A stretch of DNA of 64,000 bases from Candidatus Omnitrophota bacterium (GTDB lineage: Bacteria > Omnitrophota > Gorgyraeia > VGKH01): assembly GCA_022703055.1 (NCBI GenBank), contig JAKLEP010000001.1:346850-410849 (forward strand), read 5' to 3'. Below, piece by piece: positions 1 through 64,000 of this stretch. Position 1 is the first letter of the stretch. Each line of letters opens with the position of its first letter. The position numbers and the translations under genes were made by a program. Below the pieces are notes generated by a model that had not been told where the DNA came from, did not search any database, and worked only from the letters and a program-made list of their open reading frames with translations.

Positions 1-76
1 GATGGCGGAATGGCATACGCGCATGGCTTAGGACCATGTGCCGCAAGGCTTGGAGGTTCAACTCCTCTTCCGCCCA
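1..76 (+). tRNA. tRNA-Leu (anticodon UAG), 5' end cut by window edge
   Basis: D-arm GCGGAATGGCATACGC. Anticodon stem-loop CATGG-CTTAGGA-CCATG. Long variable arm. T-arm GGAGG-TTCAACT-CCTCT. 3' acceptor TCCGCCC plus discriminator A. Only the last 2 nt (GA) of the 5' acceptor strand lie inside the window. Confidence 0.85.
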
Positions 77-111
77 TAAAAGGATTCATTTAGGATTTAT
101 TTGGATTATAT

Positions 112-187
112 GCGGGAGTAACTCAGTTGGTAGAGTGCAACGTTGCCAACGTTGATGTCGCGGGTTCGACCCCCGTCTCCCGCTCCA
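112..187 (+). tRNA. tRNA-Gly (anticodon GCC) with encoded CCA
   Basis: Acceptor GCGGGAG/CTCCCGC. D-arm ACTCAGTTGGTAGAGT. Anticodon stem-loop CAACG-TTGCCAA-CGTTG. T-arm GCGGG-TTCGACC-CCCGT. Ends in T-CCA. Confidence 0.9.
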
Positions 188-239
188 TCTATCCAGATTA
201 AAAAAAGTTTTAGTTGCAAGGATTATTAAGGAGGAAAAA

Positions 240-710
240 ATGAAGATAATGGATTTCTTGAGTAGACAGGCGATTTCAACCGACATCAAGGCTACAGATA
301 AAGAAGGGGTCATAAAAGAGCTAGTCGAGCTTTTGGTTGCTGCGGAAGAGATAGACAAGCGCGATAGAAATAAGTTGCTTGAGACTCTTATGGCCCGCGA
401 GGCTTTAGGTTCTACCGCAATCGGCCAGGGAGTCGGCATACCTCATGGAAAGAGCGACTGCGTGAAGAAATTAGTCGCCGCCTTCGGGATTTCCCAAAAA
501 GGCGTCAATTTTGATTCCCTTGACGGAGAGCCGGTTTATCTATTCTTTCTTTTGGTTGCTCCGCAGGATTCCGCAGGCCCTCACCTTAAAGCACTGGCAA
601 GAATTTCAAGGTTATTAAAAGACAAATATTTCAGAGACAGCTTAAGGCAGGCAAAAGACGATAAGGCAGTTATAAAGATTATTGTCCAGGAAGACGAAAG
701 AAAAGTATAA
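240..710 (+). CDS. ptsN: PTS EIIA(Ntr)-type regulatory protein
   Basis: 156 aa. EIIA type-2 signature with a phosphorylatable His in GIGQGVGIPHGKS. SD AAGGAGG lies upstream. Sits next to ptsH and ptsI. Confidence 0.8.
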   Translation: MKIMDFLSRQAISTDIKATDKEGVIKELVELLVAAEEIDKRDRNKLLETLMAREALGSTAIGQGVGIPHGKSDCVKKLVAAFGISQKGVNFDSLDGEPVYLFFLLVAPQDSAGPHLKALARISRLLKDKYFRDSLRQAKDDKAVIKIIVQEDERKV

Positions 711-715
711 ACGAT

Positions 716-1966
716 ATGAAATTAAATTTTTTAAAGTGGTTTTATCCCGGGATGGGGATTAAAAGATGGATCGGCCTCGCCATCTTAGGCATCATTATGG
801 TTAGCTTTGGTTCGGCTAATTTGTTGGCTGAGGTTTTCTTCTTTGGAAAAATTGTCGATACCATCACCATATTTCTTGGAATTATTTTAATTGTAATAAG
901 CGGTTATAAAATATTAGTTTCCTTTATAAGCGTATTTTTGCCTAAAAATAGAAGCGACCTAGCCACGATTTTCTTCGCCAGGCGTCAGCTTGAGCGCGGG
1001 CCGAAGATTGTCGCCGTTGGAGGCGGGCATGGCTTGTCTATGCTCTTGCATGGAATCAAAGAATATACCAATAATATTACTGCTATTGTTACTGTCGCTG
1101 ATAGCGGAGGAAGCTCCGGGAGATTAAGAGAACAGTTTGATGTTTTGCCTCCGGGGGATATAAGAAACTGTTTGGTGGCTTTGGCAGATTCAGAGCCTTT
1201 GATGCAGAAACTTTTTCAATTCAGATTTGAAGAAGGTGGAGATTTAAAAGGCCATAATTTTGGCAATCTTTTTATTACCGCCTTAACTAAGGTAACAGGG
1301 GATTTTGAAGCTGCAATAAAGGCATCAAGCAAAGTATTGGCGATTAGAGGAGAAGTAATTCCTTCGACGCTGCAGAATGTTTCGCTAGTTGCAGAATATA
1401 AAGACGGTTCGATTATTCAAGGGGAGCATAGGATTCCAGAGAAGAATTTACCCATAAGGAGGGTTTCTCTCGTTCCGGGAGATTCTCCTGCTACCGAAGA
1501 AGCAGTAAAAGCAATTAAAGAAGCCGAAGTTATTCTTTTAGGGCCAGGAAGTTTGTATACCAGCATTATTCCTAATTTGTTAACTAAGGGTATAACTGAC
1601 GCTATTAGTGATTCAAAGGTTCTAAAGATATATGTTTGTAATGTCATGACTCAGCCCGGCGAAACAGATGGCTATAAAGCATCCGATCATGTTGAGGCCT
1701 TGGTTCATCATTCTTCAAAGGATATCATTAATCATTGCATTGTCAATATTAATACCGAAGCCCCAAAAGAATTGCTTGAGAGATATAAAAGAGAACAGTC
1801 GTTTCCGGTTATCGCCGACAGCCATAGGATAAAAGAGATGGGTTATTCAGTTGTCGAGGAGGAATTGATTAGCGCTTCCGATTTTTTGAGGCATGACTCC
1901 GCGAAACTTTCTAAGCTTATTATTAATTTGATTCTTGGCAAACGTCCGAGAAAAACAGCAAGTTAG
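716..1966 (+). CDS. YvcK/CofD-like (UPF0052, gluconeogenesis factor family) protein with an N-terminal membrane anchor
   Basis: 416 aa. Motif GGGHGLSMLL...TAIVTVADSGGSSGRLR is typical of the YvcK family. An extra ~90 aa N-terminus carries two hydrophobic helices. Confidence 0.75.
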   Translation: MKLNFLKWFYPGMGIKRWIGLAILGIIMVSFGSANLLAEVFFFGKIVDTITIFLGIILIVISGYKILVSFISVFLPKNRSDLATIFFARRQLERGPKIVAVGGGHGLSMLLHGIKEYTNNITAIVTVADSGGSSGRLREQFDVLPPGDIRNCLVALADSEPLMQKLFQFRFEEGGDLKGHNFGNLFITALTKVTGDFEAAIKASSKVLAIRGEVIPSTLQNVSLVAEYKDGSIIQGEHRIPEKNLPIRRVSLVPGDSPATEEAVKAIKEAEVILLGPGSLYTSIIPNLLTKGITDAISDSKVLKIYVCNVMTQPGETDGYKASDHVEALVHHSSKDIINHCIVNINTEAPKELLERYKREQSFPVIADSHRIKEMGYSVVEEELISASDFLRHDSAKLSKLIINLILGKRPRKTAS

Positions 1967-1969
1967 TTT

Positions 1970-2242
1970 TTGATGAATATGGTTTCAGCAAAAAAGGTCG
2001 TCACGATAAAGAACAAACAGGGCTTGCATGCAAGGCCTGCAGCTTTATTTGTGCAGATAGCCAGCAAATATGATTCTGAAATCACAGTTAAAAAAGGAAA
2101 AGAAACCGTAAATGGTAAATCGATTATGGGGATATTAATGCTCGCGGCAAATAGAGGCAGTAAAGTGACTATTGAGGCAGTCGGAGACGATGCCGAAAAG
2201 GCTATTTTGGAATTGGAGGCTTTGTTAGGTAGAGATGAGTGA
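1970..2242 (+). CDS. ptsH: Phosphocarrier protein HPr/NPr
   Basis: 90 aa. Active-site His in QGLHARPA. Ser46-like site in NGKSIMG. Confidence 0.85.
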   Translation: MMNMVSAKKVVTIKNKQGLHARPAALFVQIASKYDSEITVKKGKETVNGKSIMGILMLAANRGSKVTIEAVGDDAEKAILELEALLGRDE

Positions 2243-4004
2243 AATAGTTTTAAAAGGTATACCTGCAGCGTCCGGCGTAGCCATAGGCCCGGCTTTTCTA
2301 TTCGGCAAAGAGGAATTTCGTATCTCCCCTAGGAAGATTTCCGAAGCCAGCGTCGCTTTGGAGATAGCGCGTTTCGAAGAAGCTTTGATTAAGACGAGGC
2401 ATGAAATCCTGGAGATTCAGAAACGCATAGCCGAAGAGATGGGCACGGAGCATGCCGAGATTTTTGACGCGCATCTTTTGGTCCTTGAAGATAGGACGCT
2501 CATTGAGGATGTTATTGCTAGAATAAAGAGAGAGAAGTTTTGCGTCGAGTATATATTCTCGGAAGTGCTCAAGAAGTATATCTCGGTATTTTCAAAGATA
2601 GAAGACGAATATCTTCGCGAAAGAGTCAGCGATATTAATGATGTAGGCAAAAGGATATTAAGGAATTTATTGGGAGAGAAGAAAAGCATAGTCGTTGATG
2701 TCGATGCCGAAAACCTTATTTTGGTCTCCTATGATCTTGCTCCTTCGGATACGGCATCTATGTATAAGAAAAATATCGTCGCATTCGTAACCGATATCGG
2801 ATCGCGCACTTCGCACACTGCGATTATGGCTAAATCGCTGGAAATTCCAGCCGTTGTAGGCCTTGAGGTTGCTACTGAAAAGATAAGTAACGGCGATATT
2901 TTAATCGTAGACGGGAAAACTGGCACCGTAATAGTAAATCCCGATAAAGAAACGCTGGAGAGGTATGAAACCGCCAAGGTTAAGCTCACTGTCCAGAAAG
3001 AGAAGTTTTTTAGTTTAAGAGAATTACCTGCTAAGACCAAGGACGACAGAGAGGTCTTGATAGCTGCAAACATAGAATTACCGGAAGAGATCCCTTCGGT
3101 TATTGACCATGGTGCAAGAGGCATTGGCCTTTATCGAACCGAATATTTTTATATGAACAGGACTGATCTTCCCTCGGAAGAGGAACATTATCAGGCTTAC
3201 CGCCATGTCGCCCAAGAGGTATCGCCGCATCCCGTAATAATCAGGACTTTGGATTTGGGAGGAGATAAGTTTTTGTCGCAGCTACATGTTCCTAGGGATA
3301 TGCATCCTTTCTTAGGATGGAGGGCTATCCGTTTCTGTCTTGCCAGGCCAGATATATTTAAGATTCAGCTGAGGGCGATACTGCGTGCTTCGGTTCACGG
3401 AAAACTCAAGCTTATGTATCCTATGATTTCCGGAGTAGAAGAATTGCGGCAGGCAAATAATCTTCTGGAGGAATGCAGAAACGAACTAAAAAAAGATAAT
3501 ATAAAATTTGACCGAGACTTAGAAGTCGGGGCGATGATTGAGGTGCCTTCCGCGGCAATTACCGCTGATATCATAGCCAAAGAGGCCGATTTCTTCAGTA
3601 TCGGAACCAACGATTTAATTCAGTATTCTTTAGCTGTAGATAGAACCAATGAAAAGATAGCTTATCTGTATGAGCCGGCCCATCCCGCGGTTTTGAAGCT
3701 AGTTAAGACTATTATTGATGCTGGCCATAAATCCAAGATTTGGGTTGGGATGTGCGGTGAAATGTCGGGCGATCCGGAACTTGCACTTGTGCTGTTGGGT
3801 TTGGGGTTGGATGAATTCAGCATGCCGCCATCGTCGGTGCCGCTTATAAAGCAATTGATCCGTTCGGTTGCTTATAAAGAGGCTAAAAAAATAGCAGAAC
3901 ATGCACTTTCTCTATCTACAGGAAAGGAAGTCGAAGAATACAGCAGTCAGCAGCTTAAAAAAATAGCACCTGAACTTTTAGGAGAGAATGATAATAACAA
4001 ATGA
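2235..4004 (+). CDS. ptsI: Phosphoenolpyruvate-protein phosphotransferase (PTS enzyme I)
   Basis: 589 aa. Phospho-His motif GSRTSHTAIMAKS. PEP-utilising C-terminal domain (IGTNDLIQY, CGEMSGDP). Start overlaps the ptsH stop. Confidence 0.9.
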   Translation: MSEIVLKGIPAASGVAIGPAFLFGKEEFRISPRKISEASVALEIARFEEALIKTRHEILEIQKRIAEEMGTEHAEIFDAHLLVLEDRTLIEDVIARIKREKFCVEYIFSEVLKKYISVFSKIEDEYLRERVSDINDVGKRILRNLLGEKKSIVVDVDAENLILVSYDLAPSDTASMYKKNIVAFVTDIGSRTSHTAIMAKSLEIPAVVGLEVATEKISNGDILIVDGKTGTVIVNPDKETLERYETAKVKLTVQKEKFFSLRELPAKTKDDREVLIAANIELPEEIPSVIDHGARGIGLYRTEYFYMNRTDLPSEEEHYQAYRHVAQEVSPHPVIIRTLDLGGDKFLSQLHVPRDMHPFLGWRAIRFCLARPDIFKIQLRAILRASVHGKLKLMYPMISGVEELRQANNLLEECRNELKKDNIKFDRDLEVGAMIEVPSAAITADIIAKEADFFSIGTNDLIQYSLAVDRTNEKIAYLYEPAHPAVLKLVKTIIDAGHKSKIWVGMCGEMSGDPELALVLLGLGLDEFSMPPSSVPLIKQLIRSVAYKEAKKIAEHALSLSTGKEVEEYSSQQLKKIAPELLGENDNNK

Positions 4005-4783
4005 AAGATCTTAAGAAAAATATAGGTTTACCGGTTAAGTTAGATGATAATTATCAATTAATTTTTGAGAATGGGTTGTCTAAGGTTTTGCCGGCAATAA
4101 GGACAATTGACGAGATGAGGGAAGTCCTCGTAGACAAAACCATAAGTTCGCCCAAAGAACTTTATTATATGTACCGGGATGTAGCTTTCGATAAAGACAG
4201 GCCGATGGAGAAGAAATACGAATTAAGATATGACATAACGGTTATAAGGCCTGATAAGCTGGGTGATGAGTTTATGAAGACCGCCGGTCACTATCATCCA
4301 GGAGATTATCCCGAGCTTTACGAAGTTGTCTACGGGACAGCGTGGTGTTTATTGCAAAAGCCTTCAAAAAAAGATTATAAAGTGATAGAGGATGTAATCT
4401 TAGTGAAAGCCCAGACTGGAGATAAGATCGTCTGCCTCCCCGGCTACGGCCATATTCTGATTAATCCTTCTAAAAACGAGCCATTGGTGACGTCAAACTG
4501 GGTAGGAACGAGGTTCAGTTCCGATTATTCTCTTTATAAAGAAGCAGAAGGCGCAGCATATTTCTACTCTGAGAAAAACGGCAAACTCAAAATAGAAAAG
4601 AATAATTTTTTTACTCAGGTGCCAAAAGATATAAAACAAATGGTTCCGAGCGCTAAAATTGAGAAATTCGGCCTGGAGAGAAATAAGCCTATTTACCCGA
4701 TTATAAACAACCCTGACAAATTAAGGTTTTTGAATTATCCCGTCGAGTTTGATTTTAGCGACGCATTCGTAACAAAAGCTTAA
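4001..4783 (+). CDS. Cupin-type (archaeal-type) glucose-6-phosphate isomerase
   Basis: 260 aa. The block DKLGDEFMKTAGHYHPGDYPELYEVVYG...LPGYGHILIN parallels the Pyrococcus cupin PGI metal site (T-x-GH-x-H...E...H), as recalled from memory. Confidence 0.65.
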   Translation: MKDLKKNIGLPVKLDDNYQLIFENGLSKVLPAIRTIDEMREVLVDKTISSPKELYYMYRDVAFDKDRPMEKKYELRYDITVIRPDKLGDEFMKTAGHYHPGDYPELYEVVYGTAWCLLQKPSKKDYKVIEDVILVKAQTGDKIVCLPGYGHILINPSKNEPLVTSNWVGTRFSSDYSLYKEAEGAAYFYSEKNGKLKIEKNNFFTQVPKDIKQMVPSAKIEKFGLERNKPIYPIINNPDKLRFLNYPVEFDFSDAFVTKA

Positions 4784-4787
4784 AATC

Positions 4788-5554
4788 ATGAAAGCGATAA
4801 TTTTAGCTGCTGGTTATGCCACTAGACTCTATCCTCTGACCGAAAATTTCCCCAAGCCGCTGATCGAAGTCAAAAAGAAGCCGATACTCACTTACATTGT
4901 TGAAAAGATAGAGCCTATAGCTGATTTAGACGAGGCTGTGATTGTGACCAACAGTAAATTCTATGATAATGTTTCCAAATGGGCCAAAGATTCTCAGAAG
5001 GACTTTAAAAACATAAAATTAAAGGTTTTTAACGACGGGACAAATTCTCCAGCCGATAGATTAGGCGCCATCGGTGACATAGAATTTGCCATAAAGAAAG
5101 ATGCTTTGGAAAAAGCAGATATTCTGGTAGTCGGCGGAGATAATTTGTTTGATTCCGATTTGCACGATTTTATCAGTTTTGCGAAAAGCAATTCACCCAG
5201 TGCGACGATAGGAGTTTTTGATATAAAAGATAAGAAACACGCCAACAAATACGGCGTTGTAGCCTTAGATAGAGATAAAAAGATTGCTTCGTTTGAGGAA
5301 AAACCCAAAATTGCCAAGTCTAGCTTGGTTGCAATGTGCCTTTATTATTTTCCTCGCGAGACTGTGGGTCTGATAAGCGAATATATAAAGAGTACGGAAA
5401 AAAGCGATACTACGGGCGGTTACATCAGCTGGCTTTGCGCAAAAAAAGCGGTTTACGGTTTTATATTTCAAGGCAAATGGGAAGACATAGGGAATATTCA
5501 TTCTTTATGTAAATTAGACCAACACTATTGTCAATTTATAAAGGAGGATAATGC

Positions 5555-5558
<4 letters not shown>
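4788..5558 (+). CDS. Sugar-1-phosphate nucleotidylyltransferase family protein
   Basis: 256 aa. N-terminal signature [25 protein letters not shown]. Substrate cannot be determined from sequence. Confidence 0.7.
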
Positions 5559-7977
<2,419 letters not shown>

Positions 7978-7978
7978 T

Positions 7979-8944
7979 ATGGCGATTAAAAGGATCGGTT
8001 TATTGACTGCCGGCGGAGATGCGCCGGGAATGAACGCCGCGATTCGCAGCGTCGTGCGCTACGCGATCAGCCATAAACTGGAAGTTATGGGGGTATTGCG
8101 CGGTTGGTGGGGCTTGATTAATGAAGAAATAAAGCCTTTGGACCATCGTTCAGTATCCAATATTATAAATTTAGGCGGGACTATATTGAAGACGGCCCGC
8201 TGCCCGGAATTCCATACTAAAGAAGGTCAGGAGAGGGCAAAAAAGACTATTGAGAAATATTCTATTGATGGCTTGATTGTTGTCGGAGGAAACGGGACTT
8301 TTGAGGCCTCGCATAAATTCAGCGAAAAATATAAAATTCCCTGTGTTGGTATTGCTGCTTCCATTGATAATGATGTTAATGGCATTGAAGAAACTATCGG
8401 CGCAGACACAGCGATTAATACGGCGCTATTCGCAATTGATAATATCCGCGATACCGCGACTTCTATGGAGAGAATTTTTGTCATTGAGGTAATGGGCAGG
8501 GAATCCGGTTATATCGCTTTACAGGTGGCTTTGGCTGGCGGCTGTGAAGAAGTGATTATCCCTGAACGCAAATATGATTTAGAAAGAATCTGCCATGAAA
8601 TCGTCGAGGGCAACTTAAGAGGCAAGATAAGCTGGATAATCGTAATCGCCGAGGGCGCGGGAAAATCCGAAGATATCGCCAAGAAGATTACCGAGATTAC
8701 CACTCTTGAAACCAGGGCGGTCATCTTGGGGCATATCCAAAGAGGAGGCAGGCCTACGGCTTTTAGCCGTAACCTAGCGTTACGTTTTGGCCAGGCGGCA
8801 GTGGATTGTCTCCTAAAAGGAGAGACAGGTAAGGCTATAGGTTTGACAAATGGAAAAATTGTTGCCGTCGATTTTGCCACTGCCATTAAGAAAAAAGAAC
8901 TGCAAGTAGAAAATCTGTATAATTTAGTTAGAATATTAACTTAA
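7979..8944 (+). CDS. pfkA: ATP-dependent 6-phosphofructokinase
   Basis: 321 aa. Motifs GVLTAGGDAPGMNAAIR, VVGGNGT, IDNDV, MGRESGYIAL, GHIQRGG. Confidence 0.9.
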   Translation: MAIKRIGLLTAGGDAPGMNAAIRSVVRYAISHKLEVMGVLRGWWGLINEEIKPLDHRSVSNIINLGGTILKTARCPEFHTKEGQERAKKTIEKYSIDGLIVVGGNGTFEASHKFSEKYKIPCVGIAASIDNDVNGIEETIGADTAINTALFAIDNIRDTATSMERIFVIEVMGRESGYIALQVALAGGCEEVIIPERKYDLERICHEIVEGNLRGKISWIIVIAEGAGKSEDIAKKITEITTLETRAVILGHIQRGGRPTAFSRNLALRFGQAAVDCLLKGETGKAIGLTNGKIVAVDFATAIKKKELQVENLYNLVRILT

Positions 8945-8972
8945 TTTGTAGAAAGGAGCAAGAAGCATTATC

Positions 8973-10298
8973 ATGGGACGTCGCAAGCTTGATATGGACA
9001 AAATGGTTTTGGATTTAATCTTAGCCAGCGATTTGGCAGCCAAACATAAAATCGCCAAAAAGATTTTCACTATAGCTTATAAAAACGGGATTTATCCCTC
9101 GTCGATACACGATTTTTATATGGCGCGAGGCCGCAAGGAATTCTCCGGCTTTACCGTACCGGCAATAAATTTGAGGGCTTTAACCTTCGATTTGGCCAAA
9201 GCCATATTTAGAGTCGCTAAAAACAATAATACTGGGAGTTTTATTTTTGAAATTGCCAAATCCGAGATGGGTTATACCGATCAGCCGCCGATAGAATATA
9301 CTGGTGTCATTTTGGCAGCGGCAATCAAGGAAGAATATAAGGGGCCGGTATTTATCCAGGGCGACCATTTTCAGGCAAATGCCAAGAAATATAAAGAGAA
9401 TCCACAGAAGGAAATTGATAGCCTTAAAGAGCTCATTACTGAAGCAATAGAGAGCGGTTTTTATAATATCGATATCGATAGTTCAACCTTGGTTGATTTG
9501 TCCAGAAAAACTACAATGCAGCAGCAAGAAGATAATTTCAAGGTCGCCGCGGAATTAACTGCATTTATTAGAAAATTACAGCCGCGCGGCGTGAATGTTT
9601 CCGTAGGAGGAGAGATAGGTGAAGTCGGCCACGCAAATAGCAATCCCGAAGAACTTCACGCTTACATGAAAGGCTATAGAAAATCCTTAAGGAAGAATTA
9701 TCAGGGACTAAGTAAAATCAGCGTTCAGACCGGAACTAGCCACGGCGGAGTGGTTTTGCCTGACGGTTCAATCGCCCAGGTAAAATTGGATTTTGAAACT
9801 TTAAGGACGCTTTCGGAAATCGCCAGAAATGAATATGGTATGGCAGGGGCTGTCCAGCATGGCGCATCAACTTTGCCGGCCGAGGCTTTCCATAAATTCC
9901 CTGAGGTTGAAACCGCGGAAGTACATTTGGCTACAGAATTCCAGAACATGCTTTATGAAAGCAAGCATTTCCCCAAGGAATTAAAGGATAAGATGTATGC
10001 CTGGATAAATGCGAATCTGCAATCGGAAAAGAAATCCGACCAGACAGAAGAGCAGTTCATCTATAGCGCAAGAAAGAAAGCTCTAGGGCCGTTTAAGAAA
10101 GATATCATGGGCTTAGCGGCTGATGTGCGCACTGCGATTGCCAAAGAAGTTGAGGCAAAATTTGATTTTCTATTTAAGCAGCTCAAGAATGTCAACAATA
10201 GAGAGTTAATCGATAAATTTATCACCTTAAAGCGCGTTGTGATCCATCATAAAGAGGAAGTAGAAGAGAAAGAGCGGGATACAGAAGGAGCAGATTAA
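8973..10298 (+). CDS. Class II (metal-dependent) fructose/ketose-bisphosphate aldolase family protein
   Basis: 441 aa. Motifs FTVPAINL, FIQGDHFQ, QTGTSHGG, AVQHGAST. Glycolytic neighbourhood (pfkA upstream). Confidence 0.65.
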   Translation: MGRRKLDMDKMVLDLILASDLAAKHKIAKKIFTIAYKNGIYPSSIHDFYMARGRKEFSGFTVPAINLRALTFDLAKAIFRVAKNNNTGSFIFEIAKSEMGYTDQPPIEYTGVILAAAIKEEYKGPVFIQGDHFQANAKKYKENPQKEIDSLKELITEAIESGFYNIDIDSSTLVDLSRKTTMQQQEDNFKVAAELTAFIRKLQPRGVNVSVGGEIGEVGHANSNPEELHAYMKGYRKSLRKNYQGLSKISVQTGTSHGGVVLPDGSIAQVKLDFETLRTLSEIARNEYGMAGAVQHGASTLPAEAFHKFPEVETAEVHLATEFQNMLYESKHFPKELKDKMYAWINANLQSEKKSDQTEEQFIYSARKKALGPFKKDIMGLAADVRTAIAKEVEAKFDFLFKQLKNVNNRELIDKFITLKRVVIHHKEEVEEKERDTEGAD

Positions 10299-10301
10299 AA
10301 A

Positions 10302-11960
10302 ATGAAGATGCGGTCAGATACGATAAAAAAAGGTAAAGAGAGATTTCCGCACAGGGCTTTGCTTTATGCTACTGGTGTCAAAAAGAAAGATTTAAACAAG
10401 CCTTTTATCGGTGTGGCTTCGGCTTTTACGGATTTAGTACCAGGACACATCAATATGCGCGAGCTGGAAGTTTTTATTAAGGATGGAATCCGTAAAGCGG
10501 GCGGCGTGCCATTTATCTTCGGCGTGCCGGCGATATGCGACGGAATCGCTATGGGCCACTCTGGCATGAAATATTCTTTAGCTTCCCGCGAATTAATCGC
10601 CGATGAAGTCGAATCGGTTGCCCAGGCGCATTGTCTAGATGGATTAGTGCTTCTTACCAATTGCGACAAGATAACTCCGGGTATGATTATGGGCGCGGCC
10701 AGAATCAATATCCCCACGATTGTGGTCACAGCCGGACCGATGCATTCCGGTATATATAAAGGGAAGAAACTTTCTTTAGTCAGGGATACCTTTGAACTTG
10801 TCGGTCAACTTAAAGCAGGTAAAATTTCTTTTAAGGAGGCCTGCAATATCGAACAGTGTGCCTGCCCGGGCGCAGGTTCCTGTCAAGGCCTGTATACAGC
10901 CAATACCATGGCGTGTCTTACTGAAACAATGGGATTGTCGCTTCCAGGATGCGCGACGGCCTTAGCCTTATCAAAAAAGAAGAAAGAAATTGCTTTTGAG
11001 AGCGGCAAGAAAATAGTGGAATTGGTAAAGAAAGATATCAAATTCAGTAAATTCTTGACTCAGGCTTCTTTGGAAAACGCTGTGCGCATGGATATGGCTT
11101 TGGGCGGTTCAAGCAATACGGTTTTACACCTTATGGCTATCGCTAATGAGGCGGGAGTAGATTTATCTTTAAAGACGTTTGATAAGCTTAGCAGGGTAAC
11201 TCCCGATATTATGTCTATTGAGCCGAGCGGCGATTATTATATGGAAGATCTTGATCGTGCCGGAGGGATTCCCGCGGTTTCGAAAAGATTAAAATCAAAA
11301 TTGCATAATACTCCGACGGTAAGCGGCAAAACATTATATCAGATAGCCGATGGCGCCAAGATTAAAGATGAAGATGTAATTCGTCCGTTCAATAAGGCTT
11401 ATCGTCCAGAAGGCGGAATTGCTATTCTCTTCGGGAATCTTGCTCCCGAAGGCGCGGTGGTAAAACAGGCCGCGGTTTCAGCTAAGATGATGCGTTTTAC
11501 CGGCAGGGCAATTGTATTTAATTCCGAAGAAGAGGCGATGAGCCAGATAATGAAAGGCGCGATTAAAAAAGGCCAAGTGGTGGTTGTGCGATATGAAGGG
11601 CCATCTGGCGGTCCGGGCATGCGTGAGATGTTATCGCCTACCTCAGCAATCACTGGGATGGGCCTGGCCAATGATGTAGCGCTTATTACCGACGGAAGAT
11701 TCTCCGGAGGCACGCGTGGTCCATGTATCGGCCATGTCGCGCCAGAAGCTGCGACAGGCGGCCCGATTGCAATTGTTAAAAATGGTGATATAATCGAGAT
11801 TGATATCCATAAGAGAAAATTAAATGTTAGATTATCGAGCGGTCAGATAAAGTCGCGTCTTAAATTGTGGCGAGCGCCGCAGGCGAAAGTAAAATCAGGA
11901 TATCTGGTCAGATATGCCAGAATGGTTCAATCCGCCAGTCAGGGAGCGATATTGAAATGA
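10302..11960 (+). CDS. ilvD: Dihydroxy-acid dehydratase
   Basis: 552 aa. Motifs [23 protein letters not shown]. Confidence 0.95.
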
Positions 11961-13630
11961 AAATGACAGGTTCGCAAATTTTAATTGAGAGCCTGAAGCG
12001 AGAAGGCGTAGAGTTTATCTTCGGCTATCCCGGAGGCCAGGTTCTGCCTATTTTTGATAAGATTTACGATGCTCACTTTCTAAAGTTTATCCTAACACGG
12101 CACGAACAAGGTGCAGCTCATGCTGCCGATGGTTATGCGCGGGCAACCGGTAAAGTCGGAGTCTGTATGGCAACTTCTGGTCCAGGAGCTACGAATTTGA
12201 CGACAGGCATTGCCAACGCCTATATGGATTCGATTCCTATAGTGGCGATAACCGGCCAGGTAAAGACGTTTTTAATCGGTAATGACGCTTTTCAGGAAGC
12301 AGATGTGACAGGAATCACTCGTCCCATAACCAAACATAATTTCTTGGTTAAGGATATTAACGATTTGGCGCGCATTATTCGCGAAGCATTTTATATTGCT
12401 TCTACCGGTCGTCCTGGTCCTGTGTTGATCGATATCCCGTCTGATATCCAGATGCAAGAGGGGGAATTCATCTGGCCGGATAAGGTGGAGTTGCGCAGCT
12501 ATAAACCGACATATTTTGGCCATCCTGGTCAGATTAAGAAGGCCGCAAAACTTATTTCGCAGGCAAAAAAGCCGCTTCTTTATATCGGAGGCGGAGTCAT
12601 CACCAGCGGCGCGCATTTGGTTTTAAGGGAATTGGCAGAAAAGATTCAGGCTCCTGTAACCTGGACATTGATGGGTATTGGAGGATTTCCTGCTAATCAT
12701 AAACTTTCGCTAGGTATGCTTGGTATGCACGGCACTGGCTATGCGAATCATGCGATAATGAATGCCGATGTAATCATCGCCGTGGGCGCGCGCTTCGATG
12801 ACCGCGTTACTGGTAGGATAGATGCTTTTGCGCCGGGCGCAAAAGTTATTCATATCGATATCGACCCGGCTTCTATAAGTAAAAACATCAGAGTAGATAT
12901 CCCGATAGTGGGAGATGCGAAAAATATTCTTGGCGAATTATTGGAGCAGATTAAGAAAGCTCCTGATATAACAGAGTGGCATAAAGAGGTCGACGGTTTA
13001 AAGAAGAAATATCCTTTAAAATATAAGGATGACGGAAAAATCAAGCCTCAATACGTGGTCGAGCAGATTTATGAGGCAACCAAGGGCGATGCAGTTATTA
13101 CTACTGAAGTCGGCCAGAACCAGATGTGGGCTGCGCAGTGGTATAGATATGATCACCCGCGTACGTTTATTTCAAGCGGCGGACTCGGGACCATGGGCTT
13201 TGGTTTTCCTGCGGCAATGGGGGCCAAAGTCGGCCGTCCGGAAAAACAAGTTATTGATATTGCCGGTGATGGTTCAATCCAGATGAATATCCAAGAACTC
13301 GGTACTTGCGTTGCCAATAAGATAAATGTTAAAGTAGTGATTCTTAATAACGGATATTTAGGCATGGTGCGCCAATGGCAGGAGCTATTTTATAAGAAGC
13401 GTTATTCCCAGGTCAATATCACTTCGCCCGATTTCGTGAAGCTCGCGGATAGTTATGGTGCCTTAGGCATCAAAGTCACAAAAAAGGAAGATGTGCGTCC
13501 GGCGATTGAAAAGGCGCTATCAATAGATAACACAGTTTTTGTTGATGTGCAAGTCGAGCCGGAGGAAAATGTGTATCCGATGGTTCCGGCGGGTGAAGCG
13601 ATAAACAAATTGATAGAAGGTTTGGCATGA
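11957..13630 (+). CDS. ilvB: Acetolactate synthase large subunit
   Basis: ThDP enzyme motifs FGYPGG and [16 protein letters not shown]...GDGS. Start placed at ATG 11957 (ATGA overlap with the ilvD stop). The track start at 11867 lies inside ilvD. Confidence 0.9.
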
Positions 13631-14100
13631 GACATACGATATCGGTGTTGGTTGAGAATAAATTCGGAGTCCTGGCGCGTATCGCAGGTTTATTTAGCGC
13701 GCGCGGCTACAATATTGCGTCGTTGGCGGTCAGTGAGACGATGGATCCAGCTATCTCCTACATGACGATCGTGGTTGAGGTAAAAGATGAAAAGATATTG
13801 GAGCAGATAAAAAAACAGCTGAATAAACTTATTGACGTTGTCACCATTACCGATTTTACCAAGAAGGAACATATCGATAGAGAGCTTGTTTTGGTGAAAG
13901 TCGATTATTCTTCTAAAGACAAAGCAAGGTTAGAAAATATACTAAGTAAACATGTGGCTAAGTTGATCCAGCATAAATCCGATGTGGCGATTATCGAGGC
14001 AGTCGGAGAACAGGCCCAGATTAAACAGCTATTAGATGACTTAAATAAATTCGGAATAAAGGAATTGGTCAGAACCGGCAGAATTGCCATAACGAAATAG
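13627..14100 (+). CDS. ilvH: Acetolactate synthase small (regulatory) subunit
   Basis: 157 aa. ACT-domain N-terminus [28 protein letters not shown]. Confidence 0.9.
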
Positions 14101-14113
14101 AAAGGGAGATGAA

Positions 14114-15106
14114 ATGGCGAAGATTTATTACGACAAAGATGCGGATTTGGATTTATTAAAAGATAAGACAGTGGCTATTATCGGCTACGGGATTCAGGGC
14201 CGAGGCCAGAGCCTATGTTTAAAGGACAGCGGCGTAAAGGTAGTCGTTTCCGAGATCGAAGGCACGCCGAATTTTGAACAGGCAAAGAAAGATGGCTTTA
14301 ATCCGGTTTCCGCAAAAGAGGCAGCCGAACAGGCAGACATTATCCAGATTTTGACCCAGGATCATGTCCAGGCGCAGGTTTATAAGGAATCAATTAAACC
14401 TTACCTAAAGAAAGGCAAGGCGCTTTGTTTTTCCCACGGATTCAATATCCGTTTTAAGCAGATAAAACCGCCGGCCAAAGTTGATGTATTTATGATTGCG
14501 CCTAAAGGCCCCGGAGCATTGGTAAGAAGAATGTATGAAGAGGGAAAAGGTGTTCCGTCGCTGGTAGCGATATTTCAGGATGCATCAGGCAACGCACTAA
14601 AATTAGCCTTAGCTTACGCCAAGGGAATCGGTGCCACACGCGCTGGCGTCATCGAGACGACTTTTGACGAAGAAACCGAGACCGATCTTTTCGGCGAGCA
14701 GGCAGTGCTTTGCGGCGGAGTAACTGAGTTGATTAAAGCGGGATTTGATACTTTAATCGAAGCCGGATATCAGCCCGAGATTGCCTATTTTGAAGTTTTG
14801 CATGAATTAAAACTCATTACCGATTTAATTCAAGAGACCGGGATTTCCGGAATGCGCAGGCGCGTTTCTAACACCGCTTGCTATGGCGATTTAACCCGCG
14901 GGCCAAAAATCATTACACAAAAAACCCGCAAAGTCATGCAGAAAATACTTAAAGACATTAAATCGGGAAAGTTTGCCCGCGAATGGATCAAAGAAAACGA
15001 AGCTGGAAGGCCGAATTTCAATAGCTTGCTTAAACAAGGCGACGAACATAAGATAGAACAGGTGGGAAAGCAGCTTCGCGAAATGATGCCATGGATGAAA
15101 AAGTAG
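14114..15106 (+). CDS. ilvC: Ketol-acid reductoisomerase
   Basis: 330 aa. NADP site [19 protein letters not shown]. Conserved C-terminal knotted domain. Confidence 0.95.
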
Positions 15107-15312
15107 CATTCGAGGCAGTTTATACTACTTTTAATCAAGGCAGATTAGCGTTAATAAAGTCTTTATTTGATAGTGAAGGTATTTTTTATTATGTGGCTAA
15201 CGAGGATGCAGCAAGCGCAGCCTTTGGTGCGGTAAACGGTACGATGACTTTTATGGTTGCTAAGGATCAGGTCGATTTAGCCAAAGATTTATTAAAGGAA
15301 TTAAGTGAATAA
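15091..15312 (+). CDS. Small DUF2007-like (putative signal-transducing) protein
   Basis: 73 aa. Size and the pattern (alternating hydrophobics, EGI..Y..NED) resemble the DUF2007 family. Overlaps the ilvC end by 16 nt. Confidence 0.4.
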
Positions 15313-15314
15313 CA

Positions 15315-16847
15315 ATGGATAAAATAATTATTTTTGATACGACACTGCGCGACGGAGAACAGGCACCAGGGGCGAGTCTTAACGCCAAAGAGAAGCTTGA
15401 AATTGCTCGTCAACTGGTTAGGCTGGGCGCGGATGTTATCGAGGCGGGATTTCCTATTTCTTCACCAGGAGATTTTGCTTCGGTAAAAGAAATCGCCACC
15501 AAAATAAAAGGCGCGGCTATCTGTGGCTTGGCTCGGGCAATCAAAAAAGATATTGATGCTGCCTATAATGCAATAAAACCTGCAAAGTCAGGTAGAATCC
15601 ATGTATTTCTGGCTACTTCAAAGATTCACATGCAGTATAAACTCAAAAAAGCCGAGGGTGAAATTCTGCGTCTGACCGAGGAAATGGTCAAATACGCCAG
15701 AAAGAGAATGGGCGATATCCAATTTTCTCCCGAGGATGCTTCGCGCACCGAGAAAGATTTTCTCTACAAGGTTATTGAGACTGCCATTAATTCCGGCGCT
15801 ACCACCATCAACATTCCCGACACTGTCGGATATGCAGAGCCGGAAGAATTTGGTGTTTTGATTAATGATATTATGAATAATGTCCCGAATGTCAATAAGG
15901 CCGTTATTGCCGTACATTGCCATAACGATTTGGGTCTAGCGGTTGCCAATTCACTGGCAGCGGTGAGAAACGGCGCGCGCCAGGTTGAATGTACGATCAA
16001 CGGAATTGGCGAACGTGCCGGCAATGCCTCGATGGAAGAAATCGTCATGGCCATAAAAACGCGGCGGGATTTGTTTAGCAATGTAAGCACCGCCATCAAT
16101 ACCAAAGAGATTTATAAAGCCAGCCGCATGGTCAGCAAGCTCACCGGTTTTGTGGTGGCGCCCAATAAAGCCATCGTCGGAGGGAACGCCTTCAGGCATG
16201 AATCAGGAATCCATCAGGATGGTGTTTTGAAAAAAAGGACCACCTATGAGATAATCGATCCTAATGACGTCGGTTTTACCGGCGAAGGACTGGTTTTGGG
16301 CAAACATTCCGGCCGTCACGCTTTTAAACAAAGACTGGAAACGCTGGGTATAAAACTTAATGACATTGAACTTGATAAAGCATTTAGCCGGTTTAAAGTC
16401 CTAGCTGATAAAAAGAAAACTGTCTACGACGAGGATTTGATTTCGATTGTCGAGGATGAATTTAGAAAAGTCTCGGAAATATGGCAATTGGATTCTCTTC
16501 AGATTTCCAGCGGTACCAATATAACTCCCAAGGCTTGCGTGAAATTGAAATCCAAGGGTAAATTTTTTGTTTCGTCTTCTTCCGGAGACGGCCCGGTTGA
16601 TGCCTGCTACAAAGCCATTGATAAGATTACCAAGGTTAAGGGAGAGCTTTTGGATTATTCTATCCAGGCAGTTACCCGCGGTAAAGACGCATTGGGCGAG
16701 GTCAGTATCAAAATCCGCGCCAAAAACCAAGAAGTAGCTGGACGCGGAGCAAGCACCGATATTCTCGAGGCTTCAGCCAAGGCATATCTTAACGCCATAA
16801 ACAGAGTCCTATCTAAAAGTTCAAAATCTACAGGTTTAACTCTCTAA
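15315..16847 (+). CDS. leuA: 2-isopropylmalate synthase (long form with a LeuA regulatory domain)
   Basis: 510 aa. Motifs IFDTTLRDGEQAPG, HCHNDLGLAVAN, GERAGNA. Confidence 0.9.
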   Translation: MDKIIIFDTTLRDGEQAPGASLNAKEKLEIARQLVRLGADVIEAGFPISSPGDFASVKEIATKIKGAAICGLARAIKKDIDAAYNAIKPAKSGRIHVFLATSKIHMQYKLKKAEGEILRLTEEMVKYARKRMGDIQFSPEDASRTEKDFLYKVIETAINSGATTINIPDTVGYAEPEEFGVLINDIMNNVPNVNKAVIAVHCHNDLGLAVANSLAAVRNGARQVECTINGIGERAGNASMEEIVMAIKTRRDLFSNVSTAINTKEIYKASRMVSKLTGFVVAPNKAIVGGNAFRHESGIHQDGVLKKRTTYEIIDPNDVGFTGEGLVLGKHSGRHAFKQRLETLGIKLNDIELDKAFSRFKVLADKKKTVYDEDLISIVEDEFRKVSEIWQLDSLQISSGTNITPKACVKLKSKGKFFVSSSSGDGPVDACYKAIDKITKVKGELLDYSIQAVTRGKDALGEVSIKIRAKNQEVAGRGASTDILEASAKAYLNAINRVLSKSSKSTGLTL

Positions 16848-17680
16848 TGAAAAAGATTTACGGGATAGTTGGATATCCGGTTAAGCACAGCCTTTCGCCG
16901 GCGATGCATAATGCTGCATTTAAGGCTTTAGGCATTGATGCAGAATACAAACTCTTCGAGGTAAAACCTGAGGAATTAAAATCTTTCTTAAAAGATCTAG
17001 GGAAGAATAGTATTCAGGGTTTAAATGTCACTATCCCTCATAAAGAGAACGTATTTGAATTTGTCTCTCTTGATTCGGATAATTCCTACTTAAAACAAAT
17101 CGGCGCTATAAATACCATTGTTAATAAAAATGGAAAATGGTTTGGGTATAACACCGATATACCGGGTTTTGCCAAGCATTTGAAAGAGAACTTTGATCCG
17201 GCGAATAAAAAAGTCGCAATTGTGGGAGCTGGCGGAGCAGCAAGGGCGGTAAGCTTCGCCTTGGTGAAATCCGCAGCTAAGGAGATATCCATTTTCGACA
17301 TTGATAAAAGTAAATCAGAAAATATCAGTAAGATGATAAAAAGTTTAGAGGCTGATTTTCCTATTTATGTCGCCAAAAGTATTGAGGATTTGAAAATCAA
17401 TAATAAAGATCTGCTTATCAATGCTACTCCCCTTGGATTGAAACCTGCGGATAATCTTCCGGTAGAAGAAAAGATGCTACGCAGAGATTTATTTGTTTAC
17501 GATTTGATTTATAACCCAGCCGAGACGCAATTATTGAAACTTGCCAGAAAAGTTGGCGCTAAGACTTCCAATGGCCTTGGCATGCTTTTGTATCAGGGGA
17601 TGCAGTCATTTGAAATCTGGACGGGGAGCTTTGCGCCAAAAGAGGTAATGCAAAAAGCCCTATTGGAAGCATTGCAATAA
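16847..17680 (+). CDS. aroE: Shikimate dehydrogenase
   Basis: 277 aa. Motifs GYPVKHSLSPAMHN, NVTIPHK, VGAGGAARAV. Confidence 0.9.
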   Translation: MKKIYGIVGYPVKHSLSPAMHNAAFKALGIDAEYKLFEVKPEELKSFLKDLGKNSIQGLNVTIPHKENVFEFVSLDSDNSYLKQIGAINTIVNKNGKWFGYNTDIPGFAKHLKENFDPANKKVAIVGAGGAARAVSFALVKSAAKEISIFDIDKSKSENISKMIKSLEADFPIYVAKSIEDLKINNKDLLINATPLGLKPADNLPVEEKMLRRDLFVYDLIYNPAETQLLKLARKVGAKTSNGLGMLLYQGMQSFEIWTGSFAPKEVMQKALLEALQ

Positions 17681-17682
17681 CC

Positions 17683-18414
17683 ATGGAAAAAAGAGAAAGA
17701 TTAGAAGAAGAATTTGAATTAGAGGATGAATCAGAGGCTTTTGCCGAATACGATTTTATAACTTCGTTTATTGCGGTGAATTATTCTCTTATGGCCGATG
17801 AATTAGCCAAGCTGGGTAATTTCGAAGAGGGTGTTGCTGTTGATTTAGCCAGCGGCTTGGGAGATTTGGCCATTGAGGTTGCTAAAAGATATCCCAAGTT
17901 AAGAATTACTGGAGTTGATATTTCCGGCAAGGCAGTTCAGAAGGCAGGCGAGAGAGCGAAAAAAGAAGAATTGGATAATTTAGATTTTGAAGTCGGCGAT
18001 GTGCATAAACTTTCCCAAAAAGATAATTCCGTAGATTTGGTAGTCAGCCACGGCGGGATTCATCATTGGAAGGATGTATCGCGCGCCTTCTCAGAGCTTT
18101 ATCGTGTAATGAAGCCCGGAGCCTTAGCATATTTATCGGATTTAAGAAGGGATGCGCCGGATGAAATCATCAAAGAGATCGAGCAAAATTTACCGCCAGT
18201 CCAGGCAAAAGGATTCATCAATTCTATTCGCGCCGCCTACCTTCCCGATGAATTAAGGAAGATTTTAGAGACTGTTGGTATCAAAAATCCTTCCATAACC
18301 GACCAGACATTCTCCCGGGAAACCATCATGAAAAATAAAGAGCTCCTTCGTAAAAGCGCAATGAGGAGCGCAAATTTTTCTAAATTATCACAAATTGTAA
18401 TCATCAGAAAATAG
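17683..18414 (+). CDS. Class I SAM-dependent methyltransferase
   Basis: 243 aa. Motif I VDLASGLGDLAIE and post-I GVDIS. Substrate unknown. Confidence 0.7.
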   Translation: MEKRERLEEEFELEDESEAFAEYDFITSFIAVNYSLMADELAKLGNFEEGVAVDLASGLGDLAIEVAKRYPKLRITGVDISGKAVQKAGERAKKEELDNLDFEVGDVHKLSQKDNSVDLVVSHGGIHHWKDVSRAFSELYRVMKPGALAYLSDLRRDAPDEIIKEIEQNLPPVQAKGFINSIRAAYLPDELRKILETVGIKNPSITDQTFSRETIMKNKELLRKSAMRSANFSKLSQIVIIRK

Positions 18415-18457
18415 CCTACCGAGGATTAATTCTAGCCTTTAGCACAATAAGATAAGA

Positions 18458-18976
18458 TTATTTGCAGGAATCTAGTTTATCGAGGACAAAGCGGGTGGGT
18501 CTTCGGATAAATTCAGCGCGGAATTTTAGATTTTCGATATTATAAAAATCCACAATAAGCCTGAAATTAGCGCTGGAAAGATGCGGCAGGATTCCTTCGG
18601 GCGTGCGGACAGTTCCTTCCTGGCCTTGATGGATGGCGGAAAAATTCAATTTGATTCTTTCGTTGGGCCTCAAGATTTCTACCGGTTCAAATTTCAAGGT
18701 AAAACGCATCATAAAGCCAAAATCCAAGATGTCCACATCGGTATCTTGGATGCTGATTTCTTTAGCCATCATAGTGCTTTCGTTTTTTATGAATAGACCC
18801 AAGTCTTTTAAGTCTAAATCAAGCATTAATTCTGGCACTAGGCGTTTATGGATTTCTTGGATAAGGGATTTCTTTAGCCTGCGAATCTGTAGCAATGCGA
18901 TTACAAGAATTGCCAGCGTAATAAAAATCAGCCAATCTTTAAATGAGATTCTTGATAATAGATCTAATATATTCAT
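18458..18976 (-). CDS. Hypothetical membrane-anchored protein
   Basis: 172 aa. Single N-terminal TM (WLIFITLAILVIALLQI). No recognisable domain. Confidence 0.5.
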   Translation of the reverse strand: MNILDLLSRISFKDWLIFITLAILVIALLQIRRLKKSLIQEIHKRLVPELMLDLDLKDLGLFIKNESTMMAKEISIQDTDVDILDFGFMMRFTLKFEPVEILRPNERIKLNFSAIHQGQEGTVRTPEGILPHLSSANFRLIVDFYNIENLKFRAEFIRRPTRFVLDKLDSCK

Positions 18977-19056
18977 AACTGGGTTCTATTATAGCATAAT
19001 TCTTGGATAACGTTATAATTTTTTAGTATAGGATACGGTGAGTAAATTGGAAGGTG

Positions 19057-19905
19057 TTAGCGCTCTAGTTCGCAATCTTTGGCATATTTAATGATTATGA
19101 CTCTATCAACCGGGTCCAGCTGGACAAACACAGCTCCGATTTCATAGCGTTTCTTGTTTTCAATTTCCTGTACGCGTACAACTTTCACCACCGAGGCTAT
19201 CGGCCTTGCTGATACACTTTTGGGAAGATCTATTTCAAAAGTAAGGTAGGAGTTTAGTGGCAGCTCATTAGCTGAATAAAAACACACGCCACCGGCGCTA
19301 ATATCCTTGGTTTCTTTCTTTACGTAAGTGTCTTGATGGGCAAAATGGACATCAAGGTTTGCCTTGAATCGGAAGAACCGTCTTCTTTCTAAACCCTTAT
19401 AAATTTTTACATCGATTATGTTCGGTTCGATGTCATTGCTTAGTTCTTCGGATATGCGTATTCCATAATATGTCTCAAGAGCATTTTTAATATCTGATAT
19501 TGTGGCGATAAAAACCTGGACTTCGCATCCAGTGGCTAATTTCACCGCCTGGAGAGCTTCGTAGTTTAAGGGATTGACCATGGCGATAGTGATAAGCGAG
19601 CCGATTTTATCTATCGGTATAAGGCAAAATTTCTCAGAGATAGATGCAGGAACCAAATTGATTATTTTTTTATCTATTGTGAAGCTGGAGATATCGATAT
19701 AAGGAAAGCCGTATTGTCTGCAGATACAGAGGACTATATCTTTTTCCGAAACATAGCCGTGTTTGACCAGATAGTCGCCGATAAAACCGCCGTATTGTTT
19801 CTGGTAGCCAAGAGCCTCTTTTAATAATTCTCTATTTATGAGTCCTTGTTCCAGAAGCAGCTCGCCGATTTTCTTCCTGGTAGATAACTTTGAATCTGTA
19901 ACCAT
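19057..19905 (-). CDS. MshEN/T2SSE_N domain + PilZ domain protein (predicted dual c-di-GMP receptor, no ATPase domain)
   Basis: Two tandem 24-residue MshEN-type motifs (KIGELLLEQGLINRELLKEALGYQ and FIGDYLVKHGYVSEKDIVLCICRQ) separated by the 5-residue spacer KQYGG. C-terminal PilZ motifs RRFFR and DISAGG. Start moved to ATG 19905 (SD AGAGG). The track's GTG at 19947 sits inside the leader hairpin. Confidence 0.8.
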   Translation of the reverse strand: MVTDSKLSTRKKIGELLLEQGLINRELLKEALGYQKQYGGFIGDYLVKHGYVSEKDIVLCICRQYGFPYIDISSFTIDKKIINLVPASISEKFCLIPIDKIGSLITIAMVNPLNYEALQAVKLATGCEVQVFIATISDIKNALETYYGIRISEELSNDIEPNIIDVKIYKGLERRRFFRFKANLDVHFAHQDTYVKKETKDISAGGVCFYSANELPLNSYLTFEIDLPKSVSARPIASVVKVVRVQEIENKKRYEIGAVFVQLDPVDRVIIIKYAKDCELER

Positions 19906-19937
19906 TTTGCTACCTCTATGAATTATATAATATAAAT

Positions 19938-19967
19938 GCCGAGCCACCTTTATTTCGGTAGCTCGGC
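19938..19967 (-). terminator. Candidate riboswitch expression-platform terminator hairpin
   Basis: Minus-strand GCCGAGCTACC-GAAATAAA-GGTGGCTCGGC forms an 11 bp stem including one G-U. It is followed by the A/U-rich ATTTATATTATATAATT, between the aptamer and the SD. Confidence 0.5.
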
Positions 19968-20000
19968 TGTCAAATTGGCTTTATGAGTTCTGCCCTTACG

Positions 20001-20103
20001 TTATCGGTGCGCCCGGCGATCGATTTCGGCCTTGCTCTTTTAAAGCCTTTAGACCCGTGGCTTTGCGTCTTCGTCTTTCGGCGAATTTGCCTTTTCGGAT
20101 AAG
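20001..20103 (-). promoter_or_regulatory. c-di-GMP-I (GEMM-I) riboswitch aptamer
   Basis: Minus-strand TTATCCG-AAAA-GGCAAA-TTCGCC-GAAA-GACGAA-GACGCAAAGCC-ACGGGTCTAAAGGC...GCCGGGCGCACCGATAA. It has the conserved GGCAAA, a GNRA-capped helix, GACGCAAAGCC, a CUAAA receptor-like bulge, and a closing P1 (TTATCCG/CCGATAA). Confidence 0.8.
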
Positions 20104-20212
20104 GGTTTATTCTTATTCCATTTAAAGTATATATCAAAAAGAGGATTTTTAAAGGTCTTGTACGCAGACTTCGGGAAGCGTTTTCTTGTGAAAATCTGCG
20201 ATATTTTATCCC

Positions 20213-20242
20213 TTGCCAAAATAGGCATAATAGAGGTAAAAT
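20213..20242 (+). promoter_or_regulatory. Possible sigma70-type promoter for the 20276 gene
   Basis: TTGCCA, 18 nt spacer, TAAAAT, about 35 nt upstream of ATG. Confidence 0.3.
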
Positions 20243-20275
20243 AATTAAGCTTAAAATAGAAAAGGAGGAGCGCTC

Positions 20276-21235
20276 ATGAAAAAAATATTAATTATAGTAG
20301 GATTGATCATTGTTTTTATTGTCGGTTTTTCTATTGTTAGAGACCAGCTTATCAAAACTACCATATCAATTGTTGGTTCGAGCGTCCTAGGCGCAAGAAT
20401 AGAGGTGGGCGGTTTTTCTTTAGGATTAATGACGCAATCCGCCAAAATTAGTAATTTTAGAATTTATAATCCCGCGGGTTTTCCTCAGGGGATACTTTTA
20501 GACATGCCTAAAATCAGCGTGGACCTTGATATTCTTTCTATGCTGAAGGGAAAATTGCACATACAAAGCGCGGTTGTTGATTTGAAGGAAGTAGATATCG
20601 TAACCAATAAAGATGGGGTGTTAAACGTTGATTCCCTTAAGGTTGCTCAGCAGGACAAAAAGACAGATAAAACTAAAGCGCAGAAACCGGCTAAAGCCAT
20701 GCCTATGCAAATTGATACCATGACCTTAAGTATCGGCAGTGTGGTCGTCAAGGATTATAGCAAAGAGGGAGAGCCAAGTATTCAGGTATATGATGTCGGG
20801 ATAAAAGACAAAACCTATAAAAATATAACCAGCGCCCAGCAATTCATTGTTTTAGTTTTGACTGAAGCAATGAAGCCGACGGCAATAAGAAGCGCGGGAA
20901 TTTACGGAGCCGCAACTATACTAGGCGTGGCATTTTTGCCGGCAGGTGTAGCAGGGGTCTTAACCGCCAAAGACTATTCCCAATTCGACTTTAATGTTAA
21001 TGCGGATAAAGCTTACAATGTCAGTTTAGATGTTTTAAAACAGATGGGCGTGGTTAAAAGCGAAGACAAGGCAGCCAGAGTCATTAAAGGTAAGATAGAC
21101 AAGAACGACATCACTATTAAAATCGAACAGAAGGAAAAGGTATCACAGGTAACTGTCTCAGCGAGAAAGTTTATGCTTCCCCAGGCTCAAATAGCGGCCG
21201 GGGTAATGTATAAGATTTCTGAGAGATTAAAATAG
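20276..21235 (+). CDS. Hypothetical envelope protein (AsmA-like N-terminal region)
   Basis: 319 aa. N-terminal TM. Beta-rich N-terminal region resembles AsmA/DUF748-type proteins. Strong SD AAAGGAGGAG. Confidence 0.4.
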   Translation: MKKILIIVGLIIVFIVGFSIVRDQLIKTTISIVGSSVLGARIEVGGFSLGLMTQSAKISNFRIYNPAGFPQGILLDMPKISVDLDILSMLKGKLHIQSAVVDLKEVDIVTNKDGVLNVDSLKVAQQDKKTDKTKAQKPAKAMPMQIDTMTLSIGSVVVKDYSKEGEPSIQVYDVGIKDKTYKNITSAQQFIVLVLTEAMKPTAIRSAGIYGAATILGVAFLPAGVAGVLTAKDYSQFDFNVNADKAYNVSLDVLKQMGVVKSEDKAARVIKGKIDKNDITIKIEQKEKVSQVTVSARKFMLPQAQIAAGVMYKISERLK

Positions 21236-21240
21236 CCGAT

Positions 21241-21915
21241 ATGAAAAGAACTATATCCGTCGCCATACTTATTGTCTGTGTTATCGCCGCGGTCTCTGTT
21301 TTTCAATTTACCGTTCGTTATATCAAAGAAAACAAAATACTAAAAGAGGTGATATCGCGCCTGGAGGCTGATTCGCGTATCGCCGAAGCGCTAGTCACTA
21401 ACGTATATTTTGATGAAACTTCCAAGAAGACACATACCACCATCAAATTCCTGGAATACGACTCTAAAGGCAGTCCGCTTACGCCAATGTATTTTACTTT
21501 CCCTGGTAATATCATCCAATTCGAATCGCTAGTTATCCGTTTTGACGATATTTATATAAGAAACAAAGATGCAATGAAGGGCAAGAGCGCCTATCTTTTT
21601 TGGAAAGTCTTTATGCTCGACGGGAAAAACACGATGGAGTATGATATTACCAAATTGAATGAAATCCCCGCTGGCTATAAAATTCAAGGCAAAGACGAGC
21701 CTTTCGAAAAGAGTCTCTGGGCCAAATTCTGGTCATATGCGTTAAATCCCAAGGAGGCCAAGAAGATTGGCATAAAGAACGCCCAGATAGAAGCTCCCGG
21801 GACCATGTTTATCCCCGGAACGCTTTATACCATTAAGATAGAGCATGACGGCGGGATACGCATTGATGCCGCGCCCTTGCCTGAAATTATTAAGGGAGAA
21901 AAAATCCCGGAGTGA
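21241..21915 (+). CDS. Hypothetical membrane-anchored protein
   Basis: 224 aa. N-terminal TM/signal anchor. No recognised motifs. Confidence 0.5.
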   Translation: MKRTISVAILIVCVIAAVSVFQFTVRYIKENKILKEVISRLEADSRIAEALVTNVYFDETSKKTHTTIKFLEYDSKGSPLTPMYFTFPGNIIQFESLVIRFDDIYIRNKDAMKGKSAYLFWKVFMLDGKNTMEYDITKLNEIPAGYKIQGKDEPFEKSLWAKFWSYALNPKEAKKIGIKNAQIEAPGTMFIPGTLYTIKIEHDGGIRIDAAPLPEIIKGEKIPE

Positions 21916-21939
21916 TATTCAAAGAAAGGACTCCCAGGT

Positions 21940-22296
21940 ATGAATTTTAATAAGAACCAGATAATAGTTGTTTGCATAGCCTTGGCTTTAACTTACATCT
22001 TTTTTCTTATGTCTAAAGATGTCATGCGAAATTATGATAAGGAAAAGATTGATCTATTAAGAAAAGAGTATATAGACCAGAGATTGGAAGACTATAAATA
22101 TCAGATTATGCCAAAATACAAGGACTATGAGTTTAAGGCCGAGGCAGAGATGAAGTATCCTTATGGGGAGGATTTTCCAGCGACGAGCCTCCTATTCTTT
22201 AAATTTAAAGGCGAATACTACAAATTCAAATTCTTGATTAGTTTTTTCTGTTTGGCAACTGCAGGTCTAATTATTTATAATTTAAGGGAGAAATAA
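21940..22296 (+). CDS. Hypothetical membrane protein
   Basis: 118 aa. TM helices at both the N and C termini. Confidence 0.45.
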   Translation: MNFNKNQIIVVCIALALTYIFFLMSKDVMRNYDKEKIDLLRKEYIDQRLEDYKYQIMPKYKDYEFKAEAEMKYPYGEDFPATSLLFFKFKGEYYKFKFLISFFCLATAGLIIYNLREK

Positions 22297-22313
22297 AGTT
22301 GTAAGAAGGAGAG

Positions 22314-22493
22314 ATGCATATGGCACAGACAAAAATATGCCCTATTTGCAAGAAAAGAGTTGAAGAAGGCATGATAGACACCTGCGAGTCGGCTTATAAA
22401 TATGTTATTGATAGCATAAAGAGAGACCATCCTAATTGGGTCGAAAAAGATGGCGCATGCCCCAAATGCGTTGAGTATTACAAGAAAATGTGA
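22314..22493 (+). CDS. Small zinc-ribbon protein (59 aa, absent from the ORF track)
   Basis: ATG 22314 preceded by SD AAGGAGAG. Translation MHMAQTKICPICKKRVEEG...DGACPKCVEYYKKM carries CxxC...CxxC. Fills an otherwise empty gap between genes. Confidence 0.55.
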   Translation: MHMAQTKICPICKKRVEEGMIDTCESAYKYVIDSIKRDHPNWVEKDGACPKCVEYYKKM

Positions 22494-22509
22494 TCTAAAA
22501 GGAGCCACG

Positions 22510-23022
22510 ATGAAAAAATATATTTTTTTAGTTTTCTCTATAACGATTATTTTAGCCGCTTCTTTTGTGTTGGCTCAGGAGGGGGGAGAGAAAATGAAGC
22601 TTTCAAGCCCGGAGTTTAAAAATAATGAGTTTATCCCCGCGAAATTCAGCTGCCTTGGAGCGGATATCAATCCTGTTTTGATTATAGATTCTGTTCCCAA
22701 AGGGACAAAAAGTTTGGCTTTGATTGTCGATGACCCTGACGCGCCCATGGGGACATGGGTGCACTGGGTATTATTTAATATTCCGCCTATCCCCAAGATA
22801 GAAGAAAATAACATCCCCGGCGAGCAATCGATGAATAGTTTTGGCAGGGAAGATTATGGCGGACCGTGTCCTCCGTCGGGAGTGCACCGTTATTTCTTCA
22901 AACTATACGCGCTGGATACTGAATTTGAGCCAGGTCAAATCAAAAATAAGGCGTCATTAGAAGAAGCCATGAAATCGCATATTTTAGATAGCGCGGAATT
23001 AATCGGATTATTTAAAAAATAA
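22510..23022 (+). CDS. PEBP/YbhB-YbcL family (Raf kinase inhibitor-like) protein, secreted
   Basis: Signal peptide. Motifs VDDPDAP..GTWVHW and GPCPPSGVHRY. Start moved to ATG 22510 (SD AAGGAG). Confidence 0.8.
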   Translation: MKKYIFLVFSITIILAASFVLAQEGGEKMKLSSPEFKNNEFIPAKFSCLGADINPVLIIDSVPKGTKSLALIVDDPDAPMGTWVHWVLFNIPPIPKIEENNIPGEQSMNSFGREDYGGPCPPSGVHRYFFKLYALDTEFEPGQIKNKASLEEAMKSHILDSAELIGLFKK

Positions 23023-23027
23023 AGATT

Positions 23028-24104
23028 ATGCAGCAAAGTAAAGTTTTTTTTGTTTCCGTTTCCGATGCCGATAGCATAAGCCAGAGAAACGATAAGCTCT
23101 CCCGCCTGCTCGCCGCCGCCAAGCTATTTTCAAAAATCAAAAAGGATAAGTTAGTTGCGATAAAACTTCATTTTGGCGAAGAAGAAAATGCCGGTTTTGT
23201 TAATCCAGTGTTTGTTAAAACCATAGTAAACGATATTAAGAAGCAGAGCTCGAGAGTTTTTCTTACCGATACCAACGCCCTCTACAAAGGAAGCCGTACC
23301 AATACCATCGACCATTTAGGTCTTGCCTACAGGCATGGTTTTGTCCCGGATAAAGTCGGCGTCCCAGTAGTCATCGCCGACGGAGTTAAAAGCGATGAGG
23401 ACCAGCAGGTAAAAATAAACGGCGATTTGATCAAATCCGCATATATTGCCACTGCTATATCTAAGGCCGATGCGATCGTTGCGCTTTCTCATTTCAAAGG
23501 CCACATAATGACCGGATTTGGAGGAGCGATTAAGAATTTAGGAATGGGTTGCGCTTCGCGCAGAGGAAAATTGGTTCAGCATGGCGGTATAGCACCGGTA
23601 GTGATGGCAGAAAGATGCATTGCATGCTCAGCTTGCATTGAGAATTGCCCGGTTGAAGCCATTAAATACGTTGATAAAAAAGCCAAAATAAGCCCTAAGA
23701 TTTGTATCGGTTGCGCCAGTTGCATCGCGATTTGTCCAGTCGCTGCTATAGAAGTAGAATGGGCCAGGGGTGCAGATACAATTCAACATAAAATAACCGA
23801 GTATGCCTTGGCAACAATTAAAGGCAAAGAAGATAGTCAAATTTATTTTAATTTTGCCATAAAGATTACTAAAGAATGCGATTGCCTTGCTAAAGACGAT
23901 CCCAAAATCTGTCCAGATATCGGAATTTTTGCCTCTTTTGATCCCGTGGCAATTGACCAGGCTTGCGTAGATAAAATCATTGCAGTAAGCGGAAGGGATA
24001 TTTTTATGGAACAGCATCCTGGTAGGGATTGGAATAAGCAACTCCAGCATGCAGAGAAAATCGGCCTGGGCAATAGGATATATGAATTGGAAGAGGTAAG
24101 ATAA
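23028..24104 (+). CDS. DUF362 domain protein with an inserted 2x[4Fe-4S] ferredoxin domain
   Basis: 358 aa. Two CxxCxxCxxxCP motifs (CIACSACIENCP, CIGCASCIAICP) embedded in a DUF362-like scaffold. Confidence 0.65.
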   Translation: MQQSKVFFVSVSDADSISQRNDKLSRLLAAAKLFSKIKKDKLVAIKLHFGEEENAGFVNPVFVKTIVNDIKKQSSRVFLTDTNALYKGSRTNTIDHLGLAYRHGFVPDKVGVPVVIADGVKSDEDQQVKINGDLIKSAYIATAISKADAIVALSHFKGHIMTGFGGAIKNLGMGCASRRGKLVQHGGIAPVVMAERCIACSACIENCPVEAIKYVDKKAKISPKICIGCASCIAICPVAAIEVEWARGADTIQHKITEYALATIKGKEDSQIYFNFAIKITKECDCLAKDDPKICPDIGIFASFDPVAIDQACVDKIIAVSGRDIFMEQHPGRDWNKQLQHAEKIGLGNRIYELEEVR

Positions 24105-24134
24105 TAATACCTCGCCTCAAAAACTACTTTTTAC

Positions 24135-24163
24135 TTGAGAAACCTGCCGAATCGTGATAAAAT
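24135..24163 (+). promoter_or_regulatory. Sigma70-type promoter upstream of pilD
   Basis: TTGAGA, 17 nt spacer, TAAAAT. Confidence 0.45.
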
Positions 24164-24188
24164 CTAGAAATCTAAGAAAGGCAAAGAG

Positions 24189-25058
24189 ATGCAAATTCTG
24201 ATAAGTATATTTGTTTTTATTGTTGGAGCTTTTATCGGCAGCTTCTTGAATGTGTGTATTTACCGTATGCCTCGGGAGATGTCCATCAAAAAGCCTGCGA
24301 GGTCGTTCTGCCCGAATTGCAAAAAAACCATTCCCTGGTACGATAATATCCCGCTTGTGAGTTTCATACTTTTAAAGAGACACTGCCGTTTCTGTGGGGC
24401 AAAAATTTCCTGGAGATACCCACTAGTAGAGTTGATTACTGCGTTTTCATTTTTGATTTTATTAAAATATTTGGGTTTTGGCTGGCCGTTGTTTGTTTAC
24501 GCTATATTCATATCATTTTTGATTGTCGCGATTTTTACGGATTTGGATTTCAGGATTATTCCCGACGAGATAAGTGTTGGTGGGTTATTCACAGGGATAC
24601 TGCTTAGCGCGATTTTCCCTTTTATGCACGGGACGGCCGTTTATAAAATATCGGTTTTGCGCTCATTCTTAGGAATCCTTGTTGCCGGGGGAGTGCTTTA
24701 TTTATTTGCGGTTGTGGGTGATTTTTTGTTTTTTAAAGTCGGTGATTTTATCAGCCAGAAATTATTCAAGAAAGAAATATACCTGAAGCAAGAATTTGAG
24801 GAAGGCGAAGAACCGTCCACCATGGGCGGAGGAGATATCAAGCTTCTTGCGATGATCGGGGCTTTTATGGGATGGCAGCAGGCAATCCTGTCTTTATTCC
24901 TGGCATGTATTCTGGGCGGACTTATCGGTATAATCGTAAAGATAAAAACCAAGGGCAGCCTTATTCCTTTTGGTCCTTTTATTGCAATGGGAGCGATCAT
25001 AAGCTTCTTTTTCAGTAAACAGTTAATCGTCGGATTTTATTCGCTTTTTTATCTATAA
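24189..25058 (+). CDS. pilD: Prepilin peptidase (A24 family, type IV leader peptidase/N-methyltransferase)
   Basis: 289 aa. Zinc motif CPNC...CRFCG, DNIPLVSF, catalytic-Asp contexts (FTDLDFRIIPD, GGGDIKL). Polytopic. Confidence 0.85.
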   Translation: MQILISIFVFIVGAFIGSFLNVCIYRMPREMSIKKPARSFCPNCKKTIPWYDNIPLVSFILLKRHCRFCGAKISWRYPLVELITAFSFLILLKYLGFGWPLFVYAIFISFLIVAIFTDLDFRIIPDEISVGGLFTGILLSAIFPFMHGTAVYKISVLRSFLGILVAGGVLYLFAVVGDFLFFKVGDFISQKLFKKEIYLKQEFEEGEEPSTMGGGDIKLLAMIGAFMGWQQAILSLFLACILGGLIGIIVKIKTKGSLIPFGPFIAMGAIISFFFSKQLIVGFYSLFYL

Positions 25059-25073
25059 ATAGGAGGAAATAAA

Positions 25074-26111
25074 ATGTTACGTTTATTATCTGCGGGAGAG
25101 TCGCACGGTGCGGCGCTCTTAGCTATCTTAGAAGGCATGCCTGCTGGCTTAAAAGTAGATAAAGGATTTATCGACCAGGAACTAAAGCGTAGGCAATCCG
25201 GATACGGCCGCGGACCAAGGATGAAAATAGAGCAGGATAGAGTAGATATTCTTTCCGGTATAGCCAGAGGGAAAACCATCGGTAGCCCAATTGCTTTAAA
25301 GATTGATAATCGCGATTCTAGCATCGATAAATTACCGAAAGTTTTGGCTCCTCGTCCGGGGCACGCTGATTTAGCCGGCGCATTAAAATATGATTTTAAT
25401 GATATACGTTTCGTATTGGAGAGGGCATCGGCCAGGGAAACTGCCATAAGAGTAGCGGCGGGAGCTCTGTGCAAGACTTTCTTGAAAGAATTCAGGATCG
25501 TCGTCTCAAGCAGGCTTTTGATGGTGGGCGGCGAGTCTACCGAGTCAAGAATGAAGCAAAAAATAGACGAGGCCAGGCAAAAACAGGATACGCTTGGCGG
25601 ATCATTCGAAGTCGTGGCTCAAGGCGTTCCTGTCGGGCTTGGTAGCTATGTCCAGTCAGATAAAAGGCTTGACGCAAGATTAGCAGCTGTGGTTATGTCT
25701 ATCCCGGGGATAAAGGCGGTAGAAATTGGTCTTGGTGCTGAGTCAGCCAATAGAATGGGTTCAGAGGTCCACGACGAGATATTCTACTCGAAGTCCAAAG
25801 GTTTCTATCGCAAGACCAATAATGCCGGTGGCATTGAAGGCGGAATTAGCAACGGCGAGCCGATAGTCGTGCGCGCCTATATGAAGCCGATTTCTAGCCT
25901 CGCCCAGCCGCTTGATTCCGTGAATATTATTACCAGGAAACCGACAAAGGCGGCTATCCAGAGAGCAGATATCTGTGCGGTTTTGGCGGCAGGAGTGATT
26001 GCTGAAGGGGCGGTGGCTTTTGTGCTATCCGATGCTTTCTTAGAGAAATTCGGTTCTGATAGTCTTTCTCAGATAAAACGCAGCTTTCAAGGATATATAA
26101 ACAGCCTTTAA
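25074..26111 (+). CDS. aroC: Chorismate synthase
   Basis: 345 aa. Motifs LLSAGESHG, SGYGRGPRM, ERASARETA. Confidence 0.9.
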   Translation: MLRLLSAGESHGAALLAILEGMPAGLKVDKGFIDQELKRRQSGYGRGPRMKIEQDRVDILSGIARGKTIGSPIALKIDNRDSSIDKLPKVLAPRPGHADLAGALKYDFNDIRFVLERASARETAIRVAAGALCKTFLKEFRIVVSSRLLMVGGESTESRMKQKIDEARQKQDTLGGSFEVVAQGVPVGLGSYVQSDKRLDARLAAVVMSIPGIKAVEIGLGAESANRMGSEVHDEIFYSKSKGFYRKTNNAGGIEGGISNGEPIVVRAYMKPISSLAQPLDSVNIITRKPTKAAIQRADICAVLAAGVIAEGAVAFVLSDAFLEKFGSDSLSQIKRSFQGYINSL

Positions 26112-26129
26112 ATTAGGCAGAATAGAGTG

Positions 26130-26171
26130 GACGGCCCGGCCAGGAAATCTGGCCGGGCCGTCTATTTCTTT
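26130..26171 (+). terminator. Rho-independent terminator after aroC
   Basis: Perfect 14 bp stem GACGGCCCGGCCAG/CTGGCCGGGCCGTC with loop GAAAT, followed by TATTTCTTT. Confidence 0.85.
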
Positions 26172-26174
26172 GGG

Positions 26175-26203
26175 TTGACATTACCAGCTTATTATGGTAG
26201 AAT
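26175..26203 (+). promoter_or_regulatory. Near-consensus sigma70 promoter for the aroK-dprA-topA-xerC run
   Basis: TTGACA, 17 nt spacer, TAGAAT, directly after the terminator. Confidence 0.6.
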
Positions 26204-26240
26204 TCACTTTGCGTAAAAACCCCTTGATTTGATTAAAGTT

Positions 26241-26753
26241 ATGCAAATGAAGAAGAATATAGCTCTGGTTGGTTTTATGGGCTCGGGAAAGAGCGCGGTT
26301 GGTAAGGCTTTGTCCCGTAAGCTAGGCATGATTTTTATTGATTTAGACGAGGCCATAGTTGAAAGAGAGCATAGGTCCATAAATGATATTTTTGTCAAAG
26401 AAGGCGAGCCATATTTTCGTAAAATTGAAAAAGGGGTCATCAAAGAGATGTCCCAGCGCGAAGGCCTGGTTATCGCCTGCGGCGGAGGGGTAGTTTTGGA
26501 CAAAGACAATATGGCTAATCTGAAGCGTAACGGTGTGGTTGTATACCTTGAGGCTTCGCCGGAAGTTATCTTTGAGCGTACAAAAAATTATACCCATCGG
26601 CCGCTTCTTAATGTAGATGATCCCAAGAAACAAATTGAGGATATTCTAAGGGCAAGAATTCCGTTTTATAGCCAAGCCGATTATGCTATAGACACTTCAA
26701 AATCAACCATAGACGAAGTAGTCGATAAAATCCTGGAGATTCTACGCACATGA
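26241..26753 (+). CDS. aroK: Shikimate kinase
   Basis: P-loop GFMGSGKSAVG. Start is ambiguous (TTG 26229, ATG 26241 or ATG 26247). Confidence 0.85.
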   Translation: MQMKKNIALVGFMGSGKSAVGKALSRKLGMIFIDLDEAIVEREHRSINDIFVKEGEPYFRKIEKGVIKEMSQREGLVIACGGGVVLDKDNMANLKRNGVVVYLEASPEVIFERTKNYTHRPLLNVDDPKKQIEDILRARIPFYSQADYAIDTSKSTIDEVVDKILEILRT

Positions 26754-27856
26754 CCGAAAAAGAAGCGCTTATCGCCATAAATACAGTTTCCGGTATAGGA
26801 AGTATTAAGTTGAAAAGATTGCTTGACCATTTTGGCAGCGCCGAAAAGATATTCTCAAGCTCGAAAAAGGAATTAGCAGCCCTTTCTGGCATCTCAGAGA
26901 AAATAGCGCAAGATATTTTGAAGGCTTCAGACGCAAAAGCCTTAAAAGAAGAAGAGGATTTAATCAAAAAACATAATGTTAAGATTATTAGTATCCTCGA
27001 TAACGATTATCCGGTAAATTTAAAGAATATCCCTGATCCGCCACCGGTTTTGTACGTAAAAGGCGATATCATCCCTCAAGATGATTTCGCGATTGCCATC
27101 GTAGGTTCGCGTAGAGCATCTTTTTACGGATTATCCACAGCCGAAGACTTCGCCCAAAAATTGGCAAGCGTAGGAATAACTATTATTTCCGGCCTGGCCA
27201 GAGGCATAGATTCTAGCGCTCACCGAGGAGCTTTGAAGGCTAAGGCCAGAACGATTGCGGTCTTAGGAAGCGGTCTGGCTAGCATTTATCCCCCGGAAAA
27301 CAAAATGCTTTCTGATGAGATTTCTAGAAGCGGGGCAGTGGTTTCCGAATTCCCTATGAAGATTAAGCCGTTGGCTTATAATTTTCCCCGTCGCAATAGA
27401 ATCATAAGCGGATTGTCATTAGGCGTAGTGGTAGTTGAGGCCTCGCGAAACAGTGGAGCGCTCATTACCGCCGACAACGCCCTGGAACAAGGAAGGGAAG
27501 TTTTTGCCGTGCCGGGAAAAGTTGATTCCGCGACTTCCTTCGGTACAAATTTACTTATCAAACAGGGGGCCAAGCTTGCATCCAGCATTGAGGATATTAT
27601 CGAGGAATTAAAGCTTTGTTTTAAGAACCGGATTAAAGAAATCGAAAATAAAACAAGACTGACAGAAGATTATAGCCTTTCAGATATTGAATCAAAACTT
27701 TTTGGTGCGATTTCCGACGTTCCGAAACATATCGATGAGATAGCTCAGGAATCAGGATTAAATATTGATTCTACCTTATCGATGTTGATACACATGGAGC
27801 TAAGGCATATTATCAGGCAATTACCAGGAAAATTATTTGTGAGGAAAAATGGCTAA
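26750..27856 (+). CDS. dprA: DNA-processing protein DprA (Smf)
   Basis: 368 aa. Motifs AIVGSRRAS.YG, SGLARGIDS.AH, RNRIISGLS. Confidence 0.85.
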   Translation: MTEKEALIAINTVSGIGSIKLKRLLDHFGSAEKIFSSSKKELAALSGISEKIAQDILKASDAKALKEEEDLIKKHNVKIISILDNDYPVNLKNIPDPPPVLYVKGDIIPQDDFAIAIVGSRRASFYGLSTAEDFAQKLASVGITIISGLARGIDSSAHRGALKAKARTIAVLGSGLASIYPPENKMLSDEISRSGAVVSEFPMKIKPLAYNFPRRNRIISGLSLGVVVVEASRNSGALITADNALEQGREVFAVPGKVDSATSFGTNLLIKQGAKLASSIEDIIEELKLCFKNRIKEIENKTRLTEDYSLSDIESKLFGAISDVPKHIDEIAQESGLNIDSTLSMLIHMELRHIIRQLPGKLFVRKNG

Positions 27857-29855
27857 AAAATTAGTTATTGTTGAATCTCCGGCAAAAGCAAAGACCATAA
27901 ATAAGATTTTAGGCGATGATTTTGTAGTTGAATCATCGATGGGTCATATCGTGGATTTGCCCGCCAAGAAGATGGGGGTGGACCTTAAGGCGAATTTCAA
28001 ACCCACCTTTGTGGTTATCCCGGGAAAGAAAAAAGTCTTAAGCGCCTTAAAGAAACTCGCTAAAGATAAAGAAAAGATTTATATCGCTACTGATCCTGAT
28101 CGCGAAGGCGAGGCTATCGGATGGCATATAAAAAATAATTTAGGCAAAAAGCATTTCTTGCGGGTAGTGTTTCATGAAATAACCCAAGAGGCCGTTGCCG
28201 ATGCCTTCAAGCATCCCGCCACTATTGATATTCATAAAGTTAATGCACAAACCACGCGCAGAGTATTAGATAGAATCGTTGGTTATTTATTGAGCCCACT
28301 TTTGTGGAAAAAAGTCGGCTCAGGCTTAAGCGCTGGAAGGGTGCAGTCGGTAGCTCTTCGTTTAATCGTAGATAGAGAGCAGGAAATAAAGAATTTTATC
28401 CCGCAGGAATACTGGACCATCGAAGCGGAATTAAAAAAGAAAACTGAAAGCCACGAAAAAACATTCATCGCGCAATTAGACAAGAAAGACAATAAGAAAC
28501 TTGAGATTAATAATGAGGCGAGTGCGCAGTCAATCCTCGAAGAACTTAAAAAAGAACAGTTTATTGTATCGGATATAACCAAAACCAATAAGAAAAGAAA
28601 TCCTTACGCGCCTTTCATAACCAGTACGCTCCAGCAGGATGCTTTCAATAAGCTAGGCTTTACTGCCAACCGGACCATGATTTCCGCCCAGCAATTATAC
28701 GAAGGTATTGATCTGGGCAAGGAGGGTCCTGTCGGTTTAATTACTTACATGCGTACCGACTCGGTGATGGTGGCTAAGTCAGCGATTACGCAGGTCCGTA
28801 GTTATATTGCCAAGAATTTCGGCGATAAATACCTTCCCGAAAAACCAAATTTCTATAAACCCAAGAAATCTGCCCAGGAGGCGCATGAGGCAATCCGTCC
28901 AACGAGCCTTAAACACGATCCTGAAGAAGTAAAACAGTTTTTAACCGAAGATCAGTATAAGCTTTACAGTCTTATCTGGAGGAGATTTGTCGCCAGCCAG
29001 ATGAAGCCGGCGGAATTCCTGGTTACTTCCGTCCAGATTACCGCGGGAAAATATACTTTTAGGGCCAGTGGCTCTAAATTAGTATTTGATGGCTTCCTTA
29101 AGGCCTATCGCGTCGAAGATGATGAAGAAAATGAGAAGTATTTTCCCAGCCTTAGCGTAAAAGAAATCTTGGATTTAATCACGATCAATCCTTCTCAACA
29201 TTTCACTAAGCCGCCGCCAAGATATTCAGACGCAAGTTTAGTTAAAGCATTGGAAGAAGACGGAATTGGCAGGCCCAGCACCTATGCCCCGATTATCCAG
29301 ACGCTGGTCTACAGAAATTATGCCCACCGCGAAAGCGGATATTTTATTCCAAGCGATTTGGGAGTTATTATTGTCGAACTCCTGGTAAAGCATTTCCCGA
29401 AAATTATGGATGTAGGATTCACCGCAAAGATCGAGGAGCACTTAGACCAGGTTGAGGAAGGAAAACTAAGAAGGCTTAGCGTTATCAATGATTTTTACAA
29501 GCCTTTCAAGAAATCTTTGGATTTTGCCCAGGAGACGGTCAAGAAGACCCAGATTTTTGTCGATGAGAAATGCCCTCAATGCGGAAAGCAACTCATGGTT
29601 AAATGGGGCAGGCATGGAAGATTTATCAGCTGTTCCGGTTTTCCAGAATGCCGATTCTCCAAGGCATTTACCACCGGCGTAAAATGCCCGGAACCAGGTT
29701 GCGGCGGAGAATTGGTCGAGAGGCGCTCAAAGAGAGGAAAAAGATTTTACGGTTGCAGCAATTATCCCAAGTGCAGGCATACCGCTTCAAGAATCAAGCA
29801 GCCGACCGCTCAACCGCAAAAAGAACAGATAGAAGAAGGGGAGATCGAGCCTTAA
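27849..29855 (+). CDS. topA: DNA topoisomerase I
   Basis: 668 aa. TOPRIM N-terminus LVIVESPAKAKTI. Also DPDREGEAI, YMRTDS and C-terminal Cys4 zinc ribbons. Confidence 0.95.
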   Translation: MAKKLVIVESPAKAKTINKILGDDFVVESSMGHIVDLPAKKMGVDLKANFKPTFVVIPGKKKVLSALKKLAKDKEKIYIATDPDREGEAIGWHIKNNLGKKHFLRVVFHEITQEAVADAFKHPATIDIHKVNAQTTRRVLDRIVGYLLSPLLWKKVGSGLSAGRVQSVALRLIVDREQEIKNFIPQEYWTIEAELKKKTESHEKTFIAQLDKKDNKKLEINNEASAQSILEELKKEQFIVSDITKTNKKRNPYAPFITSTLQQDAFNKLGFTANRTMISAQQLYEGIDLGKEGPVGLITYMRTDSVMVAKSAITQVRSYIAKNFGDKYLPEKPNFYKPKKSAQEAHEAIRPTSLKHDPEEVKQFLTEDQYKLYSLIWRRFVASQMKPAEFLVTSVQITAGKYTFRASGSKLVFDGFLKAYRVEDDEENEKYFPSLSVKEILDLITINPSQHFTKPPPRYSDASLVKALEEDGIGRPSTYAPIIQTLVYRNYAHRESGYFIPSDLGVIIVELLVKHFPKIMDVGFTAKIEEHLDQVEEGKLRRLSVINDFYKPFKKSLDFAQETVKKTQIFVDEKCPQCGKQLMVKWGRHGRFISCSGFPECRFSKAFTTGVKCPEPGCGGELVERRSKRGKRFYGCSNYPKCRHTASRIKQPTAQPQKEQIEEGEIEP

Positions 29856-30715
29856 TGCAGCGGCATATCGATAAATTTGTGGCGTATCTAGAAATCGAGA
29901 AAAATGCCTCGGCGCATACGATATTAAACTACAAACTTGACCTTACCGAATTCGCCAACTTCTTAAAAGATACTACCGTAGACAAAATCGATTATCTATC
30001 CTTAAGGAAATACCTGGCGTTCTTAAAAGAGAAAAATCTAAAATCCCGCACCCTGGCAAGAAAAGTTTCATGCCTGAGGACATTTTTTAAATTCTTATCC
30101 CGCGAAGGCTATATCAAATCTAATCCGGCTACATTATTATTGACGCCGAAATTAGACAAACGCCTTCCCCAGTTTCTTACCGAGGATGAAATGCTAAAAC
30201 TCCTAGAGGCGCCGCCCAAAGACGGGGAATCGGGATTAAGAGACAGGGCAATTATGGAGACTTTTTACAGCACGGGCATGAGAATAAGCGAGCTTGTGGG
30301 CTTAAACATGGATGACATTGATTTTATCTCCGGCGTTGTAAAAGTAAGAGGCAAGGGAAAGAAAGAAAGGCTCCTGCCCATAGGAGAAAAGGCGCTTAGC
30401 GCATTGCGCCAATACATAGATAATAGAAAAGAAAAGACCAAAGAGGTATTCTTAAACAAGAATGGCACAAGGATTACCGATCGCGGCGTAAGGGACATAC
30501 TGGAGAAATATATAAAGCTTACCAGCCTAAAAGAAAATATTTCCCCGCATACCCTTAGGCATACTTTCGCCACGCATCTGTTGAACCACGGGGCGGATTT
30601 AAGATCGGTCCAGGAACTCTTGGGCCATGTCAACCTTTCCACCACCCAGATTTATACGCATTTGTCTACGGAAAGATTGAAGAATATCTACGACAAAACT
30701 CATCCGCGAGCTTAA
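29855..30715 (+). CDS. xerC: Tyrosine recombinase XerC/XerD family
   Basis: Start at ATG 29855 (TAATG overlap with the topA stop). The track's 29603 extension lies inside topA. Motifs ARTLARK, HTLRHTFATHLL, LGH...TQIYTH. Confidence 0.85.
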   Translation: MQRHIDKFVAYLEIEKNASAHTILNYKLDLTEFANFLKDTTVDKIDYLSLRKYLAFLKEKNLKSRTLARKVSCLRTFFKFLSREGYIKSNPATLLLTPKLDKRLPQFLTEDEMLKLLEAPPKDGESGLRDRAIMETFYSTGMRISELVGLNMDDIDFISGVVKVRGKGKKERLLPIGEKALSALRQYIDNRKEKTKEVFLNKNGTRITDRGVRDILEKYIKLTSLKENISPHTLRHTFATHLLNHGADLRSVQELLGHVNLSTTQIYTHLSTERLKNIYDKTHPRA

Positions 30716-30726
30716 ATTAAAATAAA

Positions 30727-32019
30727 ATGTTTATAATCTACGACATAATTTTTGTTTTATTGCACCTATTTTATTTGCCTTTTTTTATCTTCCGGCGCAA
30801 ATTCCATAAGGGATTTTTATCCCGATTGGGATTTTTGCCCGAGGATTTAATCACGAAGTTAGGCGGGAATAAACACATCTGGATTCATGCGGTAAGCGTA
30901 GGAGAAGTCCTGGTCGCTTCAAAATTAATCGAAAGTATCAAGCAACAATGGCCACAGGAGAGAATTGTTATTTCAACTGTCACCCCCACGGGAAACCGCA
31001 TCGCCCAGTCTTTGGCCAGCGACAAGATTACCGTCATGTATTTTCCTCTGGATTTTAGTTTTATCGTCAAGAAAATCATTCATAAGATTAAGCCAATGAT
31101 TTTCATAACCGCCGAAACCGAAATCTGGCCCAATATCATAAGCTATCTTTATGCCAAACACGTCCCAATCGTTATAGTCAACGGCAGGATCTCCAAGCGT
31201 TCCTTCTGGGGGTATAAAAAAATCAGGTTCCTTTTAAGAAGCACTCTTAGGAGGATCGCTCTTTTCTGCATGCAGACGCCGGAAGATGCCGAAAGGATTA
31301 TCTATCTTGGCGCGCCAAAGGAAAGAGTAAAGTTTGTGGGTAACCTGAAATTCGATGAGAAATTGCCGGAGTATAGCTGTGATTCTGAATGTTTGGGCCT
31401 TAGAGAAAATGACATGCTTTTTATCGCCGGTAGCACCCATCACAACGAAGAGGAAATGGTATTTAAAATTTATCGGGATCTGGTTAAGAATTATCCTCGC
31501 CTGAAATTGATGATAGCTCCCCGCCATCCCGAAAGGGCAGACTCTATTGCCAGTGTAATCAGTGCAAATAATTTCAAGGTTATAAAGTTCTCCGGTATTA
31601 AGAACCATAAGATTAATCTGGCAGCCTACGCGAATTACGTTTTTCTTGTAGATACAATCGGAGATTTAAAAAGCCTATATAATTTAGCTACAGTAGTTTT
31701 TGTGGGCGGCAGCCTCGTTGATAAAGGCGGCCACAACATAATTGAGCCGGCATATTTTTCTAAGCCGATAATTTTTGGCCAGCATATGTCTAATTTTCAG
31801 GATATGGCCGATCTGTTTTTAAGAAAGAATGCCGCTATCAGGGTTAAAACCGATAAAGAATTGGCAAATGCGGTCAAGATATTGTTAGATAGCGCAATAA
31901 AAAGGCAAAAGCTCGGGGAAAATGCCAGAATAATCGTCGACGAAAACAAGGGAGCGACGCAAAGGACCGTCGAGCAGATAAAAAAAGTATTAGCTTCCTA
32001 TGAGAGAATACCTGTATAG
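30727..32019 (+). CDS. waaA: 3-deoxy-D-manno-octulosonic acid (Kdo) transferase
   Basis: 430 aa. N-terminal anchor. Motifs WIHAVSVGEV and VGGSLVDKGGHN. Confidence 0.9.
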   Translation: MFIIYDIIFVLLHLFYLPFFIFRRKFHKGFLSRLGFLPEDLITKLGGNKHIWIHAVSVGEVLVASKLIESIKQQWPQERIVISTVTPTGNRIAQSLASDKITVMYFPLDFSFIVKKIIHKIKPMIFITAETEIWPNIISYLYAKHVPIVIVNGRISKRSFWGYKKIRFLLRSTLRRIALFCMQTPEDAERIIYLGAPKERVKFVGNLKFDEKLPEYSCDSECLGLRENDMLFIAGSTHHNEEEMVFKIYRDLVKNYPRLKLMIAPRHPERADSIASVISANNFKVIKFSGIKNHKINLAAYANYVFLVDTIGDLKSLYNLATVVFVGGSLVDKGGHNIIEPAYFSKPIIFGQHMSNFQDMADLFLRKNAAIRVKTDKELANAVKILLDSAIKRQKLGENARIIVDENKGATQRTVEQIKKVLASYERIPV

Positions 32020-33061
32020 TTTAGCTACGGATAAGAAAAAAGGGATTCTAGCCGCGATCTTAAAGACCCTTTTGTTTCTTTTGTCTTTGTTGTATGGCCT
32101 GATAATCAGAATTATTTTGTTCTGTTATAAATCCAAGATTCTTAAAACCACCCGTTTGGATACCAAGGTCGTCAGTATCGGAAATATTACACTGGGCGGC
32201 ACAGGAAAGACTCCGCTAGTTGAATTGGTGGCAGAATTTCTTTCGGGCGCGGGATACAAAGTAGCAATCCTGACCCGCGGATACAAAAAAGAGGCCACAG
32301 CCGATAAAAAATCGGACGAAGCGACGATGCTGGCCGCTAAATTGCCAAAGGTGCATATTTTGGTGGGGCGTAATCGCATAGAAAACGCCAAACAAGCTAT
32401 AAAAGACTATAATACGGATTTGATTTTGCTCGATGACGGCTTCCAGCATTGGAGATTGCACCGGGATTTGGATATAGTCGCAATTGACGCCATCAATCCT
32501 TTCGGAAACAGAAATATGATACCAAGGGGAATTTTAAGAGAGCCGCTTTCGTCACTAAAAAGAGCCGAGATGTTTGTTATTACCAAGTCAGATTTTGGCA
32601 AAGACAATGTCGGGGCAATAGAATCATTCATAAGCTTTATAAAACCCAAGGCAGTAGTGGCCCAGACAATTCACAACCCGGTATTCTTATACCGGATAGA
32701 TAATAACCAAGTTTTAAATTCGTCTTTGATGCGCGATAAAAACATCTGCCTCCTGGCAAGTATCGGAGACCCCGCGAGTTTTGAGGCGATGATCGTAAAG
32801 ATGGGGTTGACTCCTGAGTTAAAATTTTATTTTACCGACCATTATCAGTATAAGGAGCGCGATTTGGCAAGGGTAGTCGCAACCTGCAAAGCGCGGGAGA
32901 TCAATACCATCATCACCACGGAAAAAGACATCCCAAGATTGAAGTCATTGAAACTTGATTTCTTGAATGGGCTTACTATCCTTGCACTGCGCATAGGAAT
33001 TAAATTCACGAAAAATGAAGAAGCATTTTTTGAAAGATTATTGTCTGTTTGCCACCGCTAA
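32000..33061 (+). CDS. lpxK: Tetraacyldisaccharide 4'-kinase
   Basis: 353 aa. P-loop VVSIGNITLGGTGKTP. Also ILTRGY and DDGFQH. Confidence 0.9.
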   Translation: MREYLYSLATDKKKGILAAILKTLLFLLSLLYGLIIRIILFCYKSKILKTTRLDTKVVSIGNITLGGTGKTPLVELVAEFLSGAGYKVAILTRGYKKEATADKKSDEATMLAAKLPKVHILVGRNRIENAKQAIKDYNTDLILLDDGFQHWRLHRDLDIVAIDAINPFGNRNMIPRGILREPLSSLKRAEMFVITKSDFGKDNVGAIESFISFIKPKAVVAQTIHNPVFLYRIDNNQVLNSSLMRDKNICLLASIGDPASFEAMIVKMGLTPELKFYFTDHYQYKERDLARVVATCKAREINTIITTEKDIPRLKSLKLDFLNGLTILALRIGIKFTKNEEAFFERLLSVCHR

Positions 33062-34970
33062 GGTCTTGGGCTGGATTTTTATGGCTCTGCCGATGAGTGT
33101 GTCTCTGTCTCTTGCCAAGGCTATCGGGACCGTCGGATACTACCTGGACTTTAAGCATAAAAGAGTAGTCTATGCCAATATCAAGACCGCATTCGGAAAC
33201 TCAAAAACTTTGCAGGAAATAAACGTCATAACCAAAAAGACTTTTCAGAATTTCTGCCAGCATATCGTCGAAGTGCTATGCCTGCCTAAGATTACACACG
33301 GTTATATCGAAAAATATGTTCGATTTGAAGATAAAAGTATAATCATGGATGCCATCAAGGAAAACAAGGGCCTGCTTGCCTGCAGTATGCATTTTGGCAG
33401 TTGGGAATTATCGTTTATTTTGTGCGACAGGCTTGGCCCGCCGTTTAAAATCATCGCCAGGGAACATGAAAAATATTCCAAGACCGACAAGTTGCTCAAC
33501 TCCTATCGTCAGATGCGTCCGGAAAGTGTTTTGTATCGCGGCGAAAGCCCCAAAGAAATGATCAAGGTATTGCAGAACAAAGAAATATTAGGCCTGGTTC
33601 TGGATCAGGGCGGCAAGAGCGGACAATTGACCGAATTTTTCGGGCAAAGCGCCTCCATGCCCACAGGCGCTTTACGATTAGCTTTAAAATTTGATGTCCC
33701 GATAGTAATGGTATTTATAATCAGGGAGCGCGGGCCATATCATAAGATTATTTTGAGGCGGTTAGAATTGATTAAGACTCAAGATGCCGAGAGGGATATT
33801 GAGCTAAATCTTAATAAGATTATGCGTATGGGCGAAGACATAATTCGGCAGCACCCCGAACAGTATATGTGGTTTTACAAAGTATGGAAATACTCCGATC
33901 AAAAGAAAATTGTTATTTTAAACGATGGAAAAATCGGCCAGCTAAGGCAAAGCCAGGCAGCGGCAGGCATTTTATCGGCAGAGCTAGCAAAAAACAATTT
34001 TAAAGCTTCCATAGAAATAATGGATGTCAGATTCAGGAATAATTTTTCCAAAGCCATGATATCTTTGTGTTCTGTCCCGGCGGCGAAACGCCATTGCATG
34101 GGTTGCCTGTGGTGCCTGGAGAAGTTTCTGGAAAAATCATCCTACGAGAATTTAGCCAGGATGAAAGCCGATTTTATCATCTCCAGCGGCTCAAGCCTGG
34201 CTAATGTGAATTATATTTTATCCAATGATAGCCTGGCAAAGAGTGTGTCGATTTTACGGCCGAATCTGCTGGGCACAAATAGATTTGACCTGGTGGTCAT
34301 GCCCAGGCACGATAATCCGCCGCAAAGAGACAATGTAGTTATAACAGACGGCTCATTAAATTTAATCAATAAAGATTATTTAAAAAAGCAGTCTGAAAAG
34401 ATTGCTTTGCGCTATCCTAATCTTAGCCAAGATAAAGCCAGGACAATAGGCGTCCTCTTGGGAGGAGATACAAAAAATTATAAGATATCTATTGAGGCGG
34501 TTAAAATCCTGATTTCAGAATTAAAAGATATTTCGCAAATATTAGACTTACAGATTTTATTGACCACATCAAGAAGGACTCCGAATAGCGTAGAGAACCT
34601 TATCATAGAGAGCCTGGGAAGTTTGCCAAAATGCAAGTTGCTGATAATCGCCAATGAAAACAATATTCCCGAGGCGGTGGGCGGAATATTGGGATTGTCC
34701 GATATAGTTATAGTAAGCGATGATAGCATTTCCATGGTTTCCGAGGCGGCTAGTTCCGGAAAATATGTAATTGTTGTTCAAACCGCCAAAGAATCCAGCT
34801 CAAGGAAGCACAGAAGATTTTTACAATCATTAAGCAGCCAAGAATATATTTTCCTGGTAAAACCGGATAAAATATCAGATACTATTAAACAAATCTTTAA
34901 CAATCAACCTAAAGTTAAAAAGCTGGCTGATAATGAAGCTTTGGCCAGTGCAATCGGAAAGATATTATGA
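33015..34970 (+). CDS. Fusion of a LpxL/HtrB-type lipid A late acyltransferase and an ELM1/GtrOC1-like putative glycosyltransferase domain
   Basis: 651 aa. The N-terminal ~295 aa has the acyltransferase HX4-type context (CSMHFGSWE). The C-terminal ~350 aa begins KIVILNDGKIGQLRQSQAAAGIL, typical of bacterial ELM1-like proteins. Confidence 0.6.
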   Translation: MKKHFLKDYCLFATAKVLGWIFMALPMSVSLSLAKAIGTVGYYLDFKHKRVVYANIKTAFGNSKTLQEINVITKKTFQNFCQHIVEVLCLPKITHGYIEKYVRFEDKSIIMDAIKENKGLLACSMHFGSWELSFILCDRLGPPFKIIAREHEKYSKTDKLLNSYRQMRPESVLYRGESPKEMIKVLQNKEILGLVLDQGGKSGQLTEFFGQSASMPTGALRLALKFDVPIVMVFIIRERGPYHKIILRRLELIKTQDAERDIELNLNKIMRMGEDIIRQHPEQYMWFYKVWKYSDQKKIVILNDGKIGQLRQSQAAAGILSAELAKNNFKASIEIMDVRFRNNFSKAMISLCSVPAAKRHCMGCLWCLEKFLEKSSYENLARMKADFIISSGSSLANVNYILSNDSLAKSVSILRPNLLGTNRFDLVVMPRHDNPPQRDNVVITDGSLNLINKDYLKKQSEKIALRYPNLSQDKARTIGVLLGGDTKNYKISIEAVKILISELKDISQILDLQILLTTSRRTPNSVENLIIESLGSLPKCKLLIIANENNIPEAVGGILGLSDIVIVSDDSISMVSEAASSGKYVIVVQTAKESSSRKHRRFLQSLSSQEYIFLVKPDKISDTIKQIFNNQPKVKKLADNEALASAIGKIL

Positions 34971-35257
34971 ACCCCGCCCTTCCTAAAGAATGGTATTATG
35001 TGTATCTACTTGCTAGCGGTAAGACATCTTGGATTTATATAGGCTGTACCAATGATTTAAAAAATAGATTGAAAGAGCATAGCGAAGGGAAGGTTTTTAC
35101 AACTAGAAAGATGCTACCTGTAGAATTAATATATTTCGAGGGATATAGGTCTAAGGACCATGCATATAAAAGAGAGAAAAATCTTAAAGCTTATGGCAGC
35201 GGTTTAGCAAAACTGAAATCCCGGCTCGGAATAGAAACGAAAGGAAGGGCGGGGTGA
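34967..35257 (+). CDS. Small GIY-YIG nuclease family protein (YhbQ/COG2827-like), copy 1
   Basis: 96 aa. Motif YYVYLL...WIYIGCTNDLKNRLKEH...R. ATG overlaps the upstream stop (ATGA). Its stop overlaps the downstream GTG start. Confidence 0.8.
   Translation: MNPALPKEWYYVYLLASGKTSWIYIGCTNDLKNRLKEHSEGKVFTTRKMLPVELIYFEGYRSKDHAYKREKNLKAYGSGLAKLKSRLGIETKGRAG
34972..35254 (+). mobile_element. Inverted-repeat-bounded GIY-YIG unit (CCCCGCCCTTCCT ... AGGAAGGGCGGGG)
   Basis: A 13 bp perfect inverted repeat brackets essentially the whole GIY-YIG ORF. The same CCCCGCCCT/AGGGCGGGG arms occur as ORF-less hairpins at 41489, 42067 and 51299. Confidence 0.5.
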
Positions 35258-37341
35258 ACATACTTCAGATTCTTCCAGAGCTAAATGTCGGCGGCGTTGA
35301 GACCGGAACGGTCGATTTCGCCAGGTACCTGGTGAAAAACGGCCACAAGGCAATTGTAGTCTCAAACGGCGGAGACCTGGTCGGAGATTTAGAGCAGGCA
35401 GGGGTTTTGCATTATAAATTGCCGGTGCACGAGAAATCCATATTTACCATTATCAAGATGATCAAAGAGCTGACTTTGATCATCAAGAAAGAAAATATCG
35501 ATATCGTCCACGCCCGCTCCCGCGTTCCCGGCTGGATCGGATTCTTCGCCGCAAGAAATACCGGGACGATTTTCCTCACCACCTGCCATGGCCATTATTC
35601 CAAACATTTCCTTTCAAAAGTCATGGGTTTCGGAAAACTGGTGATTGTGCCCTCAAACGTTATCGGCAGGCATATGATAGAAGATTTCGGCGTCCATCAT
35701 CAGCGCATAAGATTGATTCCCCGAAGCGTAGACCTGGAAAAATTTACTTTTTCGCCTTACGATACCAGGCCTAAGACTGGTTTTATCGTCGGGATGATCG
35801 GCAGGATTACTCCTTTAAAAGGCCATGCCCATTTCCTGAAGGCGATTTCCAAGCTCATCAGAACACTTCCCTACTTAAAAGTTTGGATTGTCGGCGACTC
35901 CCCGCAAAGTAAAAAGATTTACCGCGAAGAGGTCGAGACTCTTGCCCGACGCTTGGGAATTTCCCACTGCGTGCAATTCTTGGGCAACAGAAAAGATATC
36001 CCCCAGATTATTTCCAAATTGAATATCGTAGTCCTTTCCACGGTGACCGAAGAGGCATTCGGACGGGTGATCATCGAATCCCAGGCCTGCGGCACGCCGG
36101 TTATCGCAACAAGAGTGGGAGGAGTCGTTGACGTAGTCGAGGACGGCGAGACCGGAATCCTGGTCCCTCCCAAGGATCCCGACGCCATGGCATCGGCCAT
36201 CTTGAAGCTACTTAAGGATAAAACTCTGGCGGAAAAACTATCGCTTGCCGGACGAAAAAACGTGGAGGAGAAATTCACTATCGAGATGATGTCTACCGAA
36301 ACGCTAAAAGTCTACCAGGAGGCTGCAAGCACCAGAAATATCCTGGTTATTAAAATCGGCGCTTTAGGCGATGTGATTCTTTCTATTCCCTCCATAAGGG
36401 CGATAAGAAAGAAATACCCCGAAGCCAAGATTTATTGCCTGGTGGGTAAAGAGTCCCGCCCGATTTTACAGCGCTGCCCGTATCTAAACGGCATCATCAT
36501 TTATGATTATAAAGAAAAAGACAAAGGCATATTCGGCCCGATTAATATTATAAAGGAATTGAGAAAATATTATTTTGATATGGTCATTGATTTGCAGAAT
36601 AACCGCAAGAGTCATCTGATTAGTTTCTCGACCATGTCCTCAAGCCGCTACGGATACAACAATCGCAAGTTCAGTTTCTTGTTGAACCACAAGGTTGAGC
36701 CGACAAAGGAAGATACCCCGCCGATAGAGCACCAGTTTAGGACGCTTGGGCTTTTGGGCATCGCCAAAGAAGATACATCCCTGGAATTATGGCCTTCCGA
36801 AGAGGACGAGGAATACATACGGATTCTTTTAGAATCAGAATGGGTATCAGGCAAAGAAAAAATCATAGGGATAAATTTAGGCGCCAGCAAAAGATGGCTC
36901 ACCAAATGCTGGCCGCTAGAGAATTTTGCCCGCCTTTCGGATAGGTTGTCCAAGGAAAATATCAGGGTGATTATCACTGGCGCGCAAGATGATTTGGGCG
37001 CTGCCTCAAAAATCCAGAAGATGGCGACTTCAAAACTTTTGAATTTCGCCGGCAAGACTTCGATTATGCAGCTGGCGGCATTGATCAGAAAATGCAGTGT
37101 TTTTATTAGCGCCGATTCAGCTCCTCTGCACGTCGCTGCGGCAATGAATACTCCCATCGTGGCTTTGTTCGGCCCGACGTCGCCCCAGAGGCATATGCCT
37201 CCGGCGAAAAAAGCAGTTGTGGTAAAGGCAAATGTAATCTGCAGCCCCTGTTATAAGCCTAAATGCCAGAAAATGGATTGCATGAATCAGATTAGCGTGG
37301 ATGAAGTTTATATGGCGGTAAAAAAACTGATTAAAACATGA
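35254..37341 (+). CDS. Fusion glycosyltransferase, GT4 (N-terminal) + GT9 heptosyltransferase-like (C-terminal)
   Basis: 695 aa. GT4 motif EAFGRVIIESQACGTPVIATRVGG..EDGETG. GT9 motifs VIKIGALGDVILSIPSIRAIRKKYP and DSAPLHVAAAMNTP. Confidence 0.75.
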   Translation: MNILQILPELNVGGVETGTVDFARYLVKNGHKAIVVSNGGDLVGDLEQAGVLHYKLPVHEKSIFTIIKMIKELTLIIKKENIDIVHARSRVPGWIGFFAARNTGTIFLTTCHGHYSKHFLSKVMGFGKLVIVPSNVIGRHMIEDFGVHHQRIRLIPRSVDLEKFTFSPYDTRPKTGFIVGMIGRITPLKGHAHFLKAISKLIRTLPYLKVWIVGDSPQSKKIYREEVETLARRLGISHCVQFLGNRKDIPQIISKLNIVVLSTVTEEAFGRVIIESQACGTPVIATRVGGVVDVVEDGETGILVPPKDPDAMASAILKLLKDKTLAEKLSLAGRKNVEEKFTIEMMSTETLKVYQEAASTRNILVIKIGALGDVILSIPSIRAIRKKYPEAKIYCLVGKESRPILQRCPYLNGIIIYDYKEKDKGIFGPINIIKELRKYYFDMVIDLQNNRKSHLISFSTMSSSRYGYNNRKFSFLLNHKVEPTKEDTPPIEHQFRTLGLLGIAKEDTSLELWPSEEDEEYIRILLESEWVSGKEKIIGINLGASKRWLTKCWPLENFARLSDRLSKENIRVIITGAQDDLGAASKIQKMATSKLLNFAGKTSIMQLAALIRKCSVFISADSAPLHVAAAMNTPIVALFGPTSPQRHMPPAKKAVVVKANVICSPCYKPKCQKMDCMNQISVDEVYMAVKKLIKT

Positions 37342-38435
37342 ATGTACTCCTGTTAACAACCCATCTTAATCCCGGCGGGATTGCAAGCTACGTAGTGTCC
37401 CTGGCCAAGGGATTGAAAAATGATAACCACCGCGTCGTCGTGGCATCCAGCGGCGGCTCATTGGTGGATGTGTTAAGAAGCTACGATATTCCGCACGTGG
37501 AGATCAACATCACCACCAAGTCGGAGATCAGCCCCAAGATTTTTATCTCGTTAAAAAAACTTTTCAAGACGATTAATGATAATGACATTCAGATCATCCA
37601 CGCCCAGACAAGGGTCACGCAGGTGCTGGCTTTCTGGCTCGATAAGATAGGCGGCATTCCTTTTGTTTCCACCTGCCACGGATTTTTCAAGCCGCGTTTA
37701 AGCCGGATAAAATTCCCCTGCTGGGGAAGGAAGGTAATCGCCATAAGCGAAGCGGTGAAAAGCCATCTTATCCAGGATTTGAAGGTAAGGTTCGATACGA
37801 TCGAGCTAATCTATAACGGCCTGGAGGCAAGAAAGGCTTTTGAATATAGCGCAGACGAGTTGGCAGAAACCAGAAAATGGATTGGCCTAAGGTCCCGTGG
37901 CCCGGTCATCGGCAATATCGCCAGGCTATCCAGTGTTAAGGGCCAGAGTTATCTCATTGAGGCGATGAACGAGGTAGTAAAAATATTTCCCGATGCCCAG
38001 CTTTTAGTTGTCGGCGACGGAAAAATCAAGGACGATCTGGTCGCCAGGGTAAACGAGCTCGGCTTAAACAATAACATATTTTTTATTCCTTCGGTTAGAG
38101 AGACATCCTCGATATTATCGCTTATGGATATTTTTGTAATGTGTTCTGTTGCCGAGGGTTTGGGCCTTTCGATAATGGAAGCCCAGGCAGTGGGCTTGCC
38201 GGTTATCGCAACAGAAGTCGGCGGGATTCCGGAATTGGTCAAAGATGGCCAGACCGGGATTCTTGTCCCGCCACAGGATTCATTTAAGCTGGCCCATGCC
38301 ATCATCTCATTACTGGAAAATAGAGAGAAGGCCAGGCAATTAGGTGCCAACGCCCAGAAAAATATCCGGGAAAATTTCACTCTTGAGAAAATGATTAGCG
38401 AAACCGAGCGAGTCTACGAATCGGTCTTAAAATAA
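37338..38435 (+). CDS. Glycosyltransferase family 4
   Basis: 365 aa. Motif EGLGLSIMEAQAVGLPVIATEVGGIPELVKDGQTG. Confidence 0.8.
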   Translation: MNVLLLTTHLNPGGIASYVVSLAKGLKNDNHRVVVASSGGSLVDVLRSYDIPHVEINITTKSEISPKIFISLKKLFKTINDNDIQIIHAQTRVTQVLAFWLDKIGGIPFVSTCHGFFKPRLSRIKFPCWGRKVIAISEAVKSHLIQDLKVRFDTIELIYNGLEARKAFEYSADELAETRKWIGLRSRGPVIGNIARLSSVKGQSYLIEAMNEVVKIFPDAQLLVVGDGKIKDDLVARVNELGLNNNIFFIPSVRETSSILSLMDIFVMCSVAEGLGLSIMEAQAVGLPVIATEVGGIPELVKDGQTGILVPPQDSFKLAHAIISLLENREKARQLGANAQKNIRENFTLEKMISETERVYESVLK

Positions 38436-38436
38436 A

Positions 38437-39450
38437 ATGCAGAAAAGAATCTTGATCGCAAATGTCAATTGGCTGGGGGACGTTTTAATGTCTTCCGCCT
38501 CAATCCGGGCGATAAAAAAAGCCTATCCTGATAGCTATCTTGCCTGCATGGTGCCTAAGCGCTGCGTGGAAGTACTATCCGGCAATCCCAATCTGGATGA
38601 GATCATTGTTTTTGACGAGAAAGACACGCATAAATGGATATTTGCCCAGATAAAATTCATCCGCGAATTAAAAAACAAGAAATTTGATATCGTATTTTTG
38701 TTTCATCGCTCGATGACCCGCGCACTAATCGTAAAGCTGGCCGGAATCCCCGAGAGGGTCGGCTACTACACCCAAAAAAGATCCTGGCTCTTGACCAAGG
38801 CAATCGCCCAACCTGACCGCCAGATACATCGTCTGGACTATTATTTCAATATCGTCAGCTCTTATGGCATAAAATCCGATGGAAGATACTATGAATTCTT
38901 TGTCAGCGATGGCGACCGCGAATTTATCGACAAAAAGCTAAAAACACTGGGAGTCTCCCAGGAAGATTTTGTAGTGGTGATTAATCCCGGTGGGAACTGG
39001 GCTCCTAAGCGCTGGCCCAAAGAAAATTTCGCCGCGCTTTCCGATAGATTAATTAACGAGCTCGGCGCCAAAATAATAATCTCAGGCGCCGACAAAGACA
39101 TTGCTTTGGCCAATGAGATTTCTTCGCTCATGAAGCAAAAACCGATTATCTTAGCCGGGGCTACAAGCCTGAAACAGCTCGGGGCTTTGATGGAGGCATC
39201 CGATTTGGTCATCTCGGCAGATTCAGGGCCGATGCATATTGCCGCTGCCATGGGCACCGATTTAATCGCATTGTTCGGTCCGACAAAAGCGACTCTCACC
39301 GGGCCATTAGGAAAGGGAAAAATAGCAACAATCCAGCGAGAAGTGGGATGTGAAATTCCCTGCTATGTGAAAAACTGCCAGCACAATCGTTGCATGGAGG
39401 AAATTAGCGTAGACTATGTTTTCACGGAAGCCAAAAAATTCAGAGATTAA
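38437..39450 (+). CDS. Glycosyltransferase family 9 (LPS heptosyltransferase-like)
   Basis: 337 aa. Motifs NVNWLGDVLMSSASIRAIKKAYP and ADSGPMHIAAAMGT. Confidence 0.8.
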   Translation: MQKRILIANVNWLGDVLMSSASIRAIKKAYPDSYLACMVPKRCVEVLSGNPNLDEIIVFDEKDTHKWIFAQIKFIRELKNKKFDIVFLFHRSMTRALIVKLAGIPERVGYYTQKRSWLLTKAIAQPDRQIHRLDYYFNIVSSYGIKSDGRYYEFFVSDGDREFIDKKLKTLGVSQEDFVVVINPGGNWAPKRWPKENFAALSDRLINELGAKIIISGADKDIALANEISSLMKQKPIILAGATSLKQLGALMEASDLVISADSGPMHIAAAMGTDLIALFGPTKATLTGPLGKGKIATIQREVGCEIPCYVKNCQHNRCMEEISVDYVFTEAKKFRD

Positions 39451-41470
39451 GAATATTTTAGTCGTCAGCCTCACCAATATCGGCGACGTCATTCTGACTC
39501 TGCCCGTAATCGACACTTTAAAAGAGAATTTTCCCCAAGCCCGCATCCATGTCGTCGTCGGGCCGAAGGCCCTGGATTTACTCAACAATGATTTCCGCCT
39601 GAATCTGGTTGTCTACGACAAAAGAATCTCGCTAAAAGCCAAGCTGGGCTTCTTGATTTATCTAAAGAAGCAGAAGTTTGATCTCGTCGTTAACCTGCGT
39701 AACGCCGGTTTTGTCCGCCTCTTGAAAGCACCGTATAAAACGCCTGCGCTTTTAAAAATCCCCAAGACAATCGAGCACATGAAATACCGCCATCTCTACA
39801 AATTGAAGTCGACAATGCCATCGATCGAGAAATTCTGCTCGCTTGCCGAGATTTGCACCAATCAAAACGACAGAACCAAAGTGGACGGATTATTAGAAGA
39901 GAATAATATTCCCGCCTCGGGGTTTGTCGTGGTTTCACCCGGAGCTGCCAGCCACTGGAAAAGGTACCGCGCCAGCGGCTTCGCCGAGGTCGGCGATTAT
40001 TTAATGGAGAAATTCCGGTTGAAGATTATCATGGTTGGCGACAAAAACGATGCCGGTATCGTCGAGGATATTATCAACCTTATGAAGCATAAGCCGGTTA
40101 ATCTTGCCGGCCAGACCAATTTGCGCGAGCTTGCCTATCTATTAAAGAAGGCAAAATTAGTGATTTCCAATGACAGCGGGGTGATGCATTTGGCCAGCTA
40201 CCTCGATGTCCCCACCTTAGCGATTTTTGGCCCCACCGACCCCAAAAAATACGGCCCCTGGAATAATAAGAGCCTGGTTATAAGAGAGGAGCTGGATTGT
40301 TCGCCCTGCGAGCAGTCAAGCTGCCGCTATGAACACGAGTGCATGAATCTTTTGCATGAAGACAGGATAATAAAGCTCGCCGAGAAACTTCTTTCGGCAA
40401 ACCTCGCCCAGGAAAACCTGGCAATGTTCGCGCCTTTCTTGGGATACCGGAGGATTTTGATTGTGCGTACCGATAGAATCGGCGACGTGTTATTGTCCAC
40501 GCCGGTGATAAAAGCAGTCAAAGACTTTTATCCCAATTCATTTGTGGCGGTAATGGTCTCGCCATACGCCAAAGAAATCATCGAGGGAAACCCTTACGCC
40601 GATGAAGTCATCATTTATGATAAGGATAAAAAACACAAAAGCGTCTTGGCATCGATGGGATTTGCCCGCCGGCTAAAGCAGAGGAAATTCGATTTGGCGA
40701 TAATTTTACATCCCACCAACCGCGTGAATCTAGTCACCTATTTTGCGCGCATCCCCGAGCGGGTTGGCTACAACAAAAAAATGGGGCATCTTTTAACTAA
40801 AAAGATAGAAGACACCAAACATTTAGGCGAGAAGCACGAGATGGAATATTCCCTGGATGTTATCCGCGCACTCGGCATCGAGCCCAAGGATAAAACGCTT
40901 TATATGCCTATAAAATTAGAATCGGAAATATGGCTTGAAGATATTCTGGCCAAAAACCGCATACTGAATCAAGAGAGGCTGGTGGCCATTCATCCGGCGG
41001 CGAGCTGCCCGTCCAAGATCTGGCCGGCCGAATCCTTTGCCAAACTCGCCGATATCTTGATGGAAAAATACGGATATAAAATAATTATTGTCGCCGGCCC
41101 TAAAGATAAAAAATTAGCGCAAAAAGTCCAAGATAAAATGTCTTATCCGGTATTAAATCTGGCCGGCGACACAACAGTCAGCCGCCTGGCCAGTATCCTA
41201 AAAAGATGCAAACTCTTTATCTCAAATGATTCCGGCCCGGTACATATTGCAACTGCAGTGGGAACACCGGTAATTTCTATTTTTGGACGCAACCAGGCGG
41301 GATTAAGCCCGCTTCGCTGGGGGCCGCTCGGCCTCAAGGATAAATTCCTGCATAAGGATGTCGGATGTATTGAGTGTTTAGCGCATAATTGTAAAAAAGA
41401 ATTCACCTGTTTGAAGGCGATTCAGGTAGAAGACGTTTTAAAAACAGTGGATGAAGTTTTGAAAGAATGA
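39416..41470 (+). CDS. Tandem GT9-GT9 fusion (two heptosyltransferase-like modules)
   Basis: 684 aa. Module 1 has VVSLTNIGDVILTLPVID and NDSGVMHLASYLDVP. Module 2 has IVRTDRIGDVLLSTPVIKAV and NDSGPVHIATAVGTP. Confidence 0.75.
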   Translation: MFSRKPKNSEIKNILVVSLTNIGDVILTLPVIDTLKENFPQARIHVVVGPKALDLLNNDFRLNLVVYDKRISLKAKLGFLIYLKKQKFDLVVNLRNAGFVRLLKAPYKTPALLKIPKTIEHMKYRHLYKLKSTMPSIEKFCSLAEICTNQNDRTKVDGLLEENNIPASGFVVVSPGAASHWKRYRASGFAEVGDYLMEKFRLKIIMVGDKNDAGIVEDIINLMKHKPVNLAGQTNLRELAYLLKKAKLVISNDSGVMHLASYLDVPTLAIFGPTDPKKYGPWNNKSLVIREELDCSPCEQSSCRYEHECMNLLHEDRIIKLAEKLLSANLAQENLAMFAPFLGYRRILIVRTDRIGDVLLSTPVIKAVKDFYPNSFVAVMVSPYAKEIIEGNPYADEVIIYDKDKKHKSVLASMGFARRLKQRKFDLAIILHPTNRVNLVTYFARIPERVGYNKKMGHLLTKKIEDTKHLGEKHEMEYSLDVIRALGIEPKDKTLYMPIKLESEIWLEDILAKNRILNQERLVAIHPAASCPSKIWPAESFAKLADILMEKYGYKIIIVAGPKDKKLAQKVQDKMSYPVLNLAGDTTVSRLASILKRCKLFISNDSGPVHIATAVGTPVISIFGRNQAGLSPLRWGPLGLKDKFLHKDVGCIECLAHNCKKEFTCLKAIQVEDVLKTVDEVLKE

Positions 41471-41488
41471 TGTAATCTTTGCGGTTTA

Positions 41489-41620
41489 CCCCGCCCTTTC
41501 TTTCGACAAAAACTCTGTTCTAGAAAGGGCGGGGTTTAATTCGCAGACGCCCCGATAAATCGGGGCTACGGCTTACGTCGTTGACACTCCGTAAGTCGTC
41601 TGCTCATTAAAGGAGGCAAC
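41489..41620 (+). repeat. Composite structured intergenic element, copy A (empty GC-rich hairpin + three-stem module + SD)
   Basis: 13 bp stem CCCCGCCCTTTCT/AGAAAGGGCGGGG with a 20 nt loop, then TTTAATTC. P1 is GCAGACG/CGTCTGC, P2 is CCCCGA-TAAA-TCGGGG, P3 is GGCTTACG/CGTAAGTC. Ends TCATTAAAGGAGG-N5-ATG. Confidence 0.7.
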
Positions 41621-42064
41621 ATGAAAAAGATTCTATCAGTGATATTGGCGCTGAGTTTAGTATTGGTATCCTCGGTATTTGCCAATGAAGAGAAGTGCCA
41701 TGTAGCGCAAAAGACGGATGAGGCGCAAGTAGTAAATACGCAAGAATCCAGCCGTAATCTGCAAGCAGGGAATCCGTCTAACCCGGATGAGGTTAGCCAG
41801 GGATTGATTCGCAAATACGAAGGTGCAAATTCACAAAAGCCAACAAAACCCCGCCAAGCCATTAATAAGTCGGTAAATAGTGCAAAGGTTAAGCCTGGAC
41901 GGCAGATACCTGATTCCGGGGACCAGACCACCGACAGCGAAAAAAACGCGGTAAGGATTAATGATTTGACAAATAAAAAGCAGACGGCTGAAGGTTTGCT
42001 TTTAAACGAAATGAACAAAACTCACGAAACCCAAAGCTCGGTAGTAAATAACATAAAACCGTAG
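41621..42064 (+). CDS. Hypothetical secreted, low-complexity (Q/N/S/K-rich) protein
   Basis: 147 aa. Clear signal peptide MKKILSVILALSLVLVSSVFA. SD AAAGGAGG is supplied by element copy A. Confidence 0.55.
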   Translation: MKKILSVILALSLVLVSSVFANEEKCHVAQKTDEAQVVNTQESSRNLQAGNPSNPDEVSQGLIRKYEGANSQKPTKPRQAINKSVNSAKVKPGRQIPDSGDQTTDSEKNAVRINDLTNKKQTAEGLLLNEMNKTHETQSSVVNNIKP

Positions 42065-42066
42065 AA

Positions 42067-42170
42067 CCCAGCCCTTTCTTTCGACAAAAATTCTGTTCTA
42101 GAAAGGGCGGGGTTAATTCGCGCAAACAATTTACGTCAGCTACGCTTCCGTAAATTGTGCGCTCATTAAT
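42067..42170 (+). repeat. Composite structured intergenic element, copy B (degenerate, no SD)
   Basis: Hairpin CCCAGCCCTTTCT/AGAAAGGGCGGGG with a loop nearly identical to copy A. Then TTAATTC, a long hairpin GCGCA(AA)CAATTTACG/CGTAAATTGTGCGC, and TCATTAAT. Confidence 0.65.
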
Positions 42171-42220
42171 CGGGAACCGGTCCTGAGGAAGGAAAATTTC
42201 TAAAATATCGGGGGATAATA

Positions 42221-42835
42221 ATGTATTACACAAAAATAACAATATTTGAAAATAATAGAAGGATACAACAGCTGTATGCATTTATCGATCTTATTGGAAG
42301 GTACTTTCAAAATACAAGACATGATGGCTTTAGCTTTGAGCTTATTGAGAATGAAGAAGCGCTGACAATAAGAATGGAAATTGATCGAATACTTACTCGA
42401 ATATATAGAATTGTAATAGCCTCTGGTGTTAATCCGGTAATACAATATACGCCTCCTCCTGCAATTGGTGGATATATACGAGATATAGATGTAATTCATA
42501 ATATTTTTAATTTAAGCAGGTTTGAAATTAGACCAACAATTTTATTAGATTATATCTACAGGGCAATTGGCATATACGAGGATAATAGCAAAAGTGCGTT
42601 GATTAGAACTTTTAATCCGTTTTTCTGGTTAGGATTATTATTAGATTATATTGTTAGTTTACCTTTTAGATTTATGGGCATAATAGGATTTAATCAGAAC
42701 AAAGTTGAGTCTTCATTTATTGGTAAGATTGTTAAAGGTATATTATATTTGATTACAGTATTTGCTTCATTTTTGACGATTCTACACTTACTTGGTTTAC
42801 TAGACAATTTTAAGAATTATTTCAGTAGTAAATAA
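42221..42835 (+). CDS. Hypothetical protein with a cytoplasmic N-terminal domain and two C-terminal TM helices
   Basis: 204 aa. TM candidates FFWLGLLLDYIVSLPFRFMGIIGF and ILYLITVFASFLTILHLLGLL. Very AT-rich coding sequence. No recognised family. Confidence 0.6.
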   Translation: MYYTKITIFENNRRIQQLYAFIDLIGRYFQNTRHDGFSFELIENEEALTIRMEIDRILTRIYRIVIASGVNPVIQYTPPPAIGGYIRDIDVIHNIFNLSRFEIRPTILLDYIYRAIGIYEDNSKSALIRTFNPFFWLGLLLDYIVSLPFRFMGIIGFNQNKVESSFIGKIVKGILYLITVFASFLTILHLLGLLDNFKNYFSSK

Positions 42836-42941
42836 ATTTTTAGGTAAGGAAAATTCCAGAGTCTAATAATTTAATAAAGATTCCCGAATAAAATGGGGAA
42901 CGCCCTCGATAACTCATAAAGAAGGAAAGGAGCCAATCTTG

Positions 42942-44441
42942 ATGATACAAAAAGTCGATGATTATTTGGATGCATTCGACCTTGGAGCATCAACTGCTGA
43001 GAAAGATACGCTTTTGGAGATCGCAAAAATTGAGACTCAGGAATTTTATGATTTATATCTGCATGATAGGATAGATATAGTTCGAGGCACGAAAGGATCA
43101 GGAAAGACAGCTTTATATAGGTTGTTTTTTTTCTTGAGAAATTTATTAATCGATAAAAATAAACTATATTGCATATTCGGAATTGAGGCAACTGGTGATC
43201 CCCTTTTTAAGCTCTTCCAAGATGAATTTAAGTTATATTCAGAGGTTGAATTTGCAAACTTTTGGGGCATTTATTTTATAGTTTTAATATACAAGTTAAT
43301 TTTTAATGCCGATAAGTTACGAAATCAGATCGGCAATGAAGATATAAATAAAATCGATGAGACATTATCAAGAATGGGATTAAAAATTCATAAAGATGGC
43401 TTTATCTTTAAAGACATACAGTGTTCAATTTTAGATTTGATGAGAAAAACAAAAATGAAATTAGGTGTTGAAACTAAAATAGACCAGATATCAGGTTTGC
43501 CAATTTCATTTACGCCCGCAATTGAATTAGAGCCCGGTACGATAGATGAAGTTCATAATAAACCGATTTATCTTATTGATTTTAAGAATATGATCATATC
43601 GATTCTCGAAAAACATAACATAAAAATTTGGATAATGTTAGATCGGCTTGATGAAGTTTTCCCCCATCGTAGCGAAGTAGAAAAAAATGGTTTAAAAGGA
43701 CTGCTGCGAGCATCGTATAATTTTTCTTCTCATTCGTTCCTAAGAATAAAAATATTTTTGAGAGACGATATATTCGAATATTTAGCCGCAGATGGTTTTA
43801 CTGCTTTAACACATATAACCGATAGATGCTCAGCTTCAATGTCTTGGTCAAAAGATGATATTTTATATTTAATTGTCAAAAGAATAGCCGCTATTCCTTA
43901 TTTGCGCTATGAATATGGAATAGATTCTGATAAAATTGATAAAGATAAGTCATATCGTAGCGAGGTGTTTTATAAAATTTTCCCTCCTTGCGTCGGAAAA
44001 ATCGCCACCTTTGATTGGTTATTTGATTCTTGTTCTGATGGAAATGATATAGTCACTCCGAGAGATATAATAGATTTTTTCAGATGCGCAAAGGCTTTTC
44101 AATTTAAGAAATTTAAACAAACTGGGCAACAACAAGAATATCTTATTGAAGAAGATATTCTTAAAAAATCGCTTGAAGCACTTTCTAAGCAGAAAAAAAA
44201 CATGTTTCTGTTTGCAGAATTTCCTCATCTTAAACAACATATATTAAAATTTGAAGGAGGATGTAGTGAGCACAACGCTGATTCATTAGAAAAACTTTTG
44301 GGAAGCGATTGGATTAAAATAGTAGATGAGCTCAAGTCAATCGGGTTTTTGAAACATGTTCCAAAAAGTGGTGCGTATAAGATTCCTATAATCTGGAGGC
44401 AGGGGTTAAGTATTAAAAGAAGAAAAGCTTTTGAAAAATAA
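42942..44441 (+). CDS. Uncharacterised P-loop NTPase (~499 aa)
   Basis: Walker A GTKGSGKT (nt 43086-43109). Walker B-like IWIMLDRLDE (nt 43626-43655). SD AAGGAAAGGAG. ATG 42942 is preferred over TTG 42939. Family not recognised. Confidence 0.7.
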   Translation: MIQKVDDYLDAFDLGASTAEKDTLLEIAKIETQEFYDLYLHDRIDIVRGTKGSGKTALYRLFFFLRNLLIDKNKLYCIFGIEATGDPLFKLFQDEFKLYSEVEFANFWGIYFIVLIYKLIFNADKLRNQIGNEDINKIDETLSRMGLKIHKDGFIFKDIQCSILDLMRKTKMKLGVETKIDQISGLPISFTPAIELEPGTIDEVHNKPIYLIDFKNMIISILEKHNIKIWIMLDRLDEVFPHRSEVEKNGLKGLLRASYNFSSHSFLRIKIFLRDDIFEYLAADGFTALTHITDRCSASMSWSKDDILYLIVKRIAAIPYLRYEYGIDSDKIDKDKSYRSEVFYKIFPPCVGKIATFDWLFDSCSDGNDIVTPRDIIDFFRCAKAFQFKKFKQTGQQQEYLIEEDILKKSLEALSKQKKNMFLFAEFPHLKQHILKFEGGCSEHNADSLEKLLGSDWIKIVDELKSIGFLKHVPKSGAYKIPIIWRQGLSIKRRKAFEK

Positions 44442-44530
44442 AGAGCAAGAAATCAAAAAACGTAAGGACTAAAGAATATTTGTTTTAACTCGTAGCTAAA
44501 ACTACATTAACCATAAATATACACGAATTA

Positions 44531-44559
44531 TTGACGAAACTTGGTAGTTATGATAGAAT
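44531..44559 (+). promoter_or_regulatory. Sigma70-type promoter restarting the LPS genes after the island
   Basis: TTGACG, 17 nt spacer, TAGAAT. The -10 hexamer ends 12 nt upstream of ATG 44572. Confidence 0.5.
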
Positions 44560-44571
44560 TTATCGTTCACT

Positions 44572-45510
44572 ATGACTAAAATAAATCTCAGTAAAATTAG
44601 GACTTATTCACTCGGCCGGAGGCAAAGCAAGGTCAATGTGGAGGATTTTGCCTGTATCTACAGGAGAGGCAACAGCTTCCGCAAATTTTACCAGAGCCTG
44701 CCCAATGTTTTGAAGGCGGCCGACTTGCGTAAAGTTGTTGCGGCCGTGGTTGAGTCCAAGAAAAAGAAAAAACCGGTCATTTTGATGATGGGCGCGCACG
44801 TGATTAAGTGCGGCCTAAGCCCGATAATCATTGATTTGATAGAAAGAAAAGTCATCACTGCCATTGCCTTAAACGGCGCCTGCATCATCCATGACTTTGA
44901 GCTGGCATTTATGGGCAAGACTTCCGAGGACGTGGACAAGGCCATCCTCGACGGGTCATTCGGCATGGCTGATGAGACATCAAGATTTGTCAATGAGGCG
45001 ATAAAGCAGGCTGCCCACGCCAATATCGGCATCGGCAAAGCCGTGGGAAAAGCCATTGAGAAGGATAAAAGATTAAAGTTCAAGGACCTAAGCGTAGTTT
45101 ACGCTGCCTATAAACATAATGTGCCGGTAAGCGTGCACATTGCCATCGGAACCGATATCGTGCACCAGCATATGTCATGCTCGGGCGCGGCGATCGGCCA
45201 GGCATCATTAAAAGATTTCCATAATTTTATCGCCGAGGTGGCCAAGTTAGGCGACGGAGGAGTGCTTTTGAATTTCGGCTCAGCGGTAGTATTGCCGGAA
45301 GTATTCTTAAAGGCTCTTACCGTGGCCAGAAACTTAGGCTATAAGGTGAAGAATTTCACCACGGCAAACTTTGATATGATTTACCATTACCGGCCGCAGC
45401 AGAATATCGTGCACCGGCCCACTCAAGGCACGGGCAAAGGATATTATATTATCGGACACCATGAGATTATGATGCCGCTTTTGGCTGCAGCAATAATTGA
45501 CGAATTATAA
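44572..45510 (+). CDS. Conserved hypothetical protein, possibly deoxyhypusine-synthase-like fold
   Basis: 312 aa. Block order (MMGAHVIKCGLSPIIIDLIERKVITAIALNGACIIHD; KHNVPVSVHIAIGTDIVH; LLNFGSAVVLPEV) loosely parallels deoxyhypusine synthase family proteins, as recalled from memory. Confidence 0.35.
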   Translation: MTKINLSKIRTYSLGRRQSKVNVEDFACIYRRGNSFRKFYQSLPNVLKAADLRKVVAAVVESKKKKKPVILMMGAHVIKCGLSPIIIDLIERKVITAIALNGACIIHDFELAFMGKTSEDVDKAILDGSFGMADETSRFVNEAIKQAAHANIGIGKAVGKAIEKDKRLKFKDLSVVYAAYKHNVPVSVHIAIGTDIVHQHMSCSGAAIGQASLKDFHNFIAEVAKLGDGGVLLNFGSAVVLPEVFLKALTVARNLGYKVKNFTTANFDMIYHYRPQQNIVHRPTQGTGKGYYIIGHHEIMMPLLAAAIIDEL

Positions 45511-46535
45511 TGAAAGACAGCTTAATAAAATTAGTCCACAATTTCAAGAGAGCAAAGATTCTCGTCATCGGCGACTTGATCCTGGATGAATTCATCTGGG
45601 GAAAGGCCAGCCGTCTTTCACCGGAGGCTCCAGTGCCGGTAGTTAAAGCCGAGGAAAGAGAATATATTCCCGGTGGAGCCTGCAACGTATCAAGTAATAT
45701 CACTAGCCTCGGCGCAAAATCAACACTTTTAGGAGTGGTGGGAAAAGATCGCCGGGCAGAATATTTGTTTGCGGAATTAAAGAAAAGAAAGATTGATAGT
45801 AAGGCGATAGTGGTGGACACCAAACGCCGGACAATCCTCAAAACCAGAGTCATCGCCCAGAGGCAGCAGGTGGTGAGGGTGGATTGGGAGCAGACCGACG
45901 AGATAAAGCAGGAGACGCTGCGCAAAATCGAGAATTTTATCAAGAATAATTTGAATAAGTTTGATGCTATTATCATTGAGGATTACGGAAAGGGCGTTAT
46001 CACGGAAAATTTGTTGCAGTATATAAAAGATGTGGCGGCGGGAAAGAAGATTATCACCGTCGATCCCAAGGAAGAGCATTTCAGCATGTATCGGGATTTG
46101 GGGATTACCGCCATCACTCCTAACAGAAGCGAAGCGGAAAACGCAATTAGGGATATCAAGATTCGCGACGCCAAGAATAGATTGCATATCTACAGCGATA
46201 AACTTAAGAGCGCAGGCGATATTGATAAAGCAGGCAAGGAATTATTGAAGTATCTCAATTCCAAAGCGGTTTTGATTACATTGGGCGAAAGCGGCATGCA
46301 GCTATTCACCAAAGAAAAGGCAAAATCAATAAATATTCCCACGGTGGCCAGAGAAGTTTTTGATGTATCCGGCGCGGGAGACACAGTCATCGCGGTATTT
46401 ACCCTGGCGTTGGCATCGGGAGCAAAATTATTGGAAGCGGCGCATTTGGCCAACTTTGCTGCAGGAATTGTCGTTGGGAAAATCGGAACTGCAACAGTCA
46501 GTCCTAAAGAATTAATCGAAAGAATTAAAGAGTAA
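45510..46535 (+). CDS. hldA: D-glycero-beta-D-manno-heptose-7-phosphate kinase (RfaE domain I type, PfkB family)
   Basis: 341 aa. Motifs ILVIGDLILDEFIWGKASRLSPEAPVPVV and DVSGAGDTV. No fused adenylyltransferase domain. Confidence 0.8.
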   Translation: MKDSLIKLVHNFKRAKILVIGDLILDEFIWGKASRLSPEAPVPVVKAEEREYIPGGACNVSSNITSLGAKSTLLGVVGKDRRAEYLFAELKKRKIDSKAIVVDTKRRTILKTRVIAQRQQVVRVDWEQTDEIKQETLRKIENFIKNNLNKFDAIIIEDYGKGVITENLLQYIKDVAAGKKIITVDPKEEHFSMYRDLGITAITPNRSEAENAIRDIKIRDAKNRLHIYSDKLKSAGDIDKAGKELLKYLNSKAVLITLGESGMQLFTKEKAKSINIPTVAREVFDVSGAGDTVIAVFTLALASGAKLLEAAHLANFAAGIVVGKIGTATVSPKELIERIKE

Positions 46536-46537
46536 TT

Positions 46538-47275
46538 ATGAATATTGTCGGAATCATACCCGCAAGATACGCCTCAACCCGTTTGGAGGCAAAAGTTTTA
46601 GCCGATATTTTAGGCAAGCCGATGATCCAGCATGTCTGGGAACGCGCCAAGCAGTCCAAGATGCTGGATGATCTGATTATCGCCTGCGATGATGAAAGAG
46701 TCAAAGAGGTGGCGGAAGGTTTCGGCGCCAAAGCGATTTTGACTTCTAAAGACCACGAATCAGGATCTGACAGGTTGACGGAAATCGTCCATTCTTTGGA
46801 CGTCAAAGCTATAATCAATATCCAGGGTGATGAGCCGTTGATCCATTCCACGATGATAGATAATCTGGCGCATGCGATTCTGGACGACGAGTCAGTCGTC
46901 ATGGCGACGATCATCAAGAAAATTGAAAATAAAGAAGAGATTGATAATCCCAATGTGGTCAAAGTGATAATTGATCGCAATGATTTCGCGATTTATTTCT
47001 CGCGCTCAAGGATTCCCTATCTTCGTGATAAAAGCGTGGAGCATGTTTATTACAAACACATGGGAATTTACGCTTATACCAAAGATTTCCTGTTTACTTT
47101 TAAGAACCTGCCTGAATCAAAATTAGAGAAGGCGGAGAAATTGGAGCAATTAAGGGCTCTTGAGGCAGGCTATAAGATTAAAACCGTCGAGACTAATATT
47201 GACACAATAGCAGTGGATACGGCGGAAGATTTGGAATTGGTCAAAGAAAGACTATCTGAAGAGAAAACAGATTAA
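46538..47275 (+). CDS. kdsB: 3-deoxy-manno-octulosonate cytidylyltransferase (CMP-Kdo synthetase)
   Basis: 245 aa. Motifs GIIPARYASTRL..K and NIQGDEPL. Confidence 0.9.
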   Translation: MNIVGIIPARYASTRLEAKVLADILGKPMIQHVWERAKQSKMLDDLIIACDDERVKEVAEGFGAKAILTSKDHESGSDRLTEIVHSLDVKAIINIQGDEPLIHSTMIDNLAHAILDDESVVMATIIKKIENKEEIDNPNVVKVIIDRNDFAIYFSRSRIPYLRDKSVEHVYYKHMGIYAYTKDFLFTFKNLPESKLEKAEKLEQLRALEAGYKIKTVETNIDTIAVDTAEDLELVKERLSEEKTD

Positions 47276-47288
47276 CAATATACAAAGT

Positions 47289-47360
47289 CTAAACCCTATA
47301 CCCCATACCCTACACCCTAGAGGATTTAGGGTATAGCGTTTAGGGTGTAGCGTTTAGAGT
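47289..47360. repeat. Long imperfect palindrome with internal ~14 nt periodicity (kdsB-kdsA spacer)
   Basis: The left arm AAACCCTATACCCCATACCCTACACCCTAG matches the right arm TAGGGTATAGCGTTTAGGGTGTAGCGTTT at 23 of 29 positions as reverse complement. The right arm is a tandem TTTAGGGTRTAGCG x2. Confidence 0.6.
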
Positions 47361-47386
47361 TTGATATTTTGGAGATTTGATAAGAA

Positions 47387-48220
47387 ATGAAACAAATTAA
47401 AGTTAGAAATATCAAAATTGGTTCCAGCGCGCCATTCGTGCTTATTGCCGGGCCTTGCGTGATCGAGGACCCTAAGGATTGTTTTGATACGGCAGTTGAG
47501 ATCCAGAAGATGACAAAGAGCCTGGGCATCCCGTTTATTTTTAAATCCAGTTTTGATAAGGCTAATCGCTCGTCGATAAAATCTTATCGCGGGCCGGGTT
47601 TAGTCAAGGGATTAAAGGTCCTTAAGAAAATCAAAGACGAGTTAAGGGTGCCGATTTTAAGCGATATTCATTCGCCACAGCAGGCCAAAGAGGCAGCCAA
47701 GGTATTAGACGTAATCCAGATCCCGGCGTTTTTGTGCCGTCAGACAGATTTAGTTGTGGCTGCCGCCAAAACCGGCAAAGTCATCAACATAAAAAAAGGA
47801 CAGTTCCTGGCGCCGTGGGACGTGGCACAGATCATAAAAAAGATTGAAAGCGCAGGCAACAACAATATTTTCATCACCGAAAGAGGGACAAGTTTTGGTT
47901 ATAATAATCTAGTCAGCGATTTCCGTTCACTGGTGATTTTGCGAAGATTCGGTTATCCGATTATTTACGATGCCACACACAGCGTCCAGCTTCCCGGCGG
48001 AAAAGGCACGGCTTCCGGCGGAGAAAAACATTTTGTTTCTTATTTATCCAGGGCGGCGGTGGCGGTTGGTTGCGATGGTTTGTTTGTCGAAGTGCATAAA
48101 AATCCCAAGAAGGCTCTTAGTGATGGGCCAAACATGATCACGCCTAAAGAATTAAAAACAATTTTAGTCCAGGCAATCGGAATCGACAGGTTCCTTCGAT
48201 CTTTTAGGATTAAAAAATAA
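47387..48220 (+). CDS. kdsA: 2-dehydro-3-deoxyphosphooctonate aldolase (Kdo8P synthase)
   Basis: 277 aa. Motifs FVLIAGPCVIE, FKSSFDKANRSS, DATHSVQ.PG. Confidence 0.9.
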   Translation: MKQIKVRNIKIGSSAPFVLIAGPCVIEDPKDCFDTAVEIQKMTKSLGIPFIFKSSFDKANRSSIKSYRGPGLVKGLKVLKKIKDELRVPILSDIHSPQQAKEAAKVLDVIQIPAFLCRQTDLVVAAAKTGKVINIKKGQFLAPWDVAQIIKKIESAGNNNIFITERGTSFGYNNLVSDFRSLVILRRFGYPIIYDATHSVQLPGGKGTASGGEKHFVSYLSRAAVAVGCDGLFVEVHKNPKKALSDGPNMITPKELKTILVQAIGIDRFLRSFRIKK

Positions 48221-48243
48221 CTCTAAAATAAATTGGTGGTCAA

Positions 48244-49203
48244 ATGATAAAAACACGCGCGAAAGAAGTTTTGAGGATTGAGTCTGAAGCAGTGCGTTCG
48301 CTGATCAACCGGATCGACGATACTTTCGAGAAGGCAGTGGATTTGATGTATGCCTGTAAGGGAAGAGTCGTGGTTACCGGAATGGGCAAGGGCGGTTTAA
48401 TCGGACAGAAGATATCCGCGACTTTGTCCTCGGTAGGGACTCCCAGCCTCTGGATGCATTCGGTCGAGGCTATCCACGGAGATTTGGGCAGGGTATCCAA
48501 AGAAGATATCGTGATTGTGATTTCCAAGAGTGGTGAGACTGAAGAGATTCGCAGTTTGCTACCGTTATTAAAGAAAATCGGCACCAAGATTATTGCTTTG
48601 ACCGGAAATACCAAATCCACTTTAGCCAAATACAGTAATGTGGTTTTGGATACAAGCGTTAAGAAAGAGGCATGTTCTTTGAACTTAGCGCCGACAGCAA
48701 GCACGACAGCGATGCTGGCCATGGGCGATGCCTTGGCGGTTTGTTTGTTGGATAAAAAAGGATTTAAGAAAGAGGATTTTGCTTTTTATCATCCCGGAGG
48801 AATGCTGGGCAAACAACTTCTTCTTACCGTGGAAGATATCATGCGCATGAAAAAATCCAATCCGGTGGTAAACCAGGAGAAAAAGATTAAGGATGTGTTG
48901 CTTGCCATAACCAAAGCCAGGGCTGGTTCGGCATCGATTGTAGATAAAAAAGGCAAACTGGTGGGAATATTCACCGACGGTGATTTAAGGCGCCATCTGG
49001 AAGTTGACGCCAATTTATCGGAAAAGAAGGTCAAGGACGTAATGACTAAAAGGCCCACGACTGTCACCAAAGAGACTTTGGCTGCCGAGGCTTTAAGGAT
49101 ATTGCAGGAAAGAAAGATTGATGAGGTCCCGGTAGTGGATAAAAAAGGAAAACCCATCGGTTTGTTAGATGTGCAGGATTTATTGAAAGCAGGTTTGGTG
49201 TAA
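48244..49203 (+). CDS. kdsD: Arabinose-5-phosphate isomerase (SIS + tandem CBS)
   Basis: 319 aa. SIS motifs VTGMGKGG and SKSGETEE. Two C-terminal CBS repeats. Confidence 0.9.
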   Translation: MIKTRAKEVLRIESEAVRSLINRIDDTFEKAVDLMYACKGRVVVTGMGKGGLIGQKISATLSSVGTPSLWMHSVEAIHGDLGRVSKEDIVIVISKSGETEEIRSLLPLLKKIGTKIIALTGNTKSTLAKYSNVVLDTSVKKEACSLNLAPTASTTAMLAMGDALAVCLLDKKGFKKEDFAFYHPGGMLGKQLLLTVEDIMRMKKSNPVVNQEKKIKDVLLAITKARAGSASIVDKKGKLVGIFTDGDLRRHLEVDANLSEKKVKDVMTKRPTTVTKETLAAEALRILQERKIDEVPVVDKKGKPIGLLDVQDLLKAGLV

Positions 49204-49204
49204 A

Positions 49205-49723
49205 TTGATTCAAGATAAGGCCAGAAAGGTTAAGCTTTTGATTTTGGATGTTGACGGTGTCCTGACCGACGGAAAAATCGTCATGGATGAAAAAGGAAAG
49301 CAGCTTAAATTCTTCGATGTCCAGGATGGTTTAGGCGTAGTTTTGCTAAAGAGAGCCGGGATTAACACCATAATTTTATCCGCCAGGTATTCCCGAGTGG
49401 TAAGCCATCGCGCCAAAGACATCAAGATTTTTAAGGCTTATCAGAATTGCGATGACAAGCTTTTAACTTACCATAAGATACTCAAGCAAATGAAACTAAA
49501 GAACGAAAGTGTCTGTTTTATCGGCGATGAATTAATCGATATTCCCGTCTTAAAGAGAGCTGGTTTATCCGTAGCGGTTGCCAACGCCGCGCCAGAAGCC
49601 AAGAGAGCCGCGGATTACATCACCAAGAAAAAAGGCGGCGACGGCGCAGTGCGCGAGATAATCGAGCTCATCTTGAAATCTCAAGGCAAGTGGGACAAAG
49701 TCATTAGCAAATATTTCAGATAA
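49205..49723 (+). CDS. kdsC: Kdo-8-phosphate phosphatase (HAD family)
   Basis: 172 aa. TTG start. HAD motif LLILDVDGVLTDG. Also GDELIDIPV. Confidence 0.85.
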   Translation: MIQDKARKVKLLILDVDGVLTDGKIVMDEKGKQLKFFDVQDGLGVVLLKRAGINTIILSARYSRVVSHRAKDIKIFKAYQNCDDKLLTYHKILKQMKLKNESVCFIGDELIDIPVLKRAGLSVAVANAAPEAKRAADYITKKKGGDGAVREIIELILKSQGKWDKVISKYFR

Positions 49724-50541
49724 TGCGCATAATAATATCAGTTTTTATTTTATTTTTCTTTTGCGCGGCAGCTCATTGTCAGGAGGCAGATCAGCAGTTC
49801 TCGGAGTTTAATCTCTCCGGCCATTCCAAGACCGGTGAAAAAACCTGGGAAGTAAAAGGCGAGACTGCCGATGTTCTGGAAGATTCGGTAAAACTTAAAA
49901 ACATCGACGCTGATCTCTACGGCAAAGAAAAGGTCAACCTTAAGGCGCAAACGGGAGATCTCAATAAAACAAGCGGGGACATGCATCTTGAGAAGGATGT
50001 CGTGGCTACCACCGAAACCGGCTCGAAACTGACCACTGATTCCTTGGACTGGAACCGCACTTCCAATCTGGTGACGACCAAAGATCCGGTGAAAATCGAG
50101 CAGAAAAATATTACTGCCACCGGAACCGGGGCTAAAGCCCACACCGACTTGAAAAAGGCCCAGCTCAATGAAGAAGTCCAGGTCGAGATCCAGACCGAAG
50201 ACGCAAACAAGAATTTAAAGAAGACTGTGATTACCTGCGACGGGCCGCTGGATATCGATTATCAGAATTCCATGGCGGTTTTTAACGACAACGTGCGCGT
50301 CAAAGACGAAAACGGCGAGATGACATCCAAAACCATGGAAGTTTTCTTTGACAGCCAGACCAAATCCATAGTCAAGATCATTGCCAAAGGCAATGTCAAG
50401 ATTGTGCGTGACGGAAACGAAAGCTTCAGCCAGGGCGCGATTTATACCGCCAAAGACAAGAAGATTACTTTGATCGGCCGGCCCAGGCTTATTCTTTATT
50501 CAGAAAAAGGAGCATTTGATAATGCGGCTTTTGGAAACTAA
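49723..50541 (+). CDS. LptC-like + LptA/OstA_N-like fused periplasmic LPS transport protein
   Basis: 272 aa. N-terminal anchor/signal. Two consecutive beta-jellyroll-type repeats. The second carries the LptA-like pattern AVFNDNVRV...AKGNVKIVRDG...AIYTAKDKKITLIG. Located between kdsC and lptB. Confidence 0.6.
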   Translation: MRIIISVFILFFFCAAAHCQEADQQFSEFNLSGHSKTGEKTWEVKGETADVLEDSVKLKNIDADLYGKEKVNLKAQTGDLNKTSGDMHLEKDVVATTETGSKLTTDSLDWNRTSNLVTTKDPVKIEQKNITATGTGAKAHTDLKKAQLNEEVQVEIQTEDANKNLKKTVITCDGPLDIDYQNSMAVFNDNVRVKDENGEMTSKTMEVFFDSQTKSIVKIIAKGNVKIVRDGNESFSQGAIYTAKDKKITLIGRPRLILYSEKGAFDNAAFGN

Positions 50542-51244
50542 CGGTTTAGCCAAGGCATACGACGGCAGGAAAGTCGTCGACGGTGTAAGCTTCTCTATCA
50601 AGAGGGGCGAGATCGTCGGGCTTCTTGGCCCGAACGGTGCCGGCAAGACCACCATATTTTATATGATCGTGGGGATTATCCCGGCAGAAGCAGGGAAAAT
50701 ATTTTTTGACCAGACAGATATTACCCGTTTAGCCATCCATGACCGCTGCCGCCTAGGAATGGGGTATCTGCCGCAGGATGCATCGATTTTCCGTAAATTA
50801 TCGGTCGAGGATAATATCCTGGCGATATTAGAGACTTTGAATATCAGCCGCACCGAAAGAAACAGAAGATTAAGGAAACTATTGAACGAATTAAACATTG
50901 CGCATTTAGCGAAAAACAAAGCCTATACTCTTTCGGGTGGTGAAAGAAGAAGATTGGAGATAACCCGTGCACTGGTGACCAATCCATCGTTTATACTTTT
51001 GGATGAGCCGTTTTCCGGGATTGATCCGATAATCGTCGCTGATGCGCAGGAGATCATAAAAGAACTAAAAGCCAAGGGATTGGGAATTTTACTTACCGAT
51101 CATAATGTCCGGGAGACGCTTTCTATAACCGATAGGGCATACTTAATCGCGGAGGGAAAGATTCTGATTTCTGGCTCAGCCGAGCAGCTTATCAACGAGC
51201 CCAAGGCGCGCCAGATTTATCTCGGAGAAAAGTTTAAAATGTAA
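50522..51244 (+). CDS. lptB: LPS export ABC transporter ATPase
   Basis: Walker A GPNGAGKTT, signature LSGGERRRLE, Walker B ILLDEP. ATG 50522 is preferred over TTG 50516. Confidence 0.9.
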   Translation: MRLLETNGLAKAYDGRKVVDGVSFSIKRGEIVGLLGPNGAGKTTIFYMIVGIIPAEAGKIFFDQTDITRLAIHDRCRLGMGYLPQDASIFRKLSVEDNILAILETLNISRTERNRRLRKLLNELNIAHLAKNKAYTLSGGERRRLEITRALVTNPSFILLDEPFSGIDPIIVADAQEIIKELKAKGLGILLTDHNVRETLSITDRAYLIAEGKILISGSAEQLINEPKARQIYLGEKFKM

Positions 51245-51248
51245 GTGA

Positions 51249-51470
51249 GGACACGGCTTATGGAGCGATAGCGAACATAAGTCGTGAGTCCGAACTTACC
51301 CCGCCCTCTAAGCGGAGCAAAGGGGGTGGAGACAATAAGTAAACCATACCCGGTTTTTCTATGCGTCATAGTGATACTTAAAGCATAGAGGGCGGGGTTC
51401 AATTCACAGACGGCTTCGCCTACGACTTACGTCGTTGGCACTCCGTAAGTCGTCTGTTCATTGAAGGAAA
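51249..51470 (+). repeat. Composite structured intergenic element, copy C (extra upstream hairpin, 77 nt loop)
   Basis: Upstream hairpin GGACACGGCTTATG...CATAAGTCGTGAGTCC. Arms CCCCGCCCTCT (51299-51309) and AGAGGGCGGGG (51387-51397), then TTCAATTC. P1 is ACAGACG/CGTCTGT, P3 is GACTTACG/CGTAAGTC. Ends TCATTGAAGGA. Confidence 0.65.
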
Positions 51471-51478
51471 ATGTTAAA

Positions 51479-52378
51479 ATGAACGCAACAGTCAAAAAGA
51501 TTGATGCCTGCAAGAGAGAAATGGTAATTAGCATACCCAAGGAAGTTGTCCAGAGTAAATTTGATGAAGTCTATAAGCTGATTCAGAAAAAAGCCCAGAT
51601 TAAAGGTTTTCGCGTCGGCACTGCGCCGATGCATCTGGTGCAATCGGAGCATAGCCAATTGGCCAGGGAAGAGGTCTTGAAGGATTTGATCCCCAATTCC
51701 TACAAAGAGGCATTGGAGAAGGAGAATTTGCTGCCGGTGGATCTGCCTGAAGTAACTGATGTATCATTCAAGGATGGCGGATTGACTTTTAAGGCTTCAT
51801 TTGAAGTCGTGCCGGAAGTCAAGATTAAGAAATACAAGGGATTAGAGGTAAAAAGGAAGAAAACCGCTGTCACCGACGAGGATATAAAGAAAAGCTTTGA
51901 ATTCCTGCGCAAATCCCAGGGCCTTGATGACAAAACCCAGATTGACGATACCTTTGCCAAGGGCTTAGGATATCCGAATTTGAAAGAATTAGAGGATACC
52001 ATAAAAAAGCAGATGGAATTTTCCAAGCAGCAGGAAGCCAGGAATGATATTGAAAACCAGATTGCCGAGCAATTGCTTAAGAATTCGGAATTGGATATCC
52101 CCCAGAGTTCGTTAACCAAGCAATTAGAGTATCTCCTGGAAGATACCAAGCAGCGCATGGCCCACCAAGGCGTTAAAAAAGAGGAAATCGATTCCAAAGA
52201 ACAGACGATCAAAGAGAAATTAAAGCCGCTGGCGGAAAATGACGTGAAATTATATTTCATCCTGGATAAAATCGCCGAGCTTGAGAATATAAAGGTTGAT
52301 AAGCCGGAGCACAAAACGGCCAAAGTCATGGAATTTTTATTAAAAGAAGCGAAATGGTCAAATGAGGACACAACTTAA
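51479..52378 (+). CDS. tig: Trigger factor lacking the PPIase (FKBP) domain
   Basis: ~299 aa from ATG 51479. Ribosome-binding signature GFRVGTAP in the N-domain. The N-domain runs directly into the C-terminal arm region. Located upstream of clpP. Confidence 0.75.
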   Translation: MNATVKKIDACKREMVISIPKEVVQSKFDEVYKLIQKKAQIKGFRVGTAPMHLVQSEHSQLAREEVLKDLIPNSYKEALEKENLLPVDLPEVTDVSFKDGGLTFKASFEVVPEVKIKKYKGLEVKRKKTAVTDEDIKKSFEFLRKSQGLDDKTQIDDTFAKGLGYPNLKELEDTIKKQMEFSKQQEARNDIENQIAEQLLKNSELDIPQSSLTKQLEYLLEDTKQRMAHQGVKKEEIDSKEQTIKEKLKPLAENDVKLYFILDKIAELENIKVDKPEHKTAKVMEFLLKEAKWSNEDTT

Positions 52379-52413
52379 GGAATGGAGTGACTTAAGTTGT
52401 CTGTCCGAATTTG

Positions 52414-52798
52414 ACCCTTGACATTTTATTTATGAAAGTTAATTCAATTTACTATTTTTATATATTAAAATGCAATGATGGTAGTAAATATTACGGTCAT
52501 ACCAATAATTTAGAAAAACGTTTTAAGGCTCATTCAGGTGGTCAGGTTTATTCTACTAGAGATAGACGTCCGCTTAAATTAGCTTACTGGGAAGAATTAG
52601 AAACTCGTTCAGAAGCTTTTAGAAGAGAAATGCAATTTAAGAATGGGAGAACTAGGAAAGAAACTATAGAAAAATTAATAGATTCTTTTCCTCAGGTAAA
52701 ATGTCAAGGGTTTAATTCGCAGGCGCCCCGATAAATCGGGGCTACGACTTACGTCGCTAAAGCTTCCGTAAGTCGACTGCTCATTAAAGGAGGTAGTA
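52414..52798 (+). mobile_element. Composite element copy D carrying GIY-YIG ORF 2 inside its hairpin
   Basis: 15 bp perfect inverted repeat ACCCTTGACATTTTA (52414-52428) / TAAAATGTCAAGGGT (52697-52711) brackets the ORF. Then TTAATTC, P1 GCAGGCG/CGACTGC, P2 CCCCGATAAATCGGGG (identical to copy A), P3 GACTTACG/CGTAAGTC, and TCATTAAAGGAGG before the clpP ATG. Confidence 0.55.
52432..52734 (+). CDS. Small GIY-YIG nuclease family protein (YhbQ/COG2827-like), copy 2
   Basis: ~100 aa. Motif YYFYILKCNDGSKYYGHTNNLEKRFKAH...R...E. Start uncertain (ATG 52432 or TTG 52411, no clear SD). The C-terminus reads through the right repeat arm into P2. Confidence 0.7.
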   Translation: MKVNSIYYFYILKCNDGSKYYGHTNNLEKRFKAHSGGQVYSTRDRRPLKLAYWEELETRSEAFRREMQFKNGRTRKETIEKLIDSFPQVKCQGFNSQAPR

Positions 52799-53404
52799 AT
52801 GGATGAGAGAATGCAGACCTTAGTGCCAATCGTTGTAGAGCAGACCGGTAGAGCCGAGAGGGCATACGATATTTATTCGCGCCTGCTTAAAGACAGGATC
52901 ATTTTTGTCGGGACTCCCGTCGATGATATGGTGGCAAATTTAATCATCGCCCAGATGCTTTTCTTGCAGATGGAGGATGTAAATAAAGACATAAATCTTT
53001 ATATCAATACTCCGGGTGGCCTGGTTACTGCGGGGCTTGCAATTTATGACACGATGCAGTTTGTCAAACCTGATGTCTGTACATACTGCATAGGACAGGC
53101 TAGCAGCATGGGCGCACTTCTTCTTACCGCAGGCACAAAAGGCAAGCGCTATGCGCTTCCCCATTCCAGGATTATGATCCACCAGCCGTGGGGCGGGGTT
53201 CAGGGTCAGGCAGCAGACATATCTATCCAGGCCAAAGAAATTTTGCGCTTAAGAGACAAGATTAATGAGATTCTCGCCCAGCATACGGGCAAGCCGCTTG
53301 ATAAAATCCAAAAAGACACAGACAGAGACTACTTTATGTCTCCGGAAGAAGCCAAAGAATACGGATTAATCGACGAGGTAATAGCCTCAACCAAGAAAAA
53401 ATAA
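52799..53404 (+). CDS. clpP: ATP-dependent Clp protease proteolytic subunit
   Basis: 201 aa. Catalytic contexts GQASSMGA and MIHQP. Follows tig. Confidence 0.95.
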
Positions 53405-53414
53405 GGAGAGAGAA

Positions 53415-54563
53415 ATGGAACAGCGTTTATTGACACCGGGGCCGACACCGCTACCGCCACAGGTACGCGAGGCATTAGCAAGACCAATAATTCATCATAG
53501 GACATCGCAATTCCAGCAAGTCATAAAGGAATCAGAGCAAGGTTTAAAAGAGATTTTTCAAACTAAAAACGACGTATTTATCCTTGCCTCTTCAGGAACA
53601 GGGGCGATGGAGGCAGCAGTCGCCAATTTACTTTCTCCCGGCGATAAAGCCATAACTATCCAGGGAGGAAAATTCGGCGAGAGATGGACCGAGCTTTGCA
53701 AAGCCTATAAAGCTGTGCCTATAGTCGTCGATGTGACTTGGGGAAAAGCGATAGACCCTAAACTTATCGCTGAGAAACTGGCTGCCGATAAAGATATCAA
53801 GGCAGTCTTTGCGACTTTGACCGAGACCTCCACCGGCGTTGATACCGATATAAAGGCGCTGGGCGAAGTGGTAAGGAATACGAGCGCATGTTTAGTAGTA
53901 GATGCCATAAGCGGTTTAGGCGCAGTAGATATTCAGACTGATAACTGGGGTGTAGATGTAGTCGTATCCGGCTCGCAGAAAGGATTAATGCTTCCTCCTG
54001 GATTAGGATTGATTAGCGTTAGCCCCAAAGCGATGAAATTAGTCGCGGAGTCAAAATCGCCGAGATATTACTTTGATTTGAAAGCCGCAAAAAAAGCTTT
54101 GGATAAAACTGATACGCCTTGGACCCCGGCTATAGGCTTAATGATCGCTCTTAATGAGAGCATTAATCTTATGAAAAAAGAGGGGCTGCAGAATATATTT
54201 AAACGCTGTAAGCTTGAGGGCGAAGCAATCCGGCAGGCAGCCAAGGCTTTGGGATTCACGGTTTTTGCCGACCCGAATTGTATGTCCAACGCCGTAACCG
54301 CAATCAACGTCCCGGCAGGACTCGACGGAGAACTGATGGTTAAGACCATGAAGGATAAATACGGCGTAACAATCGCCGGAGGCCAGGCGGAATTAAAAGG
54401 AAAGGTATTCCGCGCCGCCCACATGGGTTATATAAATAAGGAAGATATCATCTTTGCCCTTTCCACTATGGAAACGGTTTTAGATGAGATGGGATATTTT
54501 ACCCAGCATCCGGATATCAAAAAGGGAGCTGGAGTTTCTGCTGCAAAAAAGGTCTTAGGTTAA
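53415..54563 (+). CDS. Class V aminotransferase (serine-pyruvate / phosphoserine aminotransferase type)
   Basis: 382 aa. PLP-Lys context SGSQKGLM. Adjacent to serA, which suggests a role in the phosphorylated serine pathway. Confidence 0.7.
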   Translation: MEQRLLTPGPTPLPPQVREALARPIIHHRTSQFQQVIKESEQGLKEIFQTKNDVFILASSGTGAMEAAVANLLSPGDKAITIQGGKFGERWTELCKAYKAVPIVVDVTWGKAIDPKLIAEKLAADKDIKAVFATLTETSTGVDTDIKALGEVVRNTSACLVVDAISGLGAVDIQTDNWGVDVVVSGSQKGLMLPPGLGLISVSPKAMKLVAESKSPRYYFDLKAAKKALDKTDTPWTPAIGLMIALNESINLMKKEGLQNIFKRCKLEGEAIRQAAKALGFTVFADPNCMSNAVTAINVPAGLDGELMVKTMKDKYGVTIAGGQAELKGKVFRAAHMGYINKEDIIFALSTMETVLDEMGYFTQHPDIKKGAGVSAAKKVLG

Positions 54564-54593
54564 TCAATAACAATTTTCAAGACGGAGGATTTA

Positions 54594-56174
54594 ATGAAGG
54601 TTCTGATAAGCGATAAACTATCGGATGAAGGAGTGCAGATTCTTAAAAAAGAGAAGGAGCTTGAGGTCGATATCAAGACCGAACTTAAGCCCGAAGAGCT
54701 AAAACAGATCATCAAAGATTACGATGCTCTAGTGGTCAGAAGCGGAACCAAGGCAACCAAAGAGATAATTAATGCCGCCGCCAAATTAAAGGTTATCGGC
54801 CGCGCAGGCGTAGGTTTGGATAACGTTGACTTGGAAGCTGCTACAGCCCGTGGCATTATCGTCATGAATACTCCGGGCGGAAATACCATTTCCACCGCCG
54901 AGCATACCATGAGCATGATTTTAGCTTTATCCAGGAGCATACCGCAGGCATGTGCATCATTAAAAGCTGGGGAATGGAAACGCTCCAAGTTTATGGGAAC
55001 CGAGCTCTATAATAAAGTTCTTGGCGTCGTCGGATTGGGAAGAATCGGTACTGAAGTTGCCAAAAGATCTTTATCATTTGGAATGAAGGTAATCGCTTAT
55101 GATCCTTTTATTTCCCTGGAAGTGGCAAAGCAGATGGGCGTGGAAGTCATGGAATTAAAGGATGTTTTATCCAAGGCAGATTACATCACCATTCATACGC
55201 CTTTATCAGATGAAACCAAGCATTTGATTTCCGATAAAGAATTTGCGCTGATGAAGCCCACGGCAAAGATTATTAATTGCGCCAGAGGCGGAATCATCGA
55301 CGAGGGTGCTTTGGCTAAAGCGCTTGAGACAAAAAAGATTGCCGGAGCTGCGGTGGATGTCTTTGAGAATGAACCTCCAACCGGTTCTCCGCTTTTAAAG
55401 TTAGAGAATATTGTTATAACTCCGCATTTAGGCGCATCAACCGAAGAGGCGCAAGTAAATGTCGCCATCGAAATTGCCGAAGCGGTAAGAGACGCGCTTT
55501 TAGGCAGAGGCGTGAGGAATGCCGCGAATTATCCGTCGGTGGACCCCCAGACTTTTAAGGTTCTGGAACCCTACATCAACCTTTGCGAAAAACTCGGGCA
55601 ATTGTCCAGCCAATTGGCTGAAGGAAGAATCAGCCAGGTAGATATTAATTATAGCGGCCCGATTACCCAAAAGAAGACTGATCCTCTGACCATGGCATTG
55701 GTTAAAGGATTCTTAGAGCCGGTAGTCCAGGAGACGGTAAATTTTGTTAATGCCCTCAGCCTGGCTAAGGAAAGAGGCATTAAAATTCAGGAATCCAAGT
55801 CTGCCACCGAGGAGGAATTCGTTAATTTGATTTCCGTCGACGTAGTAACCGACAAAACAAAATTGACGGTAGCAGGAACTTTATCCAGCAACAACAAGCC
55901 TAGGATTGTAAAATTAGAGGAGTATTACGTAGAGGTAATCCCTCAAGGACATATGATAATTATCCATAATCTTGATAAGCCAGGCATAATCGGAACCATC
56001 GGAACATTATTGGCAAGCAAGAAAATAAACATCGCCGCGATGACTTTCGGCAGGAAAGAGGCGGGCGGCAAGTCGATATCCGTTATCAATGTCGATAGTC
56101 CAGTGCCGCAGGATATATTAGAAAAGATTCAAAAGTCTGAAAATATCATTTCTGCTAAGGTAATAAAATTATAA
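54594..56174 (+). CDS. serA: D-3-phosphoglycerate dehydrogenase (long form with ASB and ACT domains)
   Basis: 526 aa. NAD site GVVGLGRIGTEVA. Also CARGG and a C-terminal ACT domain. Confidence 0.9.
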   Translation: MKVLISDKLSDEGVQILKKEKELEVDIKTELKPEELKQIIKDYDALVVRSGTKATKEIINAAAKLKVIGRAGVGLDNVDLEAATARGIIVMNTPGGNTISTAEHTMSMILALSRSIPQACASLKAGEWKRSKFMGTELYNKVLGVVGLGRIGTEVAKRSLSFGMKVIAYDPFISLEVAKQMGVEVMELKDVLSKADYITIHTPLSDETKHLISDKEFALMKPTAKIINCARGGIIDEGALAKALETKKIAGAAVDVFENEPPTGSPLLKLENIVITPHLGASTEEAQVNVAIEIAEAVRDALLGRGVRNAANYPSVDPQTFKVLEPYINLCEKLGQLSSQLAEGRISQVDINYSGPITQKKTDPLTMALVKGFLEPVVQETVNFVNALSLAKERGIKIQESKSATEEEFVNLISVDVVTDKTKLTVAGTLSSNNKPRIVKLEEYYVEVIPQGHMIIIHNLDKPGIIGTIGTLLASKKINIAAMTFGRKEAGGKSISVINVDSPVPQDILEKIQKSENIISAKVIKL

Positions 56175-56202
56175 TCGGTAATTTAAAACCGGAGGGAGAG
56201 AA

Positions 56203-56421
56203 ATGAAAAGAATATTATTGCTTTCGGTTTTGTTGTTGGTGTTTTTGGCAATATCGGTTTCTTTTTATTTCAATAATATTTCCGCTCAAGAAAATCAGCC
56301 TACGCCTGAAGACAATGCGGCAATGGTGGCTAAACTAGATAAGATTTTGGAAAATCAGACCACTATCTTAAGCCATCTGGATATTATGAAGCAGGAAATA
56401 AGGGCCAGGTGCACGAGATAA
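56203..56421 (+). CDS. Small hypothetical membrane/secreted protein
   Basis: 72 aa. N-terminal hydrophobic helix. SD GGAGGGAG. Confidence 0.45.
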   Translation: MKRILLLSVLLLVFLAISVSFYFNNISAQENQPTPEDNAAMVAKLDKILENQTTILSHLDIMKQEIRARCTR

Positions 56422-57575
56422 TGAAAAAAATCATATTGTTTGCATTTTTAGTTGTATTAATCGCGGCAAATGTCTTTGCCGCTCCTCAGATTGCTGCCAA
56501 AGAAAAAGTTTTCGAACTTCCCGTTATGGCAGAAGGGAAAATCTACGGTTATTCATTTGTCGTGCAGAACTCAGGGGACCAGGAGCTGGCGGTTGAGCCT
56601 CTAAAGGTAAGCTGCGGCTGTGTCAAGATTATCGAGCCTAAGGGGCCGGTTACGCTTGCGCCGAAAGAAAAGTTGACCATATTATTCCAATTTGATACGA
56701 CTGGATACACTGCCCCGACGATAAAATACATTTTTATCAATACTAACGACCCCAAGCAGCCGGTATTGGCCGTCAAGCTGCTGGCAGATATCCGTCCCGA
56801 GAAAGATGTGCTTCTCTCGAGGTTTAAATCATTTAGCTGGCTGACAATCGTGACAGCCGGGTTAATTGACGGCATAAACCCTTGCGCCTTTACCGTGCTT
56901 ATATTCTTCATTTCATTTTTGGCATTCGCCGGATACAACCGTAAACAAACCGTAATTTTAGGATTATTTTTTATTATAACCGTGTTTTTTACTTATCTTG
57001 GGTTGGGGCTTGGGCTTTTCGAATTTTTGAAGAGGATGGCAATATTCAATCTGGTGTCCCAGGTCATTTATATGGCGGTAGCTTTTCTGGCATTGATATT
57101 GGGAGCAATCAGTTTGTATGACTGGTGGATTTTTAATAAGACCAAAGATGCGGATAAGGTAAAATTAAAGCTTCCGGGAATAATCAAGAGAAAAATTCAG
57201 GAAACCATAAGGGAAAAGACCGACGATAGGAGAGTTGCCGTTCAAAATAGGGCTATTTTGCGCCTTGTCTTAACGGCGATAAGCTGCGGATTTATAGTTT
57301 CGATTCTGGAATCTGTATGCACCGGACAATTGTATCTACCAACGATAGTTTATATCATGAAGATGCCTGAATTAAAAATTAGGGCACTTGCCTATTTGAT
57401 CCTATATAATCTTATGTTTATCGTGCCTTTGGTTATAATATTCTTGTTCGCTTTATGGGGAGTAACTTCGGATATGTTTGCGAAGCTGGCTCAGAAGCAT
57501 CTTGCGAAAATCAAGTTGCTGACAGCCTTGCTTTTCTTTTTATTGGGTTTATTACTTTTATTTATCGTCAGATAG
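56421..57575 (+). CDS. DUF1573 domain + CcdA/DsbD-like thiol-disulfide transporter membrane domain fusion
   Basis: Signal peptide. DUF1573 hallmark VSCGCV. Polytopic C-terminal half with GINPCAF and a second Cys in SVCTGQ. Start moved to ATG 56421. Confidence 0.65.
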   Translation: MKKIILFAFLVVLIAANVFAAPQIAAKEKVFELPVMAEGKIYGYSFVVQNSGDQELAVEPLKVSCGCVKIIEPKGPVTLAPKEKLTILFQFDTTGYTAPTIKYIFINTNDPKQPVLAVKLLADIRPEKDVLLSRFKSFSWLTIVTAGLIDGINPCAFTVLIFFISFLAFAGYNRKQTVILGLFFIITVFFTYLGLGLGLFEFLKRMAIFNLVSQVIYMAVAFLALILGAISLYDWWIFNKTKDADKVKLKLPGIIKRKIQETIREKTDDRRVAVQNRAILRLVLTAISCGFIVSILESVCTGQLYLPTIVYIMKMPELKIRALAYLILYNLMFIVPLVIIFLFALWGVTSDMFAKLAQKHLAKIKLLTALLFFLLGLLLLFIVR

Positions 57576-57584
57576 AGGTGGAAT

Positions 57585-59360
57585 ATGAAGAATAGATTCT
57601 TATCCTTAATATTAGTGGGTTCTTTGGTGGTTTTGCTTTTCTGCAATTTGGCGTTCGCTGAGAAGATAGCTATTGTTTATACGGGCAATACCTCATCAAG
57701 CCTTTATCCCTGTCATTGCCCGGCTGCCCCAAATGGCGGAATCGCACGTCGAGCTACGAAGATAAAAGAGCTGCGTAAAGACTATCAGAATCTTTTATTG
57801 CTTGATAGCGGAAATTTCTTCGCTTCCGGACAGCAGGATATCGATTCAACGACTCCGGAATTGGATAAGAAGCGCACAGAGATTAATTTCAGCGGCATGG
57901 AAAAAATGGGATATGATGCTGTCAATATCGGATCTGATGAGTTTGACTTCGGCAAGGATTTCCTGCAGGATAAGATTAATAGAAAAAAGATAGCATTTTT
58001 GTCATGCAGCCTTGATTTGCCGGGAGTTATGCCTTACGTGATTAAGAAAGTAGGCAATACCAGAGTTGGCATTATCGGCGTTTCTCCTTTGGAGATTAAA
58101 ATCGGAGGCTTTGAATCAAAGCAAGAATTCCAGGATGTATCAAAGAAAATCCAGGAGAATATTGATGCCTTGAAGAAGAAAAAAGTTGATATAGTGATAT
58201 TGCTAAGCCAGCTGGGATTGAATTTTGACAAGCAATTATCGGAAGAGGTCAAAGGAATAGACATCATTGTTAATAATCTGTCAGGCGCAGAAGTACCAGA
58301 GCAATTAAATTCGGTTAAATACCTTACTCCTTTTCAGTGGGGAAGAACTCTGGGATTGTTAGAATTAGACCTCGAGCAAGGTAAGATAAAAGATGCGGCA
58401 AGAAAGGATATTCCTATGAGTAAGGACATCTTCGATGATGGAGAAGTGAAATCTTCATTGCCGGTCTGCTTCCGGGATTATGATTGCTACAAGCCAGAAG
58501 TGGTTTTTAAATGTCAGTCTGCTGGAGAAAAGAATGCGGCCTGTGTGTATGAGCCAATCGCCAAAGTCAATGTTACGGTAATAAGCCCTAAGATGTGCAA
58601 GACCTGCAATGTCAGTGATACTCTTAAGCTGACTGCAGACCGGATACCGATTGGCGAGGTCTCTTATCTGGACAGCGAATCCACGGAAGCAAAAGAGATT
58701 ATCGCAAAGCTAGACTTTAGCATGTTGCCGGTATATATATTGTCAAAAGAGATAACTAAACATCCCAATTATCAATATTTTTCAAATGGCCATACCGTGA
58801 TAGAAAAGAACGGATATTATTTTCTCAATCCGGTTATCGTCGGGGTATCGTATTTTCTTAACAGGTCTTTTCAGGCTGGTAGGCTGGATTTGTTTATAAG
58901 CCTGAGGGACAAAATGGCCAAAAAGGCGCTGGAGAAAACCAGGGATTTGCTTGCCAAGTTAGGGAAAAAGATAGATTTTCACATCCATTTCTTGGCTGTA
59001 GAGGATAAGAAGCTAGGTAATTTTAGTGCTCCTTTCGGGGATGCGGAAATAGCCGAAGACAAACAGGCATTATGCATCATTTCCAAATATCCTAACAAGA
59101 TGTGGGAATACATGTTTTGCCATATCGATAATTTAGGGAAAGACAGTCTTTCTCTTTGCTCAAAAAAACTAGGTTTAGATCAGAAAAAAATAAAGCAATG
59201 TGTTGACTCGCAGGCATCGACAGAGCTCTTGAGCAAGAATATAAGCTTAGTCGAGGAACTAAAGATTTCTTACGGTCCTTTATTCCTTTTAAATAACCAG
59301 GAGATATTCGGGATTAAAGAAGACACAACAGTGGACGAATTAGAAAAGCTAATTAAATAA
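57585..59360 (+). CDS. Secreted protein with a degenerate 5'-nucleotidase/metallophosphatase-like N-domain and Cys-rich, thioredoxin-like C-terminal regions
   Basis: 591 aa. UshA-like block order, but metal ligands are replaced (YTGNTSS, DSGNFF, GSDEFD, SQLG). PCHCP and CKTC motifs are present. Confidence 0.4.
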   Translation: MKNRFLSLILVGSLVVLLFCNLAFAEKIAIVYTGNTSSSLYPCHCPAAPNGGIARRATKIKELRKDYQNLLLLDSGNFFASGQQDIDSTTPELDKKRTEINFSGMEKMGYDAVNIGSDEFDFGKDFLQDKINRKKIAFLSCSLDLPGVMPYVIKKVGNTRVGIIGVSPLEIKIGGFESKQEFQDVSKKIQENIDALKKKKVDIVILLSQLGLNFDKQLSEEVKGIDIIVNNLSGAEVPEQLNSVKYLTPFQWGRTLGLLELDLEQGKIKDAARKDIPMSKDIFDDGEVKSSLPVCFRDYDCYKPEVVFKCQSAGEKNAACVYEPIAKVNVTVISPKMCKTCNVSDTLKLTADRIPIGEVSYLDSESTEAKEIIAKLDFSMLPVYILSKEITKHPNYQYFSNGHTVIEKNGYYFLNPVIVGVSYFLNRSFQAGRLDLFISLRDKMAKKALEKTRDLLAKLGKKIDFHIHFLAVEDKKLGNFSAPFGDAEIAEDKQALCIISKYPNKMWEYMFCHIDNLGKDSLSLCSKKLGLDQKKIKQCVDSQASTELLSKNISLVEELKISYGPLFLLNNQEIFGIKEDTTVDELEKLIK

Positions 59361-59372
59361 TAAGGAGAGTTT

Positions 59373-60608
59373 ATGAAGCCGAAAATTTATATCATCGACG
59401 TCACCAACCGGGATGGCGTGCAGACTTCAAGGATCTGCCTTTCGAAGCTGCAGAAGACGATGCTGAATTTGTATCTGGATAAAATGGGGGTTTTTCAGAG
59501 CGAATTTGGATTCCCGGTGACAAAACACGAAACAAATTATCTTAACGCCAACCTGGAATTGGCGGAAAAGAAAGTTTTTTCTTATTTAAAGCTTGGCGGG
59601 TGGCTGCGGGCTACGGTTGAAGACGTGCAGACCGCTTTTAAATTAGTCCCCGGCTTAAAGAATGTCAATCTGTCAATTTCAACTTCCGACCAGATGATTA
59701 TGCATAAATTCAAGGGCAAGCTTGACCACAAAAGCATATTACAGGAGATGGCCGAGTCGGTTAAAAAAGCGAAAAAAGAAGGTGCCGAGCTCGTGGGGGT
59801 TAACGCCGAAGATGCTTCCCGTACGAGAATGGAATACCTTATTGAATTTTCTTCTGCCGCCAAAGAGGCAGGCGCAGACAGGATACGCTACTGCGATACC
59901 CTGGGTTTTGATTCTCCGTTTACAATCTACGACAGGATAAAACAGCTTGCTCAGGAAGTAAAGATGCCAATTGAAATCCACTGCCATAATGATTTGGGAA
60001 TGGTGGTGGCTAATTCCATCGCCGGGGCGAAAGCCGCCAATGATTCAGGGTGCGATGCTTATATCAATACCTGCGTCAATGGCATGGGGGAGAGAGCGGG
60101 GAATGCTGATTTGGTTAGCGTAATTCTAGCCGTAAAGTATGCCAGCGGATTAAAAGATGAGTATACCCTGGATGAAAAGGTCGATTTAAAAGTCGCCTGG
60201 AAATTATGCAAATATGCATCTTATGCGTTTGGCGTGCCTATTCCCATCAATCAGCCGGGAATTGGGGCAAATGCATTTGCGCATGAATCCGGAATCCATG
60301 CCGACGGAGCGCTCAAAGACAGAAGGAATTATGAGCTTTATGATTTAGAGGAATTAGGCCGCGGCGAGCCCGAGATAATTGAAACCGGAAGAAAGATTAC
60401 TGCCGGAGAATACAGCGGAATCAAAGGCTTTAGAAACGTTTACGAGAAGCTGGAAGTTGTCTTTAAGGATGATAAAGAGGCGGCGGAGGTTCTGGAGTTG
60501 GTAAGATACGCTAACGTTCATAATCAGAAGCCACTTGTTGAGGAGGAATTGCAGTTTATCGCCCAGCATCCGAAGATCGCCAGAAAAATATTCACCATGT
60601 CACCATAG
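59373..60608 (+). CDS. HMGL-like synthase of the LeuA/CimA/NifV family (citramalate or homocitrate synthase-like, short form)
   Basis: 411 aa. Motifs DVTNRDGVQ, HCHNDLGMVVAN, GERAGNA. Lacks the LeuA C-terminal regulatory domain. Confidence 0.7.
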   Translation: MKPKIYIIDVTNRDGVQTSRICLSKLQKTMLNLYLDKMGVFQSEFGFPVTKHETNYLNANLELAEKKVFSYLKLGGWLRATVEDVQTAFKLVPGLKNVNLSISTSDQMIMHKFKGKLDHKSILQEMAESVKKAKKEGAELVGVNAEDASRTRMEYLIEFSSAAKEAGADRIRYCDTLGFDSPFTIYDRIKQLAQEVKMPIEIHCHNDLGMVVANSIAGAKAANDSGCDAYINTCVNGMGERAGNADLVSVILAVKYASGLKDEYTLDEKVDLKVAWKLCKYASYAFGVPIPINQPGIGANAFAHESGIHADGALKDRRNYELYDLEELGRGEPEIIETGRKITAGEYSGIKGFRNVYEKLEVVFKDDKEAAEVLELVRYANVHNQKPLVEEELQFIAQHPKIARKIFTMSP

Positions 60609-61898
<1,290 letters not shown>

Positions 61899-61971
61899 TA
61901 AGTCCTTGACTTTGAGAACCGATTGTGTTATTGTTAAGTCTATCCAAAAAAGCCAAAAAAGGAGGTTAGCT

Positions 61972-62640
61972 ATGAGTAGGCCCATAGCAAGAATTTTCCA
62001 GCTATTTGTAATTATAATAATTAGCTTGGGATTAGTAGGCTGCACCATCATATTTCAAAAGGGAAGACGCTCGGATGTCGAGAGAATAAGTGACCTGGAA
62101 GACCAATTAAGCCAGTTAAGGAACACTAAATCGCTCCTGGAAGACAAGCTCAAACAAGAAATTGCCGACAAACAGGTGCGTTTGGAATTGACTGATAAAG
62201 GATTGGTCATTACCTTCGTAGCTGAAGTACTTTTTGATTCCGGCAAAGCCAAGATTAAACCAGAGGCATACTCTTCATTGGATAAGGTAGCAGGTATTAT
62301 CCAACAGGAAGTTCCGAACATGGAAATAGGCGTAGAAGGGCACACGGATAATCAACCTATAAAGTATTCTGGATGGAAGTCAAACTGGGAATTATCCAGC
62401 GCCAGAGCAATGAGCGTTTTACATTATTTAGTTGACCAAAAAGGGCTAGCTCCTGAAAAAGTATCTGCCATTGGTTGCGGAGAATTCAGGCCAGTAGCCT
62501 CGAATGATACTGTTGAAGGAAGAAAAACAAATAGAAGAGTCGAGATTATAATTCTTCCGAAATTTATCAAATCTAAGGGCGCTGCAAAGGCTTCGACTCA
62601 GAGCGCCGCCTTAGAAGAGCCGGAAGAAAATTTAAAATAA
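61972..62640 (+). CDS. OmpA/MotB-family peptidoglycan-binding lipoprotein with a coiled-coil linker
   Basis: Start at ATG 61972 (SD AAGGAGG). Lipobox LVGC. C-terminal motif GHTDN...SNWELSSARA...NRRVEI. Confidence 0.8.
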   Translation: MSRPIARIFQLFVIIIISLGLVGCTIIFQKGRRSDVERISDLEDQLSQLRNTKSLLEDKLKQEIADKQVRLELTDKGLVITFVAEVLFDSGKAKIKPEAYSSLDKVAGIIQQEVPNMEIGVEGHTDNQPIKYSGWKSNWELSSARAMSVLHYLVDQKGLAPEKVSAIGCGEFRPVASNDTVEGRKTNRRVEIIILPKFIKSKGAAKASTQSAALEEPEENLK

Positions 62641-62675
62641 TTTATTTAATCAGATAAGAGAGGAAATATAGTAAT

Positions 62676-63032
62676 ATGTTAGACGAACAGCTTAAGGATA
62701 GGATTTTGATTGCCTTGTCTATTTTGACCGTGATGTGCCTGGTTTTAGCAATCAGCGCAAGCCTCGCTTCTTCTAAAAGCAAAAGAGCTCTTCAGAAAGA
62801 GATGATATTGCGTATGGAGAACGAAGAAAAGCTATCCACTTTGACACCAAAGATGGATTCCGTCGAAGCTCAGCTTAAGAATGCCCAGGCCAATATTGAT
62901 GGCTTGAATAAGCAATTAGAGGACCAAAACCTGATAAATAAAGAGTTGGGAAGAGAACTGAAGGAAATGACTGAATTAAAGAAGGTTTTGGAGAAGAATC
63001 TTAAAGAAACTCTCGCTAGATGTAGGCAGTAA
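62676..63032 (+). CDS. Hypothetical membrane-anchored coiled-coil protein
   Basis: 118 aa. One N-terminal TM, then heptad-rich sequence. Confidence 0.5.
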   Translation: MLDEQLKDRILIALSILTVMCLVLAISASLASSKSKRALQKEMILRMENEEKLSTLTPKMDSVEAQLKNAQANIDGLNKQLEDQNLINKELGRELKEMTELKKVLEKNLKETLARCRQ

Positions 63033-63096
63033 CTTTAATATTTTATGAATTTTTCATTTCATTAATTTTTCGATTATACTTAACTTGTTTTTTCAT

Positions 63097-63123
63097 AAAT
63101 GGGGGATAGATATCCCCCATTTT
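63097..63123 (+). terminator. Rho-independent terminator
   Basis: AAATGGGGGATA-GA-TATCCCCCATTT hairpin followed by TTCG. Confidence 0.55.
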
Positions 63124-63157
63124 CGTAAGAGTAAGTAATTTTAGTGGAAAATAATTT

Positions 63158-63868
63158 ATGGATAATCTTCCGCAGCATATAGCAATAATCATGGATGGAA
63201 ACGGCCGGTGGGCCAAACAGAGAGGCCTGCCCCGGGCAGCCGGACATAAAGCCGGGATAGATAATTTTAAGAAAATAGTTAAGGATGCAAACGGGATCGG
63301 CATAAAGTATTTGACTTTGTTTGCTTTCTCGACGGAAAACTGGAAGAGGCCGAAGACAGAAGTCGGAATGTTAATGCGGGCACTGGAAAAATTCCTCGAT
63401 AGGGAATTAGCCGAGTTAAACAAAAATAATATCAGGCTAAGGATAGTCGGCAGGGATGACCCAATCCCGAAAAATATTATCGATAAATTAAAAAAAGCTG
63501 AAGGCCAGACAAAAAACAATACCGGCCTTACTCTAAATTTAGCCTTGAACTACGGCTCAAGGACCGAGATAGTCGACGCGGCCAAAAAGCTGGCTAAATC
63601 AATATTGAATAAAACCATAAATATCGAAGATGTTGATGAGAGAGTTTTTTCCGAATTTTTATACACAGCCGATACGCCCGACCCGGATCTTTTGATTCGT
63701 ACCTCCGGAGAAATGCGTATAAGCAATTTTCTTTTGTGGCAGCTTTCTTACGCCGAGCTTTATTTTACAAATAAATTCTGGCCCGATTTTCACAAGGAAG
63801 ATCTGCTGGAAGCTATCAGAGAGTTTCAATCAAGGCAGAGACGTTTCGGTGATGTTAATCCGGTATAG
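63158..63868 (+). CDS. uppS: Undecaprenyl pyrophosphate synthase (cis-isoprenyl transferase)
   Basis: 236 aa. Motifs HIAIIMDGNGRWA, FAFSTENW.RP, IRTSGE.R.SNFLLWQ. Confidence 0.95.
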   Translation: MDNLPQHIAIIMDGNGRWAKQRGLPRAAGHKAGIDNFKKIVKDANGIGIKYLTLFAFSTENWKRPKTEVGMLMRALEKFLDRELAELNKNNIRLRIVGRDDPIPKNIIDKLKKAEGQTKNNTGLTLNLALNYGSRTEIVDAAKKLAKSILNKTINIEDVDERVFSEFLYTADTPDPDLLIRTSGEMRISNFLLWQLSYAELYFTNKFWPDFHKEDLLEAIREFQSRQRRFGDVNPV

Positions 63869-63871
63869 CAT

Positions 63872-64000
63872 ATGCTTAGTAAAAGAGTCATAACTTCATT
63901 TTTTTTAGTAGCGATTACGGTGCTAGCCATAATCTATAAATGGTTCTGCCCTGTATTTGCAATTTTCTTGATTATCGGCGGGCTTTACGAGTTCTTTAAA
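63872..64000 (+). CDS. cdsA: Phosphatidate cytidylyltransferase, N-terminal fragment (runs off the window)
   Basis: 43 codons of hydrophobic N-terminus (MLSKRVITSFFLVAITVLAII...). Called mainly from the conserved uppS-cdsA synteny. Confidence 0.55.
   Translation, partial: MLSKRVITSFFLVAITVLAIIYKWFCPVFAIFLIIGGLYEFFK

Follow-up and report, generated by a model that had tools for sequence, protein, structure and literature searches.

Why a gene for a GIY-YIG nuclease should lie between the arms of an inverted repeat, and this between tig and clpP, is the question raised by the present locus of Candidatus Omnitrophota bacterium. A previous sequence-only reading of the window, i.e. the whole stretch of 64,000 nucleotides analysed here, had described a perfect 15-bp inverted repeat around an open reading frame (ORF) of about 100 aa, and had suggested that the nuclease gene homes into, or is carried by, such hairpins. 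On re-reading, the repeat is found as described (ACCCTTGACATTTTA at 52414-52428 and TAAAATGTCAAGGGT at 52697-52711), and the ORF product matches the Pfam GIY-YIG family PF01541 (E = 1.2e-14; 54.8 bits versus a cutoff of 22.6).

The residues Y10, Y20, G22, R30, H34 and E66 are invariant among 23 sequences, covering the positions of the GIY Tyr, the YIG Tyr-x-Gly, the Arg and the catalytic Glu. The closest solved structures are the UPF0213 proteins PDB 1zg2 (BH0048; 2.9e-14) and 1ywl (EF2693; 5.5e-13), and the SLX1 structure 7cq2 is matched weakly (0.027). Pfam and NCBIfam revealed no accessory or DNA-binding module, leaving a minimal catalytic domain; NCBIfam gave no match for this ORF, and TIGR01453 appeared only on a second GIY-YIG ORF of the window, copy 1, at 17.8 bits versus a cutoff of 56. 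Judged from its sequence relatives, the protein is predicted to be a standalone nuclease of the bacterial Slx1-like/UPF0213 (YhbQ) type. For bacterial Slx1-like proteins a role as vertically inherited repair enzymes has been predicted, and the UvrC/homing endonuclease (HEase) lineage is the supposed source of selfish GIY-YIG genes (PMC1564403). The dN/dS values of 0.09-0.23 among the homologues indicate purifying selection on the ORF. Inspection of the sequence ahead of the nuclease ATG found no AGGAGG-like Shine-Dalgarno sequence, in agreement with the sequence-only reading. The nuclease is the sole ORF between the ends defined below; a transposase of a known class (DDE, HUH, Ser or Tyr), including an HUH Y1 transposase, was not found, Pfam giving GIY-YIG alone. 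As to a phage origin, no IMG/VR relatives and no PHROG match were found, and as to a defence system, PADLOC was negative for this ORF and gave only weak PDC-S14 matches for copy 1.

The gene had been claimed to be an insertion, and the relatives bear this out: the tig-clpP junction is filled in the window and in L015, and is empty in L045, L046 and the outgroup L047, where it consists of 1-4 nt without a hairpin (AAATGGCAGGAAGAAGGAGGGGCTTAATATG in L045 and GAATGGGAGGAGGCTAAGTAAGATG in L046). Presence or absence thus varies between sister genomes, as Tig identity reaches 85% between the window and L045 and 86% between L015 and L046, versus 45-48% between the two pairs. Since each sister pair contains one filled and one empty site, and the outgroup is empty, the tig-clpP junction was invaded twice. 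Both filled sites begin directly after the Trp codon TGG and finish with CTCATTAA immediately before AGGAGG, so that Tig ends in WEEAK or WQEEGGA at the empty sites and in WSNEDTT or WSNEA at the filled ones, while the flanks of each filled site match its own sister genome and not one another. Compared as sequences, the filled and empty junctions show that the cassette entered tig-clpP as a single unit, immediately 5′ of the clpP Shine-Dalgarno sequence, and that two lineages were independently invaded at the identical nucleotide position. Therefore, of the two routes offered earlier, carriage is upheld, since the folded cassette is found entire or not at all, and homing into pre-existing hairpins is not upheld here, the empty junctions being hairpin-free. 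The nearest homologue (P0003, 80% identical) sits at another junction, where a parA-like gene follows, and comes from the same metagenome as the empty-site relative; the window contains nothing corresponding to the parA-type locus of L055 that could serve as a reciprocal empty site. The other assemblies carrying these proteins represent the same strain (99.8-100% identity) and hence give no information on polymorphism between strains.

Delimited by the filled and empty junctions, the cassette measures 430 nt, and the start at 52414 given by the sequence-only reading was too far downstream, the true start being 52358 (Table 1). Its terminal inverted repeats comprise AATGAG...CTCATT termini plus inner arms of 15-23 nt, the arm pair being extended by a repeat finder to 23 nt at 91% complementarity (52406-52428 and 52697-52719). 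By eye, the left and right halves, about 70 nt each, read as mutually inverted copies including the hairpin. The TTAATTC and three-stem (P1-P3) module reported after the right arm was confirmed, as 52708-52756 and 41532-41580 share 96% identity and an unchanged CCCCGATAAATCGGGG; in addition, TCCGTAAGTCG.CTGCTCATTAAAGGAGG is repeated at 41588, 51442 and 52765. A role of the arm TTGACA as a -35 box was rejected, since an acceptable -10 box at the right spacing is missing on both strands. No consistent target-site duplication is found at the tig-clpP type of site.

Table 1. Positions in the window of the tig-clpP cassette, its parts, its neighbours and related copies
Feature	Position	Strand	Remarks
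Copy 1, 96-aa GIY-YIG ORF of the sister family	34967..35257	+	Inserted where the stop and start of two LPS genes overlap in ATGA
ORF-less cassette copy: CCCCGCCCT hairpin, helix 3, CTCATTAAAGGAGG	41488..41616	+	
Degenerate ORF-less cassette copy	42066..42175	+	
ORF-less cassette copy at lptB-tig: helix 1, CCCCGCCCTCT hairpin, helix 3, TTCATT	51245..51464	+	
tig (trigger factor)	51479..52378	+	Pfam Trigger_N, Trigger_C; last 7 codons (SNEDTT, stop) supplied by the cassette
Whole inserted cassette	52358..52787	+	From TCAAATGAGG to CTCATTAA; from filled versus empty junctions (window versus L045, L015 versus L046)
Closing helix, 5′ strand AAUGA	52361..52365	+	Partner 52781-52785 in minimum-energy folds
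Helix 1, 5′ hairpin GGACACAACTTAAGG...CTTAAGTTGTCTGTCC	52366..52406	+	
Helix 2, left arm GAATTTG ACCCTTGACATTTTA	52407..52428	+	Core reported by the sequence-only reading is 52414-52428
GIY-YIG nuclease ORF, Slx1-like UPF0213 type (predicted)	52432..52734	+	ATG at 52432, stop at 52732-52734; 100 aa plus stop; runs through the right arm into helix 3
Helix 2, right arm TAAAATGTCAAGGGT TTAATTC	52697..52718	+	Overlaps the last codons of the GIY-YIG ORF
Helix 3, P1-P3 of the sequence-only reading: GCAG...CTGC around CCCCGATAAATCGGGG and CGACTTACG...CGTAAGTCG	52719..52780	+	
Closing helix, 3′ strand UCAUU	52781..52785	+	Partner 52361-52365 in minimum-energy folds
clpP Shine-Dalgarno AGGAGG	52788..52793	+	At the insertion boundary; common to filled and empty sites
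clpP	52799..53404	+	Pfam CLP_protease

A survey of 30 loci from about 25 Omnitrophota genomes revealed both arms and the same architecture around the homologous ORF at 29 loci, and this recurrence in other genomes excludes a chance arrangement. The sequence-only reading had held that the position, and not the arm sequence, is conserved; the reverse was found, since conservation within the element is highest in the arms CCCTTGACATTTT / AAAATGTCAAGGG, which are exact at 26 of the 30 loci and persist even where protein identity falls to 34%, with a compensatory double change at L027 and G·T wobbles at L026 and L042 as variants. Because the right-arm DNA is read as KCQGFNS or, in another frame, as KMSRV in homologues, this conservation acts at the nucleotide level. 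The genes downstream are of about 20 different kinds, among them those for L32, L19, L7/L12, S1, L31, PFL and RtcB as well as infC, mdh and hisB (rplL, rplS, rpmF, rpsA and infC by symbol), and the cassette is always oriented as its flanking genes. At 25 of the 29 both-armed loci the upstream ORF stops at the cassette 5′ end or 1-61 nt inside it, and therefore the cassette usually provides the stop codon of the upstream gene; at the other end, CTCATT-(A/G)A-AGGAGG is followed by a start codon 3-9 nt on in most loci.

Paralogues within single genomes are 62-85% identical, as in L017 and L018, which share 85% identity and have 5′ hairpins similar by eye. With a dS of about 0.45 the paralogues are old, which argues that movement is rare, and the positions shared among related genomes (L013/L014/L036; L055/L058) argue for mostly vertical inheritance. 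Identical proteins at different loci were sought and none was found, P0018 and P0022 each occupying one locus across samples, and so very recent transposition is unsupported. Decayed copies occur, L036, L039 and L044 being truncated and L035 frameshifted. The homologous loci retrieved contained no short-loop exact TTGACA palindromes, and in about 280 kb of flanking Omnitrophota sequence cassettes lacking the ORF are rarely seen beyond this genome.

The cassette folds as a perfect four-way junction with the ORF in the loop of the middle helix, and the full 446-nt stretch takes up this fold with z = -6.1; the four-way junction is also the minimum-energy fold of most ORF-deleted elements. Overall, 97.2% of cells pair, versus 25-43% with the partners slid, and changes on both sides are seen at 14 pairs (79 cells), a level matched by none of 500 shuffles. 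Among 18 elements, 12 of the 14 pairs of helix 1 have two-sided changes, 97.6% of the cells of the closing helix pair, and the basal 4 bp of helix 3 pair in all 18 with covariation at positions 2-4, helix 3 being scored by an anchor-based pair count because RNAalifold on the MAFFT alignment failed to align it. The arms are constrained in sequence, and helix 1 and the basal part of helix 3 in structure. Furthermore, the sense strand is folded more stably than the antisense strand in 14 of 18 elements (p = 0.0013), and this bias and the G·U wobbles of the arms point to a constraint at the RNA level, which a DNA-mobility model alone does not need. With respect to known RNAs, Rfam gave nothing at gathering score in the window and only chance-level matches in 51200-52830 (E >= 2.3); a hammerhead-like core (AAUGAGG..CCGAAU resembling CUGAUGA..GAAA) was rejected, as U4 and G5 are absent, CAAAUGA stands in place of CUGAUGA, and no Rfam ribozyme is matched at E <= 10, and so was a tRNA-like cloverleaf, for which ARAGORN was negative.

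Copy 1 represents a sister family. Its resemblance to the ORF at 52432, put at about 40% identity in the sequence-only reading, is 40% over 65 aa by tblastn (34994-35188, E = 5e-11), and its arms, ACCCCGCCCTTCC at 34971-34983 and GGAAGGGCGGGGT at 35243-35255, lie within the ends of the ORF. Arms in the copy-1 family are always this pair, so that each GIY-YIG family has its own arms. Junctions of the form ATGA/ACCCC...GGGGTGA/A (slashes marking the cassette ends) also occur in L060, L066 and L021, giving four independent ATGA/ACCCCGCCC...GGGCGGGGTGA/A junctions, at each of which an in-frame host start is restored and a TGA(A) direct repeat is seen. This family inserts at ATGA start codons and provides the host gene with a new start, GTG: the cassette takes the host ATG and Shine-Dalgarno sequence, and its right end GGGGTGA gives a GTG overlapping its own stop. 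The downstream three-stem module is absent after copy 1, and this module, proposed as a family trait, hence holds for the tig-clpP element and is not universal. ORF-less copies occur in the window as well. The 3′ module of the tig-clpP cassette is found again at 41532-41616, and three ORF-less CCCCGCCCT hairpins lie within the 64 kb, which contain no ORF-less hairpin with TTGACA arms. In L015, L046 and L047 the lptB-tig site, where the window has an ORF-less copy, is an empty stretch of about 30 nt; in L045 it carries a cassette with different arms.

Based on these findings, we propose, with somewhat better than even confidence, that the unit is a selfish insertion cassette whose spread is driven by its Slx1-like (UPF0213) GIY-YIG nuclease of about 95-100 aa; it would belong to a phylum-wide and apparently undescribed family of selfish elements inserting at the junctions of genes. 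The nuclease could make the DNA break that starts the copying of the cassette into new junctions, and might recognise a hairpin/cruciform or four-way structure, in the manner of Slx1 and ANKLE1, or else the sequence of the gene junction. GIY-YIG enzymes cut DNA, but joining of DNA is not known for them, and integration therefore needs a further step; insertion may be completed by host repair or replication. Re-initiation after the upstream stop could yield low-level translation of the nuclease on the transcript of the host operon, and the fold together with the retained Shine-Dalgarno sequence may keep clpP expressed, which would make the insertion nearly harmless. The ORF-less copies would then be deletion derivatives. 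Weighing against this proposal are the lack of a clear target-site duplication in this family, the failure to find identical copies at different loci, the age of the paralogues and the positions common to related genomes.

A domesticated, host-useful role also fits the long-term purifying selection on a low-copy gene. In such a system, resembling that of REP and RAYT, the folded cassette would mainly be an operon RNA element useful to the host, serving for processing, as a 5′ stabiliser or as a translation insulator beside the Shine-Dalgarno sequence, and the GIY-YIG protein a vertically kept maintenance enzyme with occasional seeding or repair. The constant co-orientation of the cassette, its end exactly at the Shine-Dalgarno sequence, the highly expressed translation genes often found downstream, the greater stability of the sense fold with its tolerated G·U wobbles, and the persistence of an ORF-less lptB-tig cassette in the window and L045 would all suit it. 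However, close relatives manage without a tig-clpP cassette, with a 1-nt spacer, decayed copies are tolerated, no Rfam family is matched, and the scarcity of ORF-less cassettes in the Omnitrophota flanks also speaks against it; we regard this alternative as unlikely.

Slightly less likely still is a classical free-standing homing endonuclease gene, which would recognize a specific empty site and be copied from allele to allele only by double-strand-break repair, the hairpins being merely co-converted flanks. GIY-YIG is a classical homing-endonuclease fold, one tig-clpP nucleotide was hit twice in distant lineages, presence is sporadic and includes sites with the gene present or absent at an otherwise conserved position, and some positions are common to related genomes. 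However, the catalytic domain stands alone without a DNA-binding module, the protein is Slx1-like and not of the UvrC/HEase lineage (PMC1564403), the occupied junctions are unrelated and number about 20, each filled site has flanks like those of its own sister genome and unlike those of the other filled site, and the conserved cassette ends far exceed a co-conversion tract. Finally, an ordinary YhbQ-like host DNA-repair gene beside ordinary terminator or attenuator hairpins, with no element involved, is very improbable: although vertical inheritance is predicted for such repair enzymes (PMC1564403) and TTTAATT follows the hairpin stems, this reading is already contradicted by the filled and empty sister-genome junctions, and arm conservation beyond synonymous-site saturation at 29 of the 30 loci, varying genomic positions and a terminator scan that called no intrinsic terminator in 51150-52900 or at the cassette hairpin in 41300-42300 all stand against it.

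The preferred reading, a selfish cassette driven by its nuclease, has partial parallels in several known systems. Like the REP/REPIN and RAYT system (PMC3116915, PMC3337134), the cassette has one small nuclease-type gene within inverted palindromic repeats, low copy number, mostly vertical inheritance, purifying selection, and intergenic ORF-less hairpin copies in the same genome. However, RAYT is an HUH/Y1 transposase and the cassette protein an Slx1-like GIY-YIG nuclease; moreover, the cassette forms a four-helix junction in place of the simple REP hairpin pair, sits exactly at stop/Shine-Dalgarno or ATGA junctions, and has few ORF-less copies in the sequences examined. The T4 Seg proteins and I-TevI (PMC2988022) share with it the GIY-YIG catalytic fold, the insertion between conserved genes, the presence/absence polymorphism and the repeated invasion of one site, whereas the cassette nuclease lacks a DNA-binding domain, is of the Slx1 and not the UvrC/HEase lineage, is encoded within a folded unit and its conserved inverted repeats, enters many unrelated target junctions, and has no relatives found in viral contigs.

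The closest protein relatives, Slx1 and ANKLE1 (UPF0213 being the bacterial Slx1 family), cut branched DNA, cruciforms and four-way junctions, a type of structure that the cassette could form according to its modelled fold, but they are chromosome-maintenance factors and are not known inside their own potential substrate or tied to insertions (PMC10287932; PMC1564403). The Correia and ERIC/RU miniature elements (MITEs) are likewise small palindromic insertions at gene boundaries that are co-transcribed, fold in the mRNA and can carry translation signals, but their autonomous partners encode DDE-type transposases (PMC2229807, PMC3184786). Within the group of MITEs and IS1397, a gene can also be nested in a hairpin loop, but the arms of the cassette travel with the ORF and are not part of the target. 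IS1397 inserts into REP loops. A GIY-YIG-encoding parent element was not found in the literature searched. In contrast to insertion sequences with several near-identical copies per genome, the cassette has paralogues as divergent as noted above.

In the literature searched on GIY-YIG-linked palindromic or MITE-like bacterial elements and on YhbQ/UPF0213, no published description of such an element was found. Tentatively, and with less than even confidence, we suggest that the cassette could represent a new class of prokaryotic mobile element, in which a sole Slx1-like nuclease of about 95 aa, lying inside its own hairpin/four-way-junction substrate, targets intergenic translation punctuation (just 5′ of a Shine-Dalgarno sequence, or a start-codon ATGA) and uses the transcription and translation signals of the host; this would be the first selfish lineage in the Slx1 branch. 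If so, the smallest type of GIY-YIG nuclease, so far held to be a housekeeping repair protein, would be able to power a selfish element, and mobile DNA would be able to fit exactly into the stop/Shine-Dalgarno/start punctuation while leaving compact operons intact. A unit of 430 nt would then encode both a structure- or junction-specific nuclease and its likely substrate, by which the function of the bacterial Slx1/YhbQ-type proteins would become testable. For the annotation of Omnitrophota and other uncultured genomes, it means that such cassettes alter the apparent C-termini and start codons of the neighbouring genes.

The gene order at the locus is kdsD, kdsC, lptC, lptB, tig, GIY-YIG ORF, clpP, and all elements of the sequence-only observation on the tig-clpP junction were confirmed. 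A perfect 15-nt inverted repeat, which can be prolonged to 23 nt at 91% complementarity, surrounds a 100-aa ORF with a Pfam GIY-YIG match (E = 1.2e-14) and no Shine-Dalgarno sequence ahead of its ATG. The protein is 40% identical over 65 aa to copy 1, the second GIY-YIG ORF of the window (96 aa), which is flanked by arms ACCCCGCCCTTCC / GGAAGGGCGGGGT. The module 3′ of the right arm, described as shared, is 96% identical to 41532-41580, including an identical CCCCGATAAATCGGGG, and its CTCATTAAAGGAGG end is found at four places in the window. Both GIY-YIG proteins are also encoded, identical in sequence, in JGI metagenome 3300010429 and MAG GCA_028686955.1, and the homologue-bearing organisms are labelled Candidatus Omnitrophota/Omnitrophica.

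The cassette exceeds the extent first reported, as it comprises a further 5′ hairpin and a closing helix (see the table). A 446-nt stretch folds into a four-way junction with zero unpaired junction bases (z = -6.1 vs shuffles), formed by the closing helix, helix 1 (the 5′ hairpin), helix 2 (the arms around the ORF) and helix 3 (stems P1-P3), and when the ORF is swapped for a short linker, this is the minimum-energy fold of most of the elements folded (that of the window and those of 16 other loci). At the cassette there was no Rfam match, ribozymes and group I introns included, no tRNA-like call and no promoter or terminator call, and its ORF showed no relation to viral, PHROG or PADLOC entries. 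Other window features are a riboswitch match, two tRNA matches and the D1 repeats, which most likely reflect paralogous domains, not mobile DNA.

Coordinates of the cassette, its relatives and other features (window positions unless a locus is named)
Feature	Position	Remark
Cassette arms, left / right	52414-52428 / 52697-52711	perfect 15-nt repeat
Cassette ORF	ATG 52432, stop 52732-52734	
Helix 1	52366-52406	5′ of left arm
Closing helix, 5′ strand	52361-52365	AAUGA, pairs with UCAUU
Closing helix, 3′ strand	52781-52785	UCAUU, just 5′ of clpP Shine-Dalgarno
Copy 1	34967-35257	between LPS genes
Copy-1-family site L060		between argD and argF
Copy-1-family site L066		between cdsA and dxr
Copy-1-family site L021	~1500-1565	ORF-less CCCCGCCCTTCCT hairpin in ATGA of topA start codon
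ORF-less cassettes	41488-41616, 42066-42175, 51245-51464	
ORF-less cassette in L045	2339-2500	lptB-tig spacer
ORFs of 204 aa and 500 aa	42221-44441	directly after degenerate cassette copy 42066-42175
Closest giy2-type cassettes	L055 2269-3668, L058 3347-4762	upstream of parA/MipZ-like ATPase gene, then gene with weak MamF/MmsF Pfam match
UPF0213/GIY-YIG genes, distant	L037 ~2900-3330, L040 ~2900-3330, L043 ~250-700	between tandem tRNA or tRNA-like copies
UPF0213/GIY-YIG gene, distant	L041 ~2900-3000	adjoins single tRNA or tRNA-like sequence
c-di-GMP-I-GGC riboswitch aptamer match	19953-20100 (-)	63.2 bits, just over 59-bit gathering score
tRNA matches	1-184	two
Direct repeat family D1	36494-40656	three copies, 67-73% identity, spacing about 2 kb, in heptosyltransferase-like (Glyco_transf_9) genes

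That the cassette is an insertion between tig and clpP is borne out by three tig-clpP loci lacking it, retrieved from metagenomes by scanning with a Tig alignment: L045, sister of the window (Tig identity 85%), L046, sister of L015, which likewise bears a GIY-YIG cassette at tig-clpP (86%), and the outgroup L047 (about 50% to all four; 45-48% across the two pairs). In the empty junctions clpP starts 1-4 nt past the tig stop and its Shine-Dalgarno sequence lies within the final tig codons, e.g. AAATGGGAGGAGGCAAAATAAATG. In the window and L015 the Trp codon TGG directly precedes the cassette, whose end ..CTCATTAA adjoins AGGAGG, and the L015 and L046 junctions are almost identical apart from the cassette. 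Because distant lineages share the empty state (Tig C-terminus WEEAK), it is ancestral, and parsimony favors two separate gains at one and the same nucleotide over the alternative, one gain followed by three exact restorations. Since the empty sites hold no hairpin, the cassette came in complete, as a single unit; the earlier proposal that the nuclease gene homes into, or is carried by, these hairpins thus holds for carriage, but not for homing into a hairpin already resident at tig-clpP.

A scan of 185,579 species genomes gave 32 loci, mostly Omnitrophota, and more were added by exact-protein look-up. Their common layout is AATGA, helix 1, GAATT, left arm, ATG...ORF, right arm, AATTC, helix 3, CTCATT, (A/G)A and AGGAGG, with the downstream start codon 3-9 nt further on. 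Of 30 loci, 29 have both arms, with the exact sequences (CCCTTGACATTTT / AAAATGTCAAGGG) in 26; the arms are retained in L042 despite a protein identity of only 34%, L027 carries a compensatory double change, and L026 and L042 have a G.T wobble at one arm position. Because the right arm is translated as KCQGFNS in most homologues and, in another frame, as KMSRV in others, the arms are conserved at the DNA level.

Across 18 aligned elements in which the linker GCGAAAGC stood in for the ORF, so that the two innermost helix 2 pairs are artificial, 97.2% of pairing cells form pairs, vs 25-43% after sliding the partners by 1-3 columns. Both sides change in 14 pairs (79 cells), and the observed covariation values were matched by none of 500 shuffles. 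Helix 1 holds nearly all of the covariation (both sides change in 12/14 pairs), and helix 2 is almost invariant in sequence. Helix 3 was not alignable by MAFFT; when positions were counted inward from conserved anchors, its four basal pairs were formed in all 18 elements, and several kinds of pair occur at positions 2-4. In 14/18 elements the sense strand gave a more stable fold than the antisense strand (p = 0.0013; mean difference 3.3 kcal/mol), which is modest evidence for a constraint acting on the transcript or the top DNA strand. In three loci (L013, L015 and L034) helix 3 itself forms a CCTTGACA...TGTCAAGG palindrome, and this recurrence of the TTGACA core in a second helix hints at a putative sequence-specific binding site.

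The genes 3′ of the cassettes are diverse and include those for ribosomal proteins L32, L19, L7/L12, L31 and S1, infC, clpP, pyruvate formate-lyase, RtcB, malate/lactate dehydrogenase, HisB and a ThiI-like protein, and among the loci examined no cassette was seen oriented against its flanking genes. At most loci the cassette supplies the stop codon of the upstream ORF, which terminates 1-61 nt inside it. P0003, the closest homologue (80%), is located 5′ of a parA-like gene; its contig stems from the metagenome that also yielded the empty-site relative L045, and in another sample its position is held by a 71% homologue. The Zod_Metabat.783 genome holds three copies, two of them 85% identical with 5′ hairpins alike by side-by-side reading, and truncated or frameshifted copies occur at L036, L039, L044 and L035. 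Movement is rare: paralogue dS is about 0.45, identical nuclease proteins occur at one locus only, and related genomes share positions (L013, L014 and L036; L055 and L058).

Copy 1 belongs to a sister family of more than 150 homologues, whose common termini MNPALP... and ...KGRAG are translated arms; the outer three-stem module is absent at copy 1. At 4/4 independent sites examined (window, L060, L066 and L021) the junctions read ATGA, ACCCCGCCC...GGGCGGGGTGA, A, and in-silico removal of the element leaves ATGA-A... and an ordinary in-frame downstream start. Therefore, the nuclease of this family appropriates the ATG of the host gene, along with that gene's Shine-Dalgarno sequence or translational coupling; the host gene is left with a predicted GTG start overlapping the nuclease stop (GTGA), and the TGA(A) direct repeat around the element looks like a target-site duplication. 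In three independent assemblies of one strain (L007, L008 and L009) contigs end 8-9 nt past the copy 1 right arm (window ~35265), probably owing to assembly-graph branching at the repeated hairpin.

The three ORF-less window cassettes combine copy-1-family arms with the outer module of the tig-clpP-type family, and by reading both arm types start ACCC and end GGGT; the two families are related, and parts appear to have been exchanged between them. At L021 the ORF-less hairpin follows a TTGACA-type GIY-YIG cassette at a distance of about 10 nt, so that the two element types lie side by side. The L045 ORF-less cassette has a third arm pair, ACCTCCACACCAATT / AATTGGTGTGGGGGT, window 51245-51478 has CCCCGCCCTCT arms, and in L015, L046 and L047 the lptB-tig spacer measures only about 30 nt; a resident cassette can apparently have its middle helix swapped. 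The two ORFs behind the degenerate copy, AT-rich by eye only, could form a small foreign island.

The nuclease is under purifying selection (dN/dS 0.09-0.23, six comparisons), and its GIY-YIG motif residues are invariant among homologues. Among solved structures, those of the bacterial UPF0213 proteins 1zg2 and 1ywl are nearest, and similarity to SLX1 is weak. According to a superfamily phylogenomic survey, minimal bacterial Slx1-like proteins are inherited vertically and probably act in repair, and the selfish GIY-YIG genes known so far derive from the other (UvrC) lineage (PMC1564403); nucleases of the Slx1/ANKLE1 type cleave branched DNA, cruciforms and four-way junctions (PMC10287932). This analogy suggests that the structure formed by the cassette itself, or palindromes extruded from it, may be the substrate. 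The distant tRNA-associated UPF0213/GIY-YIG genes, from Bacteroidota and other MAGs and outside the Omnitrophota cassette, may represent another mobile context of the same protein family.

Insertion, repeated use of one site, conserved architecture, covariation and purifying selection are observed, and the reading with the most support is a selfish cassette with gene junctions as its insertion sites. The Slx1-like nuclease, presumably translated without a Shine-Dalgarno sequence, would perform the cutting step, after which the cassette would be copied into the new site; the nuclease would be retained because propagation or maintenance of the cassette requires it, and the RNA fold may also have a role. 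The main rival, a REP/RAYT-like domesticated system whose RNA fold benefits the host, is kept plausible by low copy number, long persistence and the sense-strand folding bias. Full-text searches of literature outside subscription journals yielded no description of a GIY-YIG-encoding palindromic, MITE-like or IS-like element of bacteria, and nothing on mobility of YhbQ/UPF0213 proteins. The cassette is akin to known kinds, namely nuclease-associated palindromic elements and free-standing homing genes, and there is a substantial chance that it represents a new class of element.
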